From Scyliorhinus canicula (taxonomy: Eukaryota): a stretch of DNA of 64,000 bases. This document shows positions 1 to 64,000 of the stretch, piece after piece; the first letter of the stretch is position 1, and the number at the start of each line of letters is the position of its first letter. The notes under the pieces are model-generated. The model was not told the DNA's origin and ran no database searches. It saw only the letters and a list, made by a program, of their open reading frames with translations. The stretch covers positions 72,941,631 through 73,005,630 of the forward strand of contig NC_052156.1 in the NCBI RefSeq assembly GCF_902713615.1, read 5' to 3'. The position numbers and the translations under genes were made by a program.

Positions 1-180
1 GGTGGGATTTTCTCCCCCCTTCCAAAGTTTGTTTTCCGGCAGCAGAGGTGGCTCATCATTGGCTGCAGGCAGGATCTTCCGACCCTGCTGATGTCTATGA
101 CGTTTTGCATAGCTCGCCCGTTCCGTGCCGCGGAACCTGCTGCGGCAGGTCACCTTCAGTGGGACTGGAAGATCCTGCCC
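1..180. mobile_element. MITE, Harbinger-like TIR family
   Basis: Ends GGTGGGATTTTCTCC...GAAGATCCTGCCC. The same terminal motif recurs on several other short elements in the window. Confidence 0.55.
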
Positions 181-584
181 ATTATTTCTATTTGTTATCC
201 CATTGATGAACAAGGTGTGAGGGCTGTTGGTATTTTCTTCATATTGTCAAAGCATTAGCGTTAGTGTAGATTCAGCTGAGATACAGTTCCAGACATGATC
301 TAACGGAATGGCAGAACATTAGAACAGATGAAGGCCATTCAGCCCTTCGAGCCTGTACTGCCATTCATTTAGATCACAGTACGTATTCTCCATCCACCCG
401 CCTTTGCTCACTGACCCATAATGCCCATTTCGAAAAAATTGACCAATCTCAGTTTTGACAACTTCAACTGTCCAAGGCCAATATATCCTTCTTGCAATGC
501 GGTGAATAGAATTGACCAGACTGGAGAGCTGAATGGCATACCTATTCATAGGTTCCTATAATTTTCAATCTTCAACTGCCTTAA

Positions 585-895
585 TACAGCATATTTCTCC
601 AAAACATCTTTCATATTTTCAGGATGTCCTGAAACATTTCATTGCAAAGGCAACTTCCACAGCAAAGCTCTTCAAACAGCAATGATGGGTTAATCTTTTT
701 GGTAGTATTTGTCAGGGGATGACTCTTGGCCAGGACATCAGATCTCCCTACAGTTCAAAAAATCCCATACATCCATCTGAAGAGGCAGATGGGGGCCTCA
801 GTTTAACATTTCATCTAAATGGTTCACCTAACAATGCAACATTCCCTCAGTACTGCACTGGGCTGCCAGTTTATTGAATATGCTCAAGTATCTAC
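585..895 (-). mobile_element. Degenerate Deu-domain SINE (SacSINE1-like)
   Basis: Similar to copies at 40755-41140 and 46900-47190 (shared ctcagtactgcactgg and ggccaggaca blocks). Family name is from recall. Confidence 0.5.
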
Positions 896-1112
896 AAGAA
901 TTTAGCAGTTCTGGGTTTGAAGTATTTTGTTGTTCAGTATTTTGCTCAGTTTTACTTCATCAATTATTTTGAAGTTGGTGAATGGTCCAGCCTGTGCAAA
1001 AGGCAAGATAATGTTTTTGGAGGAATGTAATGGCTAGCCCCGAAATGAAACCCTGACCGTCCTCTTTAGACTCCAAGCCATCTGCTGAGTTTCAGAATTT
1101 TCTGTTTTAGAG

Positions 1113-1258
1113 ACTGACTGGAAACCGGAGCACCTGGAGGAAAACCACGCAGACATGGGAAGAACGTGCAGACTCCATACAGTGATCCAAGCCAGGAATC
1201 AAACCTGGGACCCTGGCGCTGTGAAGCAACAGTGCTAACCACTGTGCTACCGTGCCGT
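1113..1258 (-). mobile_element. HE1/V-SINE fragment
   Basis: tRNA-like head (ggcacggtagcacagtggttagcactg...gggtttgattcc) followed by the ggtgctccggtttcc block. Confidence 0.8.
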
Positions 1259-1649
1259 CCAGAAGATTACAGGTTCAATTCCTTGTTTGACCCAAGTTAA
1301 CTAATTTTACCCAGGACACAGCAGTTAGGTTACCACAGTTGCCCTTACCACAAGGCTAGACAGAGAAAGAAAAACAAATGGGTATCCTGTTCCTTATTGT
1401 TATCTGATGGCTCCTGCCATCGAGAGCATCTGTGTGTGTTAAGAAAGAAAGGGAGTGAGAGAATGACAGACACAGAAATTAAAAGGTAATAGGCAGAAAT
1501 CAAACTCAACGGATAAGCTTTCCATGGTCCAATAATCTGCCGATATTATACAGGCTCCAGCAGATAAAAAAAGGTAGTTGCCACAGGTCAAGACAGAGGA
1601 CATTTTTGAAGCTGTTATGTTTTCATAGACCAATCCTATTTTCCAAACT

Positions 1650-1812
1650 TTTTCTTTTTTTTTTATAAAGTTAGAATACCCAATTATTTTTCTCCAATTA
1701 AGGGGTGATTTAGCGTGGCCAATCCACCTAACCTACACATCTTTGGGTTATGGGGATGAAACCCACGCAGACATGGGGAGAATGTGCAAACTCCACACGG
1801 ACAGTGACCCGG
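1650..1812 (-). mobile_element. 5'-truncated HE1-type SINE, poly(A)-tailed subtype, with TSD
   Basis: 14-bp TSD ctattttccaaact at 1636-1649 and 1813-1826. A-rich tail on the minus strand. Confidence 0.85.
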
Positions 1813-1989
1813 CTATTTTCCAAACTGATAAGCAGCTAAAATTTGAAAGATCATCAGAGGCCATCAAGTGAATACGGCAGTAACTGAAACAGCAGAATCC
1901 CTGCCTGCAAACCTTTCCCAGCACTAGCCCTCAGTCTGGTCAGTCAAACACAGAAGAATGATCACATGCTTACCATTTGCTCTAGCATC

Positions 1990-2507
1990 AGAAGTAGGCT
2001 TACATTAACACTGCAATGAAGTTACTGTGAAAATGAAATGAAAATGAAATTAAATGAAAATGAAATGAATGAAAATTGCTTATTGTCACAAGTGGGCTTC
2101 AAATGAAGTTACTGTGAAAAGCCTCTAGTCTCTGGCGCCTGTTCGGGAGGCTGGTACGGGAATTGAACCGTGCTGCTGGCCTGCTTTCAAAGCCAGCGAT
2201 TTAGCCCTGTGCTAAACAGCCCCTATAATGAAATGAAAATCGCTTATTGTCACAAGTAGGCTTCAAATGAAGTTACTGTGAAAAGCCCCTAGTCGCCACA
2301 CTGTAGCTCCTGTTCGGGTACACGGAGGGAGAATTCAGAATGCCAAATTCACCTAACAAGCATGTCTTTCGGGACTTATGGGAGGAAACCCACGCAGACA
2401 CGGGGAGAATGTGCAGAATCCTCCCAGACAGTGACCCAAGCCGGGAATCGAACCCAGGTCCCTGGCGCTGTGGAGCGACAGTGCTAACCACTGTGCTACC
2501 GTGCCAC
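1990..2507 (-). mobile_element. Stacked SINEs with (ATTTTC)n-type tails
   Basis: Three copies of the tail block gaagttactgtgaaaa (about 2020, 2105, 2270) and two different tRNA-like heads (about 2225 and 2505). Confidence 0.75.
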
Positions 2508-2509
2508 CT

Positions 2510-2850
2510 TGAGGGATCTAGATCCTATAAATGCTACATATGAGAAAGATCCACAGTCTATCAACACAGCACCTGTGCAAGTGATCCAGATCTCATCAAA
2601 GTTACACATGCAAGATATCCATTAATGTCACAGGCATGAGAGAAATCCAGATCCATCAGAGCTACATATGTGAGAAATACAGATCCTATGCTTTATGTAT
2701 GAGATTTCCAGATTCACTTAATACTACGTGTGTGAAAGCTCTGGTTCTCTTGAACACTACACACTTGTGAGAGATCCAGTACTACAGAAGAAGAGATCTC
2801 GGTCCGATCAGTGGAGCCTGTGCATGTGAGATTTGATCCAGATGCGTTAA
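2510..2850. repeat. Highly degenerate tandem repeat, unit about 32-37 bp
   Basis: Recurring gagagatccagatc...ctacacatgt motif, about 9-10 eroded copies. Confidence 0.5.
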
Positions 2851-5269
2851 TCTGGTGCCATCTTCCAATAAAAGTGACAGAGATTTAATCCATTTGAGAC
2901 AAACCAGATTATTGAAATACCTAATTTACCTCACTGACAAAGCTTTAACTTTCAAAATGTAATTATTGGCATCAGAAAAAATTCAAAAGGACAGAAAAAA
3001 TCAGAGTCACTGGTCTGAAATAGCCATCAAATTCACTATCACCCAGACTGTAACCGTGAAGAGCTTTGGAGAGGCCCAGAAGAACATGCAGATGAGGGGA
3101 AGAAATAAAGGCACGTGAAGGAGGTGGGGAAGAGTTGCATGCGCGGGAGAAAGGAATAATGTTTATTTTAAAATTAAGATTTTTTTTTAAAAACAAAGTT
3201 TCATTAAACATCTTGAATGATTAAAACGTTCAAAAGTGAAATCTTCTAAACTTTCCCAGCACATTGGGAGGAGAACGGAAGGAAGCCAAGTGTTTTTTTA
3301 AATAAGGATTGACTGCAGAGAGCGCCGTCAATCCCTCACACTGGAATCAGCCAAGAAGCTTCCCATGCCGACTGCCTGTGTTCAGCCAGCTCACAGACTA
3401 CACTTCCGGCTTCATGAAACAACTCAGCATTAGATCACCACATTCCAAGGCGGGGGAGGGGGTTGGGTAGTCCACGTGGAACACCCTCCTGTTGCCTGAC
3501 GCCCTTTACTCTGCATACTGTGTAACAAACCTGTTAATCATGGTTAGTCCTGCTTCTCATATTGAACTGGAATTGAATGGGGCTATGGTCACGACAGAAG
3601 AATCTTTAGAAACAGGAAAAAGATCATTCAGTCTGACTAAACCTGAAGCTTTCTGATGGATCCAGTCCACCTGCTCACCACCCCGATGACCGCTCCCTAG
3701 TCAATTATTATAGGGGCAGTACTGTGCCTTAGTGAAAGGCTAACAAACATCAAATGAGGAAATATCTAACACCACAGGACTTTACAAAGGATTCGCCAAA
3801 CTAAAATGACATTGCCGTCTGAGAGAAAGCATGCGAGCATGGAGGGAGCCACCATTTGCTGTAGTCCTGCAAAGTCTGTCCCTTCTCAACACCCATCACC
3901 ATTTGGCTTGGCACAAGCTTTCTTTCCCCGTACCGTACTTCTGACACGTTACTACATCTCTATCTACTTTTCCTTTCTCCTTGGCAACACCACATTGCCA
4001 GAGGTTGTAACCACCAATTGGTTTTCTCCATTATATGGTCTGATTTAATGACTCAGCGTTATAACATTCTCTCAGTCCTCCGGTACCTGGTGTGTTACTA
4101 GACCAGGAGGATGAGAATATCCTAAGTTTAATCCCTGCCCTGTGTTGAGCCAGCACATCTCACGGGTTGAAGCCCCACCATTGTCCGCAACCTTAGTGGC
4201 CCTGGTTTTCCAAGGGTTAAGTAAAATAAATTCACAAGGCTTCCAGCTTCGGGGTGGCATTCTCCCATCTGGGGGCTAAGTCCTGTGGCGGGGCGGGACC
4301 ATGGAATGTTCCCCATGTGGAGACAGGGGGAATACCATGCTGGATCTCCTGGCCCTGACCTCATCCAGTTATACACCCTGGGAGGGTTTGTGCCATACTC
4401 TGTGATGGTGAGGGGTGGGAATGATAGTGCGGGTCCCACCCTTATATCTGGGCGCCATATTGAAAAGGTGCCCAACATCACAAACCCATCGTTGAAGAAA
4501 CGAGATGGACCTCTTCATGTCCTGGCTTTGCTTGTTTTCCCGCTGGGCGTCATGGAGAATCGGCAGTGGGAGGAAGATTCTGGTCGGTTCTTCATCTGTA
4601 TCCCATTAGTGGGATGCAAATCAGCTCCACGCTGGCCTCCAGCGGGTTTCCTGGCACCAGCCAGTTGAACTGCTGGTGGGGCCATGAGAGAATTCTGCCG
4701 TTGGTTCTTTCCACAGGAAAATAGGAGTATGAGCGCCAGGGCAAAAACATGTCTTAGTTTAGCTGTGTGACAAAGCCACTCCAGACTAATTTACCCACCA
4801 AATCACCCAAAACAAAGATCTTTTCCTTCGAACTGTCATTGTTTTTAACTCTCTACCATTAGCTCTGTTTGTATCCCAGATCCGTGCCTTTTCACTCGGT
4901 TTCTTTCTTAAACCCTTTGCCATTCAGTCCCTTTCTGTCTCGAATCCTCTGTCCTCCCCGGATATCAAACACTTTGAGACATTTTATGAGGTTAAGGATG
5001 CTGTACAAATGCAAGGTGTTGGTATGTGTTGAGGATAGTATTCTTCTTGGCTGTGATATCCTGTGTAGTTGACTGCCCCTTAATCATTTTAACTCAGCTT
5101 CACAGAGTTAATAGTCTCACTATTCCTTTTCGCGTGCATCTCCAATTCGCCCCCAGCGCTCCCAGTCCCCAGTCCTCCAGTGCCCCCAGACCCCAAACCG
5201 CCCCCAGTGCCCTGTCCAAACCCCACCCACCAGCACTGCCACTAGGCCCCCAGCACACTCACTCCTCAA

Positions 5270-6605
5270 CTCGCCCCCAGCACATCCACTCCCCAACACC
5301 CCGCCAGCGCACCCACTCCCCAACACCCCCCCAACGCACCCACTCCCCCACTCGTAAACCCCCCCAGCACACCCACTCCCCAACACCCCCCCCAGCACAC
5401 CCACTGCCCAACTCCACCCCCCCCCCACCCCCAGCACACCCACTCCCCAATGCGCACCCACTCCTCCCCAAGGTGCACCCACTCCCCAACTCCCTCCTCC
5501 CCCCACAGGGCACACCCACTCCCCAACTCTCTCCCCCCCCCTCCAGCACACCCACTCCCCCCCAGCGCACCCACTCCCCAACTCCCCCCCCAGCACACCC
5601 ACTCCCCAACTCCCCCCCAGCACACCCACTCCCCAACTCCCCCCCCATAAGGCACACCCACTCCCCAACCAGCACACCCATTCCCCAACCAGCACACCCA
5701 TTCCCCAACTCTCCCCCCCAGCACACCCATTCCCCAACTCCCCCCCCCCCCCAAGGCGCACCCACTCCTCAACCAGCACACCCATTCCCCAACTCTCCCC
5801 CCCAGCAAACCCATTCCCCAACTCTCCCCCCCCCAGCAAACCCATTCCCCAACTCTCCCCCCGCCAGCAAACCCATTCCCCAACTCTTCCCCCCCAGCGC
5901 ACCCACTCCCCAACTCCCCCCCAGCACACCCACTCCCCAACTCCCCCCCCCCCAAGGCGCACCCACTCTCCAACTCCCCCCTCCCCCCCAGCGCACCCAC
6001 TCCCCAACTCCCCCCCCCCCCAGCGCACCCACTCCCCAACTCTCCCCCCCAGCGCACCCATTCCCCAACTCCCCCCCAGCACACCCACTCCCCAACTCTC
6101 CCCCAGCGCACCCATTCCCCAACTCCCCCCAGCACACCCACTCCCCAACTCTCCCCCCCAGCGCACCCATTCCCCAACTCTTCCCCCCCCCCCAGCGCCC
6201 CCACTGCCCAACTCTCCCCCCCCCCAAGCACACCCACTCCCCAAGGCGCACCCACTCCCCCCAAGATGCACCCACTGCCCAACTCCCCCCCCCCCCTCCA
6301 GCACACGCACTCCCCAACACCCCGCAGCACACCCACTCCCCAACTCTCCCCCCCGCGCACCCATTCCCCAACTCCTCCCCCCCACTCCCCAACTCCTCCC
6401 CCAGCGCACCCACTCCCCAACTCCCCCCCCAGCACACCCACTCCCTAACATCCCCCCCCAGTGCACCCACTCCCCAACTCTTCCCCCCCACGCACCCACT
6501 CCCTAACTCCTCCCCCAGCGCACCCACTACCCAACTTCCCCCCCCAGCGCACCCACTCCCCAACTCCCCCCCCCCCCAGCGCACCCACTCCCCAACTCGC
6601 TCCCC
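5270..6605. repeat. C-rich minisatellite, unit about 28-32 bp (CCAGCRCACCCAYTCCCCAACT-Cn); G-quadruplex-prone on the minus strand
   Basis: Directly visible tandem array with variable C-runs. The minus-strand unit is GGGGGAGTTGGGGAGTGGGTGTGCTGGGG. Confidence 0.95.
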
Positions 6606-7024
6606 CATCACAACCACATCCAACTCGCCCGACATTTCCACTCCTTAACCTGCCCCCAACACCCCCATTCAGCAACTCGCCCCCAACAACCCCCATTCAG
6701 CAACTCGCCCCCAACACCCCCACTCACTCCCAATCCATCCCCTACCCTTTCCCACTCCCTTTTTCACCCTCCTTTTACTCCTCTCTTCAACTCTCTCCAG
6801 CCCCTTCGCATCACTTCACTCCCTCACCAGCTACTCCTCACCCCAACTCTCTTCACCCCATCCCCTCAACACCCCGCATTCCTCTCTCCTCACCCTCTTC
6901 TCCAACTCATCTCCTCACCCCAGCCCCTCTTTCTTCCTCATCCCTCCAGAGCTCTCCTTCCACACTCCTCATCCCTCTTCCTTCCTCACCCCCTACCCTG
7001 TTCCCTCAGCTCACAGTAACTCAC

Positions 7025-7138
7025 CTTGTACTTCCTGGGTTTCTTGATGAAGGAGGTCCTGGCAGTGAAGAACTGTTCAAATTCGGAGTCTTCCTCCTGA
7101 CTGCAGTAACCACTGCTGCTAGTGCTGGTCCACGTCAT
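7025..7138 (-). CDS. RASSF1: RASSF1 exon 2-gamma (RASSF1C-type N-terminal exon), 114 nt, phase 0/0
   Basis: Minus strand reads polypyrimidine tract-ttccag|ATG...AAG|GTGAGT. The only open frame encodes MTWTSTSSSGYCSQEEDSEFEQFFTARTSFIKKPRKYK, which closely matches the human RASSF1C N-terminus as recalled (MTWSSTTSSGYCSQEDSDSELEQYFTARTSLARRPRRDQ). RASSF3 and RASSF5C have similar but less close N-termini. Confidence 0.93.
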
Positions 7139-7690
7139 CTGGAACAACGAGGAGAGGAGGAAGGGAAAGGACAAAAAGTGGGAAAAAAGATAGCGATAAC
7201 CCACTAAGTGGCGGAAACCTGGCCTCAACTGGCTGTTAAAGCTCTTGTAGACAAAGCCCTGGCTTCTATGTGGATGAGAGAACTCTCTCTGTTACGGTCT
7301 CTCTGGGTTGCTCCTGTATTGTCTCAGCTCAGTACTGGGGGTTTCTCTCTCTCTCTCTCTCTGCCAGCCGTTGAAATTGGAAAGTACACACGCTGCAAAT
7401 CCCTAGAGCTGATTTGCTGGTGGGAAAAGGCTGGGAATGGGTGATCTAATCCGGTTCCGCCTCCTTCCTGCCTTTTATGTGCAATCCTACTGATTTCATC
7501 ATCCAACTATTCCAACTGCCAAATATAGCTGCTTTAACCCCTGCCATGCCAAACTGCTTTAAAAGGCACAAATCATACCTCTAACAGGCCTTGTGGAAAC
7601 AAAAGGGCTATGAATAGAATGCAGTGCAAGATCAATCAAAAAGCAGGGGGGGGAAAGGTGGGAAGACAGGATCAGAGGTTGGGGGAAGTG

Positions 7691-8900
7691 GAGAGGGTAC
7701 GGAAGGGGAGGGCGAGAAGAGAGGGTACGGAAGGGGAGGGCGAGAAGAGAGGGTACGGAAGGGGAGGGCGAGAAGAGAGGGTACGGAAGGGGAGGGCGAG
7801 AAGAGAGGGCACGGAAGGGGAGGGCGAGAAGAGAGGGCACGGAAGGGGAGGGCGAGGAGAGGGCACGGAAGGGGAGGGCGAGGAGAGGGCACGGAAGGGG
7901 AGGGCGAGGAGAGGGCACGGAAGGGGAGGGCGAGGAGAGGGCACGGAAGGGGAGGGCGAGGAGAGGGCACGGAAGGGGAGGGCGAGGAGAGGGCACGGAA
8001 GGGGAGGGCGAGGAGAGGGCACGGAAGGGGAGGGCGAGGAGAGGGCACGGAAGGGGAGGGCGAGGAGAGGGCACGGAAGGGGAGGGCGAGGAGAGGGCAC
8101 GGAAGGGGAGGGCGAGGAGAGGGCACGGAAGGGGAGGGCGAGGAGAGGGCACGGAAGGGGAGGGCGAGGAGAGGGCACGGAAGGGGAGGGCGAGGAGAGG
8201 GCACGGAAGGGGAGGGCGAGGAGAGGGCACGGAAGGGGAGGGCGAGGAGAGGGCACGGAAGGGGAGGGCGAGGAGAGGGCACGGAAGGGGAGGGCGAGGA
8301 GAGGGCACGGAAGGGGAGGGCGAGGAGAGGGCACGGAAGGGGAGGGCGAGGAGAGGGCACGGAAGGAGAGGACGAGGAGAGGGCACGGAAGGGCGAGGGC
8401 GAGGAGAGGGCACGGAAGGGGAGGGCGAGGAGAGGGCACGGAAGAGGAGGGCGAGGAGAATGAGGAGAGGGTACGGAAGGGGGTACGGAAGGGAGGAGAG
8501 GGTACGGAAGGGAGGAGAGGGTACGGAAGGGGAGGGCAAGGAGAGGGTACGGAAGGGGAAGGCAAGGAGAGGGTACGGAAGGGGAGGGCGAGGAGAGGGT
8601 ACGGAAGGGGAGGGCGAGGAGAGGGTACGGAAGGGGAGGGCGAGGAGAGGGTACGGAAGGGGAGGGCGAGGAGGGGGCACGGAAGGGGAGGGCGAGGAGA
8701 GGGCACGGAAGGGGAGGGCACGGAAGGGGAGGGCGAGGAGAGGGCACGGAAGGGGAGGGCGAGGAGAGGGCACGGAAGGGGAGGGCGAGGAGGGGGCACG
8801 GAAGGGGAGGGCGAGGAGGGGGTACGTAAGGAGAGGACGAGGAGAGGGTACGGAAGGGGAGGGCGAGGAGAGGGTACGGAAGGGGTGGGCGAGGAGAGGG
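7691..8900. repeat. 26-bp purine-rich minisatellite, left arm (GGGYACGGAAGGGGAGGGCGAGGAGA)n, about 46 units
   Basis: Near-perfect tandem array with two CpGs per unit. The first units are 28-bp variants. Confidence 0.97.
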
Positions 8901-10646
8901 TCTTTGGCAGGTAGGATCAAGGAAAACCCAAAAGCTTTCTATAGGTATGTCAGGAATAAAAGAATGACTAGGGTAAGTGTAGGGCCAGTCAAGGACAGTG
9001 GTGGGAAGTTGTGTGTGGAGGCTGAGGAGATAAGTGAGATACTAAATGAATACTTTTTGTCAGTATTCACTCAGGAAAAAGATAATGTTGTGGAGGAGAA
9101 TGCCGAGACCCAGGCTATTAGAATAGATGGCATTGAGGTGCGTAGGGAAGAAGTGTTGGCAATTCTGGACAAGGTGAAAATAGATAAGTCCCCGGGGCCT
9201 GATGGGATTTATCCTAGGATTCTCTGGGAAGCCAGGGAAGAGATTGCTGAGCCTTTGGCTTTGATTTTTATGTCATCATTGGCTACAGGAATAGTGTCAG
9301 AGGACTGGTGGATAGCAAATGTGGTCCCTTTGTTCAAGAACGGGAGTAGAGATAACCCCGGTAACTATAGGCCGGTGAGCCTCACGTCTGTTGTGGGTAA
9401 AGTCTTGGAGAGGATTATAAGAGATACGATTTATAATGATCTAGATAGGAATAATATGATTAGGGATAGTCAGCATGGTTTTGTGAAGGGTAGGTCATGC
9501 CTCACAAACCTTATCGAGTTCTTTGAGAAGGTGACTGAACAGGTAGACGAGGGTAGAGCAGTTGATGTGGTGTATATGGATTTCAGTAAAGCGTTTGATA
9601 AGGTTCCCCACGGTCGTCTATTGCAGAAAATACGGAGGCTGGGGATTGAGGGTGATTTAGAGATGTGGATCAGAAATTGGCTAGTTGAAAGAAGACAGAG
9701 GGTGGTGGTTGATGGCAAATGTTCAGAATGGAATTCAGTTACGAGTGGCGTACCACAAGGATTTGTTCTTGGGCCGTTGCTGTTTGTCATTTTTATAAAT
9801 GACCTAGAGGAGGGCACAGAAGGTTGGGCGAGTAAATTTGCAGACGACACTAAAGTCGGTGGAGTTGTAGACAGTGTGGAAGGATGTTGCAGGTTACAGA
9901 GGGACATAGATAAGCTGCAGAGCTGGGCTGAGAGGTGGCAAATGGAGTTTAATGTAGAGAAGTGTGAGGTGATTCACTTTGGAAAGAATAACAGGAATGC
10001 AGAATATTTGGCTAATGGTAAAATTCTTAGCAGTGTGGACGAGCAGAGGGATCTCGGTGTCCATGTACATAGATCCCTGAAAGTTGCCACCCAGGTTGAT
10101 AGGGTTGTGAAGAAGGCCTATGGTGTGTTGGCCTTTATTGGTAGAGGGATTGAGTTCCGGAGCCATGAGGTCATGTTGCAGCTGTACAAAACTCTGATAC
10201 GGCCGCATTTGGAGTATTGCGTACAGTTCTGGTCGCCTCATTATAGGAAGGACGTGGAAGCTTTGGAACGGGTGCAGAGGAGATTTACCAGGATGTTGCC
10301 TGGTATGGAGGGAAAATCTTATGAGGAAAGGCTGATGGACTTGAGGTTGTTTTCGTTAGAGAGAAGAAGGTTAAGAGGTGACTTAATAGAGGCATACAAA
10401 ATGATCAGAGGGTTAGATAGGGTGGACAGTGAGAGCCTTCTCCCGCGGATGGAGGTGGCTAGCACGAGGGGACATAGCCTTAAATTGAGGGGTAATAGTT
10501 ATAGGACAGACGTCAGAGGTAGGTTTTTTACGCAAAGAGTGGTGAGGCCGTGGAATGCCCTACCTGCAACAGTAGTGAACTCGCCAACATTGAGGGCATT
10601 TAAAAGTTTATTGGATAAGCATATGGATGATAATGGCATAGTGTAG
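8460..10646 (+). CDS. Open 728-aa chimeric ORF: 147 aa from the minisatellite plus 581 aa of CR1 ORF2 RT; expression unknown
   Basis: True ATG at 8460 with A at -3, and no stop until 10646. Whether it is transcribed or translated cannot be seen in the sequence. Confidence 0.3.
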   Translation: MRRGYGRGYGREERVRKGGEGTEGEGKERVRKGKARRGYGRGGRGEGTEGEGEERVRKGRARRGYGRGGRGGGTEGEGEERARKGRARKGRARRGHGRGGRGEGTEGEGEEGARKGRARRGYVRRGRGEGTEGEGEERVRKGWARRGSLAGRIKENPKAFYRYVRNKRMTRVSVGPVKDSGGKLCVEAEEISEILNEYFLSVFTQEKDNVVEENAETQAIRIDGIEVRREEVLAILDKVKIDKSPGPDGIYPRILWEAREEIAEPLALIFMSSLATGIVSEDWWIANVVPLFKNGSRDNPGNYRPVSLTSVVGKVLERIIRDTIYNDLDRNNMIRDSQHGFVKGRSCLTNLIEFFEKVTEQVDEGRAVDVVYMDFSKAFDKVPHGRLLQKIRRLGIEGDLEMWIRNWLVERRQRVVVDGKCSEWNSVTSGVPQGFVLGPLLFVIFINDLEEGTEGWASKFADDTKVGGVVDSVEGCCRLQRDIDKLQSWAERWQMEFNVEKCEVIHFGKNNRNAEYLANGKILSSVDEQRDLGVHVHRSLKVATQVDRVVKKAYGVLAFIGRGIEFRSHEVMLQLYKTLIRPHLEYCVQFWSPHYRKDVEALERVQRRFTRMLPGMEGKSYEERLMDLRLFSLERRRLRGDLIEAYKMIRGLDRVDSESLLPRMEVASTRGHSLKLRGNSYRTDVRGRFFTQRVVRPWNALPATVVNSPTLRAFKSLLDKHMDDNGIV

Positions 10647-10742
10647 GTTAGATGGCCTTTAGTTTTTGACTTCCCATGCCGGTGCAACATCGTGGGCCGA
10701 AGGGCCTGTACTGCGCTGTATCGTTCTATGTTCTATGTTCTA
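8901..10742 (+). mobile_element. 5'-truncated CR1-clade LINE (RT domain and 3' end, no endonuclease) inserted in the minisatellite
   Basis: Motifs KSPGPDG, NYRPVSLTS, QHGF, YMDFSKAFD, GVPQGFVLGP, SKFADDTK and RPHLEYCVQFW. Stop at 10646. The 3' end terminates in (TTCTATG)n repeats. Confidence 0.96.
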
Positions 10743-11320
10743 AGGGGAGGGAGAGGAGAGGGTACGGAAGGGGAGGGCGAGGAGAGGGTACGGAAGGGGA
10801 GGGCGAGGAGAGGGTACGGAAGGGGAGGGCGAGGAGAGGGTACGGAAGGGGAGGGCGAGGAGAGGGTACGGAAGGGGAGGGCGAGGAGAGGGTACGGAAG
10901 GGGAGGGCGAGGAGAGGGTACGGAAGGGGAGGGCGAGGAGAGGGCACGGAAGGGGAGGACGAGGAGAGGGCACGGAAGGGGAGGGCGAGGAGAGGGCACG
11001 GAAGGAGAGGGCGAGGAGAGGGCACGGAAGGGGAGGGCTAGGAGAGGGTACGGAAGTGGAGGGCGAGGAGAGGTACGGAAGGGGAGGGCGAGGAGAGGGT
11101 ACGGAAGGGGAGGGCGAGGACAGGGTACGGAATGGGACGGCGAGGAGAGAGTACGGATGGGGAGGGCGAGGAGAGGGTACGGAAGGGGAGGGCGAGGTGA
11201 GGGTACGGAAGGGGAGGGCGAGGTGAGGGTACGGAAGGGGAGGGCGAGGTGAGGGTACGGAAGGGGAGGGCGAGGTGAGGGTACGGAAGGGGAGGGCAAG
11301 GAGAGGGTACGGAAGAGGAG
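10743..11320. repeat. 26-bp purine-rich minisatellite, right arm, about 22 units
   Basis: Same unit as 7691-8900. It resumes immediately after the CR1 tail. Confidence 0.95.
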
Positions 11321-13379
11321 GGATTTTGGCTACACCTCAATCCCCAGAAGTGAGACGAGAGGATTATATTAAAAAAAACTCAGCCAACAGACTTGATGTG
11401 TACCCACGATACAGAATGACATACACACTCTGCTCTGCCTTTCCAACCTTACGTGTACCCTCAAACTGAGCAGTTACGCTGCCGCATAAGTCACCAGAGA
11501 GGGGGAAAAGAAGAACGTTTTCATCCTAGCAACTGGTCCAAACTACCCATTCTTTTTCTTTCAGGGGAGGTGCACATGATGGGAGGATGTTGGAAGAAGC
11601 TGGTGCACGGTCAGGGGGAGTTCCAGTTTTGCTTTCTCATGGCTTGTTACCTTTTGAAAATTTTAGTATCATGGTGCTCAAAATCACATGGTGGGAGATG
11701 GTTTGGAGAAATCTAAAAGTACTTAATTGGCTGTGAAGCACTTAGGGATATCGTGAATGACACTACATAAATGGAAATTATTTCTTTTGTCCCTCACATA
11801 CGACCTCCAGAGCATTAAGCATAGCAAACACATCCTGGGAGTTTGTTATTACAGAAAGCTGGGCCTTCTCCATTACAACCTCCACTAGTCAAGATGCTCA
11901 GCCCTGCTGTAGTGTGAACTGGAATGGACTCAGATCATCTATACATGATTTTGTCTGCAAATCGCTGTGAAGTGCTGGAATGGGGGTGCATCAGGTCAGG
12001 AATCATAGGCAGATATACGATGAAACAAACCCTGCATTGACACAGGGCCCAGATCAATAGTGGGATCCTATGCCACGCCGGTGGACTGGGTATCTAATCT
12101 GAGTCTGATTTTGCGCTGTATTTGCTGGGGATAGAGCTATCAGCATCAAATGCAGAGTGAAATCAAACTCTGATTGGCGAGTCTGATTAACTGGTAACGA
12201 ACGGTTAACTTGAGGGGTGGGTGCACAAGGCCACGACGAGAGGGGAGGGAGAGGCTGCTGAGGTTTGTGATCAAACACAAGGAGCAGAGCAGGTGACAGA
12301 TTTCTGCCAGCCGCTGGCATTAGCGGGCCCAGGCTTGCAATGGTCGCGAGGCCCGACATCTGGAGCCCCAGGCTACCCGTTGGGAGATTCCCCCTCTGCA
12401 ATGGCGGCCTGGATACTGAAGACAGATTTTGTGTCCACTTGTGGGCAGGTAGTCCTGTTGGCCCCTAACACACCTCCAGTGAAATAGCCTAGGTGCAGGA
12501 TGGGGTTCCAGGCCATTCGGTAAATTTCTTATCCCATCCACTTCCGTGCTCCCTCCCATTGTGAAAATGAATTGAAAATCCTAACCCCAGGTTAAGTCTG
12601 CACGTCAAGAATTAAACTGAAAGCCGAACTGTTGGTGAGCAAATTTTTATAGGCCTACTTTACAGAAACTCAGAATAAAAAAGAGCCAGAGTTCAGTCAG
12701 TTCAAGGCCCCCAGCCCCGAGGGGTGTTAACTGGATATTTAAATGAAGAATGTGACTCCTGCTGGTTGCAAGAATCCACAAATATGGCAAAAACAGGAGG
12801 AAGGAATGATAACCCGCTTCAAGGCAACTCTCTTGTAACTGCCCACCCTGCCAAATCCCTCGGGAGTCAGAATGTATAAGTAACCAAGGAGGGAATGTTG
12901 ATTCAGTGAAGGCACTTTCTTTCCTCGCCAGTCCTGGGTTCTGTGGAGAGTTGCTGGCATCTCTGACAGACCATTAACCTGCCCCTCCCCCTGCGGTGCC
13001 ACGTCCCGCAGAGCACACTGTGCAATGCGAGAGAGTCCCAGACGCTGTATTCATTAACACAGATGAGGCTGCATGTGCCTCAGGCTGAGTGAGGAGATAG
13101 TATAACAGCCACCATTGTGCAGATGGTAGGTAGCTTGCTGCTCCCCTCCATCCCCAGGAGAAATGCCAACTAATTTGAGTCCCAGCTGTACACCAGCCGT
13201 TGTTTCCCTTTACTTCTACCCTGAGTCACCCCCTGCCTCTTGCTGCTACAGCTTATTTAAAGCGACAGTCCCTCTATGAGACAGACTGACCTAACTTTTC
13301 CCATCAGTATTTTAAAGCACTGTTTTAAGATAGGGAACCCGATCTTGGTGATTTCATCCAAAGCAGGTTTAGCACAGGA

Positions 13380-13556
13380 GGGGCTGGTTTAGCACAGGGC
13401 TAATTAGCTGGCTTTTAAAGCAGACCAGGGCAGGCCAGCAGCACGGTTCAATTCCCGTACCAGCCTGCCCGAACAGGCGCCGGAATGTGGCGACTAGGGG
13501 CTATTCACAGTAATTTCATTTGAAGCCAACTTGTGACAATAAGCAATTTTCATTTC
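13380..13556 (+). mobile_element. Short SINE with (ATTTTC)-type tail
   Basis: Head gggctggtttagcacagggct...ggttcaattcccgtacc; tail cttgtgacaataagcaattttcatttc. Confidence 0.8.
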
Positions 13557-13904
13557 AAGCTTTCTTGCTGATGTTCTATGAAATCTGGTTCACCCATCAC
13601 CCCCCGTGCTAGCTGTCCTAGGTTGATCCCTGCCCAATAACAATATCACATTTCTCATCAGGGTTCTAATCCCTCCATGACTTTGCCTTTCCTTATTACT
13701 CCAGCCTTCCAAACCCTCCCCCTATCAGAGTGGCTTTGTATTGTTTCCTGTGACCACCATGAGAATGCTCTCCTTATGAGAATGCTCCCTTTCAAAGGTT
13801 CGCATTGGTTAGAGAGTGTATCAGGCATTCTTACTACAGTAGTGACTGTCTCACTATTGTGTGGATGCTTGGCACGCCAGCTCAGGTGAACATGGTATCA
13901 TAAT

Positions 13905-14350
13905 GAAAGCAGAAAGCACTGAAAATACTCAACCCGGTTTGGCAACATCTGTGGAGAGAGAAACAGAGTTAACATATCAAGTATGACTCTTCTTTTGAAC
14001 TAAAGAGAGTCATATTGGACTCGGAATGTTGGGCGGGATTCTCTGTCCCTTCGCTGGCGATGGAATTCTCTGCTCCCGCTGGCAGCACACCCCTGCCCGT
14101 GGATTTCCCAGTGAGGTGGCTTCAATGGGAAATCCCACTGACAAACTGCGGGAGTAGAGAATACCGCTGCCAGCGAACGGTGCACCAAATTCTCTGCCCT
14201 CACTAGCAATGGTAGTGGGGCGGGTGCGCAACGGAGAATCCCGGCTGTCAACTCTGTTTCGCTCTCCACAGGTGCTGTCGGACCTGCTGGCTATTTCCAT
14301 AATTTTCTGCTTTTATTTCAGATCTCCAGCACTGCAGTATTTTGCTTTTA
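13905..14350. mobile_element. Penelope-type inverted-repeat remnant interrupted by a MITE
   Basis: Arm gcaacatctgtggagagagaaacagagttaac is mirrored by gtcaactctgtttcgctctccacaggtgctg. Confidence 0.55.
14031..14245. mobile_element. MITE, Harbinger-like TIR family
   Basis: TIRs GGGCGGGATTCTC...GAGAATCCCGGC. Confidence 0.75.
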
Positions 14351-15381
14351 TTTATAATATCATAACACTCCTGTAAAGTGCCTCAGGATGTTTTTACACA
14401 TTAAAGACTTGTATGTAAATGATGCTGTTAATTAATTGGCAAGGAACTCAATTGGACACACCAACATGACAGTGGTGATTCCTGTTATACTGTTGTGAAG
14501 AATGGGTCGGGCAACTAGGCATGGAGGTGCTTATTGGGCAATGCCTAGATGTGTTACCTGACTGAGCCCATGTTTAATATTAAACATCAAAATAAAAAAA
14601 CAAGGTGATGCACAGGGTGAACATCTTTGGATGCTTATTCTGAAACTAGCCCTGATTACAAAGTCACAAAATATTTACAGCACAACAGACCTTTTGATCC
14701 AACAGGTCCATTTCAGGTGTTTATTCTCATGAGCCTCCTCACACCCGGTTTCATCTCACCCTTATCTGCTTATCTAACTTCCCTTTAAACAGACCAATGC
14801 CATCTGCCTCAACTACTCCACATGTTCCACATTCTAAGCACCTTCCAGTAAAGAAGTTTATCTTGAATTGCTTAATTAATGACTAACTTACATGTATGGC
14901 CTCTAGTTGTGTCTTTGCCTGCAAGTGGAACTTTTTTCTAAACTTAATCTTTCTAATCTCTTCAGGTCTGATGGGTTAAGGATGCTATTTTTCCTTAGTC
15001 TGCCACTGTGAGAGTTTGATATGAAATGAGTTCGGCAGTCTCAAACCAGTTTCTGTCACATGGAGCCATAGCATAAAACAATTCATAATTTGGCAGCCTC
15101 AAGCTTTTCACGCGTTGAACATTGAATTTAGTTTAGCAGAGACGCCTCTTTCGGCACACACCTTGTTTATGTCAGGTGAATTCAACAAGAAAGACAAACT
15201 GACCTTCCTTGATGTGAAGTTGCCTGCATAACCCAGCCTGCCTGTGAACTACCATTGATGTCCATGTGGACTGCAATGCAGGAAGCACAGTTACAGAAGG
15301 AAGAACACGGAACCAATCCCACCATGCTTTTCCACCAAGCCCTGTTTTCATCAGAGACACTGGGTGGAAAACCCAACTAGA

Positions 15382-15670
15382 ACCTAGAATTCCTGCAGTG
15401 CAGGAAGAGGCCATTCGGTCCATCGAGTCTGCACTAACCCTCTGAAAGAGAACCCTACTTAGGCCCACTCCCCCGTTCTATCCCTGTAACCCCATAAAGC
15501 CACCTAACCTGCACATCTTTGGACTGTGGAAGGAAACCAGAACATCCGGAGTAAACCCACACAGACACGGGGAGAAAGTGCAAACGCCACAAAGAACGTC
15601 ACCCGAAGCTGGAATTGAACCCAGGTCCTGGTGCTGTGAGGCAGCAGTGCTAACCACTGTGCCACCATGC
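15382..15670 (-). mobile_element. HE1/V-SINE with CR1-type tail
   Basis: tRNA-like head, central domain, and tail gatggaccgaatggcctcttcctgcactgcagg. Confidence 0.85.
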
Positions 15671-15877
15671 CACTCCAGGAGGGGTTTGCTTCCTCAGATA
15701 CCAAGCAGGTTTGAGTTATTTATGCAAAGGGCTGTTGCTCCTTTGCCAGGGAGACACCAGTTGGACAACTGTAGTGAGAAATGGGAACGTCAGACTGTAT
15801 GTCCGACATTACAATAGTGACTACACTTCAAAAGATTTTCATTAGCTGTTAAGCACTTTGAGACATCCAGTTGTTGT

Positions 15878-16205
15878 GGACAGCATGGTAGCACAGTGGT
15901 TAGCACTGTGACTTCACAGCACCAGGGTCCCAGGTTGGATTCCTTGCTGGGTCACTGTCTGTGCGGAGTCTGCACGTTCTTCCCGTGCCTGCGTTGGTTT
16001 CCTCCGGGTGCTCCGGTTTCCTCCCACAGTCCAAAGACGTGCAGGTTAGGTGGATTGGACATGCTAAATTGCCCTTAGGTGTCCAAAAATGATAGGAGGG
16101 GTTATTGGGTTACGGGGATAGGGTGGAAGTGAGGGCTTAAAGTGGGTCACTGCCGACTCGATGGGCCGAATGGCCTCCTTCTGCACTATATGTTCTACAT
16201 ATGTT
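15878..16205 (+). mobile_element. Full-length HE1/V-SINE with CR1-type tail
   Basis: Head ggacagcatggtagcacagtggttagc; tail gatgggccgaatggcctccttctgcact...gttcta. Confidence 0.88.
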
Positions 16206-16264
16206 CCATCTATGTATAAATGCAAGTTCTTATTTTAAAAAATCTCCTGGTATAGCTTTGTGTC

Positions 16265-16483
16265 AATTTTTTATTTTTAAATACCCAATTCTTTTTTTCC
16301 CCCAATTAAGAGGCAATTTAGCGTGGCCAATCCACCCAGCCTGCACGTCTTTAGGTTGTGGGGGATGAGACCCACGCCGACACGGGGAGAACATGCAAAC
16401 TCCACACGGACAGTGGCCTGAGGATGGTACCGAACCCGGGTCCTCGGCGCCGTGAGACAGCAGTGCTAACCACTGCACCGCCC
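16265..16483 (-). mobile_element. HE1-type SINE, poly(A)-tailed subtype
   Basis: Ends aattgggtatttaaaaataaaaa on the minus strand. Confidence 0.85.
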
Positions 16484-18622
16484 ATCAAATTTGTTTTAAT
16501 AGCACTGGGATGTATTTGTATTAATATAAAGACAAGTTGCTGATGTTGTTATTGTCAGAGTTTGCAGCACCAACTGTTGAAATTACAAAATTAGGTACAA
16601 TATATCAACTAATTGTATTTTATGATTAGGACTCAGAAAGGGGATGGAGTTGGGCTAAATGTTAATTCTTCATCTGTTGTGCAAGGGGATTGCTAAAGGA
16701 CTGGCTTCTCAAAAGGGGATAAGTCCTGCAGCCCTGGGCCAACCATTCAGAAACAGTCACTTAATGAGTGGCATCTTCCAAGGCCAGCATTTCACTGCAG
16801 TGAAGTTTTCGGTTCAGTGCCAACAGCGACATAGGATAAGGCCACTCACCACAAACATAGGGACAATATGGGTAGGACAAGCGCTACTTGGTCATACAGT
16901 CGCAATGTGTTATGCACTGCGATGCAGACACTCGCCACCCCACTTAGAGTAATCTCCTGGGACAGATGAGAAATCAGGCCCTGGAGCAGTCAAGGACAGC
17001 AACCTAATGGGGCTCAAAAAGCATGCTGAGCCTGGGGTACCGAGTACACCAGTCTGTGTGATTTCAGTCTGACTGTGTTATATTACAAATGCTAATTTCC
17101 TAAGGTAGCCAACAGAGCAGGATTGCAAAACAATAACAAAATCCAGTCATTTCTCAGATTCTAGCTCTGTAAATTATGTGGCAGGAAGTCAAAAACCAAT
17201 CCATGCATATCTAAAAATAATAATAGTTCTTCATTTCCTTTCTCTTTATGTACTTACAGCAGTCTGACCGAAGCCTCAGCATGAGGTGCACTTCAACCAA
17301 AGGAAAGAAACATTTGTGGAATAAAAAGCAGATCACGGGAACTCCTGTTGCCGCACAGGAATAGTTGCTCATTCGGCACCCAATCCATCCACAGGTGCAT
17401 AAGTGGATTCTCCTGCCCGTGGCATATTGTTGTATGCCAATTGTCCACCTCTGCTCGGTGCCCCTCTCTCTAATCCTTGCTGCCTCTCCAGTCCTCGCCA
17501 CCCCTCTCTCAGGCCTTCTCCCTCTCCCAAACCCTCACCGCTTTTCTCATGAGCCCTCAGCCCCACCACGTCATCCGCAGAAGAGAGCTGGCGAAGGGGG
17601 GATGGGAGGTGGGTGAATGCTCTGGAGGTTTAGTGACAAAGACTCAGCAGGAATGCAAGGGCTTGGGAGGGGTGGAGAGGACTTGGGGAGGGTGGGCGAG
17701 GGCTCAGGAGGAGGTGGCGAGTGAGTGGCAAGGAGGGTGGGCAACGGGCACACAACAAAATCAGCAGTGGAAGAAACTTTGCATGTGTTGACGGACAAAG
17801 CAGGCAGGCACAAATGTTCCTTTGTGTCATCTGCAAATGCAGCCAAAGCAGAAACTCCAATATTAACACTGCATTCATGCTGCATCCATGCCTGGCGCCT
17901 TTCTAGCAGGCATGTGTTCAGCAGCGTGCGAGGTCCACTTTAAAGCAAAGATCTGACTCATTCAAATTCAAAGTTTGGGGTCTGATGACCTTATTAGAAC
18001 CTGCGGCTATATGCACGGGTTACACTCTGTGCACAGTTCATATTTATTTAACAGGGTAAGGGTTACTAGTTTAAGCTTCACTCACAATCGGTGCCCTATT
18101 AATTAGAATGGATTTTGGGATCTTAGTAAAGTGCACAGTCCTGAGGTTGTTGAAAGAACACGAGTGATTATCCTGTGCTGACAGCCTCATTGTTTGAAAT
18201 TGGGACCCTCGAGAAATGTTTGCCATTGTGCTGGTAATGGATCAGGACTGAGGGTTCTCCTATCCATTAGACGGAATGGATGAGATGGACTGACTGACCC
18301 TTCTCATTCCACGGGTCATTGTTTTGAGGTATTAAATGACAATCAGCTGCTGCACAGCCATGCTGCAATTAACATATTGAATCGTAACTCTACTGCCTTT
18401 GTGCCTCATATAATTTGCCTAGTGTCAGCTGTCTTACTGGAGCCATGATTTAGCCTGTGCTTCCACCTTTCTTCCCGCAACCCCCCCCCCCCCCCGCTGC
18501 ACCCCCCACTGCACCCCCTCCCCACCACAACCCCCCCCCCCCCCCACCCGCACACCCCCACCCGCACCACCTTTATCCACGCTCCAATCCACGGGTTACC
18601 AGACAGATTCACAGTCCCTTAC

Positions 18623-18747
18623 CACATTGGTGTCCTGTTCAAGTGCATTATCAGAGATGTCCACAAGGTTCGATATCTTGGTCTTTGGCCGGTTACAGTC
18701 TAACTGAATCAGGGGTCGGCAGCGATAGTGACACCGGAATCTACAGT
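18623..18747 (-). CDS. RASSF1: RASSF1 exon 2-alpha/beta (C-terminal half of the C1/DAG-binding zinc finger of RASSF1A), 125 nt, phase 1/0
   Basis: Not in the ORF track. Minus strand reads ctctttgctcctgtttcag|ACTGTAGA...AATGTG|gtaagg and translates to xCRFRCHYRCRPLIQLDCNRPKTKISNLVDISDNALEQDTNV. This matches human RASSF1A HCKFTCHYRCRALVCLDC...AVERDTNV as recalled. It lies upstream of exon 2-gamma on the same strand, as in the human gene. Confidence 0.93.
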
Positions 18748-18862
18748 CTGAAACAGGAGCAAAGAGAAAAAGAGGCTTAGGATTTGTGCCCAGGCAAATA
18801 AATTACACCGAGGAGGAGCTGATTGTTTAACCCAATTATTTATCATTATCATGAACATCACA

Positions 18863-19037
18863 TCAGCGGGATTCTCCGTTGCACTGGCAGTGCACCCATG
18901 CCCACATGTTTCCCGGCTGCGTGGGGTGACCACATTGAACAATCCCATTGTCAGGTGGCGTGAATGGAGAATCCCGCTGCTGGCGAGGGTGTGCCGCACA
19001 GAAAAGCGCAGCTGCCGGACCGGAGAATCCTGACCCC
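18863..19037. mobile_element. MITE, Harbinger-like TIR family
   Basis: TIRs CAGCGGGATTCTCCG...CGGAGAATCCTGAC, about 115 bp upstream of the RASSF1 exon 2-alpha/beta acceptor. Confidence 0.7.
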
Positions 19038-19252
19038 CATCTTTTATACGATCGGTCCTCCTGTCTCCTATACATGTCCACGACCATTGGACTCGCCAAC
19101 TCTTGTTGGGACTGTATTCTTGGACATTTCACCATATGATCACCTGCTTGCAACTGCCCTGCTTTGATAACCCTGCCTTCCACCAATATGTCAACAAGTC
19201 AATAATGGTAGCTTCAATACCCACAATCCTCTTCAATCCAAAAGCTCAGAGA

Positions 19253-19765
19253 GACATAGAAAATAGGATCAAGAGAGGGCCGCTTGCCTCATCGAGCCTG
19301 CTCCGCCATTCAATGTGATTATGGCTGATCCTCAATCGCAACATCATATTCCTGCTCTCCCTTGACTTGTTTAGCATCTAGAAATCTCTTCACTTCTGTC
19401 TTAAATATGTTCAGTGACTTGGCCTTATGTGGTATAGAACTCCACAGGTTCACCATCCTCCGAGTGAAGTAATACCTCCTCATCTCAGTCCCAAGTTGGC
19501 TACCCAGTATCCTGCGACACTGACCCCTTGTTCTAGATGTCCCCGAGCCATTCTTCTGAACTCCAGTGAATACAGGCCTAGTCAACCTGATCCCTCCTAA
19601 TATGACAATCCTGGCATCCCAGGAATCAGTATAGTGAACCTTTGTTACACTCCCCCTATGGTAAGTATATCTTTTCTTAGATAAGATGATCAATATTGCA
19701 TTTAATACCTTGGGAGTGGTCTCACAAGGCCCTGTACAGCTGCAGTAAGACATCCTGCCTCCTTT
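19253..19765 (-). mobile_element. Degenerate CR1 3' fragment
   Basis: Frameshifted remnants (MRRYYFTRRMVNLWSS, NIFKTEVKRFL) plus a CR1-type 3' UTR. Confidence 0.75.
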
Positions 19766-19914
19766 ACTCAAGGGCGTGATGCACCTCTGTCGAACGTGAT
19801 GCGGCCAGCCAATGCTGGGGAGAGCCTTCTTGCGGGTTTCCCAAAAGTTTTCATGCCTCGCGGGATTCACACAAGTCCAAAGAGGCATCGGAGTCAGAAT
19901 CTCGCCCACAAGGG

Positions 19915-20385
19915 ACATAGAGAAATACAGCACAGAACAGGCCCTTCGGCCCACGATGTTGTGCTGAACTTTTGTCCTAAGTTAATCATAGAATTTTGGA
20001 CCCAAAGAGCAATTTAGCATGGCCAATCCACCCAACCTGTACATCTTTGGACTGTGGGAGGAAACCGGAGAACCTGGAGGAAACCCACACACACATGGGG
20101 AGGATGTGCAGACTCCACACAGACAGCAACCCAAGCTGAAATTGAACCTGATACCCTGGAGCTGTGAAGCAATTGTGCTATCCACAATGCTACCGTGCTG
20201 CCCTTAAGAACAAATTAATCTACACTCCATTATTCTACCATAATCCATGTATCTATCCAATAGCCGCTTGAAGGTCCCTAACGTTTCCGACTCAACTACT
20301 TCCACAGGCAGTGCATTCCATGCCCCCACTACTCTCTGGGTAAAGAACCTACCTCTGACATCCCCCCTATATCTTCCACCATTTA
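19915..20385 (-). mobile_element. CR1 3' end with an HE1 SINE inserted at about 19987-20203
   Basis: Tail cacagaacaggcccttcggccc and FFTQRVVGAWNALP-type coding remnant on the minus strand flank the SINE. Confidence 0.75.
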
Positions 20386-20574
20386 CCTTTCAGCCCCGGT
20401 ATCGCTCTAATGAATCAGTGCTGCATGCTCTCAATCCCGGGAACTCCTTCAGGTCAGATCGAGCTCAGGTGGAGCCCTCAACTCAGTTTCCCCACTCCAG
20501 GGCTTATGCAGAAAGCTCAGGGCCGACACTGCGATGCAGCGCTGAGAGTGTGCCGTACGGCGCACAGTCAGAGG

Positions 20575-20718
20575 GGCAGCACAGTGATTAGCACAGTTGC
20601 TTTGCAGCTCCAGAGTCCCAGGTTCGATTCCCCGCTGGGTCACTGTCTGTGTGGAGTCTGCACATTCTCCCCGTGTCTGCGTGGGTTTCCTCCGGGTGCT
20701 CCGGTTTCCTCCCACGGG
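20575..20718 (+). mobile_element. HE1/V-SINE 5' part inside a larger Harbinger-like non-autonomous element
   Basis: gggcagcacagtgattagcacag...ggttcgattccc...gggtgctccggtttcctccca. Confidence 0.75.
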
Positions 20719-21569
20719 ACCAAATGGCGTGTGCCGAAGCAGATTGTGAACCGGATTCAGCGAATGTACCCGGTATCCACCGGCATTGCGGGATCCACCA
20801 GCCTCCCCAGTGAGGCAAGGGCCGGGTGCTGGTCAGCACTGGTCCACACAAATGTGGAACAGGCAGAACGACACTCAGGCGGGGTAGGGGGGGGGGGGGG
20901 GTGGGGGTTGGTTCTCCCGGGCCAATGGAGACCCCTGGGTGGTCAGGGATAGTGCAGGCTGGCCTCCTGGCCTTCTCCTTGGAACATGGGCACCTTGGCA
21001 CTGCCCAGTTGGCACCTTGGCACTGCCTGCCAAATGGCACTGCCAAGTCAGGAGCACTGCCTGGGTGCCAGAGCAAGGGTGGCACTGCCAAGGGGGGGCA
21101 TGCCCATGAAAGGAGGGTGGGGGTATGTAAGGCAGGCAAGTAGGAGCCTCTGGGAGGGGGGTGGGGGGAGGGATGACGGGTGAGGTCCTGAAAGTGACGG
21201 GGTGCTGTAAGGGGGTTTTGGGGGGGGGGGGGGGACCTGAAGCGGGAGTACACGCAGGTGTCCTCACTTGGGAGGAGGTATGGGGTAGTCCCATCCTGGG
21301 ATGTGTGGGGGACCCTGATGTACTATTACGCAAAGACAAGAGTAGGATGTAATCGAGGCTTTGTTACACTGAGATGTATGGCCTCCTACAGCAGCTGACA
21401 AAATGACTGCTGTACGGGGTGCGCACATATTTATACTCCATCTACTGGGCGGAGCCAGCAGGCAGGGATCTACTCCCATACCTGTAGTACAGGGGCCTTA
21501 CCGTAAAACACCTATAACAACATCCTCTACATACAATATATACCTATATATACAATATAATACAATATA

Positions 21570-21817
21570 ACCTGTGATTATCCCTTTCCCTGCATCTGTA
21601 ATGATTTGATTACCTGCAAATGCCTGCATTCCAAGCATTGTCCAGCATCTCTGACTTTGTCTATATAAATGTTTCTGGAACATACCTCGCCATTCACCTG
21701 AGGAAGGAGCCGCGCTCCGAAAGCTCGTGTTTGAATCAAACCTGTTGGACTTTAACCTGGTGTTGTAAGACTTCTTACTGTGCTCACCCCAGTCCAACGC
21801 CGGCATCTCCACATCAT
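21570..21817 (+). mobile_element. Penelope-like element terminal fragment
   Basis: Characteristic aaacctgttggactttaacctggtgttgt...ccccagtccaacgccggcatctccacatca end. Apparent TSD tacaatata at 21561-21569 and 21818-21826. Confidence 0.7.
21692..21736 (+). ncRNA. Minimal type I hammerhead ribozyme motif (Penelope-associated)
   Basis: ATTCAC-CTGAGGA-A-GGAGC(CGC)GCTCC-GAAA-GC-TC-GTG(TTT)GAAT. Core CUGANGA, GAAA and UH are intact, stem II is 5 bp, and stem III is the palindromic AGCT. Confidence 0.65.
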
Positions 21818-21939
21818 TACAATATATACATCAGTGGTGACTACCAAAGACCCACAAGCTCACTTAGAGATCAGGGCACCCTTTCAAAATGGCAGCCCTA
21901 TCTCAGAGTTCAGCTCCCCAGTGCTAAAATAAATTCCAA

Positions 21940-24900
21940 GGGCACGATTCTCCAAAAAGATTTCAAGTGTTGTAGCGAGCAGGAATTGCCGCGAGATTCC
22001 CACCTCTGCCCAGCAAGGCCAGCAGCTCCATTCAACGTTAGTTGGTCCACTTAATATGGCCCCACTGGCTTCTCGCTGCGAATGAAGGCTCGCCAGCTGA
22101 TTCGCTGACATTGCACTCGCCAGCTCCTACTAACAAAGGTTGAGTGGCACTTAAACTGCAGTTGCTCAGCCAACCCCAGCCAGTTCGCAACTCTGGCGCC
22201 AAACGCCGGGAGTGTGACCAGAAGGACCGGCCTCCAGTGCAGGAAGATTATTGACCTACACCGGGTTGCACCGGTGATAGACACCAACCCCTCTTTCTCC
22301 CCCCCCCCCCGTCCATCCCCACAGGAGCATCTACCAACTCTCCATGCGATCGCTCCAGCCCTCCCTCCACCCCCTCTCCCTTAAACCCTCCCTTCACACC
22401 CCCTCCCAACACTGATCCACACGCGTAGCTAATTATGCCCACTCTGTCTCCCCAGGAAAAGATCCCCCCATAATCTCTGGGAGAGGGCCCAGACTGGCGG
22501 TGGTGTGCCAGACCCAAGAATCTTCACCACCTTCAAGTGCCCTGGAGGTGACTGCGGTGATCGAGGACAGAGCGATCACGCACATGGAGGCTGGCGGTCA
22601 CAGCAGGGGTGAGGAACCACCGGGCTCCACCACGGGCGACCTGTCAAACGAGAGTTGTTATTGCCTTACTGACTGACCCATCTCTCCCACCTATCACATG
22701 TCCATTCTTCCGCAGGTCCTCCAACAGATGGCGCCAGCCCATCCCGGGCAGCCCCCTCTCGTGACTCCAAGGAGTACACCTCGGAGGAGAGCTCGGAGGA
22801 TGACTCAATTGCGGCGTCACAGCTGATATCCCCACCCTCCACCCGCGCAGATACACACACCACGGTGGGAAATGTTAGTGGGCAGGCTTCAAGGGCATAA
22901 TCTGAGGAGTACCATACCATTGCTGAATGCGCATCAGGTGAAGGCAGGAACCCCCAGGTGAGACAGCAGTCGGAGGTCAGCTGAGTCCCAGCCTGATGCT
23001 GAACTTAGGGAAGAGGTATTCCCGGAGTTGATGGAGACGTTAGGGCGCATCCAGGACATTCAGATGGAGATCTCAGCGTCACTTCAGCAGGTCCATAGCC
23101 AATTGGAGGAATCCCAGAGGCTACGGGTGCAGGTGATATCGCCGGCAATCAGTGGCACCAAGGCCAACACTGCTAGGGTAGCAGTAGAGAGCCTGGTGCA
23201 TGACGTCGGCATTAGTGAAGGTGTCCAAGACGTCAGGGGTTTGGTGACGGCCATTGCTGAGGGTCTCAGCAGAATGACTGCCTCACTGGGGGATGTCACA
23301 TAGTACCAGGTCGACCTTGATGAGGTTCTGCGGGTTATGTCCTGTGGTGAATGTACTTCATGTAATTCATACTGTATAGTAGTGTGTCCTTGTGGGCTCT
23401 GTCTACGAGCCGTTGCGGGCTCTGCCCACAGGGGGAGATGAGGAGCTTGTACAGGGCTCCACCCTCGGCTCCGCCCATGGCCCCTCCCACAAGTATATAA
23501 AGTGCTGAAGCCTTGTGAGCCTGCCCTCAGTTCTGCTGGTCGCAGGCAGGCTCAGTTGTAAGTCTATTAAAACCACAGTTTACTTCCTATCGTGTCACGA
23601 GTGAATTGATGGTCGCATTATGTCCCGCTCTCAGATGGGAATGGCTGAGGCACTGCGGAGCTTGTCCCAGTTGGGCTTTGCTGAGGTGTTGCAGAGCATG
23701 TCGACACCATGGTGCACCAGGACAGGCAGGGCCAGTGATTCAGGGCAGCCAGGGCTCGAACCAGCTGCCCCTCTGACCCATGGTGATCCCCAGGGTTCTA
23801 CGGGCACCGACTGGGAGAAGGGGGCGTGGAGTGATAACTCAGACTCGTCTCATAGAGTGGGGATGGTGGCGCTCAGCTCCCCAGAGTTCTGCCCCTCTGA
23901 TGAGGCTGCGTCTTGCAGTCAGCAACACGGGACAACTGTGCATGTGCCACCGACAAGTGAGTCGGGGCCCTCTGGCCTCAAGAGCATCCAGAGGACATCC
24001 GCCAGGGGCAGCAAAGGCCACAGGCCACAGGATGAGGAAAGCAGCATGCTGTCTACACCTTTGATGTGCATCCTGGGGAGACACCTAAACGTAGTGGTAG
24101 AGCTAGAAAGGCCAAGCACATCGAGGATCACTGAGGGCACTGAGGGCACCGAGGGCGGGGGGGGGGGAGGTGGCACCATGGGAAAGGGGGAATTGTGTTA
24201 CACATTAAACACCCTTGTGCACAATTATTATGATGCCTTTGTCACTTTCCTCTGCAACAATGCAACCTTGGCCCTTCTCTCCAGGCATCTCCCCCTCGCC
24301 ATGGAACCCACCCACTCTGTGGACATGTCCCCGGAGCTGTGTCCCATCCCCTGGGTGTTCAGATCTTGGTTGCTACGTGTGTGGTATTGCCTCCCAGAGT
24401 GTTCAGGTACAGTATCCATGCATCAAGGTGTGAAGTGGATGCTAGTCAATGACTCCCACATGCCATATGGCCCGGCCACTCACAGGAATCCACTTGGGTT
24501 GTGTGAAATGTTCACTTAACCACAACTGCCAACTCACTTTCGCAATAGCCTTCAGCCGCATGGCCAGAGGCGTTGGCAGTCAGTGGGAGTTATGGGTGGC
24601 CATTGGGGCAGACGGACAGGGACAAGGGTTGCCTCTGGATTGTGTATACATGATCCAGGGGTTGGCATGGTGGTGCAGTGAGCAGTTGCCCCCCGTCCAC
24701 AGTGGCTCACGCCTGAGGAGGTCCCCACCCGAGGGTCCCCCACCCCGAGCACTGGGGTGACAAGCCCAGCGCCCCCGGGCTCATTGCCTGTGAGCAAAGA
24801 TGGCTACTCACCTCCTCAGCTCCCTACGGAAGCCCTTCCGCCAGGTTCACGTTTTTAAAAAGGACTACTAATCAGTGCCAGTGTGACCACTAGCTGGAGA

Positions 24901-25135
24901 GGCCGATGAATGATGGGAAGCAGTTGAATATGGGTGGCTCTCATAAATAGCATGGAAACTGGGCTGAAGTGGTGATAACTGATTACTCGCTACAGCGAGA
25001 TTCCGATTTCGCCCAAGGGAGCGAGCAGGTTGCATCGCAAACTGTTTGGCTCCTGGCGTGGTTCTCGTTTTTGGCCCCTCACAACCGGCCTCGTTTTGCT
25101 CGAGCGAGAGCGTAATGAGGCATGAGAATCACCCC
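21940..25135 (+). mobile_element. Degenerate Harbinger/PIF-type DNA transposon with remnants of an intron-containing Myb/SANT-like gene
   Basis: Ends GGGCACGATTCTCC...GAGAATCACCCC. Remnant exons encode AGSVTRRTGLQCRKIIDL (about 22204-22273) and EKIPHNLWERAQTGGGVPDPRI (from 22456), with GT-AG introns. Confidence 0.65.
23343..23620 (+). mobile_element. Solo Gypsy LTR
   Basis: TGTGGTGA...ATTGATGGTCGCATTA, with TATA box, ATTAAA, and 5-bp TSD TGTCC at 23338-23342 and 23621-23625. Confidence 0.85.
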
Positions 25136-25267
25136 CCCCCCCCCCCCCCCCATGTGTCATTGAATAGCGGTGGGGAACTCGCTGGCAGAGCCAGCGGGAA
25201 ACTTCCTGCAAAACCTGCCGCAAGAATTTTGGGGTAGAATTGCACCCAGTATTTTGACTTGCACACT

Positions 25268-25473
25268 GGGTGGGATTTTTCCGGCCGATTCTGCCAGTGG
25301 GATCTTCCAGTGCCGCCAATGGTGACCCCCTGCAATTGTTTCCCTGACGGCAGAGGGTGCGAATAATAGAAAACCCATTTGACAGCGGCGGGACCGGAAG
25401 ATCCTGCTGTTGGCCAATGATGGGCCGTATCTGCCAGCGTAAAATATGCCCGGGAGGGCGGAGAATCCCATCC
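25268..25473. mobile_element. MITE, Harbinger-like TIR family
   Basis: TIRs GGGTGGGATTTTTCC...GGAGAATCCCATCC. Confidence 0.7.
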
Positions 25474-25996
25474 ACTTCTTTTTTTCTGGGCAAAAAAATG
25501 CCCATTTGAATCTAACTGCAGCTTTAAGATTGATTCCTATGGGAAACCATGATTCACATAAAAATTGTTCCATTTGAAGTCGTGATTTCCTGGAAGGCAA
25601 ACACAAACTAAAACAATGACCTCATACAATCCCAGTGCAGATGGAGACCATTTTGCCCAAAGGGTCTGCACCGACCCCCTGAAAGCACACATTATCTAGG
25701 GCCACTCCCCTGCTCTACTCCCGTAATCCCATCTAACCTGCACGCTGAGGAACAATTTAGCATGTACAATCAACCTAACCTGAATATCATTAGACTGTGG
25801 GAGGAAACTGTGAGGCAGCAGTGCCAACCACCGTGCGGCTCCTTAAGTATTTACTGTACTTCACTGGATGTGGAGCGATTTGGGAATTCCTGAGCCTACT
25901 GTAGACTCTTTCCAAGTAACCTCTCCCTCCACTATAGGTAATCGTCTATAGTCTGCCTTAATTCCCATCAACTCTAGTTTCCATTTTTGTTGCTTC

Positions 25997-26686
25997 AAGA
26001 ACAAAGAACAGTACAGCACAGGAACAGGCCCTTCGGCCCTCCAAGCCTATGCCGAATATGCTGCCCGTCTAAACTAATATCTTCGACACTTCCTGGGTCC
26101 ATACCCCTCTATTCCCATCCTATTCATGTATTTGTCAAGATGCCCCTTAAAGTCACTATCGTCCCTGCTTCCACCACGTCCTCCGGCAGAGGGTTCCAGG
26201 CACCCACTACCATCTGTGTAAAAAAACTTGCCTCGTACATCTGCTCTAAATGTTGCCCCTCGCACCTTAAACATATGCCCCCTAGTAATTGACCCCTCTA
26301 CCCTGGGAAAAAGCCTCTGACTATCCATCAGTCTATGCCCCTCATAATTTTGTAGACCTCTATCAGGTCAACCCTCAACCTCCGTCGTTCCAGTGAGAAC
26401 AAACCGAGTTTATTCAACCGCTCCTCAGAGCTAATGCCCTCCATACCAGGCAACATCCTGGTAAATCTCTTCTGCACCCTTTCTAAAGCCTCCACATCCT
26501 TCTGCTAGTGTGGCGACCAGAATTGAACACTTGTACTCCAAGTGTGGCCCACGGTTCTATACAGCTGCAATATGGCTTGCCAATGTTTATGCTCAATGCT
26601 CCGGCCAATGAAGGCAAGCATGCCTTATGCCTTCTTGACTACCTTCTCCACCTGTGTTGCCCCTTTCAGTGACCTGTGGGCCTATC
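25997..26686 (-). mobile_element. CR1 3' fragment
   Basis: MDSQRLFPRVEGSITRGHMFKVRG...DVRGKFF remnant and a (TTCTTTG)-type tail. Confidence 0.85.
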
Positions 26687-27035
26687 TCCCTTGTCGAATA
26701 CAGTTTCTGCCATTTCCTCTTTTGCTGTATCCTTGGTGCTCCATCATTCAGAAACATTTGTGGCTTCACTACTTCCAAACTCCTCCATTGCTAAACCTAC
26801 CTTCAAGAAACTCAGCCTCTTCATTTGTGCCAAGCATTTCTTTCTCCTAAAAGCCCAGATCAGAACACCTTGGAGGAAGCCATTCTGGCTCTTGAGCTTG
26901 TCCTGCCTTTCCATTATAGATCATTGCTGCTTTGCAACTCCCAAATCAGTTTTCCCTTCATGTTCATCAGCGCTCTACAAAATTACAATCAAAAATATAA
27001 CCAATCATTTAGAACGATATTCATGTTCACCAAGA

Positions 27036-27265
27036 TTTTTTTTCAAATTTAATATACCCAATTCATTTTTTTCCAATTCAGGGGCAATTTAGCGTGGCCA
27101 ATCCACCTACCCTAAACATTTTTTGGGTTGTTGGAGCGAAACCCACATAAACACGGAGAGAATGCGCAAACTCCACACGGACAGTGACCCACAGCCAGGA
27201 TCAAACCTGGGACATCGGTGCCTTGAGGCCGCAGTGCTAACCCACTGCGCCACCATGCTGCCCCC
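27036..27265 (-). mobile_element. HE1-type SINE, poly(A)-tailed subtype
   Basis: Head gggggcagcatggtggcgcagtgggttagc; A-rich tail. Confidence 0.85.
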
Positions 27266-27924
27266 ATATTCACAAAGATAATTAAAGATGTGGGAGAACA
27301 CTTGGCCCATCCAGGTCACTCGGTGAGCCCTGGCCCCTTCACAGCATTTATTTCTGTTTTAGTTTAGACTGAAATTCTACTCTATTATTAGATGTTGATA
27401 CAAAGATTTGTGAACCGCCAGCAATTGATTGAATTCCTGATTCGACCAGAACATTTTCAACCAGAACATTTCTGCCGGGCTAGATTTAACTGGACTCAAT
27501 GGGGCTTTGCTTTGGGTCCCTTAGTCCTCACCACAGCAAAAGGTCTCCCTACTTCCATTCCTGGTAGTTGTACAGCTCACTGTAAACAAGTCTGAGGCTA
27601 AACATTTGGTCTGGGGCAGAATCTACACCCTCAGCAACTGGACAGAGTCCCAATCTTACCCGTGTCTGAGAGAAAAGTCAAAACTGTGTTTAAAATGATT
27701 GCAGGGTTATGGAAAGACACAAGTGGAAAACTTTCAGAGACTCATTTATTTCCTGCTAAATGTTCCAATTTAAATATATTTATAGTCACGGCTCAAAATC
27801 AAAAACAGAAAATTGGAATGAGGATTTTAAAAAACCGCTAATGCTCAAAATGTGCAGTAAACAGAAAATACTGTAAACACACAATCTGACAGCATCAGTG
27901 GAAAGGGGAAAAAAAAAACAAGAG

Positions 27925-28145
27925 ATTTTTTTTTAAATTTAGAGTACCCAATTATTATTTTTTTTCCCCAATTAAGGAGCAATTTATCGTGGCCGATCCA
28001 CCTAACTTGCACATCTTTGGGTTGTGGGGGTGAAACCCATGGGGAGAATGTGCAAATTCCACATGTACAGTGACCTGGGGCCGGGATTCGAACCTCAGTC
28101 CTCAGCGCCGTAGTCCCAGTGCTAACCACTGTGCCATCTGCCACC
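27925..28145 (-). mobile_element. HE1-type SINE, poly(A)-tailed subtype
   Basis: Tail aattgggtactctaaatttaaaaa; A-rich TSD-like flanks. Confidence 0.85.
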
Positions 28146-28257
28146 CGAAAAAAACAAAGTTAACGTTTCTAGTTAACGAATTCTTGTCAGAACTGGGTCA
28201 TCAATCGGAAATGTTAACTCTGCTTTCTTTTCCCCAGAAAATTAGAAGATGCCTGCT

Positions 28258-28590
28258 TTGTGGATAGCTCAATCGCTTCACAGCTCCAGTGTCCCAGGTT
28301 CGATTCCGGCTTGGGTCACTGTCTGTGTGGAGTCTGCACATCCTCCCCGTGTGTGCGTGGGTTTCCTCCGGGTGCTCCGGTTTCCGCCCACAGTCCAAAG
28401 ATGTGCAGGTTAGGTGGATAGGCCATGATAAATTGCCCTTAGTGTTCAAAGTTGCCCTTAGTGTTGGGTGGGGTTACTGGGTTATGGGGATAGGGTGGAG
28501 GTGTTAACCTTGGGTAGGGTGCTCTTTCCAGGAGCCGGTGCAGACTCGATGGGCAGAATGGCCTCCTTCTGCACTGTAAATTCTATGTAA
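28258..28590 (+). mobile_element. HE1/V-SINE with CR1-type tail
   Basis: Central domain plus tail gatgggcagaatggcctccttctgcactgtaaattctatg. Confidence 0.85.
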
Positions 28591-29779
28591 AATATGAAAC
28601 TCTGATGCAATGTGGCATCAATATGGAGTTTGGTACTTGGCAATGTGAATGTTCCCAGGCTGGATACTAACTTCATAGAAATGCTGCACACCCATCACCC
28701 ACCTGCTTTCTGACTCACATCAACTACTGGAACATGAATTACTCCAATGGCCTTGCCCTCTCTACCTCTATAACCTCCTTTAGTCCTGCCGCCTCCCAAA
28801 ATTCTGTGCTCCTCTAATTCTGGCTTTTTGTGGCTCTCCTACTCCATTTGCCCACAATTGTTGATCATGCCTTCAGCTCCTTAGTCCCTAAACTCTGAAA
28901 TTCCCTCAACCTCTCCCCCTCTCACCTCCTTTAAGATAATCCCCAAGATCAAACTTTCTAACCAAGCTTTTTCCCCATTTCCCCAGAAATGCAGCATTTC
29001 TATGAAGTTAGCTGCAGCTGCTCACTCATTATAGAAATCAATCTCTTATCAATTACCCTCCAGCAAATCCAGACATAAAGCAAGGAAAACCCCTTTGAGG
29101 GAGAGCTTTGGGACTCATAGGCCCAAAGGCACCTGTTGCTCCTGAGCATGCAAATGAATGAGGAGAAACATTTCTACCTCCAGAAATGGGTTAGGTGAGA
29201 TGTTAAAACACAATCTGTCTACTTCTGATTTGAATGGTGGCTGAAACCGACTTTCTGGCAGGAGGCGGGTTACTTATTTCATATTTTAATACAGTTTAAT
29301 TGTTCACATTCTTTTCAATTTGGGCCAGGAAACCCAACAGTTAAAGGGGGAAAGAGAACATCAGGACCCAGAAAGCTACTGCCTTTTCCAGTACTGCTCA
29401 TGGGCCAAAAGGAGCAGCAGAACTGCACCCCCCAGACCCCAAGGTTTACCTGGGAACTGCTCCCACACAATGGATCGAATGGTGACCCCCCCCCCCCCCC
29501 CCCCCCACACCCACCACACCCATTCTCAAAGCATGATCTCCAAATGACCTGGCCTCACTGATTTCCCCCTTCACCTCCCCCATCTTGGTCTCCAATACCC
29601 CACTACACTAACCCATCCACTTGGCTTTTCTAATCACTTTCCGGTCTAATTATCAATGCTTCCATGTCTCAGCATACAATGATATTATGTGATTAATATT
29701 CCGTGGGTATTATAACCAGAATGAGCATGTGAAGCCTTTCTCAATTGGAGTTGGCAATGTGACCTCCTACGGTTGCAGA

Positions 29780-32700
29780 TGTGGCTCATCAGATGTGTTT
29801 ATCATTCCCCTCTATGGAGATTGGGAGTGAAAATTGGCTGTTGCCAGAGCAGGATGGAGTGGTGGTGGTGATGAGGTTTGTGAAGAGATTTGTGGATCTT
29901 CGCTCCAGCTTCTTTCACAGCAAGCTACATAAATGTGGCAACTTCCGTCACTTTCAAAGTTAAATCACTTAGTTAGCAGCTTCTTCTGAATCGTTTCACT
30001 GTGTACCCACAAACCAGCCTGTCTTGAAGAGTATCAAGTGTTGTGCCAAATTTGCAACATGTAGCTAATTTGCATAAAGAAGCTATAAACTGCAAAATTG
30101 CTTCACCTTCTTCCTGACTACTGCGGTGGAATCAATAACGGTATAGGACAGAAATATCCCTCTAAGATTTTCATTAATTCACTGAAGGACTTGACTCCTG
30201 GGTTTGCTGAGTGAACAAGATTCTGTAGCAGCATAAGCATTTTACAGCCAACTGAGTTGAGAAATGTTGTAACCTTTATTTACATCCTTCGGTGTCTGAT
30301 TAGTTGTTAAAAACAATTGGAATATTTCTTCATATGAATTGTGTGTTTTATAATCCGCATCAAAAGCGTCCATGACACCCATTTTCCCCACCATTTTTGG
30401 ATCCCGGCTCCTGGGGTCTACACGTCCTCCCTTCCAATTGCTTGGAATGCATGTCACAAACAATCCCTTGCACAAGCAACTAGGAATTATTTTCCTGAGT
30501 ATTTTGACTTTTCGCCCGAGTAGTAGCCCGTGCCAAGACTTCAAAATCTCTGTTCCCTGCAGCCAGTGTGGTTTCATCACATGCACAGACCCTGCGACCC
30601 CACTCGCTTCAGTGCAAACAAGTCTTCCGCAATTGCCGGCCTTCTTACTCAGCTGTTGAAAACTTTTGTCAATCCTTCACATTGGCGGCAGTGCTTTGCC
30701 TAACGTCTGTGTGCCTGCATGCGTGCGTGTTCGTGCGCATCCGGACCAGAGAATCTTCCGTTGCTCCCGATGACATCCCACGATTAGTTTTTATTTTAAA
30801 ATGTTTTTTATTGAGTTTTCATATTTTATATCCAACAAATTACAAATTATTAGAAAAAAAACATGCAAAAATTAACATGTATATTTACAGGTAAGCATCT
30901 TCATAATAACAACTGTGTCCGCCCCCATTAGCCGGCATACATATTTTACATTCCCCAATATGGCCGAGGCACATGCTTGTAGGCATTTATTTACAATTTG
31001 TATTTGGGCCTTAGCTTGCCATCAAACCCCCATAACGAACCCGTAGCCCCCCCCCCCCCCCCCCCCCCCCCCCCCGCCGGCTACCTTCCCCCGATTCCCG
31101 TCCATTTTCCCCTGATTCTTGGCCACCCGACTATTCTTCCTCTTGTTTGTTGGCCACAAACAGGTCCCAGAACAATTGCATGAATGGCTCCCACGTTCTG
31201 TGGAAGCCGTCGTCTGACCCTCGGATGGCGAATTTGATTTTCTCCATTTGGAGAGATTCCGAGAGGTCGGACAGCCAAACAGGATTCTACGGCGGGCGAT
31301 CAGGGAGGCAAAGGCAAGGGCGTCCGCCCTCCTCCCCAGGAATAGATCTGGCTGGTCTGAAACCCCGAAGACCGCCACTATCGGGCATGGCTCCACCCTC
31401 ACCCCCACCACTTTGAACATAGCCTCGAAGAAGGCTGTCCAGTACTCCACAAGTCTGGGGCAAGACCAGAACATGTGGACGTGGTTGGCCGGGCCTCTTT
31501 GGCACCGTTCACATCTGTCCTCCACCTCCGGGAAGAACCTACTCATACGGTTTCTTGTTAAGTGGGCGCTATGTACCACTTTTAGTTGCGTCAGGCTGAG
31601 CCTTGCGCACGTGGAGGTGGAGTTGACCCTATGCAGTGCTTCTCTCCAGAGTCCCCACCCTATCTCAATCCCCAGGTCGTCCTCCCATTTCATTCTTGTT
31701 GCGTCCAGTACGGTGTCGTCCCTTTCTACCAGTCGGTCATACATGTCGCTACAGTTCCCTTTCTCTAGGATACTTGCGTCCAGTAGGTCTGTCGTGGCGG
31801 TTGTGGGTACGTTCTTGTCTGCTTTCGTAAGAAGTTTTTGAGCTGCAGGTACCGTAGCTCGTTCCCCCCGGCTAGCCGAAATTTCTCGTCCAGTGTTGCG
31901 ATCCTGTCGTCCGTGTATAGGTCCCTGACTGTCAGTGTCCCCCCGTCCTGCCTCCACCTTTTGAAGGTGGCGTCAGTCAGTGCTGGTGTGAATCTATGGT
32001 TGTTGCAGATGGGAGCCTTGTCCGACATTTTGGTCAGGCCAAATTGCTACCGCAGTTGGTTCCAGGATTGGAGGGTGGCTGTCACCACTGGGCTGCTGGA
32101 GTGTTTTTTGGGTGGGGATGGGAGTGCTGCCGTGGCGAGGGCCCGGAGGGAGGTCCCCATGCAGGAGGCCTCCTCGGCACGCACCCACTCGGCTTCTGGC
32201 TCCTGGATCCATCCCCTTACTCGCTCGGCTGTTGCCGCCCAGTGGTAGAATTGTAGATTCGGGAAGACCTTCTTTGGGATCCTAGCATTTTTACCCCCCC
32301 CCCATACGAACGCCATGATAAGTTTGTCCAGCACTTTGAAAAAGGCCTTGGGGATGTAGATCGGAATGGATCTAAACAGGAAGAGGAACCTGGGCAGTAC
32401 CTTAATTTTGATCATCCGGACTCTCCCCGCGAGGGAGAGTGGGAGCATGTTCCGTCTTTGCAGGTCCTTTTTTACTTCCTCCGTCAGGCTGGTGAGGTTC
32501 CATTTGTGGATCCCTTTCCAGTCATGGGCTATTTGGATCCCTAGGTAGAGGAATTTGTGTCGGGCTTGTTTGAACGGCAGCCCCTTTAGTGCTGCCCCCC
32601 CACCCCTTGCGGGTGTACTGGGAAGATCTCGCTTTTGCTCATGTTGAGTTTGTAGCCCGAGAAGGCTCCAAACTCTTTCAGGAGCGCGATGATTCCATCC

Positions 32701-34096
32701 ATGCTGCTTTGTAGGTCCGAGATGTAGAGGAGCAGATCATCTGCATAGAGTGAGACTCTGTGCTCTCTGCCTCCCCTTCGGATCCCCCTCCAATTTTTTG
32801 CTGCCCTAAGCACGATTGCTAGCGGTTCGATTGCTAGTGCGAACAGCAGCGGAGACAGTGGGCATCCTTGTCTGATGCCACTGTGCAGCTGGAAGTATTG
32901 AGAGTTGGTATTGTTGGTCCGTACACTCGCCATGGGAGCGTTGTATAGGACCTTTACCCAAGCGGTGAACCCTGTTCCAAGCCCGAACCGCTCCAGTACC
33001 TCTATGAGGTATTTCCATTCGACTCTGTCGAAGGCCTTTTCTGCGTCCAGGGAGACGATCACCACTTGTGTTCTCTCCCCGGAGGGGGTCATTATCACAT
33101 TCAGCAGGCGCCTGATGTTCGAGGTAAGCCGTCTACCTTTGACGAAGCCCGTCTGGTCCTCTGTGACCACCTCAAGTACACAGTCCTCCAGCCTTTTGGC
33201 TAGGATTTGGCGTCTGCGTTCAGCAGAGATATGGGTCTGTATGACCCACATACCGTTGGGTCTTTGTCTTTCTTAGGTATCAGCGTATCAGATTGAGGCC
33301 TGTGCTAATGTGGGTGGCAGTGTGCCCCTAGCTAGCGAATCTGTGAACATCTCCCGCAGGTGCGGGGCCAGCTCTGTCGCAAATTTTTTGTAGAAGTCCG
33401 CTGGGAATCCATCCGGTCCCGGCGCCTTCCCCGTCTGCATGGAGCTAATGCTGTCCATGATCTCTCCTAGTGCTAGTGGTGCTTCCAGGTCCCGTTTTCT
33501 GCCCTCTCTCACGACTGGTATGTCCAGTCCATCAAGGAACCGGTTCATCCCAGCCTTCCCCGTTGGGGGCTCTGAGGTGTACAGCTCTTGGTAGAAGGCC
33601 TTGAAGGTTTTGTTAATCCTCTCTGGTTCTGTTTCCAACGTGCTTCTGGTACCCCTGATTTGCGCAATTTCTCTGGTGGCTGCCTGCTTTCTCAGCTGGT
33701 GTGCCAACAGGCAGCTGGCTTTATCTCCGTGTTCGTACAGGGTCCCGCGCGTCTGGCGGAGTTGGTGCACTGCTTTCCTGGTGGAGAGCAGGTCAAAGTT
33801 CCTTTGTAGTTCTTTTATCCCACGATTAGTTGATGAAAATCTCTCTTCCAGCAATTTGTCTGCCAGAATCCTCATCGCCAGTTTTCTCTCCCATTATATT
33901 TCTTTGTTGCCAAAAAGGGAAAAAAGGTATGGAGATGCCCACACTCTGGATTCTTGTAAAACAGAGTTCTGTTTTAAGGGTATTGCTCATACAATCAAGA
34001 TGGCGATCTGCCCAAAGCCCACGCAAACACTCTGCTGACGTCACTACACATCACGTGACACAGAGCCAGCAGAAATATATTCCCAGATACATAACA
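29780..34096 (-). mobile_element. Old Gypsy remnant (5' LTR about 33890-34096, leader, degenerate gag about 29800-30394), split by an L1
   Basis: LTR starts TGTTAT at 34096 and is followed by the PBS-like CTGGCGATGAGGAT. Gag remnants MVGKMGVMDAFD...YEEIFQLFL, KSFSELMKILEGYFCP and LDTLQDRLVCG...IQKKLL. Confidence 0.7.
30790..33816 (-). mobile_element. 5'-truncated L1/Tx1-clade LINE with frameshifted ORF2
   Basis: YEHGDK, GKAPGPDGF, DQTGF, LDAEKAFD, RQGCPLSP, SLYADD and C-terminal CxxC...HxxxxC. A-rich 3' end. 15-bp TSD atcccacgattagtt at 30775-30789 and 33817-33831. Confidence 0.93.
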
Positions 34097-34602
34097 AGAG
34101 TGTAATTGCTGCTTAAATGGCCAGCTTCAAGAGGATTTTACATTACATAAAGGAACTGGAGAAGAAACACCTGCCTGATGTTCAGCATGCCTGTCAGTAT
34201 TTTCTATTCCAGGTGGGAACAGAATATCAATACTAGAATACAAAGGTACCGCTAAACATAAAACTGCTCTTTTTAGCAATTTCACTTATTCTTTTTTTTT
34301 CCACCACAATCTAAGCTAAGACCATGTAGACAGTGAGTAAGAGAGGGTGATGCTATGGGTTTATTTTTAAATGGTTTTGACTCCATGTCAACAGTATGAG
34401 GTCACATCCACGGTAATTACATACACATTTGCTTTGCATTTCAGATGCATGTGTACAAAAATTATTTTAGGCAGCTAAAGGTTTTTTGCCTCATATCATT
34501 GTACAATCTAAATTTTTCATCTGCTGCTGGGCTCCAGTCTGTGTCTCCTGAGAATTGGATTCTAAAATATGGTCAGCCGCTAAGTGTATCCCCAGCTATT
34601 CG

Positions 34603-34780
34603 GCGGGCAAATGGTTTAGCACAGCGGGCTAAACAGCTGGCTTGTAATGCAGAACAATGCCAGCAGCGTGGGTTCAATTCCCGTACCGACCTCACCGAAC
34701 AGGCGCCAGAATGTGGTGACTAGGGGCTTTTCAAAGTAACTTCATTGAAGCCTACTTGTGACAATAAGTGATTATTATTA
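34603..34780 (+). mobile_element. Short SINE, tail cctacttgtgacaataagtgattattatt
   Basis: Same family as 13380-13556. Confidence 0.8.
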
Positions 34781-35694
34781 AATGGCATCAATCCTGTTCC
34801 ACTAGGAGGGAAAAATCAAAGCAGGGGAGGCTGCACTGCATGGGTGAATTCCAAAACACTGAATACTTACAGCACAGGAGGCAGCCATTTGGCCCATCGA
34901 GCACATGCTGGTTCTCTACAAGAGCAATTTAGCACAGCTGGAGGCCAGGCAGCAGAACGGCTGCACAGAGAATGCTGGATTTGGCTGACGACTCTAAGAA
35001 AAGGATGACTGTACACAGTGAGAAATGTCTGCTGCACACTGAAGCATTTATAATTTCACCACAGACTGTAACATTATCTGACACACACACAAATATTTCT
35101 CTTCACAGACAAAGGCTTCATTAGAAGATGTTTCACATCATGAGGCTGGGATCAGAGCCAGTCCCAGTGCCCGGAATGTAACTTCTCATTTACACAGCGG
35201 CCGGGGAAAATGACATCACTGAAATATAATGTCATCGTACAGCCTCCTGCACACTCGCCCTCTTTCTTCCCCCCCCCCCCCCCCCCCCCCCCTGCTTATT
35301 CACAGTAGACCTTCTTTCTCGCAGTCAACTCACCTCAAAGTACTTCGGGTAGGGCACAGACGCACCTACCAACCATTGTTCTTTGCAAAAGGTTGACTCT
35401 TGACCCCCAATTCCCCACCTTAGTGAGTAAATTTAAGGAGGAGTTAGACAGAGTTTTAATTGGTAATGGGCTGAAGGATTATAGAGAACGGGCAGAAGAG
35501 TGGAGTTAAAACCAGGATAAGATCAGCCATGGTCGAATGGCGGAGCAGACTCGATGGCCAAGTGGCCTAATTCTGCTCCTATATCTTATGAACCTCCTTC
35601 CCAGAAGGCTCTTGCACTGGAATTAAAAGATCCCAGTCTCTGATGTCCTGATGAATATTCGTCCCTCAGCCAATATCAATAAATATCAGTCAAA

Positions 35695-36070
35695 GGCACA
35701 GTGGTTAGCACTGCTGCCTCATTACAACGAGGACCCAGGTTTGATCCTGATAACGGGGTCACCAGACAATGGGTCACTATCCGTGTGGAGTTTGCACGTT
35801 CTCCCCGTGTCTACGTGGGTCTCACCCTCACAACCCAAAAGAAATGTGCAGCGTAGGTTAATTGGACATGCTAAATTGACCTTTAATTGGAAAAAAAAAG
35901 TGGGCATGCTATTTATTTTTAAAACATCAATAAACACCAGTCCAAAGATGTGTATGTTAGGTGGGGTTACAGGGATAGGGCGGGGGATTGGACCTAGGCG
36001 GGGTGCTCCGAGGGCCGGTACAGACTTTATAGGCCAAATGGCCTCCTTCTGCACTGTAGGGATTCTATGG
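35695..36070 (+). mobile_element. Two HE1-type SINE pieces inside a Deu-SINE
   Basis: Poly(A)-type copy at about 35695-35925, followed by a CR1-tail fragment at about 35938-36070. Confidence 0.65.
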
Positions 36071-36569
36071 AATAAAGCAAATTATCTGCTCTTTATCTCA
36101 TTGGTGTGTGTGGGACCTTGTTGTGTGCACACTATCTGTTGCATTCCCTACAGTTCAATAATGACCAGAAAGGGGTCATTGGCTGTAGAACACTTTGGGA
36201 GACCCTGAAGTCGCAAAAGGAGCATTATAAATTAGAGGACTTATTTTCCTTTCTGATTAACTGCCAAAATAGATTTGGATTTTTACTGGCTAATTGAACA
36301 GTGCTGAAAAAAATCTGCTCAAAATAGCACACATCAACATAAAGCATGCAAGACAGGAAGGAAGAATTGCAACAATCCAAATACACTGACACTGATCTGG
36401 CTTGTACACCACCATGACTGGCCATGTTGATCTCACTTGCTCATTGCTATTACCATCCCTGACCAGACTCCAACTTTGTCTAGGATACAGGACTGAAACC
36501 CCAATGTTTTAGTTTATTTGAAAGACTGTGGAAAGAATGATTTGCTCCAGGAGGGATTGTATAAAAAAC

Positions 36570-37154
36570 TGTGATTATATTTTTTAACAAACTTTTATTA
36601 TGAGTAAAACATTAAACTTTTTAACTTCCCACCCGAGAAGAACAGCTTACAATTACCCCTTAACCACTACTACTCAATTTCCTGTTAGACAACAGGAAAG
36701 AAAAATACAGCTCTCAGTCTACCTTACTGTGAGAGAATTGTGGACTCAGTGCCAGGCAGATCAGAATTTACCTTTTCACTTTCTCTCTCCCAAAACCGTC
36801 TCCAGAAACTACCTCTCTAAAGCTCTTCAAAATGTCTCTCTGCATTCATTGGCTCCACTCAGCAATGGCCTCTTCTCCCCAAGCTGAAAAACAAGTGACC
36901 TCTACAGGCTGCAAAGCACATTAACTCCCCAGGGACTCTCAGTCAATCCACAGTCCATTAGCTCAGACTGAAAAACATATTCCTTTGTCAAATTTCACCA
37001 TCTGGCTGCTAAAAGCACCCAGACCCTGCACAACAGAATTATTTTTTTTAAAAGCACGGCCACTGCAGTTAAACACACTCTAACCCTAGGCTTTTAACCC
37101 TTAAATTGACCAATATTTAGAATTGTATATTCCTAAAGTCTTCCAGTTGTCACA
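36570..37154. mobile_element. Possible solo LTR
   Basis: TGTGA...TCACA termini and an AATAAA on the minus strand. The TSD is imperfect (aaaac/aaggc). Confidence 0.4.
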
Positions 37155-37159
37155 AAGGC

Positions 37160-37466
37160 AGGTAGTGGCATAGTAGTATCCAGTGACCCAGGTAATGTTC
37201 TGGATACCTGGGTTTGAATCCTACTATAGCAGATGGCGAAATTTGAATCCAATAAAAATGTAACCATTGATGTAAAATCCCATCTGGTTCACTAATGTCC
37301 TTTAGGGAAGAAAATCTGCCATCCTTACCTGATCTGGCCTACAGACCCACAGCAATGTGGCTGATTCTTGAATGCCCTCTGAAGGGCTTTGCAAGCCACC
37401 CAGCTCAAGGGCAATTTGGGATGGGCAATAAATGCTGCCCAGCCAGCGATGCCCACATCCCTGAAT
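37160..37466 (+). mobile_element. tRNA-derived SINE, third family (tail gggcaataaatgctg...cccacatccc)
   Basis: Shares ccatctggttcactaatgtcctttaggga with 59950-60575 and with the minus-strand copy at about 46255-46470. Confidence 0.7.
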
Positions 37467-37769
37467 GCCACGCTGACTTGTCATATTCACGCTGAATGCC
37501 TCACGACACAATATTTCCATCCACTTGCACCTTGTGGTCACTCATTCCATTACTAAGCAAAGTGATTCTGGTGGAGTGATTCTGACCACACACACCTACC
37601 TGCTCATTATTATTCCACTTCATTCTGCCCAGTTTTACTCCTCCATCCAACAGGTTTGCATGATACATCTCCCACTCACCGAGCCTGCTGGGTTTTGGCT
37701 GTACATTTACCTCTGATGGCAATCCTGCAGCCTCTGTGCTTCCATGCGCTAATCCTCCCACAGGTTAAT

Positions 37770-39230
37770 TCTGAAACTAGGCTTTTAAATCTGAAGAAAT
37801 GAAACTATGAGGGTATGAAGGACGAGTTAGCACTGGTGGATTGGGTAAATAGCACTACAAAAAAATTGATGGTAGACAGGCAATGGCTAGTATTTAAACA
37901 AGTGTTACGTGGTCTACAGCAAATATACATTAATCACAAAAATTCAACAGGAAAGGCGAATCAACCTTAACTAACAAAGGAAGTTAAAGATTGCAGTGAA
38001 TCAAAGGAAGTGGCTTAAAAGGTTCCAGAAAAAAAAATGAGGATTGGGAGAATTTAAAATCCAGCCAAGGAAGATCAAGAAGCTGATAAAGAAAAGGAAA
38101 AGACAAACTAAACACTTCTATAGGTAGGTATGGGAAAAGGAAAAAAAGATTAGCAAGGACGCTTGGGTGCATTAATGGCGGAGATAGGACAATTTCTAAT
38201 GGAGAATAGAGAAATGGCAGAGAAATTGAACAGTTATTTTGTGTCTGTCTTGGATTAAGAATTATTTAACAAACAGAAAACAGAGTAGGAATAAACGGGT
38301 CATTCTCAGGAGGCCAGGCTGCTACTGGTGGGGTATCGCAAAGAACAGCGCTGGGGCCACAGCTGTTCACAATCTATATAAATGATTTGGATGTGGGAAT
38401 AAAATGTAATGTTTCCAAATTTGCTGATGACACAAAACTAGGTAGGAATGCAAGTTGTGAGAAGGATGAAAGGAGACTTCAAGGGGGGGGGGGGGGGGCT
38501 TGGACAGGCCAAGTGAACTAGGGCAAGAACATGTAAGATGGAATATAATAGAAGAAATTGAAGTTATCCACTTCAATAACAAAAAAAAGAAGAGTATTTC
38601 TTAAATGGTGAGAGATTGGGCAGTGTTGATGTCCAAAAAGACATGGTTGTCCTTGTTCATGAGTCACTATAAGCTAACATGAAGATGCAGCATGCAATCA
38701 GTAAGGCAAAAGCTCAAAATGTTGGGTCTTGATTACAATAGGATTCAAGTACAGGAGTAAATATATTGATCTACAATTGTATAGAGCCTTGGTGCGATCG
38801 CACCTGGAATATTGTATACAGTTTTTGTCTCCTTATCCGAGGAAGATTAGGGCGTGCAATGGAAGGTTCACCAGTCTAATCCCTGGGATGGCAGGACTGT
38901 TTTATGGAGGAGCCATTGAGGAAACTGGGCTTGTATTTTCCAGAGTTTTGAAGAATGAGAGGTGATCGCATTGAAGCTTTTACAGGGTGCGCCCCTGGCT
39001 GCCTAGAATCGGGGACACAGTCTCAGGATAAGACGCAGGCCACTATAGACAGAGACGATGAGAAATTTCTTCACTCAAGGAGGATGGTAAATCTTTGGAA
39101 TTTTCTATCCCAGAGGGCTGCGGAAGCCCAATCATTGAGCATGTTCAAGACGGAGATTGATAAATGTTTGCATATTAATGACATCCAGGTATATGGAGGA
39201 TAGTCTGGGCAAGTGGTTGAAGCAGCTCGT
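37770..39230 (+). mobile_element. Old, internally deleted CR1 LINE
   Basis: Remnants SKFADDTKLG, QLYRALVRSHLEYCIQF and RRMVNLWNFL...FKTEID. Confidence 0.8.
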
Positions 39231-39390
39231 TCATCAGTTGACCAGATGCCATGTTGCCGGAGACACAGCCTGCTACTCTCCAGATTTCAGTACTACTTCA
39301 AATCTATGGTAGCCCAAGGATTTGGCATTACAGTGTACGGAGTGGGTTTTTTTTTTTGGGGGGGGGGGGGGGGGCACTGCCAGACACCGG

Positions 39391-39519
39391 AGCCTGGATT
39401 TTCAGGCCTCACCATACTGGAATCCACCGTGTGTGAAGCTGCAGGCCAGCCAGAAAGTTCAATGACTTTCAGCGGAACTGGACGGTCCTGGCTGCAGGCA
39501 GGGCCAGAAAATCCCGGCC
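39391..39519. mobile_element. Short MITE, Harbinger-like TIR family
   Basis: GCCTGGATTTTC...GAAAATCCCGGC. Confidence 0.55.
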
Positions 39520-40754
39520 TGGGTTACTGCTAGTGGTTCACGCATGGACACTAAGCAACGGACACTGGGCTCCTGACAGCTAATCACAGAGACACTGAAT
39601 TACTGACAGCTGCCCACTGCCAGGGCACTGGAGTACTGCCAACTACCCACTGAGACACACTGGACTCCTGCCCCATCATTCACCGCCAGACACCGAGTTA
39701 GTGAATACCTTAATATAGGATTTTACATTGCAGCATAATTGATTTATTTTTCTATTTAAATCAGAATTAAATTTACCATGATTACAAGGGTAGAGTATCA
39801 AAACTTCAGATGGTTTATATTTGGAACAAGGAACTCCAGGTGGGCTGGAAATCGTGGGGTTCATGTTGTTGTTATAGAGAATGATAGATGCTCTCAAATC
39901 CAGTGATCTGCATAAAACTGATTAAACTTGTCTAATCCATCATTATCCCTGAAGGGTTTACACAGATTGAAGGGCACTAGGGCTATAGGCAGAGGCATAA
40001 GGGTTCTTGTATATGCTCCACCAAGATGCTTTTGGGTCACTTGGGGTGGAATCTTCCTGTGCAGACAGGTTTGGAGGTGGGCCCAGGAACAAAATGAGTA
40101 AATCTAATCTCATATCAGGACAGTTTTGCCAATGTGTTCCTGCTTTTGGGCCATGCTGGCATTGGCTACATGCCAGCAGCAGAGGGCATTGATTGTCATC
40201 AATTAAGTTAAGTTTTGGGGGCAATTTGTTGACACCACCGGGATATTTTCAATGGCAGATAGACCCCCTGCTGAGGCTAGTGCCCCCCCCCCCCCCCCCC
40301 CCCCCCCCACAATGATTCCCTGGCGACCATGGCCAAACTCACTGTTGGCAATGAAAGACGTCTTCAGACAGCGACACTGACCCAGATATCCCATGTACAG
40401 TGGCAGTACCCACCTCAGTTGCCAGCTGCCTGAAACCTCGAGCGTTCCCATTGGCCCTACGGTCTCCCAGAACTGGCCATTTGATTGTCCACCTCTGGGA
40501 AGATTGAGCAGCCAAAAGGAACTCAAGACTCACGTATAATCCGGACACCTGAGAATCTGATAGGAGAAGACCCTATCCACGAGTTGGTACACAATAAAAA
40601 CATGCTTCTATTTTGCAAGATTGCAACTGAAAGGCTCCCCACATCATTCATGGAAAAAAAATCCAATCTTATCCGACAAGTTATAACCAAACAGAAGGGT
40701 CGAGAATTTTGTAGCTGGCTACTGTCTTTCTTGTGGATTGTGTTTACAAAGAAA

Positions 40755-41140
40755 GAAAGTGCATTTAAATAGTGCCTTTCAGGGTCTCAGTAACGCCCAA
40801 GGTGTTTTACAGCAAATGAGGTACCTCTGAAGTGAAGATGCTCCTGTAAGGAATAAGGAATCACAGCAGCCAATTTGTGCACAGCAAGATCCCACAAAAA
40901 CAATGAGATGTATTTGCAGAGATCTGTTTTCTTTAGTTTGAGTGGTAAATATTGGTCAGGGCAACAGGAGAACCCCACTGCTCTTCTCCAAAATACTGTC
41001 ATTCAATCTTGTGCATTCACCTCAAGAGGGTGGGTATGGTCTCATTTTAAAGTTTCATTCGAAAGATGGTACCTCTGAAGGTATACCACCTGGAGTGGGC
41101 CCACAACCTTCTGATTCAGAAGGGAGTGTCACCACGTGCT
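40755..41140 (-). mobile_element. Deu-domain SINE (SacSINE1-like)
   Basis: cagccaatttgtgcacagcaagatcccacaaa core, and 3' end aaatgcactttctttc on the minus strand. Confidence 0.65.
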
Positions 41141-41651
41141 GACATTGAATTAAATGGAACAGTGTGCTCGTGACCCACATAATACTGGTGAGAGGGTGTG
41201 TCAAAATCAAAAATAAGCCCAGGGAGTGCAATTCACTCGTACACGATTGATTCAAATTGTTGCATGCTCTTTAAGAGTTAATTCACTGAAAACTCCACCC
41301 ATCTCCTCTCCCTGTTCTGCTGATCACCGAACAGCAGAAATGCCCAAAAGACAAAAGAGTCTTTATCATTACTGACACTCGCTTGTCCTTCCCTGCAGAG
41401 AATGCCGGGAAGAGGGAGAACAGCTTCTATTCCTGTGAAATCCAATGCAGTTATGCCAGGAAACTGGTGGAATTCCTGTTACAAACTCCTGCCTATGTTT
41501 TACAGAAGGAAGCTTCCAATCACTGACCTCGCCCATCCCCGTTAGCCAGGGGAAAAGGACCCCAAATTCAACTGACCCAGTTGGCAGATTTACTCCTTCA
41601 ACATATCAATGTAAACACTGCCCTCTCGTGGTGATGCTGGTTAACCACTGG

Positions 41652-41875
41652 AATTTTTTTTTTTTAAGTGTACCCAATTTTTTTTTCCCAATTAAGGAGC
41701 AATTTAGCATGGCCAACCTACCTAACCTGCACATCTTTAGGTTGTGGTGGTGAAACCCACGCAGAGATGAAGAGAATGTGCAAACTCCACATGGACAGTG
41801 ACCCAGGGCATGGATTCGAACCCGGATCCTCAGCGCCGCAGTCCCAGTGCTAACCACTACGCCACATGCTGCCCT
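41652..41875 (-). mobile_element. HE1-type SINE, poly(A)-tailed subtype
   Basis: TSD-like flanks aaccactggaa and aaccactgaaa. Confidence 0.85.
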
Positions 41876-42334
41876 AACCACTGAAAATTTAAAACATTTA
41901 CACAAAGGGACATCACTCATCGAATCCATTCACAGGATGTGGAAATTACTGGCAAAGCGGATTTTCATTTCTCACTCCTAGACTTCCCTTGAGCAAGTGC
42001 TGTGAGCCACTTTCTTGAATTGCTGAAGTCCACCCAGTGAAGTTACTTCCACCCAGTGGAGTTACTTCCTCAGTGCTGTTCGGTGGGGAGTTCCATGATT
42101 TTGACCCAGGGATGTCAGGATGCTGCGTGACGAGGGGAACCAGAAGCAAATAGGTCAAATAAGAACATGACCATTATTCAACATCCTATTTTCTCCAACC
42201 CAGTGTTGACTGAATAAAAACACATGGGTGGCACAGGTCAGGATGTGCAGGTAGCCTGCTCCAAACAACTTGTGCCTGTCGGGCAGTCTGAAACACAAGG
42301 AGGGAGCCTCAGAATCCAAAGAATGGAGTCACTC

Positions 42335-42337
<3 letters not shown>

Positions 42338-42376
<39 letters not shown>
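42338..42376. repeat. (AG)n microsatellite
   Basis: Directly visible. Confidence 0.95.
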
Positions 42377-42379
<3 letters not shown>

Positions 42380-44569
42380 CAGTATAACTGCTCGTAAATC
42401 ATTTTCAAAAATGTGGGTGTGGGCGAAAGGGGCAAATGATATGGGTGATCAAGGTTCTTGTTTGGCAAGACTGAACTTCTGCAATATCCTTTAGATCTCC
42501 AAAATCATTTGGGGACTTTTTGTTTTGATTCTTTCATGGGACTTGGGCATCAGGGGCTAGGCCAGCATTTTTGTTGTCTATCCCTAATTTCCTTGGAAAA
42601 GGAACTGCTTGAATCCAATGAAAATATGTTACCAATGAACCACTGCAGTCCATGTAAAGTGTAGGAATGCCTAAAATGCTGTTTGGGAGAATGTCCCAGG
42701 ATTTTGACCCATTGACAGTGAAGGGACAGCAATATATTTCTAAGTCAGGGTGGAGTGTGGCTGAGTGAGCAAATTTCAGGTGCTGATATTTCCATATATC
42801 TGCTGCCCTTGTCCTTCTAGACGGTAGAGGTTGTAGATTTGGAAGCTGCTGTCGTAGGAAGTGAATGTGAAAGTGATTTTGAGCCCACGTGACTAGTCCG
42901 TGGGATCGCTGACGTGGCCGGAAAATCCGGAGAGAATCAGGAAACACAATTCCCGATTTTCCACATACCTTGCTGGTGACATCACACAGTTCGCATCCAC
43001 AAAAGGTCAAGAACCTCACTTTAATGGATTTGAATGCATTTTATTATCCAGGCCTCCAACACATGGATCAGTCTCTCATTCAATATTTAAACTCACTGGC
43101 GTGATGTTATGTTGGCGAGGTTTATAAAGGGTTTTGAAAAACAAGTTCAGTCGAGAGGATTCTCCCCGGAGGCCCAAAGGCAAGTCTAGCCCTTGCGGGA
43201 GAGGGACATGCCTGGGCAGTGCCCCAGCATTGCCCCCGGCACAGGTTGGTATTGCCAGGTTGGCACAGTGCTAACCTGTGCCAGGGATAGGCCCTCTGGG
43301 CAACCCCATGGGAGGGGTGGTTCCTCTTGTGTGTTGGGGAGGGCTGATGCCTATGAGGGGGTTAATAGTGCCCCTGCGAATGAGGTGGTGGGAGGGCGTT
43401 CGGTCACCCCTATACCTACAAGGGGGGTTGGGGATGAGAGGGGGTTGTCCGATGCCTGCAAGGGAGGGTGGGGGGGGTCACCCAATGCCTGTGAATGAGG
43501 GTACCCCAATGTTGGCATTGTTTGGGGGGGGGGGGGAGAGAGAAGAGCCTATCGCTTTTGTTGTGGGAAAGAGCCCCCAATACTTGTGAGGGGGGGGGTC
43601 CAAACATTTACATGGGGGGGGGGCTGCTGGGAGCTAGGAGCATTGATTTTTCTTTTTACTTAGAGAGACTCAAGATCTGAAGTGAAAACTGGTCTGTGCA
43701 GCTTAAGAGCTGCCTGCCTGTTTTCAGACAGAACCGGACGCCTTGAACAAATATGGCAAGATTCCACTCACCAATAATACTTTTTGGACATTGTGAAAAG
43801 ATGCTATATAAATGCAAGTTTTTTTATCCTACCAGTTATTTTTCTGAATGAAAGCAAGAAATCAGCACTGCTTCACCACATTAACATGGTGTTCAGTGTG
43901 GTTTGGCATTTTCTTGAGTACTAACAAAGCGAAGAGCAGCAGAAACCCCCAGTGCTTTGTTTTCAATGGGATGGTGGGGCTTTATCAGAGAGAACCCATG
44001 CTCTAGAGGGCATGGGGTCTGTCTCGGCATTACTTTCTTGCAGCGATAGAAAAGCAGCCATATGGTCCTGTTTATGGCCCGTTTCACTGGTTACTGCAGC
44101 TTTGCTGACACAGCATACAGTACCACTTGATATCTCGCTCGCCTCACACTGAAACCAAAAGCAAGCCACCTCCTCACTGCTCTCTCAGGAACGACTGTGT
44201 CAGTGTTCCAGAAACACTCTGGCCACTTTTCTCAACCTCGCCTCACAGAGCAGGTCATGCGTGCTGGTACATCCTGCCACATGCTGAGAGGCAAATAAAC
44301 CACATCCCCATGCAGGTGCTGGCAGTCACAAGCCTAGACTCCTTCCATGGACTTCTCAGCTGGAGAACCCAATGTCCCTCTGATTCATCATTCCTGTGCA
44401 TCCCTCACTCCCATTGCCCCACTCCTGGCAGCCATGCTTCCCGCTGTCCAAGTCCAAAGCTCTGGAACTGCATGCGAGTCTGACATCGCCTCACCTGCAC
44501 TCCCGTCAAAGTTTGGCATGGTCCAGAGGGAAGGGTGATTGAATTGGAACAGGTGGAGTGGCAATGTAG

Positions 44570-45240
44570 CAGCGTTTGGAATTAGATACAATGAATGCAA
44601 TCCAATGTCCATGCTGCGCCGGAAAGGTAGCTCGCCGTTGCGCAGAATGGCCGATAAAAGCCAGGTGATCCCGCTCCCGGATCTACCTGGCTCACCACGC
44701 CTCGCGAGATTGCGTCGGATCTCGCAAGTCGTTGCATTGTAAATCCCGCCCATTATGGGCCGGATCACTTTTTGGCAAATCTGCAGTAGAGCGAGGCAGT
44801 TAGCCTCACTCTAATGTGCAGATTCCCGAGGCACCGGAGGCTTTGGGATTTATCCCCTTCGCCTCAGAGACCTTGGACGAGCATCGTTCAGCACTGGTCC
44901 CCATAAACAGGGACCAAATGGAATGGCAATAGTGGGGTCTCCCAGGGGATTGAAGCCCCCAGCTGCATGTCAGGGATCGTTTCGGGGGCTTTGGAGATCG
45001 GGATGCCAATTTTAATTGGCGTCCCGATTTCTCGCTATGCTGAGTTCAGGCGAGCGGAGCTCCCCACTGTACAAAACGAGGTTATGTGCGGCTTTGGCTA
45101 TGCGTTCCCTGTTCAGGCCCCTTATATAACGCGAGTTGTGTAGAATAGCCACGTGTTTCTCATCACTGAGCGCACCAGGAAACACGTAGCTAAACGCGCT
45201 GGCTATGGGACTCTGTTCCCATTTGGGAGAATCACGCCCC
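44570..45240. mobile_element. Harbinger-like non-autonomous element
   Basis: Right end GGGAGAATCACGCCCC matches the 21940 TIR; CpG-rich internal palindromes. Confidence 0.55.
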
Positions 45241-46899
45241 ATGTGTTGGAATCATCCCAGTGAGTCTTCAGGAAAATTAATGATGTGTCCACATTCACAG
45301 ATCGGCACTTCCAACAATTTATTTGGAGGGCTGGAAGGCCACAGGTCACTGCTTCCTAGGATTAACATGCATAAGCTAATTGTAATAAGTTGCAGATATT
45401 ATATTCAAATGGAAAATTAGACGGTATGAAAATAAAATCCCCCCCAATGTCGAGGAGAGCTGACAGCACAGTTGATGGGGGGAAATGATGGTGTGGGGTT
45501 GGGAGTTAACAAACAATGGGGTAGCCATTGGAGAGTTGATGGTTGTTGAGTAGTGACAATGGTAGAGTGGGTTGTGAAGATTTGAAAGTTGGCACAAAAG
45601 GTGGGCGCTCACATCTGAAGAAGGGTTTTCAGCCTTTTGCTTTGCCCCTTGCTTTGGGCTGCTCATCCTACAAGAACATTTTTATTAAATATCCCTTCAC
45701 CTCTGCAATTTTGGGTTTGTATAGAGCCTCAATTAAAAGGGATACAAGAAGTCTCCTGTCAGTCACAGGCTAAGATTCAACATAAAGTGGACTTCGAGAT
45801 GACATCAATACAGCCCTGCAACAAGTGACCCATTCTCTATTTGTGAACCTGTATTCAAATACCTCTAAATTCTCATCCTGGTTTTCAAATCTATGACCTT
45901 GTCTTTCCCTATCTCTATAACCTGCTCCAGCACTTCAAATGAGATGTCTGTGCTCCTCCAATTCTGCAATCTTGTGTATCCCTTATTTCCTTGACCAATC
46001 AATGGTGGTCATGCCCATAGCTGTCTAGAATTTAAGCTCTAGAGTTCACTCCCCGAATTTTGCCACCTTTCTCCTTAAAACTTACTTTGTTGACCAAGCT
46101 TTTGGTCATCTCTCCTATCTCCTTATGTGAAACAGTATGCATGTTAAAACACCTTGGGCCTTTTAACTATGTTGTTACAGATAATGAATGGTGGCCAGGT
46201 ATTGGATAATATGGAACTTTCTAGCCGAACCTCGTTCTCAGGTGTCTCTTTGTACATTCTTTTCAGGGTATATGGGCATCACCGGCAAGGGCAACGTTTC
46301 TTGCCTCTCCCTAATTACCCTAAAATTAAGTGGCTTGCTAGGCCATTTTAAAGAGTCAAGCGCAATGCTGTGGATCTGGAGTCATATGTAGTCCAGACCA
46401 AATAAGGATGGCTGATTTCCTTCCCTGAAGAACATTAGTGAACCAGATGTTTTTTTGCCATTAACAATAGTTTCACTCACACTCCAATACTGGATAGCAG
46501 AGGTTGCAGAAGCCTCGACTGATCTCCTTAATCCAGGGACTTTTTAAAGTGCATTTACCGTAATCCTGAGATCAATTCAGACAGCAGAGTACAATCACTA
46601 AAGTTGGGATCTGTCTAATTTGCATGGCTCAAAAAAACCCCATGTCATTCATTTTCCTAGGCCTCTCGAGAAGGACTGATCTCAACCACCTTACTGAAAA
46701 TCATTATTTCCTCTATTTACGACTCATACAATTTCTTTTAATGCAGCCCTTCAGAGACTGAAGTAAATAAAAGGAGGGGAGAATAGAAGGGATAATCAAA
46801 CGTTTTGTCAAAGATGTGAGTTCTCATGAGGATCCTAAAGGTGGGAGAGGGGGATAGGCCTTGGGGGGAATTCCAGAGTGTACAGCTATAGTAGCAGAG

Positions 46900-47190
46900 A
46901 GGAAACATTACATGGAGGTCCAGCCTGCCCTTTTGAGGGGGATGTAACATGGCCAGTGGCACTTTTGAAGAGCAGCAGGGGAGTCCTCCCCAGTGTCCCA
47001 GCCAACATGATTAATGCAGAATGTCTGGTCATTACCTCACCGCTATTTGTGGGATCTTGCTGTGCACAACTGGCTGCCACGTTTCCCACATTATAACAGT
47101 GATTAAACTTCAACAACATTTCATTGGCTTTAAAGCAATCTGCAATGCCCTAAGTTTGTGAAAAGCATTGTAAAAATGCATGTCTTTCTT
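46900..47190 (+). mobile_element. Deu-domain SINE (SacSINE1-like)
   Basis: gaagagcagcaggggagtcctccccagtgtcc...tttgtgggatcttgctgtgcacaactggctgcc. Confidence 0.65.
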
Positions 47191-47958
47191 GCATGGATAA
47201 CTGAGCTGTTCCTGAAGCTAGAAATTGTGGTGGGAGTTAAAAGACGTGGGCTAGAAAACTCCCAGTGAGCGCCACACCGATTAACCAATAACAAGACGAC
47301 GAATTCCACCGAAACACTCTGAACAAATAGCGCACACAAAAATTTCCCCAAGGAAATTGCAGCTGCAGAGTTTAGTAAAGAGGAAACAATTATCATACTT
47401 GAGTACTGCGTATTCTGTCTAAGTTTCCTTTAGGATGTTCACCTCTGAACTCAAACCATTCAGATTCCTTCTAGATACTTCCTCTAACAGCGTGAGCAGA
47501 CCCTGCAACCTTCCTTCCTAATAGAACACAGGCCTGCTTCCCGCACAGAAAGTGGCATGTGTACTATAATCACTTAAAGACACAGCTGTGGCCTACATAC
47601 AGAACGGTGAAGAGACAGTCGCATACACATGGGAAACACATATGGCCCAATGAGCATTCAACTGGAAAGACAATCGAGAGAAAGGGGAATAAATGAAAAT
47701 AACAGGAGATGGAGCGAAAGAGAAGGGGCTCTTTCTGCTAATAGCAAAGCAGCACTCCTCTTGTTGAATGTTACAGTTCTTGATATTAATACCACATTGC
47801 ACTGAAAAGGTCAGCATTCGAGTTCACTGTTACTCATGATGCAATGTAAGCCCATAATTTAAAAACGACAAACAGCCTTATAATGGCTGGCTCAGGTCCC
47901 TTTCTTGCACCATCATTTCTAAGCTGTTAGAAAGCTGGAGCAAGGCTGTGAAGGAGAG

Positions 47959-48106
47959 NNNNNNNNNNNNNNNNNNNNNNNNNNNNNNNNNNNNNNNNNN
48001 NNNNNNNNNNNNNNNNNNNNNNNNNNNNNNNNNNNNNNNNNNNNNNNNNNNNNNNNNNNNNNNNNNNNNNNNNNNNNNNNNNNNNNNNNNNNNNNNNNNN
48101 NNNNNN
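47959..48106. other. Assembly gap (148 N)
   Basis: Run of N. Confidence 1.
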
Positions 48107-49731
48107 GGGGGTGGGGGTTCAACCCAAAGCAATTGGAAACACAGACCTCTACTCAGTGGTTACAGAAATGCAGTGAGAAAATGCTCTCCAATCATCAGAT
48201 GGGAGGAAATTGCTACCTGTTGTGTTCTGTGGTTCCACGAATGACGAAGATGTACACAGAACATACATGTGTTCAACCAGGACAATGACTTATGAAACCC
48301 ATGGAAAAATAACTAAAAGATTTATATACAGAGAAAGCTACTCAAATTCCTAGGGAGATATTCTAAATGCGACCATCCTGCTGTACGTCCCACCACCAAC
48401 TGCCTGGCTGCTTCTGTCACGTGACACCACCCGCTGGCCGGAGGTCATACCTATGATTTCATGCACTGATATGCAACGTAATACATATATACATTTATGC
48501 ATGTCTTCACATCACCACATCCCCCTCCCTCTGAAGGCATAGATATTTACAAATATAACTTTTAAAAATAACATGCCGGATTGGTTGAAACATCTGTTGT
48601 TACAAGTTCAGTCTGTCAGGCTTGCACCTTACTCTGGACCTCCTGGCTGAGTTGGTGCGAATATCCCATCTTCATCTGTTGTTGGTCGTTCCACATGCAT
48701 CACTGCGGATGCGTCCTTGACCACTGGCTCTGCTGGGTGGTTTGTGTCCTCTTCAAGCTTAGGATTGCACCCCAGCTCTCCCACTAGATTCAGCATGAAA
48801 GGCCGTTGCACTTGTTGTAAAGGTGTTTGGCTCCTTCACAGGAGTGAATCTTCCTCAGTGATCACCATAAATGAGTATGGATCTGCCTGTTGCAAAACCT
48901 TTGCCAGCTTTACCCATCCATTGCCGTTGGGACCCTCTAGTCGGACGGTGTTGAGCTTCCTTGTAGATCGATCATTAATCTCTTTCTGCTTCCTCTTTTG
49001 AAGAAACAAGTTCCTCTTAATTTGTCGATTTATGGGGGACCCACTATGGAAGGCAAGGTTGTCTGTAGCTGCCGGTTCATGAGCAGCTGTGCTGGTGACA
49101 GTCCATTTATGAGTGGCGCCAAACGATAGCTTAGACACACCAAATATATATCTTCCCAGCTATTAAGGGCCTTCTTCAGCAGCTGCTTCACGATATCTAC
49201 ACCCTTTTCTGCCTTCCCATTCGTCTGGGGCTAGAGCAGTTGTGCCTGAAGGCATAGCAATGAGCAAATCCAGTCCATTCGTGACTTTTGAAACACAGCC
49301 CACTTTCCGACATGACAATAGATGGTACGCCACGTTGGGCAAAAATCGCTTGACATGCTGGATGACACACCTAGCAGTCGAGTTTACCAACTGTGCAACC
49401 TCTGGATAGTTCGAGAAGTAGTCAATAACTATCAGATAGTCTATTGAAATGGAACAGGTCCTTGCTCACTTTCTGCCATGGACTTGCAATGATGTCCCCC
49501 ACATGCATCAACTCATTGCTTTGTTTGCAGAGAAATTTCTGACACTTGTCACAGTAGTCAACCATATCTGCAATGTCTTGGGTGATGCCAGGCCAATAGA
49601 TCGTCTACCTGGTCCTACGTTTGCACTTATCGATGGCTAGGTGCCCTTCATGAAGCTTCTTAAGCATGAGCGGCCTCAAAGAATGTGGGATGATGATTCT
49701 GTGCTGCCGCAGAAGGAGACCATTTGCCTCA

Positions 49732-52700
49732 GAGTACCCAATTATTTTTTCCAATTAAGCAGCAATTTAGCATGGCCAATCCAGCTACCCTGCACATCTT
49801 TGAGTTTTGGGGGTTGATGCGCTATCAATCATACTAAAGACTCGAATGGGTACGATAGAGGCTTTATTACAATTAGATGTTTATCCTCCGACTGCAGCTG
49901 GTAGAATGGCTGCTCAGGAGAACTCATGCATATTTATATGGCTCCTTGTGGGCGGAGCTAGCCAGCAGGGGCTACCGGCGAACCTGGAGTATAGGTACTA
50001 CTGTACATCCCCTAATAAAGGCACACACACAATTACACAGTGGATCACCACATTCACCCCCTGTTAAAAATGGGTCCGGCGGGGATGGCGTGAAACTATA
50101 TACAGAATTGTGAATTATTTACAGGGGGGAGGAAAAACAATGTGTCCATCTTGTAACCCGGTGCCCGTCAGAGGTTAAGTCTGTCCGGTGGTCTGACAGT
50201 TCGCTGGGAGCGACGTAACAGTGGTGGCAATGTCTGTACAGGAGGTGTCGGCGTCGGTGCTGCGGAGTTGGTGCTGGCCAGTAGCTGGATGACTCCGGGA
50301 GCGTACCGAAATCTTCCTCGTCCTCTAGCGTGGGCAGGGGGAGGAGGGATGGACCTGGTGGGGCTGGGAGCGCGGGTGGCATGTGGGTGGGGAGGTGTGT
50401 GGGAGTGGGAGTGGCACCCGAGGGAGCCAGGTCCCTGAGCGAGACCGTATCCTGGCGGCCGTCGGGGAACTCCACGTAGGCATACTGGGGGTTTGCGTGG
50501 AGCAGGCGTACCCTGTCCACCAAGGGGTCCGCCTTGTGGAGTCGGACATGCCTACGCAGTAGAACCGGCCCTGGAGCTGCAAGCCAAGTCAGGGAGCGAC
50601 ACCCCGGATGTGGACTTCCTAGAGAAGGTAAAAACACGTTCATGGGGTGTGTTATTCGTGGCAGTGCACAGTAGAGACGGGATGGAGTGCAGTGCATCCG
50701 GGAGGACCTGCTGCCAGCGAGCGTCTGGGAGGTTTCTGGACCGTAGGGCCAGCTGGACGGCCCTCCATACCGTCCCATTCTCTCTCTCTACGTGCCCGTT
50801 TCCCCGGGGGTTGTAGCTGGTCGTCCTGCTGGAGGCGATACCCCTGCTGAGCAGGAACTGACGCAGCTCATCGCTCATGAATGAGGATCCCCTGTCGCTG
50901 TGGATGTAGTCAGGAAAACCGAACAGAGCGAATATGGAGTCGAGGGCCTTGATGACGGTGCCAGACGTCATATCCGGGCATGGGATGGCGAATGGGAACC
51001 TGGAGAATTCATCGACCACACTAAGGATGTGTGTGTTGCGGTCGGTGGAGGGGAGGGACCCTTTGAAATCCACACTGAGGAGTTCAAAGGGGCGGGACGC
51101 TTTCACCAGGAGCGCGCGGTCTGGCCGGTAGAAGTGCTGCTTGCACTCCACACAGACCTGGCAGTCTGTGGTGACTGTCCGTACTTCCTCGAAGGAGTAG
51201 GGCAGATTGCGGGCTTTGACGAGGTGGTACAACCGAGTGACCCCCGGATGGCAAAGGCTATCGTGCAGGGCACGGAGCTGGTCTACTGGTGCGCTGGCAC
51301 ATGTACCTCGGGAGAGGGTGTCTGGGACTCGCTGAGGCGATACAAGATTTAGTAATTATAGGTGGAGAGCTCGATTCTCCACCACAAGATTTTATCATTT
51401 TTGATCTTGCCCTGCTGCATGTTGTTGAACATGAAGGCTACCGACCGCTGGTCAGTGAGGAGAGTGAATCTCCTGCCGGCCAGGTAATGCCTCCAGTGCC
51501 GCACCGCTTCAACGATTGCCTGGGCCTCCTTTTCAACAGACGAATGTCGAATTTCGGAGGCATGGAGGGTGCGGGAAAAGAATGCCACGGGTCTGCCTGC
51601 CTGGTTTAGAGTGGCGGCAAGGGCGACATCTGAAGCGTCGCTCTGTACTTGAAAGGGCAGTGTCTCATCTACTGCATGCATCCCGGCCTTGGCTATGTCG
51701 CTCTCATACGGGCGAAGGCATGTTGTGCCTCGGCCGTGAGGGGAAACTGAGTGGACTATATCAGTGGGCGGGCCTTGCCGCGTATTGTGGGACTCACTGG
51801 GCGTAGTAGGAGAAGAACCCCAGGCAGCGTTTGAGAGCCTTGGGGCAGTGGGGAAGGGGGAGCTCCATGAGGGGGCGCATGCGGTCGGAATCGGGCCCCA
51901 GGAGTCCGTTTTGGACTAGATAGCCGAGGATGGCCAAGTGGTTAGTGCTGAACACGCATGTCTCCTTGTTGTACGTGAGGCTGAGGAGAGATGCGGTGTG
52001 GAGAAATTTGACAAGGTTGGCGTCGTGGTCGTGCTGGTCTTGGCCGCAGATGGTGACATAATCTAAGTACGGAAACGTGGCTCGCAGTCCGTACCGGTCA
52101 ACCATTCAGTCCATTTCTCTTTGGAATACTGAGACCCTGTTAGTGACGCCGAAGGGAACCCTAAGAAATTGATAGAGGCGACCGTCCGCCTCGAAGGCAG
52201 CGTATGGATGTTTCGATTTGCGGATGGGGAGCTGGTGGGTTACGGATTTAAGGTCAATCATTGAGAAGACCCAGTACTGTGCAATCTGATTGACCATATC
52301 AGATATGCGAGGGAGGCGGTACGCGTCGAGCTGCGTGTACCGATTGATGGTCTGGCTGTAATCCACGACCATCCTGTGTTTCTCCCCAGTTTTAACCACT
52401 ACCACTTGGGCTCTCCAGGGGCTATTGCTGGCCTCAATAATACCCTCCCGAAGCAGCCGCTGGACCTCGGACCTGATGAAGACCTTGTCCTGGGCGTTGT
52501 ACCGTCTGCTCCTAGTGGCGACGGGCTTGCAATCCCTAGTTAGATTGGCAAAAAGAGGGAGGGAGGGTCAACCTTGACGGTCGTGAGGCCGCAAACGGTG
52601 AGTGGGGGTAGGGGCCTGCCGAATTTGAGGGTGAGACTCTGGAGGTTACGTTGAAAATCCAGGCCCAGTAATAGTGTAGCACAGAGATTGGGGAGAACGT

Positions 52701-54554
52701 ACAGGCGTAAACCGCTGAATTCAACGCCTTGCACGGGGAGGTTGACCACACAGAAACCTCGGATTGGGACAGAGTGGGATCCGGAGGCCAGGGAGATCCG
52801 CTGGTTGGCGGGATGGACCATGAGGGAGCAGCGCCTTACGTGTCCGGGTGGATGAAGCTGTCGGTGCTCCCGGAGTCTAGTAGGCAGGAGGTCGCGTGGC
52901 CGTTGATTAGCACCATCGTCGAAGCGGTGGCCAGGTTGAGAGGACGGGACTGGTCCAGCATCATGGAGGCAAGCAGCGGGCGGTCGTCCGAGGAGTCCGC
53001 AGCAACCCGTGTCCAGCGGTCCAGTCCCAAGGGGGAGACAAAATGGCAGCGATGGCGCCATCCAAAGGACCTGTGGGGGAGAAGATGGCGGCGCCCATGC
53101 AGTGCACGTTGCGGGCGCGGGACAAGACGGCGGCACCCACTGGCCGCATGTGGACCTGGGGGGGGGGGGGGGAAGAGGAGAAGATGGCGGCGCCCATGGT
53201 GCGCCCGTTGTGGGAGCGGCGCAAGATGGCGGCACCCACAGGCCGCATGTGGACCTGGGGGGAGAATATGGCGGCGCCCACTGGTGCACGTGGCCCCGGG
53301 AGCAGAGGATGACTGTGCCCATTGTGCGATCGGCTGGGGGGGGGGGGGGGGAAGGGAGCGAAATCAGGCGCGATAGCGGCAACTGCGCGGGCCTGGCACT
53401 CTGTCGCAAAGTGGCCCTTGCCGCAGGATTTGCAGGTGGCGGCGCGGGCTGGGCAGCGCTGGCGGGGTTGCTTCTGTTGGCCGCAGAATTAGCAGTGGAG
53501 ACCCCCACAGTGCGCGGTGTGGCAGGCAGTGCAGGCATATTGCGTAGGTGTGGCCCCAGACCGGGGGGGGGGGGGGTTGCGGGATCCATGAGGGGTAGGA
53601 TGGGTGGGCCGCGCAGCAAGCGGGGTAGGACTGGACATTACGAGAAGCGACCGTCATGAGAGCGCTAAAGCTTTCGCCTCTGTTAGGTCGAGTGCGGCCC
53701 CTCCCAGCAGTCGATGGGGTCCGATGCAACCCCCGTCACGAATGCATCACGCATGAGCAGATTAGAATGTTCCGTGGCCGTGACGGCCTGGCAGCCGCAG
53801 TCCCGTAAGAGAGGGATAAGGGCCCGCCAGAAGTCTTGAATCGACTCACCAGGTAGTTGTACGCGAGTGGCGAGTACATGCCTTACAAATAGAGCGTTTG
53901 TCTTCTGGATGTAGTTTTCTTTAAGGAGGTCCATGGCACCTGCGTAATTCGGTGCATCCTGTATCAGCAGGAACACGCTGGAGCTCAACCTTGAGTGGAG
54001 AACCTGGATTTTCTGAGCTTCCATCGGCTCGGGGGTCACTGAGTTGATATAGGCCTTAAAGCAAGCCAGCCAGTGATTAAAGTCCTTTCTGGCGTTCGGC
54101 GAGTGCGGATCCAGCTGCAGGCGATCTGGTTTGATCCTGATGTCCATGATGTGGAAAATCTAACTGTAATAAATTGATGCGGTATCAATCGTACTAAAGA
54201 CTCGAATGGGTACAATAGAGGCTTTATTACAGTTAGATGTTTATCCTCCGACTGCAGCTGGTAGAATGGCTGCTCAGGAGAACTCATGCATATTTATACG
54301 GCTCCTTGTGGGCGGAGCTAGCCATCAGGGGCTACCAGCGAACCTGTAGTACAGGTACTACTGTACATCCCCTAATACAGGCACACACACACACAGACAC
54401 ACACAATTACACAGTGGATCACCACAGGGGTGAAACCCACGCAGACACGGAGAACATGCAAACTCCACACGGACAGTGACCCAGAGCCGGGATTCGAACC
54501 CGGGTACTCAGCGCCTTGGGCAGCAATGCTAACCACTGTGCAACCGTGCTGCTC
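49732..54554 (-). mobile_element. HE1-type SINE inserted in Gypsy A and itself split by Gypsy B
   Basis: 13-bp TSD accatttgcctca at 49719-49731 and 54555-54567. The halves at 49732-49814 and 54432-54554 rejoin into a standard SINE. Confidence 0.9.
49815..54426 (-). mobile_element. Full-length, frameshifted Gypsy LTR retrotransposon 'B' (gag-PR-RT-RH-IN)
   Basis: LTRs at 54175-54426 and 49815-50052 differ by 10 substitutions plus one 14-bp microsatellite indel (manual count). TSD GGGGT; PPT AACAGGGGGTGAA. Gag starts at 54147; LLDSGST; IDLKS, VPFG and YLD; QSDASD; VDF, SDRG and ERENG. Confidence 0.95.
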
Positions 54555-56464
54555 ACCATTTGCCTCACTGAGTTCCAACTGTACATTGTAGTATCCAGAG
54601 CAGGAACCTTTAAGCCACCCCTCTCAGACATTTGACCAACTTTTGCAGGACCGTATCTGCGACTGTTCCTGCCTTAATGAGACACAAAGTCTCATTGGAG
54701 ACTAGAAGCGACGGGATTGACATGAAGTTGAACACAGTCATCAACCACGCAACCTCATTGATTCCCGTGGTGTGTGAGAGAGAGAGAGCGAGAGAGCAGG
54801 TACTTGCCGGCGGTAAATGAGGCAACCCATACACAGTCATGAAATGTTTCTAAACCCGTAACTAGCCCAAGGAATTTCTTTTCAATCTGATCATACCGGT
54901 GCTCTGTTTCGGTCATTGCTCTCGACACATATGCCACCGGCAGCCAGCTGTCGTCTACACCCTGCTGCAGAAGTACTGCTCCAAGACCATCCTGAGATGC
55001 ATCAGTGGAAATCTTTTGTCTTCTTTGTCGGGTCAAAGAAAGCAAGGACTGGCACTGTCGTCAGTGAGATTCGCAGCGCATGCCAGTGTTCGTGTTTGGG
55101 GGACCACTGAAAAACTACATCCTTTTTTTTTAAAAATCGAGTCCAATAGCTGGGATGTTTTGGAGACCAGGTGAGGAATAAAACTGCCCATAAGGTTGAT
55201 CATCCCAAGTATGCGTAAGACACCTTTTTTGTCTGTGGGTCTCGGTATGGCTAGGATAGCTTCAATCTTTGCATCATCCGGCTGCATACCTTTTGCAGAG
55301 AGCCTGCCCCCTAAAAAGGTGATGTTACCAACTCCGATTTGGCATTTTATCTGATGGAGCTAGAGGCCATTCTTGCTGACCTTTTGTGGGACTCATCATG
55401 CTCCTCACGTGTGGAACCCCAGATTATAATATCGTCAACATACTCCTTCCACTACGTGCTCCATGGCACAATGAAAAATGTATGCCGAACGGTATTCGCC
55501 AGAAGCAGTAGAGCCCAAAGGGGGTGTTGAAGGTTCACAACCTTGTGCTTGCATTGTCGAGCTTAAGCTGCCAGAAATCTTGCGACGCATGTCACTCCAG
55601 CCATTTTGCACGTTATTTCTTCCCTCTTCGGGATAGGGTAGTGCTCCCTTTTTATGTTCAGGTTGAGATCCTTGGGGTCCATACATATCCTCAGTTCGCA
55701 ATTCCTTTATTTTACACACACCATGGAGTTGACCCAGTCGGTGGGCCTCTCCATGAGCCTGATGATGACTAAAGCCATTATTCTTTATAACTCGGCCTTT
55801 AGTTTGTCCCTCAGCAGTGCAGGCACATGTCTGGGCGCATGCATGACCGGCTTCACATTCTCCTTCAGCTGAATGCAATATATGGGGTAGGGTGCCAAAT
55901 CCTTGAAACACCTCCGCGTGGTTCTTCATAATCAATTCAACAGATATAATCGGCGGGGTGCCATGTTTCCTTCAGTGTACACCCTCTTGACGAGCCGGGC
56001 TCTTCACACGCCTCCACTTCAATGAGCAATTCGTGCTCTGTCTCCACTTGACGATACCATCCAGCATGTCCTGTCCTTGACAGTGACTTTGAGCTCACAT
56101 GCTCTTGGGATCATTTTTGGCTTGACGTTTGGTCGTCCCACCACTGACAATGGGATCAGATTGTCATATCAGCTCCCATATCAAGCCTACAGTTGATTGG
56201 CTTGCCATTAACCATTAGCAGGATTGTCCATCTGTCCTCCATGGTCCCCGCATTCGCCTCACTGTGGCTGCAAATTTTAAGAAAGGAATCTTTGCTTTGG
56301 CTGGATGAACCTTTTATGTCCCTTACAGAGATCCTGCTCACATCAACCCGGTCATCTATGCATTTGTCCTTATCCGCACTCCTCGCTTCTGTTCGGGTAA
56401 TTGTCAGACACAAGGTGAATTGCCGAGCAAAATGATTTGTTCTGCTATATTTGTGACAAACTAG

Positions 56465-56939
56465 TGTGGTGATATGCATCACTGTACATACACAAGGGGT
56501 TAATGTAAATACATGTAGACTAGCTAGATACTAGAGGGAGCACCAGAGACATGACACACAGGCACTCAACCAATAGGTCAGTAAGATAGGACATGACCAA
56601 TGGGCATTCACGATACACACAGAGGTGACATATCACAGGGGGGCATTACACCAACCCATATATAAAGGACACAGCACACATGATCTTCCTCCTTCCAGTG
56701 GAGACACTCAGTGAGTAGAGACACAGGGTTGATTCAATATCACACCCACCACATGATTGTAGCAGACTGGTTTGTCAGTCTGAGTAGCTATAGAAGGATC
56801 AACAGTCGAGGCAAACCTAAGTAAGAGAATTGTAAATAGTTTAATAAACGCGTTGAAGTTATCTCCACGTCTGAACCTTCCTTTGTCAGCGTACACATAA
56901 ATGAAGCCACTTATGCCAAGCCAAGAGCATAACAAGACA
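56465..56939 (+). mobile_element. Solo LTR inserted in the gag/protease region of Gypsy A
   Basis: TGTGGT...AGACA with CCAAT boxes, TATATAAA and AATAAA. TSD ACTAG at 56460-56464 and 56940-56944. Confidence 0.88.
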
Positions 56940-57338
56940 ACTAGTGCAGGACATCTTTGTGGCAAATGTCATTGAGACCACATTTCATTTGATGCTGCAC
57001 AACGGTGTGCTCAAAATGGCCACCCGCACGGAGATCCTATTTTTCGACTGCGTCACAGTGCTCTTAAAATGGCCGCCCACACCAAGACCACGTTTCTTTT
57101 TCGACTGCGTCACAGAGCTGATGGCACCAGCGCCTTCTCCAATCAACGTCTTTTAAACTGAGCTGCTGTGCAGCCAACTCACTTGCCTGACAGATCTTAA
57201 TGGCATTTTCTAATGTGAGGTTGTCTTCCCGCAACAATCTCTCACGAATGTGCGAAAGACTATTTGGTCACGGATCATCTATGACTGCAGCTTGTCAAAG
57301 TACAAGACTGGGTCTTCAACCTCAGATCTGTCGCAAAA

Positions 57339-57560
57339 CAGGGAAGCACAGTGGCTAGCACTGCTGCCTCACGGCGTCGAGGTCCCAGGTTCAATCCCGG
57401 TTCTGGGTCACTGTCGATGAGGAGTTTGCACATTCTCCTCGTGTTTGCGTGGGGTTCGCCTCACAACCCAAAAGATGTGCAAGCTAGATGGATTGGCCAC
57501 GCTAAATTGTCACTTAATTGGAAATAATGAATTGGGTATTCTAAATTTATTTTTAAAAAG
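57339..57560 (+). mobile_element. HE1-type SINE inserted in Gypsy A gag
   Basis: 12-bp TSD tctgtcgcaaaa at 57327-57338 and 57561-57572. Confidence 0.9.
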
Positions 57561-59949
57561 TCTGTCGCAAAATTATCGAACAATTCATTAGCTTTTTTGG
57601 TGCGCGTACAGGTATCTTTCAAATGTCTCGTTCTTTTTCCAGAGGACAGTGCCGATCGAAGTAAATAATCACCTCATCGTAGCTCCTGCTTCCCCCTTCG
57701 CTATCAAAAGCGAAGATATTGTAGATTTTGAGTGCTCGAGGACCTGCAATGCGACTCTCGTCAGGCTGTGGCTGGAGGCCAAGGGCTAAGACAGAGTCCA
57801 AACTACTGTTTGAAAACGTGCCAGTTTTTGTCTGCGTAACCCGAGACTTGAAGCTGTTGGGGTGCCTTTAAACCTTCCATCTCAGGCTTCACCATTGTTT
57901 GATGTGTCGAGTTACAAATAGCCGTAGTTCACCAGGTTGGCAGAGAAATTTCTTCTTTTTTTCTACCTTCGGCATGTTTCGCTTCATTTCGTCTGTTGTT
58001 ACCTTTAAACGTTCAACATGTTATGTTCTGTAGTTCCACGAACGATTAAGATGCACGCTGAACATATGTGTTCAGCCAGAACAATGATTTATTATGAAAC
58101 CCATGGAAAGATAACTAAAAGATTTATATACAGACACAGTTACTCCTGTTACACAAATTCCTAGGGAGCTACTCTAAATGCGACTATTCTGTTGTACGTC
58201 CTATCACCAAGTGCCAGATTGCTTCAGTCACATGATACATGTCTGATGCCACCCGCTGGCCTGAGGTCATACCTATGATTACATGTGCTGATTTGCAACT
58301 TTATACAATTACATACATTTGCGTGTGTCTGAATATCACCACACTACCTTATATATGTTTGGTCACAAGGTTGATGACTAATGACCACTCAGAGATTCCC
58401 ATCATGTATTTAAATGACCACATGGGAGGTCCTGAGCTGCAATGGGAATGTCCCTACCTCTGGATCAGAATTTCCAGGTTCAAGTCCCAGGCCAAGAATT
58501 GTTGGTCATGGAATGAATGTCTATGATGTCGTTCAACGGGCTGATAATATACCAGGAATTCATTCCACTACCTCCCCACTATGCCGGAAAGGTGGGGCGG
58601 GGAAGAAAAAGGTGTGTGTGTGAAGGTACAGGTGTTTTAAAGAAATAACCACCTAGTCCTATTTTGAGATTGAAAGCTCAGGATGGACTTCTGTTCTTGG
58701 TTAGTTGCGTACCTAACACATACAAGAAATCCATCATCACCATATTTAAGACTTTCTGTTCATCTCCCAAAATGTAGGACTACTCTGTGCTCTGCATATG
58801 CAAGAAGTCTTGGAGCATTTTAAAACAAGACTAGAGAAAAGCTGAACACTGAACACAGGGAATGCGGAGGTTAATTGAGAGGTTAGGATGAGGAACTGAA
58901 GATACACAATCAAAGATGAGGATTTTGAGGAGAACGTTTAAAGCAAGAAAGAAGGTGTACAGGCAAACGGGGGGGGGGGGGGGGGGGGGGGGGGGGAAAG
59001 AGAGACACATCCTAAGAACCCAAGTCAAATGATTTCCGATGTAGATTAACAAAAATCAAGAACACTCAAATTTAACCAACTAAACTGTACAGCTCACTCG
59101 AACACATCACTGTAACCTTCCTGACGTTTGGTCCAACCTAGCTCTACCTTTACTCATTTTCTAGATTACTTGAAACCACATGAGAGGAAACCCAGTCTCA
59201 GTGATATCTCCAGGATCCAGAGTGAGCCAGGCCACCTCATTAATTACCAACAATTCCCTGGAATAATGATGTGGACCTAACTGGTTCAGTCACAGAGTGT
59301 ACCACAGATAGTTGATTTAATTCTGCACTTCGTGACAAATAGATCACTTTCAAACCTCACATTTTTCCACATTATATTCCAACTGCCATCCTCTTGTCCA
59401 CTCATCAGGTCTGTCCAAAACCTCTTGAAGCCACTTTGTATCTTCCTCTCAACACACATTCTCACCTAGCTTTGTGTCACTTGCAAACTTAGAAATTTTA
59501 CATTTGATCCCCACATCTAAACCAAATCAACACGAGGTTGAAAACAAAAAGTCCGGAAAATTCCTCGTAAGAACAAAATCCAACCCTTTCTATTCTGACT
59601 CATGCAGAAACATCCAAAGCAACTAATCGACGTGCAGAGATAATTAGAAGAGCCAGTTTAACATATTAGCGAGGTTCCTGGGTACATTTTCAGACTCACT
59701 CAATCCCTCCTCCTTGTCTGGCAGAATGCTTCTTGCTCACTATGAATGTTTGGAATAGGTCAGCAAAGGCTTCATTAACAAGGTTAGCACTGCTAAGTCA
59801 GTGCACCAGCCGACAGCATGATCCTGGCTGGGTGAACATTGGAAAGCTTAAGAATGAACATTGGAAAGCTTAAGAGTGCTTTTCCCCTTCTGGCTTCACC
59901 TCTTCCACATCCCTCTGCTTCTCTGTGCTGGTAAATAGGGAAGAGGGGC

Positions 59950-60575
59950 TGGCATAGTGGCATTGTCACTGGACTAGTACCCGTAGTAATGCTTTGGGGA
60001 TTCTAGTTCTGATCCCACCATGGCCGATGGTGGAATTTGAACTCAATAACAATCTGCAAATAAAAGTCAACCAATGATCGTGAAACCTCTGTTGATTGTT
60101 GTAAAAACCCATCTGATTCACTAATGTCCTTTAGGGAAGAAAATCTTCCAACCTTACCTGGTTTGGCCTACATGTGACTTCAGATCCACAGCAATGTGAT
60201 TGACTCTTAATTACCCTCTGAAATAGCCTGAAGAGCCACTCATTCCAATGGAAAATAGGGATGGGTAACAAATGCTGGCCTCGTTAGCGACACCTACATA
60301 GAATATAGAACATAGAATAGTACAGCACAGAACAGGCCCTTCGGCCCTCGATGTTGTGCCGAGCAATGATCACCCTACTCAAACCCACGTATCCACCCTA
60401 TACCCGTAACCCAACACCTTCCCCCCCCCCCCTTTAACCTTACTTTTTAGGACACTACGGGCAATTTAGCATGGCCAATCCACCTAACCCGAACATCTTT
60501 GGACTGTGGGAGGAAACCGGAGCACCCGGAGGAAACCCACGCACACACGGACACACGCACATCCCATGAAAGAAT
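59950..60575 (+). mobile_element. Third-family SINE interrupted near its 3' end by a minus-strand HE1/CR1-tail SINE (about 60300-60558)
   Basis: The tail ...gcgacacctacat resumes as cacatcccatgaaagaat after the insert. Confidence 0.7.
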
Positions 60576-60836
60576 GTAAAAGAACGGACATGTGTTAACC
60601 CAGTAAACTCAAGCACTGTCCTACACTCTGGGATCCCCAAACCTTGGTTTTTGCCAACCTGTGAATAAAATATCTGGCAGAAGAGCCAGAGGTGTGATCA
60701 GGAGGCAATTGCTTAACATTAGGAGTAATGATGATCTAGAATGCGGTACCTGAAAGAGTGGTGTGGTGGTGGAATCCGATTCAATGGTAACATTCGTGGT
60801 GGTGGAATCCGATTCAATGGTAACATTCAAAAAGGA

Positions 60837-61055
60837 GGGGCGGCACAGTGGTCATCACTGCTGTCCCACGGCACCAAGGCTCGAGATATGATCCCAGCCC
60901 AGGGTCACAGTCCATGTGGAGTTTGCACATCCTCCCCGTGTATGCGTGGGTCTCACGCCCACAACCCAAAGGATGTCCAGGGTGAATTGTTCACGCTAAA
61001 TTGCCCCTTAATTGGAAAAAAAAAGAGAACTGGGTACTCTAAATTTATTTTAAAA
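60837..61055 (+). mobile_element. HE1-type SINE, poly(A)-tailed subtype, inside a CR1 3' fragment
   Basis: TSD-like flanks taacattcaaaaagga and taacgttcaaaaagga. Confidence 0.8.
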
Positions 61056-61713
61056 TAACGTTCAAAAAGGAATTGGATACATTTGAAAAGAAAAGATTTT
61101 CAGAGCTATAGGCAAAGGGGAGGAACAAATTGCACAGCTATTTCAAAAGATCCAGCACAGGCACGATGGGCCCAATGGAATCTTCTCCTGAGATTCTATT
61201 ATTGAGAGAGTGTGGGGTGTTTGTACAGGGAGAGACATATTGGACAACAGAAACTCTGCCTGTATGGGTTTCTCACTGGCTGGGATTGGAGGCTTTGAAG
61301 TATGGTGAGAGATTTCTGTGCATGTCAGACACCCAGCTGAATGGTACAGGGTTCAAACCCTGTTCCAGGCAGTTCTAGTTCTGGCATAGAATTCTGGGTT
61401 GACATTTGGTGGGGTAACCACTGGGCATGGGTGACTTCCCTCCCCGCCATCCCCTATGCCTCCACCTTTTATTACACTGGGTGTAAGAACCCGAAACCAA
61501 ACCTCTCACCATATAGGACTAGCCACCCAATTGGCTGGTATAAAATGGCCACGGCTATTGTTGGAAGATTCTGGTCATATCCGGTCAAATTGTTTGGATC
61601 CTTCCACCGCTGCCACATCTTTCTTCCCTGTTCTTAAAAGAAGTGCTCATCGTTCTCCAAATCAGTTGGAAACCTGAAAGGAGTTCCCAACCTGGTCACT
61701 TTGTGTAATGAAC

Positions 61714-61927
61714 TCCAATTGGCTTTATTGGTTGGCCAATTGGGAGTATGAGCTCCCTCAATGATAGTTCATTGAGGGGGCCCATATAATCACCTGTGTA
61801 GGCTTTGTGAGCAGTCTTAAGTTGACTGGACTGCTAGCAGCACTGTTTGTAGCTGCTCCTGTAATATCGTTATTGTAAATAAATATTGGTGTGGTGACGG
61901 AACTCCCGCCTCCCGTGGATTACTACA
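61714..61927 (+). mobile_element. Solo LTR
   Basis: TGTAAT...ACTACA with AATAAA. TSD CTTTG at 61709-61713 and 61928-61932. Confidence 0.85.
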
Positions 61928-62983
61928 CTTTGATTCCCACAATAGCAGCTAGAGGTAAGACTATTAGAAAGAGCTGGAAGCACAAGCTTCACTATGTAAA
62001 AAAAAAAGCACATGCCGAAACAGCAGCAAAACATAAATACACCAATGAAATCGCAGACCAAATTCTGCAAACAAAAGTGAAACTTCTGCAGGCCCAACCA
62101 TTCAAGAACATAGACAAGCTGAGAAGGCTGTGCAATAAACTGATCATGGACTCAATTACAGAGGATCTCGGCCTTTAATGAGGCTCCACCTAAAACGCCC
62201 CTTTTTTGTACCACGAGACAACACTGGGTAAACGTTCTTAATGGGTTTTCCTGATCTCTTGCACAGAACACCATTGCAGGAAGATACAAGTACAGCAGCT
62301 GACTGTCCATCAAAATTATGCTGGGAGATCAATAGAATGGCCATTAAAATTTTAGTGTTTTAAAGTTGACTCAAGCCAGTTTGTCTTTGTGGCGGATAAA
62401 AAGCACATAAGTATGATTTGAGACATCACTGTTTCTATGGTGGTGGTGGTGGTGGTCTAGCTTAGATGGTTCTTTACCAGAATAAGTTAATTAAATCACA
62501 AATCACTCCGTGCTATGGAAATATTAATGTATGTAACGTTACTGAGGGAAAAGACAACATTTGTCATTTTTAAGCACCAAAGCATCAAAACAGTTTCATA
62601 CCAGTGGCACGTTGCTTGCCACCATGAGCAAATTACTCAAATAGTGGCTGTGGGGTTGTTGTTCACATCTTACTAACTTGAAATGATTAATTTAATGATT
62701 GTGACTACAGATAGAGACCTTCTGATCTTCAAAGCAAATCTGCCAATAGATTTGGGACTTCCCCATGGGACTTGTAGTTACCCATTTGAATGTTTGTTTT
62801 GAGGCTGAGATGGTGAAAAGTTTTGGTCACCCAAAGTTGTTTAAAGATGCAAAGGATTTTGGTACACCTCGCTAAACCTTCAGATTCTATTACTTCTGGA
62901 GCAATTTCACCAAAACAATAAAATGGTCAGTTTCTTTTGCATCCATGTAATCATTTTTCTTTGAGAGGTACAAGCATTATTCT

Positions 62984-63210
62984 ATTTTTTTTAAATTTAG
63001 AGTGCCCAATTCATTTTTTCCAATTACGGGGAAATTTAGCGTGGCCAATCCACCTACCCTGCACATCTTTGGGTTGTGGAGACAAAACCCACGCAAACAT
63101 GGGGAGAATGTGCAAACTCCACACGGACAGCGACCCAGAGCTGGGGTCGAACCTGCGACCTCGGTGCCGTGAGGCAGCAGGGCAAACCCACTGCGCCACC
63201 GTGCTGCCCC
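62984..63210 (-). mobile_element. HE1-type SINE, poly(A)-tailed subtype
   Basis: 16-bp TSD gtacaagcattaYtct at 62968-62983 and 63212-63227. Confidence 0.9.
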
Positions 63211-63512
63211 TGTACAAGCATTACTCTGAACCTGAACACAATTGTTTTACAATGTAACGTTCAGGTCTTTTTAAAAAGTGGAAAGGAGAATCCGACGTGT
63301 GTCCTACAATAATCGACAATACTGACTGCCACAGTGTCAAGACAATTGTTAGCTCTGCGCACATTAACCCATTCACATCTTGAAGAAGGAAGAAAGAAAA
63401 GAAGGAAAGAAGGAAGGAAAGAAAAGGAGGAAAGAAGGAAAGGACATTTATAAAGCACCTGTCACAATCTCGGAGCATCTCAAAGTGCTTTACAGATAAC
63501 AGTGTAGTTTTT

Positions 63513-64000
63513 GAGACTTCCGGTGGCAGCCAGGTGCTAATCGGTCGCATACAGGGTGGCTCCTGCTAGAAGGATTTGGTTTTGGCCCTTTCTGTCCGAT
63601 TAATGGACTCTTTGGTATAAGTGGTGGGAATTGAATTCTCCTCCAAGGTGGAATATTACTGCCTCCGACAGAAGTCAAATAAGGCAATAGTGGTGAAGGA
63701 GGAGGATCTGCTTGGCGAAGTTACAGAAGACATGGCAGAGGTGGGGGCATTGTCGTCGTCCATCCCATTGCCAGTGAAGCAATTGATGGGGTTGATTAAA
63801 GGGGAGCTTCAGCAGCATCGGCTAGAGATGCAAGAGGGCTGATCGAAGGCGATTGAAGGAGCAGTAGCCCCTCTTCGCAAGGCCATGGAGCGGGTGGAGA
63901 AGCGCCTAGAGTTGCAAGGTGCAACAATCCCGGAGATGGGCAGTCACGGACCACAGTGATCGAATCGTGGAGTTGGAGGCAGAGGTGTCGATGCTGGAAG
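63513..64000 (+). mobile_element. 5' end of an L1-clade LINE (5' UTR and disrupted ORF1 coiled coil), runs off the window
   Basis: Begins GAGACTTCCGGTGGC. Heptad-like remnant LIKGELQQHRLEM...VAPLRKAMERVEKRLE...RIVELEAEV. Confidence 0.65.

What the first reader, a model, noticed from the sequence alone, without database searches (positions are those of the whole stretch)
7025..18747. RASSF1C 'first' exon is built like an in-frame cassette exon: possible RASSF1A/C hybrid isoform
Seen: the ATG of exon 2-gamma (7138) is preceded directly by a long polypyrimidine tract and CAG (tttcccttcctcctctcctcgttgttccag|ATG). The exon is 114 nt and phase 0/0, and exon 2-alpha/beta ends in phase 0 (AAT GTG|gtaagg). 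Established: in mammals 2-gamma is an alternative first exon with its own promoter, so C1-containing RASSF1A and RASSF1C are mutually exclusive. Inference: splicing 18623 to 7138 would give a protein with the C1 finger, then the RASSF1C SSGYCS/acidic motif, then the RA and SARAH domains. Alternatively, RASSF1C here may start from an upstream non-coding exon.
Basis: partly seen in the sequence, partly recalled or inferred. Interest (0 to 1): 0.7.

Follow-up and report, generated by a model that had tools for sequence, protein, structure and literature searches.

The report
Shark RASSF1 exon used two ways
The exon that starts the short RASSF1C protein in this shark carries a strong, deeply conserved splice acceptor right before its ATG; related sharks and skates splice it in after the zinc-finger exon, but those combined isoforms are already in public annotation, so the finding is real and not new.

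Summary
On the minus strand, exon 2-alpha/beta is 18747-18623 and ends in phase 0. Exon 2-gamma is 7138-7025, 114 nt, phase 0/0. Its ATG follows a pyrimidine tract and CAG that only 3 of 8538 AG sites in the window match in pyrimidine content.

The proposed C1 + 2-gamma hybrid exists in relatives. RefSeq models of 16 cartilaginous fishes carry the junction ...EQDTNV|MTWTSTSSSGYCS.... A 2405-nt RNA-seq contig from a skate maps to the skate gene as exons 1a-2ab-2g-3-4-5-6. The acceptor CCTCGTTGTTCCAG|ATG is identical in catshark, skate and sevengill shark, and nearly so in the elephant fish.

In this species I could show only first-exon use. Contigs of three RNA-like runs cross the AG without a break, up to 7454, and splice from 7025 to exon 3. 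The leader 7496-7139 has no ATG and lies below a conserved TATA-like promoter block.

Best reading: a hybrid first/internal exon. The hybrid junction itself was not tested in this genome, because too few raw reads covered it. The isoform is already annotated, though I found no paper that discusses it. No earlier scan note on other DNA covers it.

The parts
18623..18747 (-). RASSF1 exon 2-alpha/beta. It encodes the C-terminal half of the C1 zinc finger plus a linker and ends in phase 0 (...EQDTNV).
   Evidence: Searches give the sequence and translation. In one search, tblastn of S. torazame isoform X1 residues 113-156 hits 18751-18620. In one search, Pfam C1_1 covers residues 82-132 of that model. 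In one search, all 9 sampled words of the exon are held by contigs of 19 runs (14 guessed to be RNA) of this organism.
18617..18622 (-). Donor site gtaagg of exon 2-alpha/beta.
   Evidence: The same GTG|gtaagg is present in skate and sevengill shark.
7139..7180 (-). 3' splice site: a pyrimidine tract of about 40 nt ending in ccag, directly before the ATG.
   Evidence: Searches show its composition is in the top 3 of 8538 AG sites. In one search the last 14 nt are identical in the window, Leucoraja and Heptranchias; Callorhinchus differs by one substitution and one inserted T. One search shows this acceptor in use in a skate mRNA.
7025..7138 (-). Exon 2-gamma, 114 nt, phase 0/0. It encodes the MTW...SSGYCS...acidic...FFTARTSF segment.
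   Evidence: In one search it is covered by contigs of 3 runs and by 6 raw RNA reads. In one search it is 94% identical in nucleotides to the skate exon, against 78% for exon 2-alpha/beta.
7019..7024 (-). Donor site gtgagt of exon 2-gamma, spliced to exon 3, which lies outside the window.
   Evidence: In one search all four runs show the same loose end at 7024. In one search that loose end reads DEYIDWKKQV, which is the start of exon 3 in the S. torazame model.
7139..7496 (-). 5' leader of the RASSF1C-type transcript, contiguous with exon 2-gamma. Transcription is shown up to 7454. It contains no ATG.
   Evidence: In one search the contigs span 7024-7454, 7024-7418 and 7024-7333 with no joint at 7139. 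In one search there are 0 ATG in 358 nt where 5.3 are expected (P about 0.005), and no GTRAG donor anywhere in 7139-7700.
7300..7560 (-). Conserved promoter and leader block, with TATA-like motifs at 7527-7521 (TATATTT) and 7479-7472 (CATAAAAG).
   Evidence: In one search it is 77.5% identical to Leucoraja over 267 nt. The match to Heptranchias is wider (window 7662-7196): 74% over 491 nt. The sub-stretch 7462-7349 is 72% identical to Callorhinchus. The motifs are read. The role as a promoter is inferred.

Best explanation
Exon 2-gamma of this shark's RASSF1 gene is a hybrid first/internal exon.

(1) From a conserved proximal promoter, with a start site inferred near 7455-7500, transcription runs straight through the acceptor sequence into the ATG at 7138. 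The transcript then splices from 7025 to exon 3. This gives a RASSF1C-type protein of about 261 aa. This use is shown in this species.

(2) In transcripts that start at the distant RASSF1A promoter, the spliceosome joins the exon 2-alpha/beta donor (18623) to the conserved pyrimidine-tract/CAG acceptor (7139). The 38 codons of 2-gamma are then inserted in frame between the C1 finger and the RA/SARAH part, giving a protein of about 416 aa. This use is shown in a skate mRNA and is modelled by RefSeq in 16 cartilaginous fishes. Here it is inferred.

Skipping the exon gives the mammal-like RASSF1A form, which is annotated in Heptranchias. In cartilaginous fish, therefore, the 'A-specific' and 'C-specific' N-terminal modules are not mutually exclusive.
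For: Anatomy. Acceptor strength against the window background.

Three contig sets run unbroken across 7139 up to 7454. The exon 2-gamma to exon 3 junction appears in all four runs, which marks these as spliced RNA. The leader is free of ATG and of donor-like sites. A conserved block with TATA-like motifs lies upstream.

Internal use in relatives: the junction DTNV|MTWTS is present in RefSeq isoforms of Leucoraja, Amblyraja, Rhinoraja, Hypanus, Mobula, Pristis (no isoform label on this model), Narcine, Scyliorhinus torazame, Mustelus, Carcharodon, Rhincodon, two Chiloscyllium species, Hemiscyllium, Stegostoma and Heptranchias. All representatives tested have C1 + RA + SARAH.

Independent transcript evidence: Logan contig SRR5172150_6171 has a 417-aa ORF. 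It maps to the Leucoraja gene in seven blocks, 1a-2ab-2g-3-4-5-6, with ...CAATGTG|ATGACGTGG at the junction.

Conservation: the 14 nt before the ATG are identical in three elasmobranch lineages and near-identical in a holocephalan. The intron after the 2-gamma donor diverges at once. The conserved -3 C is a poor Kozak base, so translation context does not explain the conservation (my inference).

Cassette behaviour: Heptranchias X2 (426 aa) and X3 (388 aa) differ by exactly these 38 residues.
Against: No read or contig in this species was seen to use the AG at 7139-7140. The three contigs all take the contiguous path. The one raw-read run gave only 6 reads, with almost no depth (0.27) in the bin that holds the acceptor.

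A search for short junction-spanning protein fragments found none. RefSeq Gnomon models are predictions, and I could not see their evidence records. Contigs cannot show transcription starts, so the start site is inferred. The relative abundance of the three forms is unknown.
Confidence: 0.85

Rival explanations
1. In this species exon 2-gamma is only a first exon. The pyrimidine tract and CAG are conserved for another reason, such as a 5'UTR or translation element, or a relic of coding sequence homologous to the bony-vertebrate ...TPSFE codons. The hybrid isoform is not made here.
For: In one search every contig runs unbroken through the AG and no joint is reported at 7139. The in-frame upstream residues SLFQ resemble PSFE, which is coding sequence in bony-vertebrate RASSF1C.
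Against: The same acceptor is demonstrably spliced in a skate mRNA. It is modelled as spliced in a congener-like catshark (S. torazame X1) whose exon sequences are almost identical to the window. The -3 C is poor for translation initiation. Contigs drop minor paths, so cannot show absence.
Confidence: 0.08
2. The acceptor serves a non-coding leader exon of RASSF1C that lies further upstream.
For: The acceptor is strong, and an apparent CpG-rich kilobase lies at 8001-9000.
Against: That CpG-rich stretch is a 26-nt minisatellite, not a promoter island. The contigs cross the AG unbroken for up to 316 nt. No GTRAG donor lies in 7139-7700. The conserved TATA-like block sits directly upstream of the contiguous leader. 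The Amblyraja X3 model also reads the leader without a break.
Confidence: 0.04
3. The hybrid isoforms in relatives are artefacts of gene prediction, which chained exons of two separate transcripts. No such mRNA exists anywhere.
For: Gnomon and ab initio predictors do sometimes chain alternative first exons. Sporadic hybrid models also appear in a turtle, a kangaroo rat and a fin whale, and some of these look poor in quality.
Against: An assembled RNA-seq contig independent of any gene predictor carries the whole hybrid ORF and splices correctly at all six introns. The models are consistent across 16 species from several annotation runs. The acceptor is conserved over the holocephalan-elasmobranch split.
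Confidence: 0.03

Closest known systems
Mammalian RASSF1A and RASSF1C (human 3p21.3 locus)
   Same: The exon set is the same. Exons 1-alpha and 2-alpha/beta encode the C1 finger. Exon 2-gamma encodes the SSGYCS/acidic N-terminus and has its own promoter inside the intron. Shared exons 3-6 encode RA and SARAH (PMC2586335). TUSC2 lies next to the gene in Callorhinchus, as in human (the human synteny is from my own knowledge).
   Different: In human, seven transcripts (A-G) are described and none joins 2-alpha/beta to 2-gamma (PMC2586335). Bony-vertebrate 2-gamma starts further upstream (...TPSFE before MTW) and has GAG, not CAG, before the homologous ATG. Here and in other cartilaginous fishes the ATG is the first codon of the exon and is preceded by a strong acceptor that is used.
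RefSeq predicted RASSF1 hybrid isoforms (X1; X2 in Heptranchias) of cartilaginous fishes (e.g. XP_072328255.1 Scyliorhinus torazame, XP_055503729.1 Leucoraja erinacea, XP_067855057.1 Heptranchias perlo)
   Same: The junction DTNV|MTWTSTSSSGYCS and the order C1, 2-gamma, RA, SARAH are identical. The 2-gamma peptide is identical to the window's.
   Different: None in kind. The window is simply another species' copy. These are automatic predictions, and I found no paper that comments on them.
Hybrid first/internal exons (Fiszbein and colleagues; PMC8769537, PMC11797052)
   Same: One exon serves as the first exon from an intragenic promoter and as an internal exon through a strong 3' splice site. 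These papers describe evolutionary switching by gain or loss of a splice site or of promoter elements.
   Different: The inferred start site here lies about 315-360 nt upstream of the 3' splice site. In the human data set, start sites are typically centred on the splice site (PMC11797052 abstract). Internal use here changes the protein rather than only the UTR.
RASSF5 isoforms NORE1A and NORE1B/RAPL
   Same: The paralogue has the same two-promoter layout: a long C1-containing form and a short form with an SSGYCS-type N-terminus (PMC2586335; RASSF5-type hits).
   Different: I tested no hybrid form of RASSF5. The residues before the motif (TPS|MTSSNSM) give no AG at the homologous place (inference from protein only).

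Membership tests
RASSF1 (classical RASSF: C1 - RA - SARAH) | C1 (phorbol-ester/DAG-type) zinc finger encoded by exons 1-alpha and 2-alpha/beta | tested here: met
   The window's exon 2-alpha/beta (18747-18623) aligns to residues 113-156 of the S. torazame model. Pfam C1_1 spans residues 82-132 of that model. Only the C-terminal half of the finger lies in the window. Exon 1-alpha is outside it.
RASSF1 (classical RASSF: C1 - RA - SARAH) | RA and SARAH domains encoded by exons 3-6 | not testable with these tools
   Exons 3-6 are not in the window. The RNA contigs of this species do splice 2-gamma to a sequence reading DEYIDWKKQV, which is the start of exon 3 in relatives. The relatives' full models carry RA and Nore1-SARAH.
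RASSF1 (classical RASSF: C1 - RA - SARAH) | Exon 2-gamma peptide with the SSGYCS motif, an acidic run and FFTARTSF | tested here: met
   The 38-aa translation finds 77 relatives with E of 0.001 or less, led by RASSF1 of Amblyraja at 97% identity.
Hybrid first/internal exon | Used as a first exon: transcripts run unbroken from an upstream start into the exon | tested here: met
   In one search, contigs of three runs span 7024 to 7454, 7418 or 7333 without a joint, and nothing is covered upstream of 7486. The leader has no ATG. A conserved TATA-like block lies upstream.
Hybrid first/internal exon | Used as an internal exon through its 3' splice site | tested here: inconclusive
   No junction read was seen in this species, but the bin holding the acceptor had almost no raw-read depth (0.27), and contigs drop minor paths. 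The feature is met in relatives: a skate mRNA contig and RefSeq models of 16 species.
Frame-preserving cassette exon | Length a multiple of 3, no stop codon, and both inclusion and skipping forms exist | tested here: met
   The exon is 114 nt and open. Heptranchias X2 (426 aa, included) and X3 (388 aa, skipped) differ by exactly the 38 residues. A skipping form in this species was not tested.
Frame-preserving cassette exon | Splice sites conserved beyond the neutral background | tested here: met
   The 14 nt before the exon are identical in three elasmobranchs and near-identical in Callorhinchus. Sequence further upstream, and the intron after the donor hexamer, do not align well.

The most novel reading that the evidence does not exclude
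The ancestral jawed-vertebrate RASSF1 was one protein with the C1 finger, the SSGYCS segment, RA and SARAH, in which 2-gamma was an internal exon. The intragenic promoter arose beside that exon. Bony vertebrates later weakened the acceptor (CAG to GAG, with the pyrimidine tract turned into ...TPSFE codons behind a new upstream ATG). That change produced the strictly exclusive, functionally opposed A and C isoforms known from mammals.

The opposite direction, in which the cartilaginous-fish stem lineage gained a 3' splice site in a first exon, fits the present data equally well.
Probability: 0.35. Interest if true: 0.55.

Novelty: already known. Interest (0 to 1): 0.33.

Why it matters
Work on mammalian RASSF1 treats the tumour-suppressive A form (C1 finger) and the growth-promoting C form (2-gamma N-terminus) as mutually exclusive products with opposite effects, for example on beta-catenin turnover through SCF-betaTrCP (PMC2586335). 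Cartilaginous fishes make, and have conserved the means to make, one protein that carries both N-terminal modules. This offers a natural test of whether the two modules antagonise each other within one molecule. It also gives a dated example, older than the elasmobranch-holocephalan split, of an exon kept as both first and internal exon. Because the isoform already sits in RefSeq for many species, the value lies in interpretation and evolution, not in discovery.

Tried and rejected
1. A CpG-rich kilobase at 8001-9000 looked like a RASSF1C CpG-island promoter with a possible leader exon. It is a 26-nt minisatellite at 7690-8900, with a second array of the same unit at 10742-11322. Rejected.

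2. I searched the window for the other exons. ORF listing of 1-5300 and tblastn with the S. torazame model found only exons 2-alpha/beta and 2-gamma. Exons 1-alpha and 3-6 are outside the window.

3. Raw reads of run X20 gave only 6 reads, all in the 3' part of the exon. They say nothing about the acceptor, and read laying allows one call only.

4. The third homology search used an 88-aa junction-spanning piece of the S. torazame model to catch short RNA-derived fragments of this species. It returned only four bony-vertebrate RASSF1C-type first-exon fragments. Nothing spanned the junction.

5. No DNA could be fetched for the Amblyraja X3, S. torazame or Chiloscyllium loci.

6. I tested whether RASSF3 keeps the same acceptor. 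Many RASSF3-type fragments read ...(F/S/L/P)Q|MTW upstream of the ATG. In the two loci fetched, however, the Q codon is CAA, so there is no AG. This gives no support for an acceptor older than the RASSF1/RASSF3 split. The organisms of these contigs are unnamed.

7. The Amblyraja isoform X3, with an 80-aa N-terminal extension, suggested a longer ORF. In this window the homologous leader has stops in both the extension frame and the upstream-ATG frame. There is no such extension here.

8. Literature searches found no paper on RASSF1 isoforms in cartilaginous fishes and none on a 2ab-2g hybrid.

9. No strict yUnAy branch-point motif lies within 65 nt of the acceptor. I make no claim about the branch point.
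Full report
**1. What is in the sequence**

The gene lies on the minus strand. Exon 2-alpha/beta begins after ...ctgtttcag at 18747 and ends AAT GTG at 18623, followed by gtaagg. It has 125 nt and translates (after two bases that complete a codon) to CRFRCHYRCRPLIQLDCNRPKTKISNLVDISDNALEQDTNV, so it ends in phase 0.

Exon 2-gamma begins with ATG at 7138 and ends TAC AAG at 7025, followed by gtgagt. It has 114 nt and encodes MTWTSTSSSGYCSQEEDSEFEQFFTARTSFIKKPRKYK. Directly before the ATG lies ...cactttttgtcctttcccttcctcctctcctcgttgttccag.

Neither exon 1-alpha nor exons 3-6 are in the window.

**2. Is the acceptor more than chance?**

The AG at 7140-7139 has 18 of 20 and 36 of 40 pyrimidines upstream, a C at -3, and no other AG for 65 nt. 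Of 8538 AG dinucleotides on both strands of the window, three reach these values. Of the 155 AG|ATG sites, this is the only one. No strict branch-point consensus was found.

Exons 2-alpha/beta and 2-gamma both join exon 3, so they must end in the same phase. An acceptor placed exactly at the ATG therefore keeps the frame.

**3. The surroundings**

Exon 2-gamma sits in about 960 bp of unique DNA between two minisatellites, 5247-6726 and 7690-8900. A kilobase with CpG observed/expected of 1.09 is the second of these arrays, not a CpG island.

**4. Transcripts of this species**

Fourteen small runs guessed to be RNA, all of one organism, hold 30-38% of the words of 6727-7689. I laid three of these contig sets and one raw-read RNA run on that stretch.

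- The contigs cover 7024-7454, 7024-7418 and 7024-7333 without any joint at 7139.
- Nothing is covered above 7486 or below 7024.
- All four runs show the same loose end at 7024.
- Its reverse complement reads DEYIDWKKQV, identical to the start of exon 3 in the S. torazame model.

These are therefore spliced mRNAs in which 2-gamma is the first exon, with a contiguous leader of at least 316 nt. The raw-read run gave 6 reads, all on the + strand, which fits RNA from the minus strand in a stranded library. The bin holding the acceptor had almost no depth (0.27).

Further features of the leader:
- The stretch 7496-7139 contains no ATG, where 5.3 are expected (P about 0.005).
- No GTRAG donor lies in 7139-7700.
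- The stretch 7560-7300 is 77.5% identical to skate. A wider stretch, 7662-7196, is 74% identical to sevengill shark, and 7462-7349 is 72% identical to elephant fish.
- That block includes TATA-like motifs at 7527-7521 and 7479-7472 (read).

I infer a conserved proximal promoter with starts near 7455-7500. Contigs cannot show starts, so this step is inference.

**5. The hybrid isoform in relatives**

An exhaustive HMMER search with the 38-aa peptide returned 77 proteins. Most carry the motif near their N-terminus.

The best hit is Amblyraja radiata RASSF1 isoform X3. It carries the motif at residues 81-118 because the model reads the contiguous leader in frame from an upstream ATG. In this window that frame is closed.

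A word-indexed search scored on the 2-gamma region then found proteins that have both Pfam C1 and the 2-gamma peptide. Their sequences read ...ALEQDTNV|MTWTSTSSSGYCSQEE...KYK|DEY.... Cluster listings and a script showed this junction in RefSeq models of the following:
- Skates and rays: Leucoraja erinacea, Amblyraja radiata, Rhinoraja longicauda, Hypanus sabinus, Mobula hypostoma, Pristis pectinata (no isoform label on this model) and Narcine bancroftii.
- Sharks: Scyliorhinus torazame, Mustelus asterias, Carcharodon carcharias, Rhincodon typus, Chiloscyllium punctatum, C. plagiosum, Hemiscyllium ocellatum, Stegostoma tigrinum and Heptranchias perlo.

In the 29 residues before the junction shown, the S. 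torazame model differs from the window by one residue. It is identical to the window in 2-gamma, so the window is from a very close relative.

Heptranchias also has the skipped form (X3, 388 aa, against X2 at 426 aa). It has a third form (X1, 438 aa) that uses an acceptor 36 nt further upstream and adds SEPPRFPSSLFQ. Pfam places C1 at 82-132, RA at 278-363 and SARAH at 371-410 of the S. torazame model. The insert at 156-193 therefore lies in the linker and breaks no domain.

**6. Evidence independent of gene prediction**

One member of the Rhinoraja cluster is a protein from a Logan assembly of run SRR5172150. Its 2405-nt contig carries the 417-aa ORF.

The contig maps to the Leucoraja genome locus in seven blocks at 98.4-100% identity:
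- 845-1343
- 33891-34015
- 40416-40534
- 48098-48204
- 49678-49982
- 52636-52756
- 54475-55615

This is exons 1a-2ab-2g-3-4-5-6, with ...CAATGTG|ATGACGTGG at the junction in question. The hybrid mRNA is therefore real in a skate. In that sample it was abundant enough to be the path the assembler followed.

**7. Conservation of the acceptor**

The 14 nt before the ATG (CCTCGTTGTTCCAG) are identical in the window, Leucoraja and Heptranchias. Callorhinchus has CTGGTTGTTTCCAG. Further upstream the tracts stay pyrimidine-rich but do not align.

Downstream of the 2-gamma donor, only the GTRAG consensus is shared. Callorhinchus has exon 2-alpha/beta 3.7 kb upstream of 2-gamma, ending EQDTNV.

The conserved C at -3 is unfavourable for translation initiation, by established knowledge of the Kozak context. 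Splicing is therefore the more likely constraint. This step is my inference.

Between catshark and skate, exon 2-gamma is 94% identical in nucleotides, against 78% for exon 2-alpha/beta.

**8. Mechanism**

The best reading is a hybrid first/internal exon, a known class (PMC8769537, PMC11797052). Three products follow:
- Transcripts from the proximal promoter read through the acceptor and give the short RASSF1C-type protein.
- Transcripts from the distant A promoter splice 18623 to 7138 and give C1 + 2-gamma + RA + SARAH.
- Skipping the exon gives the mammal-like A form.

Shown here: first-exon use, the 2-gamma to exon 3 splice, and expression of exon 2-alpha/beta. For the last point, contigs of 19 runs of this organism (14 guessed to be RNA) hold all 9 sampled words of the exon. 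Shown in relatives: the hybrid junction. Inferred: the hybrid junction in this species, the start site, and the proportions of the three forms.

**9. Comparison with what is known**

In human, RASSF1A starts with 1-alpha and 2-alpha/beta. RASSF1C starts from a second CpG-island promoter with the single exon 2-gamma. Seven transcripts, A to G, are described and none joins the two (PMC2586335).

In bony vertebrates the exon begins further upstream (...TPSFE before MTW). The residues homologous to the shark's in-frame SLFQ are coding there.

Three scattered tetrapod models also carry the hybrid junction at the homologous ATG: Eretmochelys, Dipodomys merriami X1 and Balaenoptera physalus. I did not assess their support. 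The Dipodomys model has an aberrant C-terminus and the Balaenoptera model is a partial record.

RASSF3-type loci have CAA, not CAG, before the ATG in the two cases fetched. The direction of evolution therefore stays open.

**10. Novelty and verdict**

The isoform is already present in public annotation for many cartilaginous fishes. I found no paper that discusses it, and the underlying mechanism is a known kind.

The residual interest is evolutionary and functional: the A and C N-terminal modules are not exclusive outside bony vertebrates.

The N run at 47959-48106 was left untouched.

Noticed in passing
window 5247-6726, 7690-8900 and 10742-11322: Exon 2-gamma is boxed in by minisatellites. 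One is a C-rich array of 27-29-nt units at 5247-6726. The other is a 26-nt unit (GGAGAGGGCACGGAAGGGGAGGGCGA) in two arrays, which flank the CR1 element reported in another note. The second array mimics a CpG island (observed/expected 1.09).
   Followed up: partly
window 7204 and 7334-7372: Contigs of runs X1 and X13 carry a TG insertion behind 7204 relative to the window, and run X2 does not. This is probably an indel polymorphism in the 5' leader. A (GA)n run at 7334-7372 breaks some assemblies.
   Followed up: no
L003:55039-55074 (Heptranchias perlo): Heptranchias isoform X1 uses an alternative acceptor (aaag|) 36 nt upstream of the conserved one. This adds SEPPRFPSSLFQ in frame. The added residues resemble the ...TPSFE coding extension of bony-vertebrate RASSF1C.
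   Followed up: partly
P0001 (Amblyraja radiata XP_032892660.1) against window 7502-7139: The 80-aa N-terminal extension of Amblyraja isoform X3 is the 5' leader read in frame from an upstream ATG. In this window the homologous frames contain stops (TAG soon after the upstream ATGs at 7502 and 7499, and TAA near 7296). The extension is not conserved and is probably not a real coding feature.
   Followed up: partly
P0087, P0089, P0090 (Eretmochelys imbricata, Dipodomys merriami X1, Balaenoptera physalus): Sporadic tetrapod gene models also join ...DTNV to MTWSSTTSSGYCS. They use the AG of the GAG codon before the internal Met of 2-gamma. This may be low-level cryptic splicing or a prediction artefact.
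   Followed up: no
L004:23721-27771 (Callorhinchus milii): TUSC2 lies about 5 kb downstream of RASSF1 in the elephant fish. To my knowledge this is the same neighbourhood as human 3p21.3.
   Followed up: no
L005:1126-1215 and L006:3028-3117 (unnamed RASSF3-like contigs): RASSF3-type first coding exons (MTWNSTMSSGYSS...) are preceded by pyrimidine-rich sequence ending CAA|ATG. This resembles the shark RASSF1 acceptor but lacks the AG.
   Followed up: partly
window 7300-7560: A non-coding block of about 260 bp is conserved from catshark to skate and sevengill shark (74-78%) and in part to elephant fish. Its invariant sub-motifs include GCTATATTT, GATGAAATCAGT, CAGCAAATCAGCTC and TTTCCAATTTCAACGGC. 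It is a candidate core promoter or 5'UTR element of RASSF1C.
   Followed up: partly

Follow-up and report, generated by a model that had tools for sequence, protein, structure and literature searches.

How does a retrotransposon without a tRNA primer site begin minus-strand DNA synthesis? The question is raised by a decayed Gypsy element of 4.6 kb on the minus strand of the window, by which we mean the whole 64,000-nt stretch of Scyliorhinus canicula DNA analyzed here. TG...CA LTRs, a target-site duplication, a polypurine tract and the order protease, reverse transcriptase (RT), RNase H and integrase identify it as a Ty3/Gypsy LTR retrotransposon (Table 1). Pfam recovers these four domains in Gypsy order, the protease weakly, and, as had been noted originally, no chromodomain after the integrase in the window. 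The best solved-structure match of a profile of its clade is Ty3 Gag-Pol. The two LTRs differ at 10 aligned positions and by a 14-nt TG expansion. The insertion site lies inside a short dispersed repeat, which we take to be a SINE, and both sides (49600-49814 and 54427-55500) carry what by eye resembles the remains of an older Gypsy pol, indicating a nested insertion. Elsewhere in the window, positions 5190-6740 and 7635-8900 hold a long degenerate repeat rich in C and a tandem array with a 26-bp unit.

Table 1. Positions in the window of the element's features.
Feature	Position	Strand	Remarks
5' LTR	54175..54426	-	TG...CA ends, 252 nt
3' LTR	49815..50052	-	238 nt; arm copy 49878-49863, no local partner
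Target-site duplication, upstream copy	54427..54431	-	5 bp, ACCCC
Target-site duplication, downstream copy	49810..49814	-	5 bp, ACCCC
TATA box TATAAAT	54292..54298	-	from sequence; spacing kept in sister subfamilies
Initiator-like GCCATT	54265..54270	-	inferred +1 = A 54267, 31 nt past the TATA T
LTR arm, predicted self-primer	54223..54238	-	final six bases (54228-54223) AATAAA
Short U5 hairpin TTGAT/ATCAA	54174..54189	-	adjoins the helix of arm and primer site; invariant in shark subfamilies, not general
One-base spacer (A)	54174	-	separates LTR end from primer site
Primer-binding position	54158..54173	-	complementary to the LTR arm; no TGG
Decayed gag-pol	50170..54147	-	several broken frames; Gypsy order gag, protease, RT, RNase H, integrase
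Polypurine tract ending GGGGGTGAA	50053..50064	-	before the 3' LTR; relatives have similar ends

The original prediction was that the position of the primer site is occupied by a complement of the element's own LTR. Recomputation bears this out: the LTR arm (54238-54223) and the bases at 54173-54158 are exact reverse complements over 16 nt. By a rough estimate, chance would place a complement of this kind somewhere in the LTR with a probability of 6e-8, the fold z-score of the fold-back is -5.75 and none of 200 shuffles folds equally well. The further details that had been described also hold, namely the single A between LTR end and complement, the absence of a TGG-starting tRNA site after this LTR, the gag ATG at 54147, 27 nt past the LTR, and the missing partner strand beyond the 3' LTR, where the copy of the arm carries one C>T difference. 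The proposed ATTGAT/ATCAAT hairpin across the LTR boundary is present, but its last pair makes use of the first base of the primer site as well.

Other copies in the host genome allow the pairing to be followed through sequence change. Both 16-mers occur exactly at 98 genomic loci, while their reversed control has none, and 21 of the 29 nearest copies pair perfectly. Sister subfamilies were retrieved with gag queries, giving 151 host copies for examination; two extra gag queries under strict cut-offs found 2 and 0 loci, and the first look yielded ~28,000 gag candidates, a figure that is not a copy number. Copies were anchored by the LTR end together with a TAAA-type hexamer, which succeeded in 132 of 151; the inspected ones among the 19 failures are decayed, truncated or interrupted. 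Pair positions 1-6 are partly fixed by the anchor, whereas positions 7-12 are independent of it and are 93-95% Watson-Crick in the anchored copies, with two to three pair types each. Pairing is perfect over 12 pairs in 85 copies, which fall into 16 arm types. With one copy per arm type (n = 16, a set chosen for perfect pairing), both sides have changed at 7 of the 12 pairs, the covariation score reaches 0.372 compared with 0.080 in shuffled and at most 0.053 in slid alignments, and RNAalifold finds the helix of arm and primer site unaided. Only one pair, a compensated one, separates locus L284 from the window. Since the copies are related, copy counts overstate the number of independent events. 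Three copies (L202, L210, and L300) have an LTR arm that matches one sister subfamily and a primer site that matches another; they are possible recombinants and may be useful for strand-transfer mapping.

The pairing extends far beyond this genome. An RT fragment used as query matched 1275 proteins. Within the best 120, the named matches belong to sharks, rays, corals, an isopod, insects, a snail and Trichuris, and the nearest of them suggest a cartilaginous fish as host. For nucleotide comparison, 81 distant loci were collected from metagenomes and contaminated bacterial assemblies; 41 of them include the gag start. These 41, with RT identities to the window of ~46-69%, were scored under one fixed scheme: CA, then a single spacer base, then 12 positions. 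At least 11 of 12 positions pair in 37 loci, a count that includes two mis-anchored loci (L059 and L080) in which the fold-back is visible on inspection, and all 12 pair in 29, for which at most 2 of 30 shuffles do as well. Inspected cases among the four loci that fail the rule are again decayed, truncated or interrupted. The arms of distant relatives are unrelated in sequence, and the complement lies nearly always one base past the CA of the LTR. At positions 7-12, pairing is 0.94 within a family's own LTR and primer site and 0.38 across families. Arm length ranges from 11 to 19 bp and leader length from 15 to 47 nt, and the gag of most full-length relatives has two CCHC-type knuckles. In an RT tree of 37 rows, which holds the clade and one other host Gypsy family but no chromovirus and whose bootstrap has not settled, the clade is split from that family by a long, fully supported branch. 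Hence, both the genome-wide covariation that the original prediction had called for and the persistence of complementarity in diverged subfamilies are found. Judging from sequence, the fold-back is real and a trait of the whole clade.

Several features of the distant loci deserve mention in their own right. In L032, L060, and L090 the primer site reaches or enters the gag start codon, with a leader of 16-19 nt. L005 shows a polypurine tract, an LTR, and then a primer site and gag, i.e., tandem elements with a shared LTR. Ten bacterial metagenome-assembled contigs (L324-L333) contain this animal clade, most likely by host contamination, and NCBI labels some proteins of the clade as bacterial integrases. 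No relative of the clade was found in the viral contigs searched.

Where an LTR ends on its right side is determined by the 3' terminus of the primer for the minus strand. Hence the bases directly past the LTR are where a primer should leave its trace. Among 45 distinct host tRNA-like sequences, which carry 10 anticodon labels and form an incomplete set, the best match to the primer site is 8 nt, so that the proposed comparison of the post-LTR bases with host tRNAs returned nothing longer in this set; Rfam likewise gives no tRNA match in the region. Two control families of the same host, another Gypsy and a family with the integrase before the RT, have TGG sites and a self-complement of 4-6 nt, as judged from the loci with a placeable LTR (4 of 10 fetched). 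The tRNA-primed control Gypsy, which is Mag-like by our reading of its motifs, has an RT only 31% identical. That a host tRNA or tRNA half primes the element, with the LTR complement incidental, draws on the incompleteness of the tRNA set and is largely refuted by the lack of TGG and by the short best match; moreover, the site covaries with the LTR across the 16 arm types of the host and across distant families. Because the site changes with the LTR of each family, a single tRNA cannot read it, and because its bases differ wholly between families, no single host RNA fits as primer. We consider a tRNA primer extremely improbable.

The LTR's own arm is the only sequence found to match the bases at the LTR end, and self-priming is therefore the likely function of the pairing. 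Taken over all its versions, self-priming is in our judgment very probable; the covariation, the fixed one-base geometry and the absent tRNA site argue well for the originally proposed self-priming in an element without a chromodomain. In the version that we prefer, the arm ending in AATAAA would serve as primer for minus-strand DNA synthesis. Transcription would start ~29 nt upstream of the arm (at 54267), and the 5' end of the RNA would fold back onto the primer site. An RNase, by analogy with the Tf1 element's own RNase H, would then nick the RNA at the end of the duplex, just 3' of AATAAA, where a second helix appears to begin in most distant relatives. The product would be a capped primer of ~45 nt of which the last 16 nt alone are annealed, and the repeat available for the first strand transfer would measure just 15-25 nt, from the nick to the poly(A) site. 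The primer would be copied into the plus strand, and the primer site would thus be rewritten from the arm in each cycle, which could explain why arm and primer site stay matched during sequence turnover. For Tf1, the available text of one study describes the copied primer site as present in about half of the cDNA (PMC11042837).

The position of the arm within the transcript distinguishes this version from priming as in Tf1, whose first 11 bases pair with the primer site and are released by an RNase H cut that falls between base 11 and base 12, as described in the available text of PMC7175516. A TATA box is found in 104 of the 132 anchored host copies. In 95 of these 104 it precedes the arm end by 73-75 or 83-85 nt, and in 86 an initiator-like motif follows 30-32 nt past it. 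Between predicted start and arm end, 10 of 11 subfamily representatives have 43-54 nt and one has 33 nt. The start is thus probably ~30-40 nt before the arm, i.e., the arm would lie inside the transcript, and the conserved spacing of TATA box and initiator lends weight to the original suggestion that the pairing segment is downstream of the likely, so far predicted, start. In the 34 non-shark loci scored, TATA boxes are found in only two.

Alternatively, transcription might start at the first base of the arm, in which case the TATA and initiator prediction would be wrong and priming would be of the plain Tf1 type. In fission yeast, elements start at the 5' end of the self-primer, according to the portion consulted of a preprint (bioRxiv 10.1101/2022.12.06.519325), the start is a prediction here, and four raw RNA runs aligned to 53700-54380 (257, 59, 185, and 174 reads) show no pile-up of start or poly(A) ends in the LTR. 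However, both the regular placement of the TATA box and an initiator-like motif at ~+31 across subfamilies of differing sequence speak against it, and we regard a start at the arm as quite unlikely. The RNA reads are mostly 90-95% alike to the window and therefore come from sister copies, whose transcription they show; no listed holder of the sequence is on record as RNA. In three of the runs, sense reads of a sister subfamily (3, 27, and 25 reads) cover the gag start and depart from the window sequence at 54160, an AG close to the primer site's end that may be a splice acceptor or mark a different leader. A hairpin starting at the predicted +1 stands out in only 1 of 11 representatives and was dismissed. 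Another hairpin spans the predicted start and joins U3 with R (window 54283-54247; also L115, L131, L182, L257, and L242), with z-scores of -1.9 to -2.6 in 6 of 11 representatives; in RNA it could arise at the 3' end alone, immediately upstream of the poly(A) signal.

Returning to a start upstream of the arm, the next question is how a primer end could arise at the end of the duplex. The Tf1 cleavage substrate is not reproduced, because the third duplex is unsupported and the U5 hairpin shows no covariation and is often absent. A duplex of leader and LTR, as in the Tf1 pretzel, beats shuffles at p<0.05 in only 2 of 37 cases and was dismissed as a feature of the clade; for the U5 hairpin, no covariation is seen in host types, and 10 of 19 distant families do not have it. 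By contrast with shuffled sequences (2.7 bp), a helix starting at the first base past the arm has a mean length of 4.2 bp in 25 hand-picked distant families, a value reached in 0 of 300 shuffles, and a helix in this place could mark a cut site. We regard a nick at the duplex end, leaving a capped primer of ~45 nt, as rather probable, although the 5' flap of ~30 nt and the effective repeat of ~20 nt are awkward for this model.

The primer might instead stem from the other copy of the arm, i.e., from the 3' LTR of genomic RNA or from a short transcript that terminated at the 5' poly(A) site, and be trimmed to the end of the duplex. Such a primer would require no internal nick and would leave the full repeat of ~60 nt for strand transfer; it would also account for a start upstream of the arm and for an arm that finishes at the poly(A) hexamer, close to the RNA's 3' end. 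The same covariation and geometry are expected from it, and the lack of a pretzel is in keeping with it. Nevertheless, the local 5' fold-back is very stable (-29 kcal/mol when folded from the predicted start, z -3.46) and would form first and occupy the site, the helix exactly past the arm resembles a feature of cut sites and no precedent was found in the literature searched. On balance, we hold this source of the primer to be unlikely, while sequence alone cannot tell which arm copy supplies it.

The helix also involves the poly(A) signal. Host arm types end in AATAAA or ATTAAA, ends that the anchor favors, and the swap between them is compensated in the primer site. In the 25 distant families, the arm ends exactly in a canonical hexamer in 12 and within one base or on inspection in 3 more, while it ends in a non-canonical hexamer in the other 10; in 3 of the 25 (L035, L040, and L329) a canonical hexamer is unpaired in the loop. 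The pairing is kept with a non-canonical hexamer in L330, L072, and L038-L040. The steadier feature across families is an arm that ends in AAA opposite a site that starts with TTT. Folding the 5' RNA from the predicted start buries the hexamer in the 16-bp helix, whereas folding of the 3' RNA is weaker (z -1.71). The predicted 3' fold pairs the hexamer too, and the asymmetry between the two ends is thus only one of degree. The original idea that AAUAAA is hidden only in the 5' LTR is therefore plausible for the shark families, with their AATAAA or ATTAAA ends and compensated swap, but does not hold in general. That the helix hides the 5' poly(A) signal is plausible for many families, a reading to which we give slightly less than even confidence, and such masking would be a likely side benefit of self-priming in families with AATAAA or ATTAAA at the arm end. 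It is not what holds the pairing in all families, as far as their sequences tell.

One could go further and assume that the fold-back only masks the 5' poly(A) signal, or serves packaging or translation control, and that an unnamed host RNA primes. The arm ends at a canonical hexamer in shark types (partly by anchoring) and in 15 of the 25 distant families, the duplex reaches the gag start codon in some relatives, and retroviruses are described, in the available text of two articles, as regulating their 5' signal by RNA structure (PMC2645353; PMC3694450). Yet the 3' end of a primer defines the LTR boundary, the bases at this boundary differ wholly between families and families without a canonical hexamer keep the pairing. 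A role confined to masking or the other controls is thus very unlikely, and self-priming remains the reading that we carry forward.

Placement of the clade was approached by its domains and termini. No chromodomain is among the domains listed for 120 homologues, nor among the 25 families, out of 29, that are listed for 37 full-length relatives; each of the four families outside the list matches at most one member. Chromovirus references for comparison were sought in three ways: 20 chromodomain loci lacked an integrase within 1.5 kb, a DUF4939 search gave nothing and SH3_Tf2-1 matches were rejected since they belong to the family with the integrase before the RT. Cigr-1 is, we presume, a possible lead for the identity of the clade. 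Among compact animal Gypsy clades, CsRN1, Saci2, Mag and Cigr-1 are described as ~4-4.6 kb long with short LTRs in the text available from PMC11117352. The LTR begins with TGTGGTG, in agreement with the CsRN1 motif TGTGGYG (PMC3601003, as far as available), but the CsRN1-type elements GyRex2/Boudicca are given a tRNA-Trp site in the consulted part of PMC3587641, whereas the window element has no TGG. Saci2 differs by 4-bp duplications and tRNA sites in the accessible text of PMC12471100, as opposed to the 5-bp duplication found here and in L032, L036, and L066. The RT motifs of the clade were not found in the supplements of PMC12471100 and PMC11117352 by search.

Within the open literature searched, which excludes subscription papers and Repbase, no description of the clade's priming was found. 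In the texts available, self-priming appears only for Tf1/sushi-type elements, Tcn1 and plant copia TAR (PMC6317226; PMC4600332; PMC5341516; PMC3601003), priming is unexplained in Skipper and SM-Tcn1 (PMC5006619; PMC2864245) and the main texts of mollusc, annelid, and pufferfish clade surveys do not match 'PBS' (PMC6238403; PMC8556966; PMC11117352). Since Gypsy self-priming is tied in this literature to Tf1/sushi chromoviruses, a large animal clade without a chromodomain would widely extend its range and would probably mark a separate origin. Such a clade offers naturally covarying sequences with which to study how RNA is cut into a primer when the Tf1 pretzel is absent, and how 5' and 3' poly(A) signals are distinguished in a 250-nt LTR. 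Moreover, finders of primer sites that expect a tRNA will miss or mislabel such elements. As 3' tRNA fragments are described as silencing through the primer site in the available text of PMC7472051, self-primed elements would lack this target, from which an escape may be inferred.

How does the clade compare with known systems? Tf1/Tf2 of Schizosaccharomyces pombe, Tj1 of S. japonicus and the Tf1/sushi group share with it the lack of a tRNA site, post-LTR bases that pair with the own LTR, the Gypsy domain order and a U5-side hairpin, the last here in shark families. Unlike the Tf1/sushi group, the clade has no chromodomain, two CCHC knuckles in most full-length relatives, an arm that ends at or near the poly(A) hexamer and a short leader. 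While the Tf1 primer starts at +1, the arm of the clade is predicted 30-40 nt inside the transcript, and the third duplex of the Tf1 pretzel, as laid out in the portion consulted of bioRxiv 10.1101/2022.12.06.519325, is unsupported. Outside this group, self-priming has been predicted for the plant Ty1/copia TAR elements (Houba and Osr-1) and Tcn1 from at least 10 complementary bases starting 0-5 nt past the 5' LTR (PMC6317226, available text). The same arrangement, with no tRNA site, is found here; those are plant copia or chromovirus elements, whereas ours form a compact animal Gypsy clade. TAR indicates that self-priming can arise outside chromoviruses. The HIV-1 polyA hairpin and foamy-virus 5' poly(A) suppression likewise place RNA structure over AAUAAA near the 5' end, but the HIV-1 hairpin forms at both RNA ends (PMC2645353, as far as available), while the partner strand of the clade lies outside the LTR, at the 5' end only, and is the primer site itself.

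We tentatively suggest that the clade, which would span sharks, rays, corals, arthropods, a snail, and a nematode by protein homology, came to prime without a tRNA independently of Tf1/sushi, with an internal primer that ends at the poly(A) signal, one helix that both primes and differentiates the LTRs and a route unlike that of Tf1, be it a nick or 3'-end trimming. The clade works like Tf1 self-priming and is not a member of Tf1/sushi on the two defining features tested, chromodomain and pretzel; its clade-wide feature is a variant of the Tf1-like self-priming mechanism, which is itself already known.
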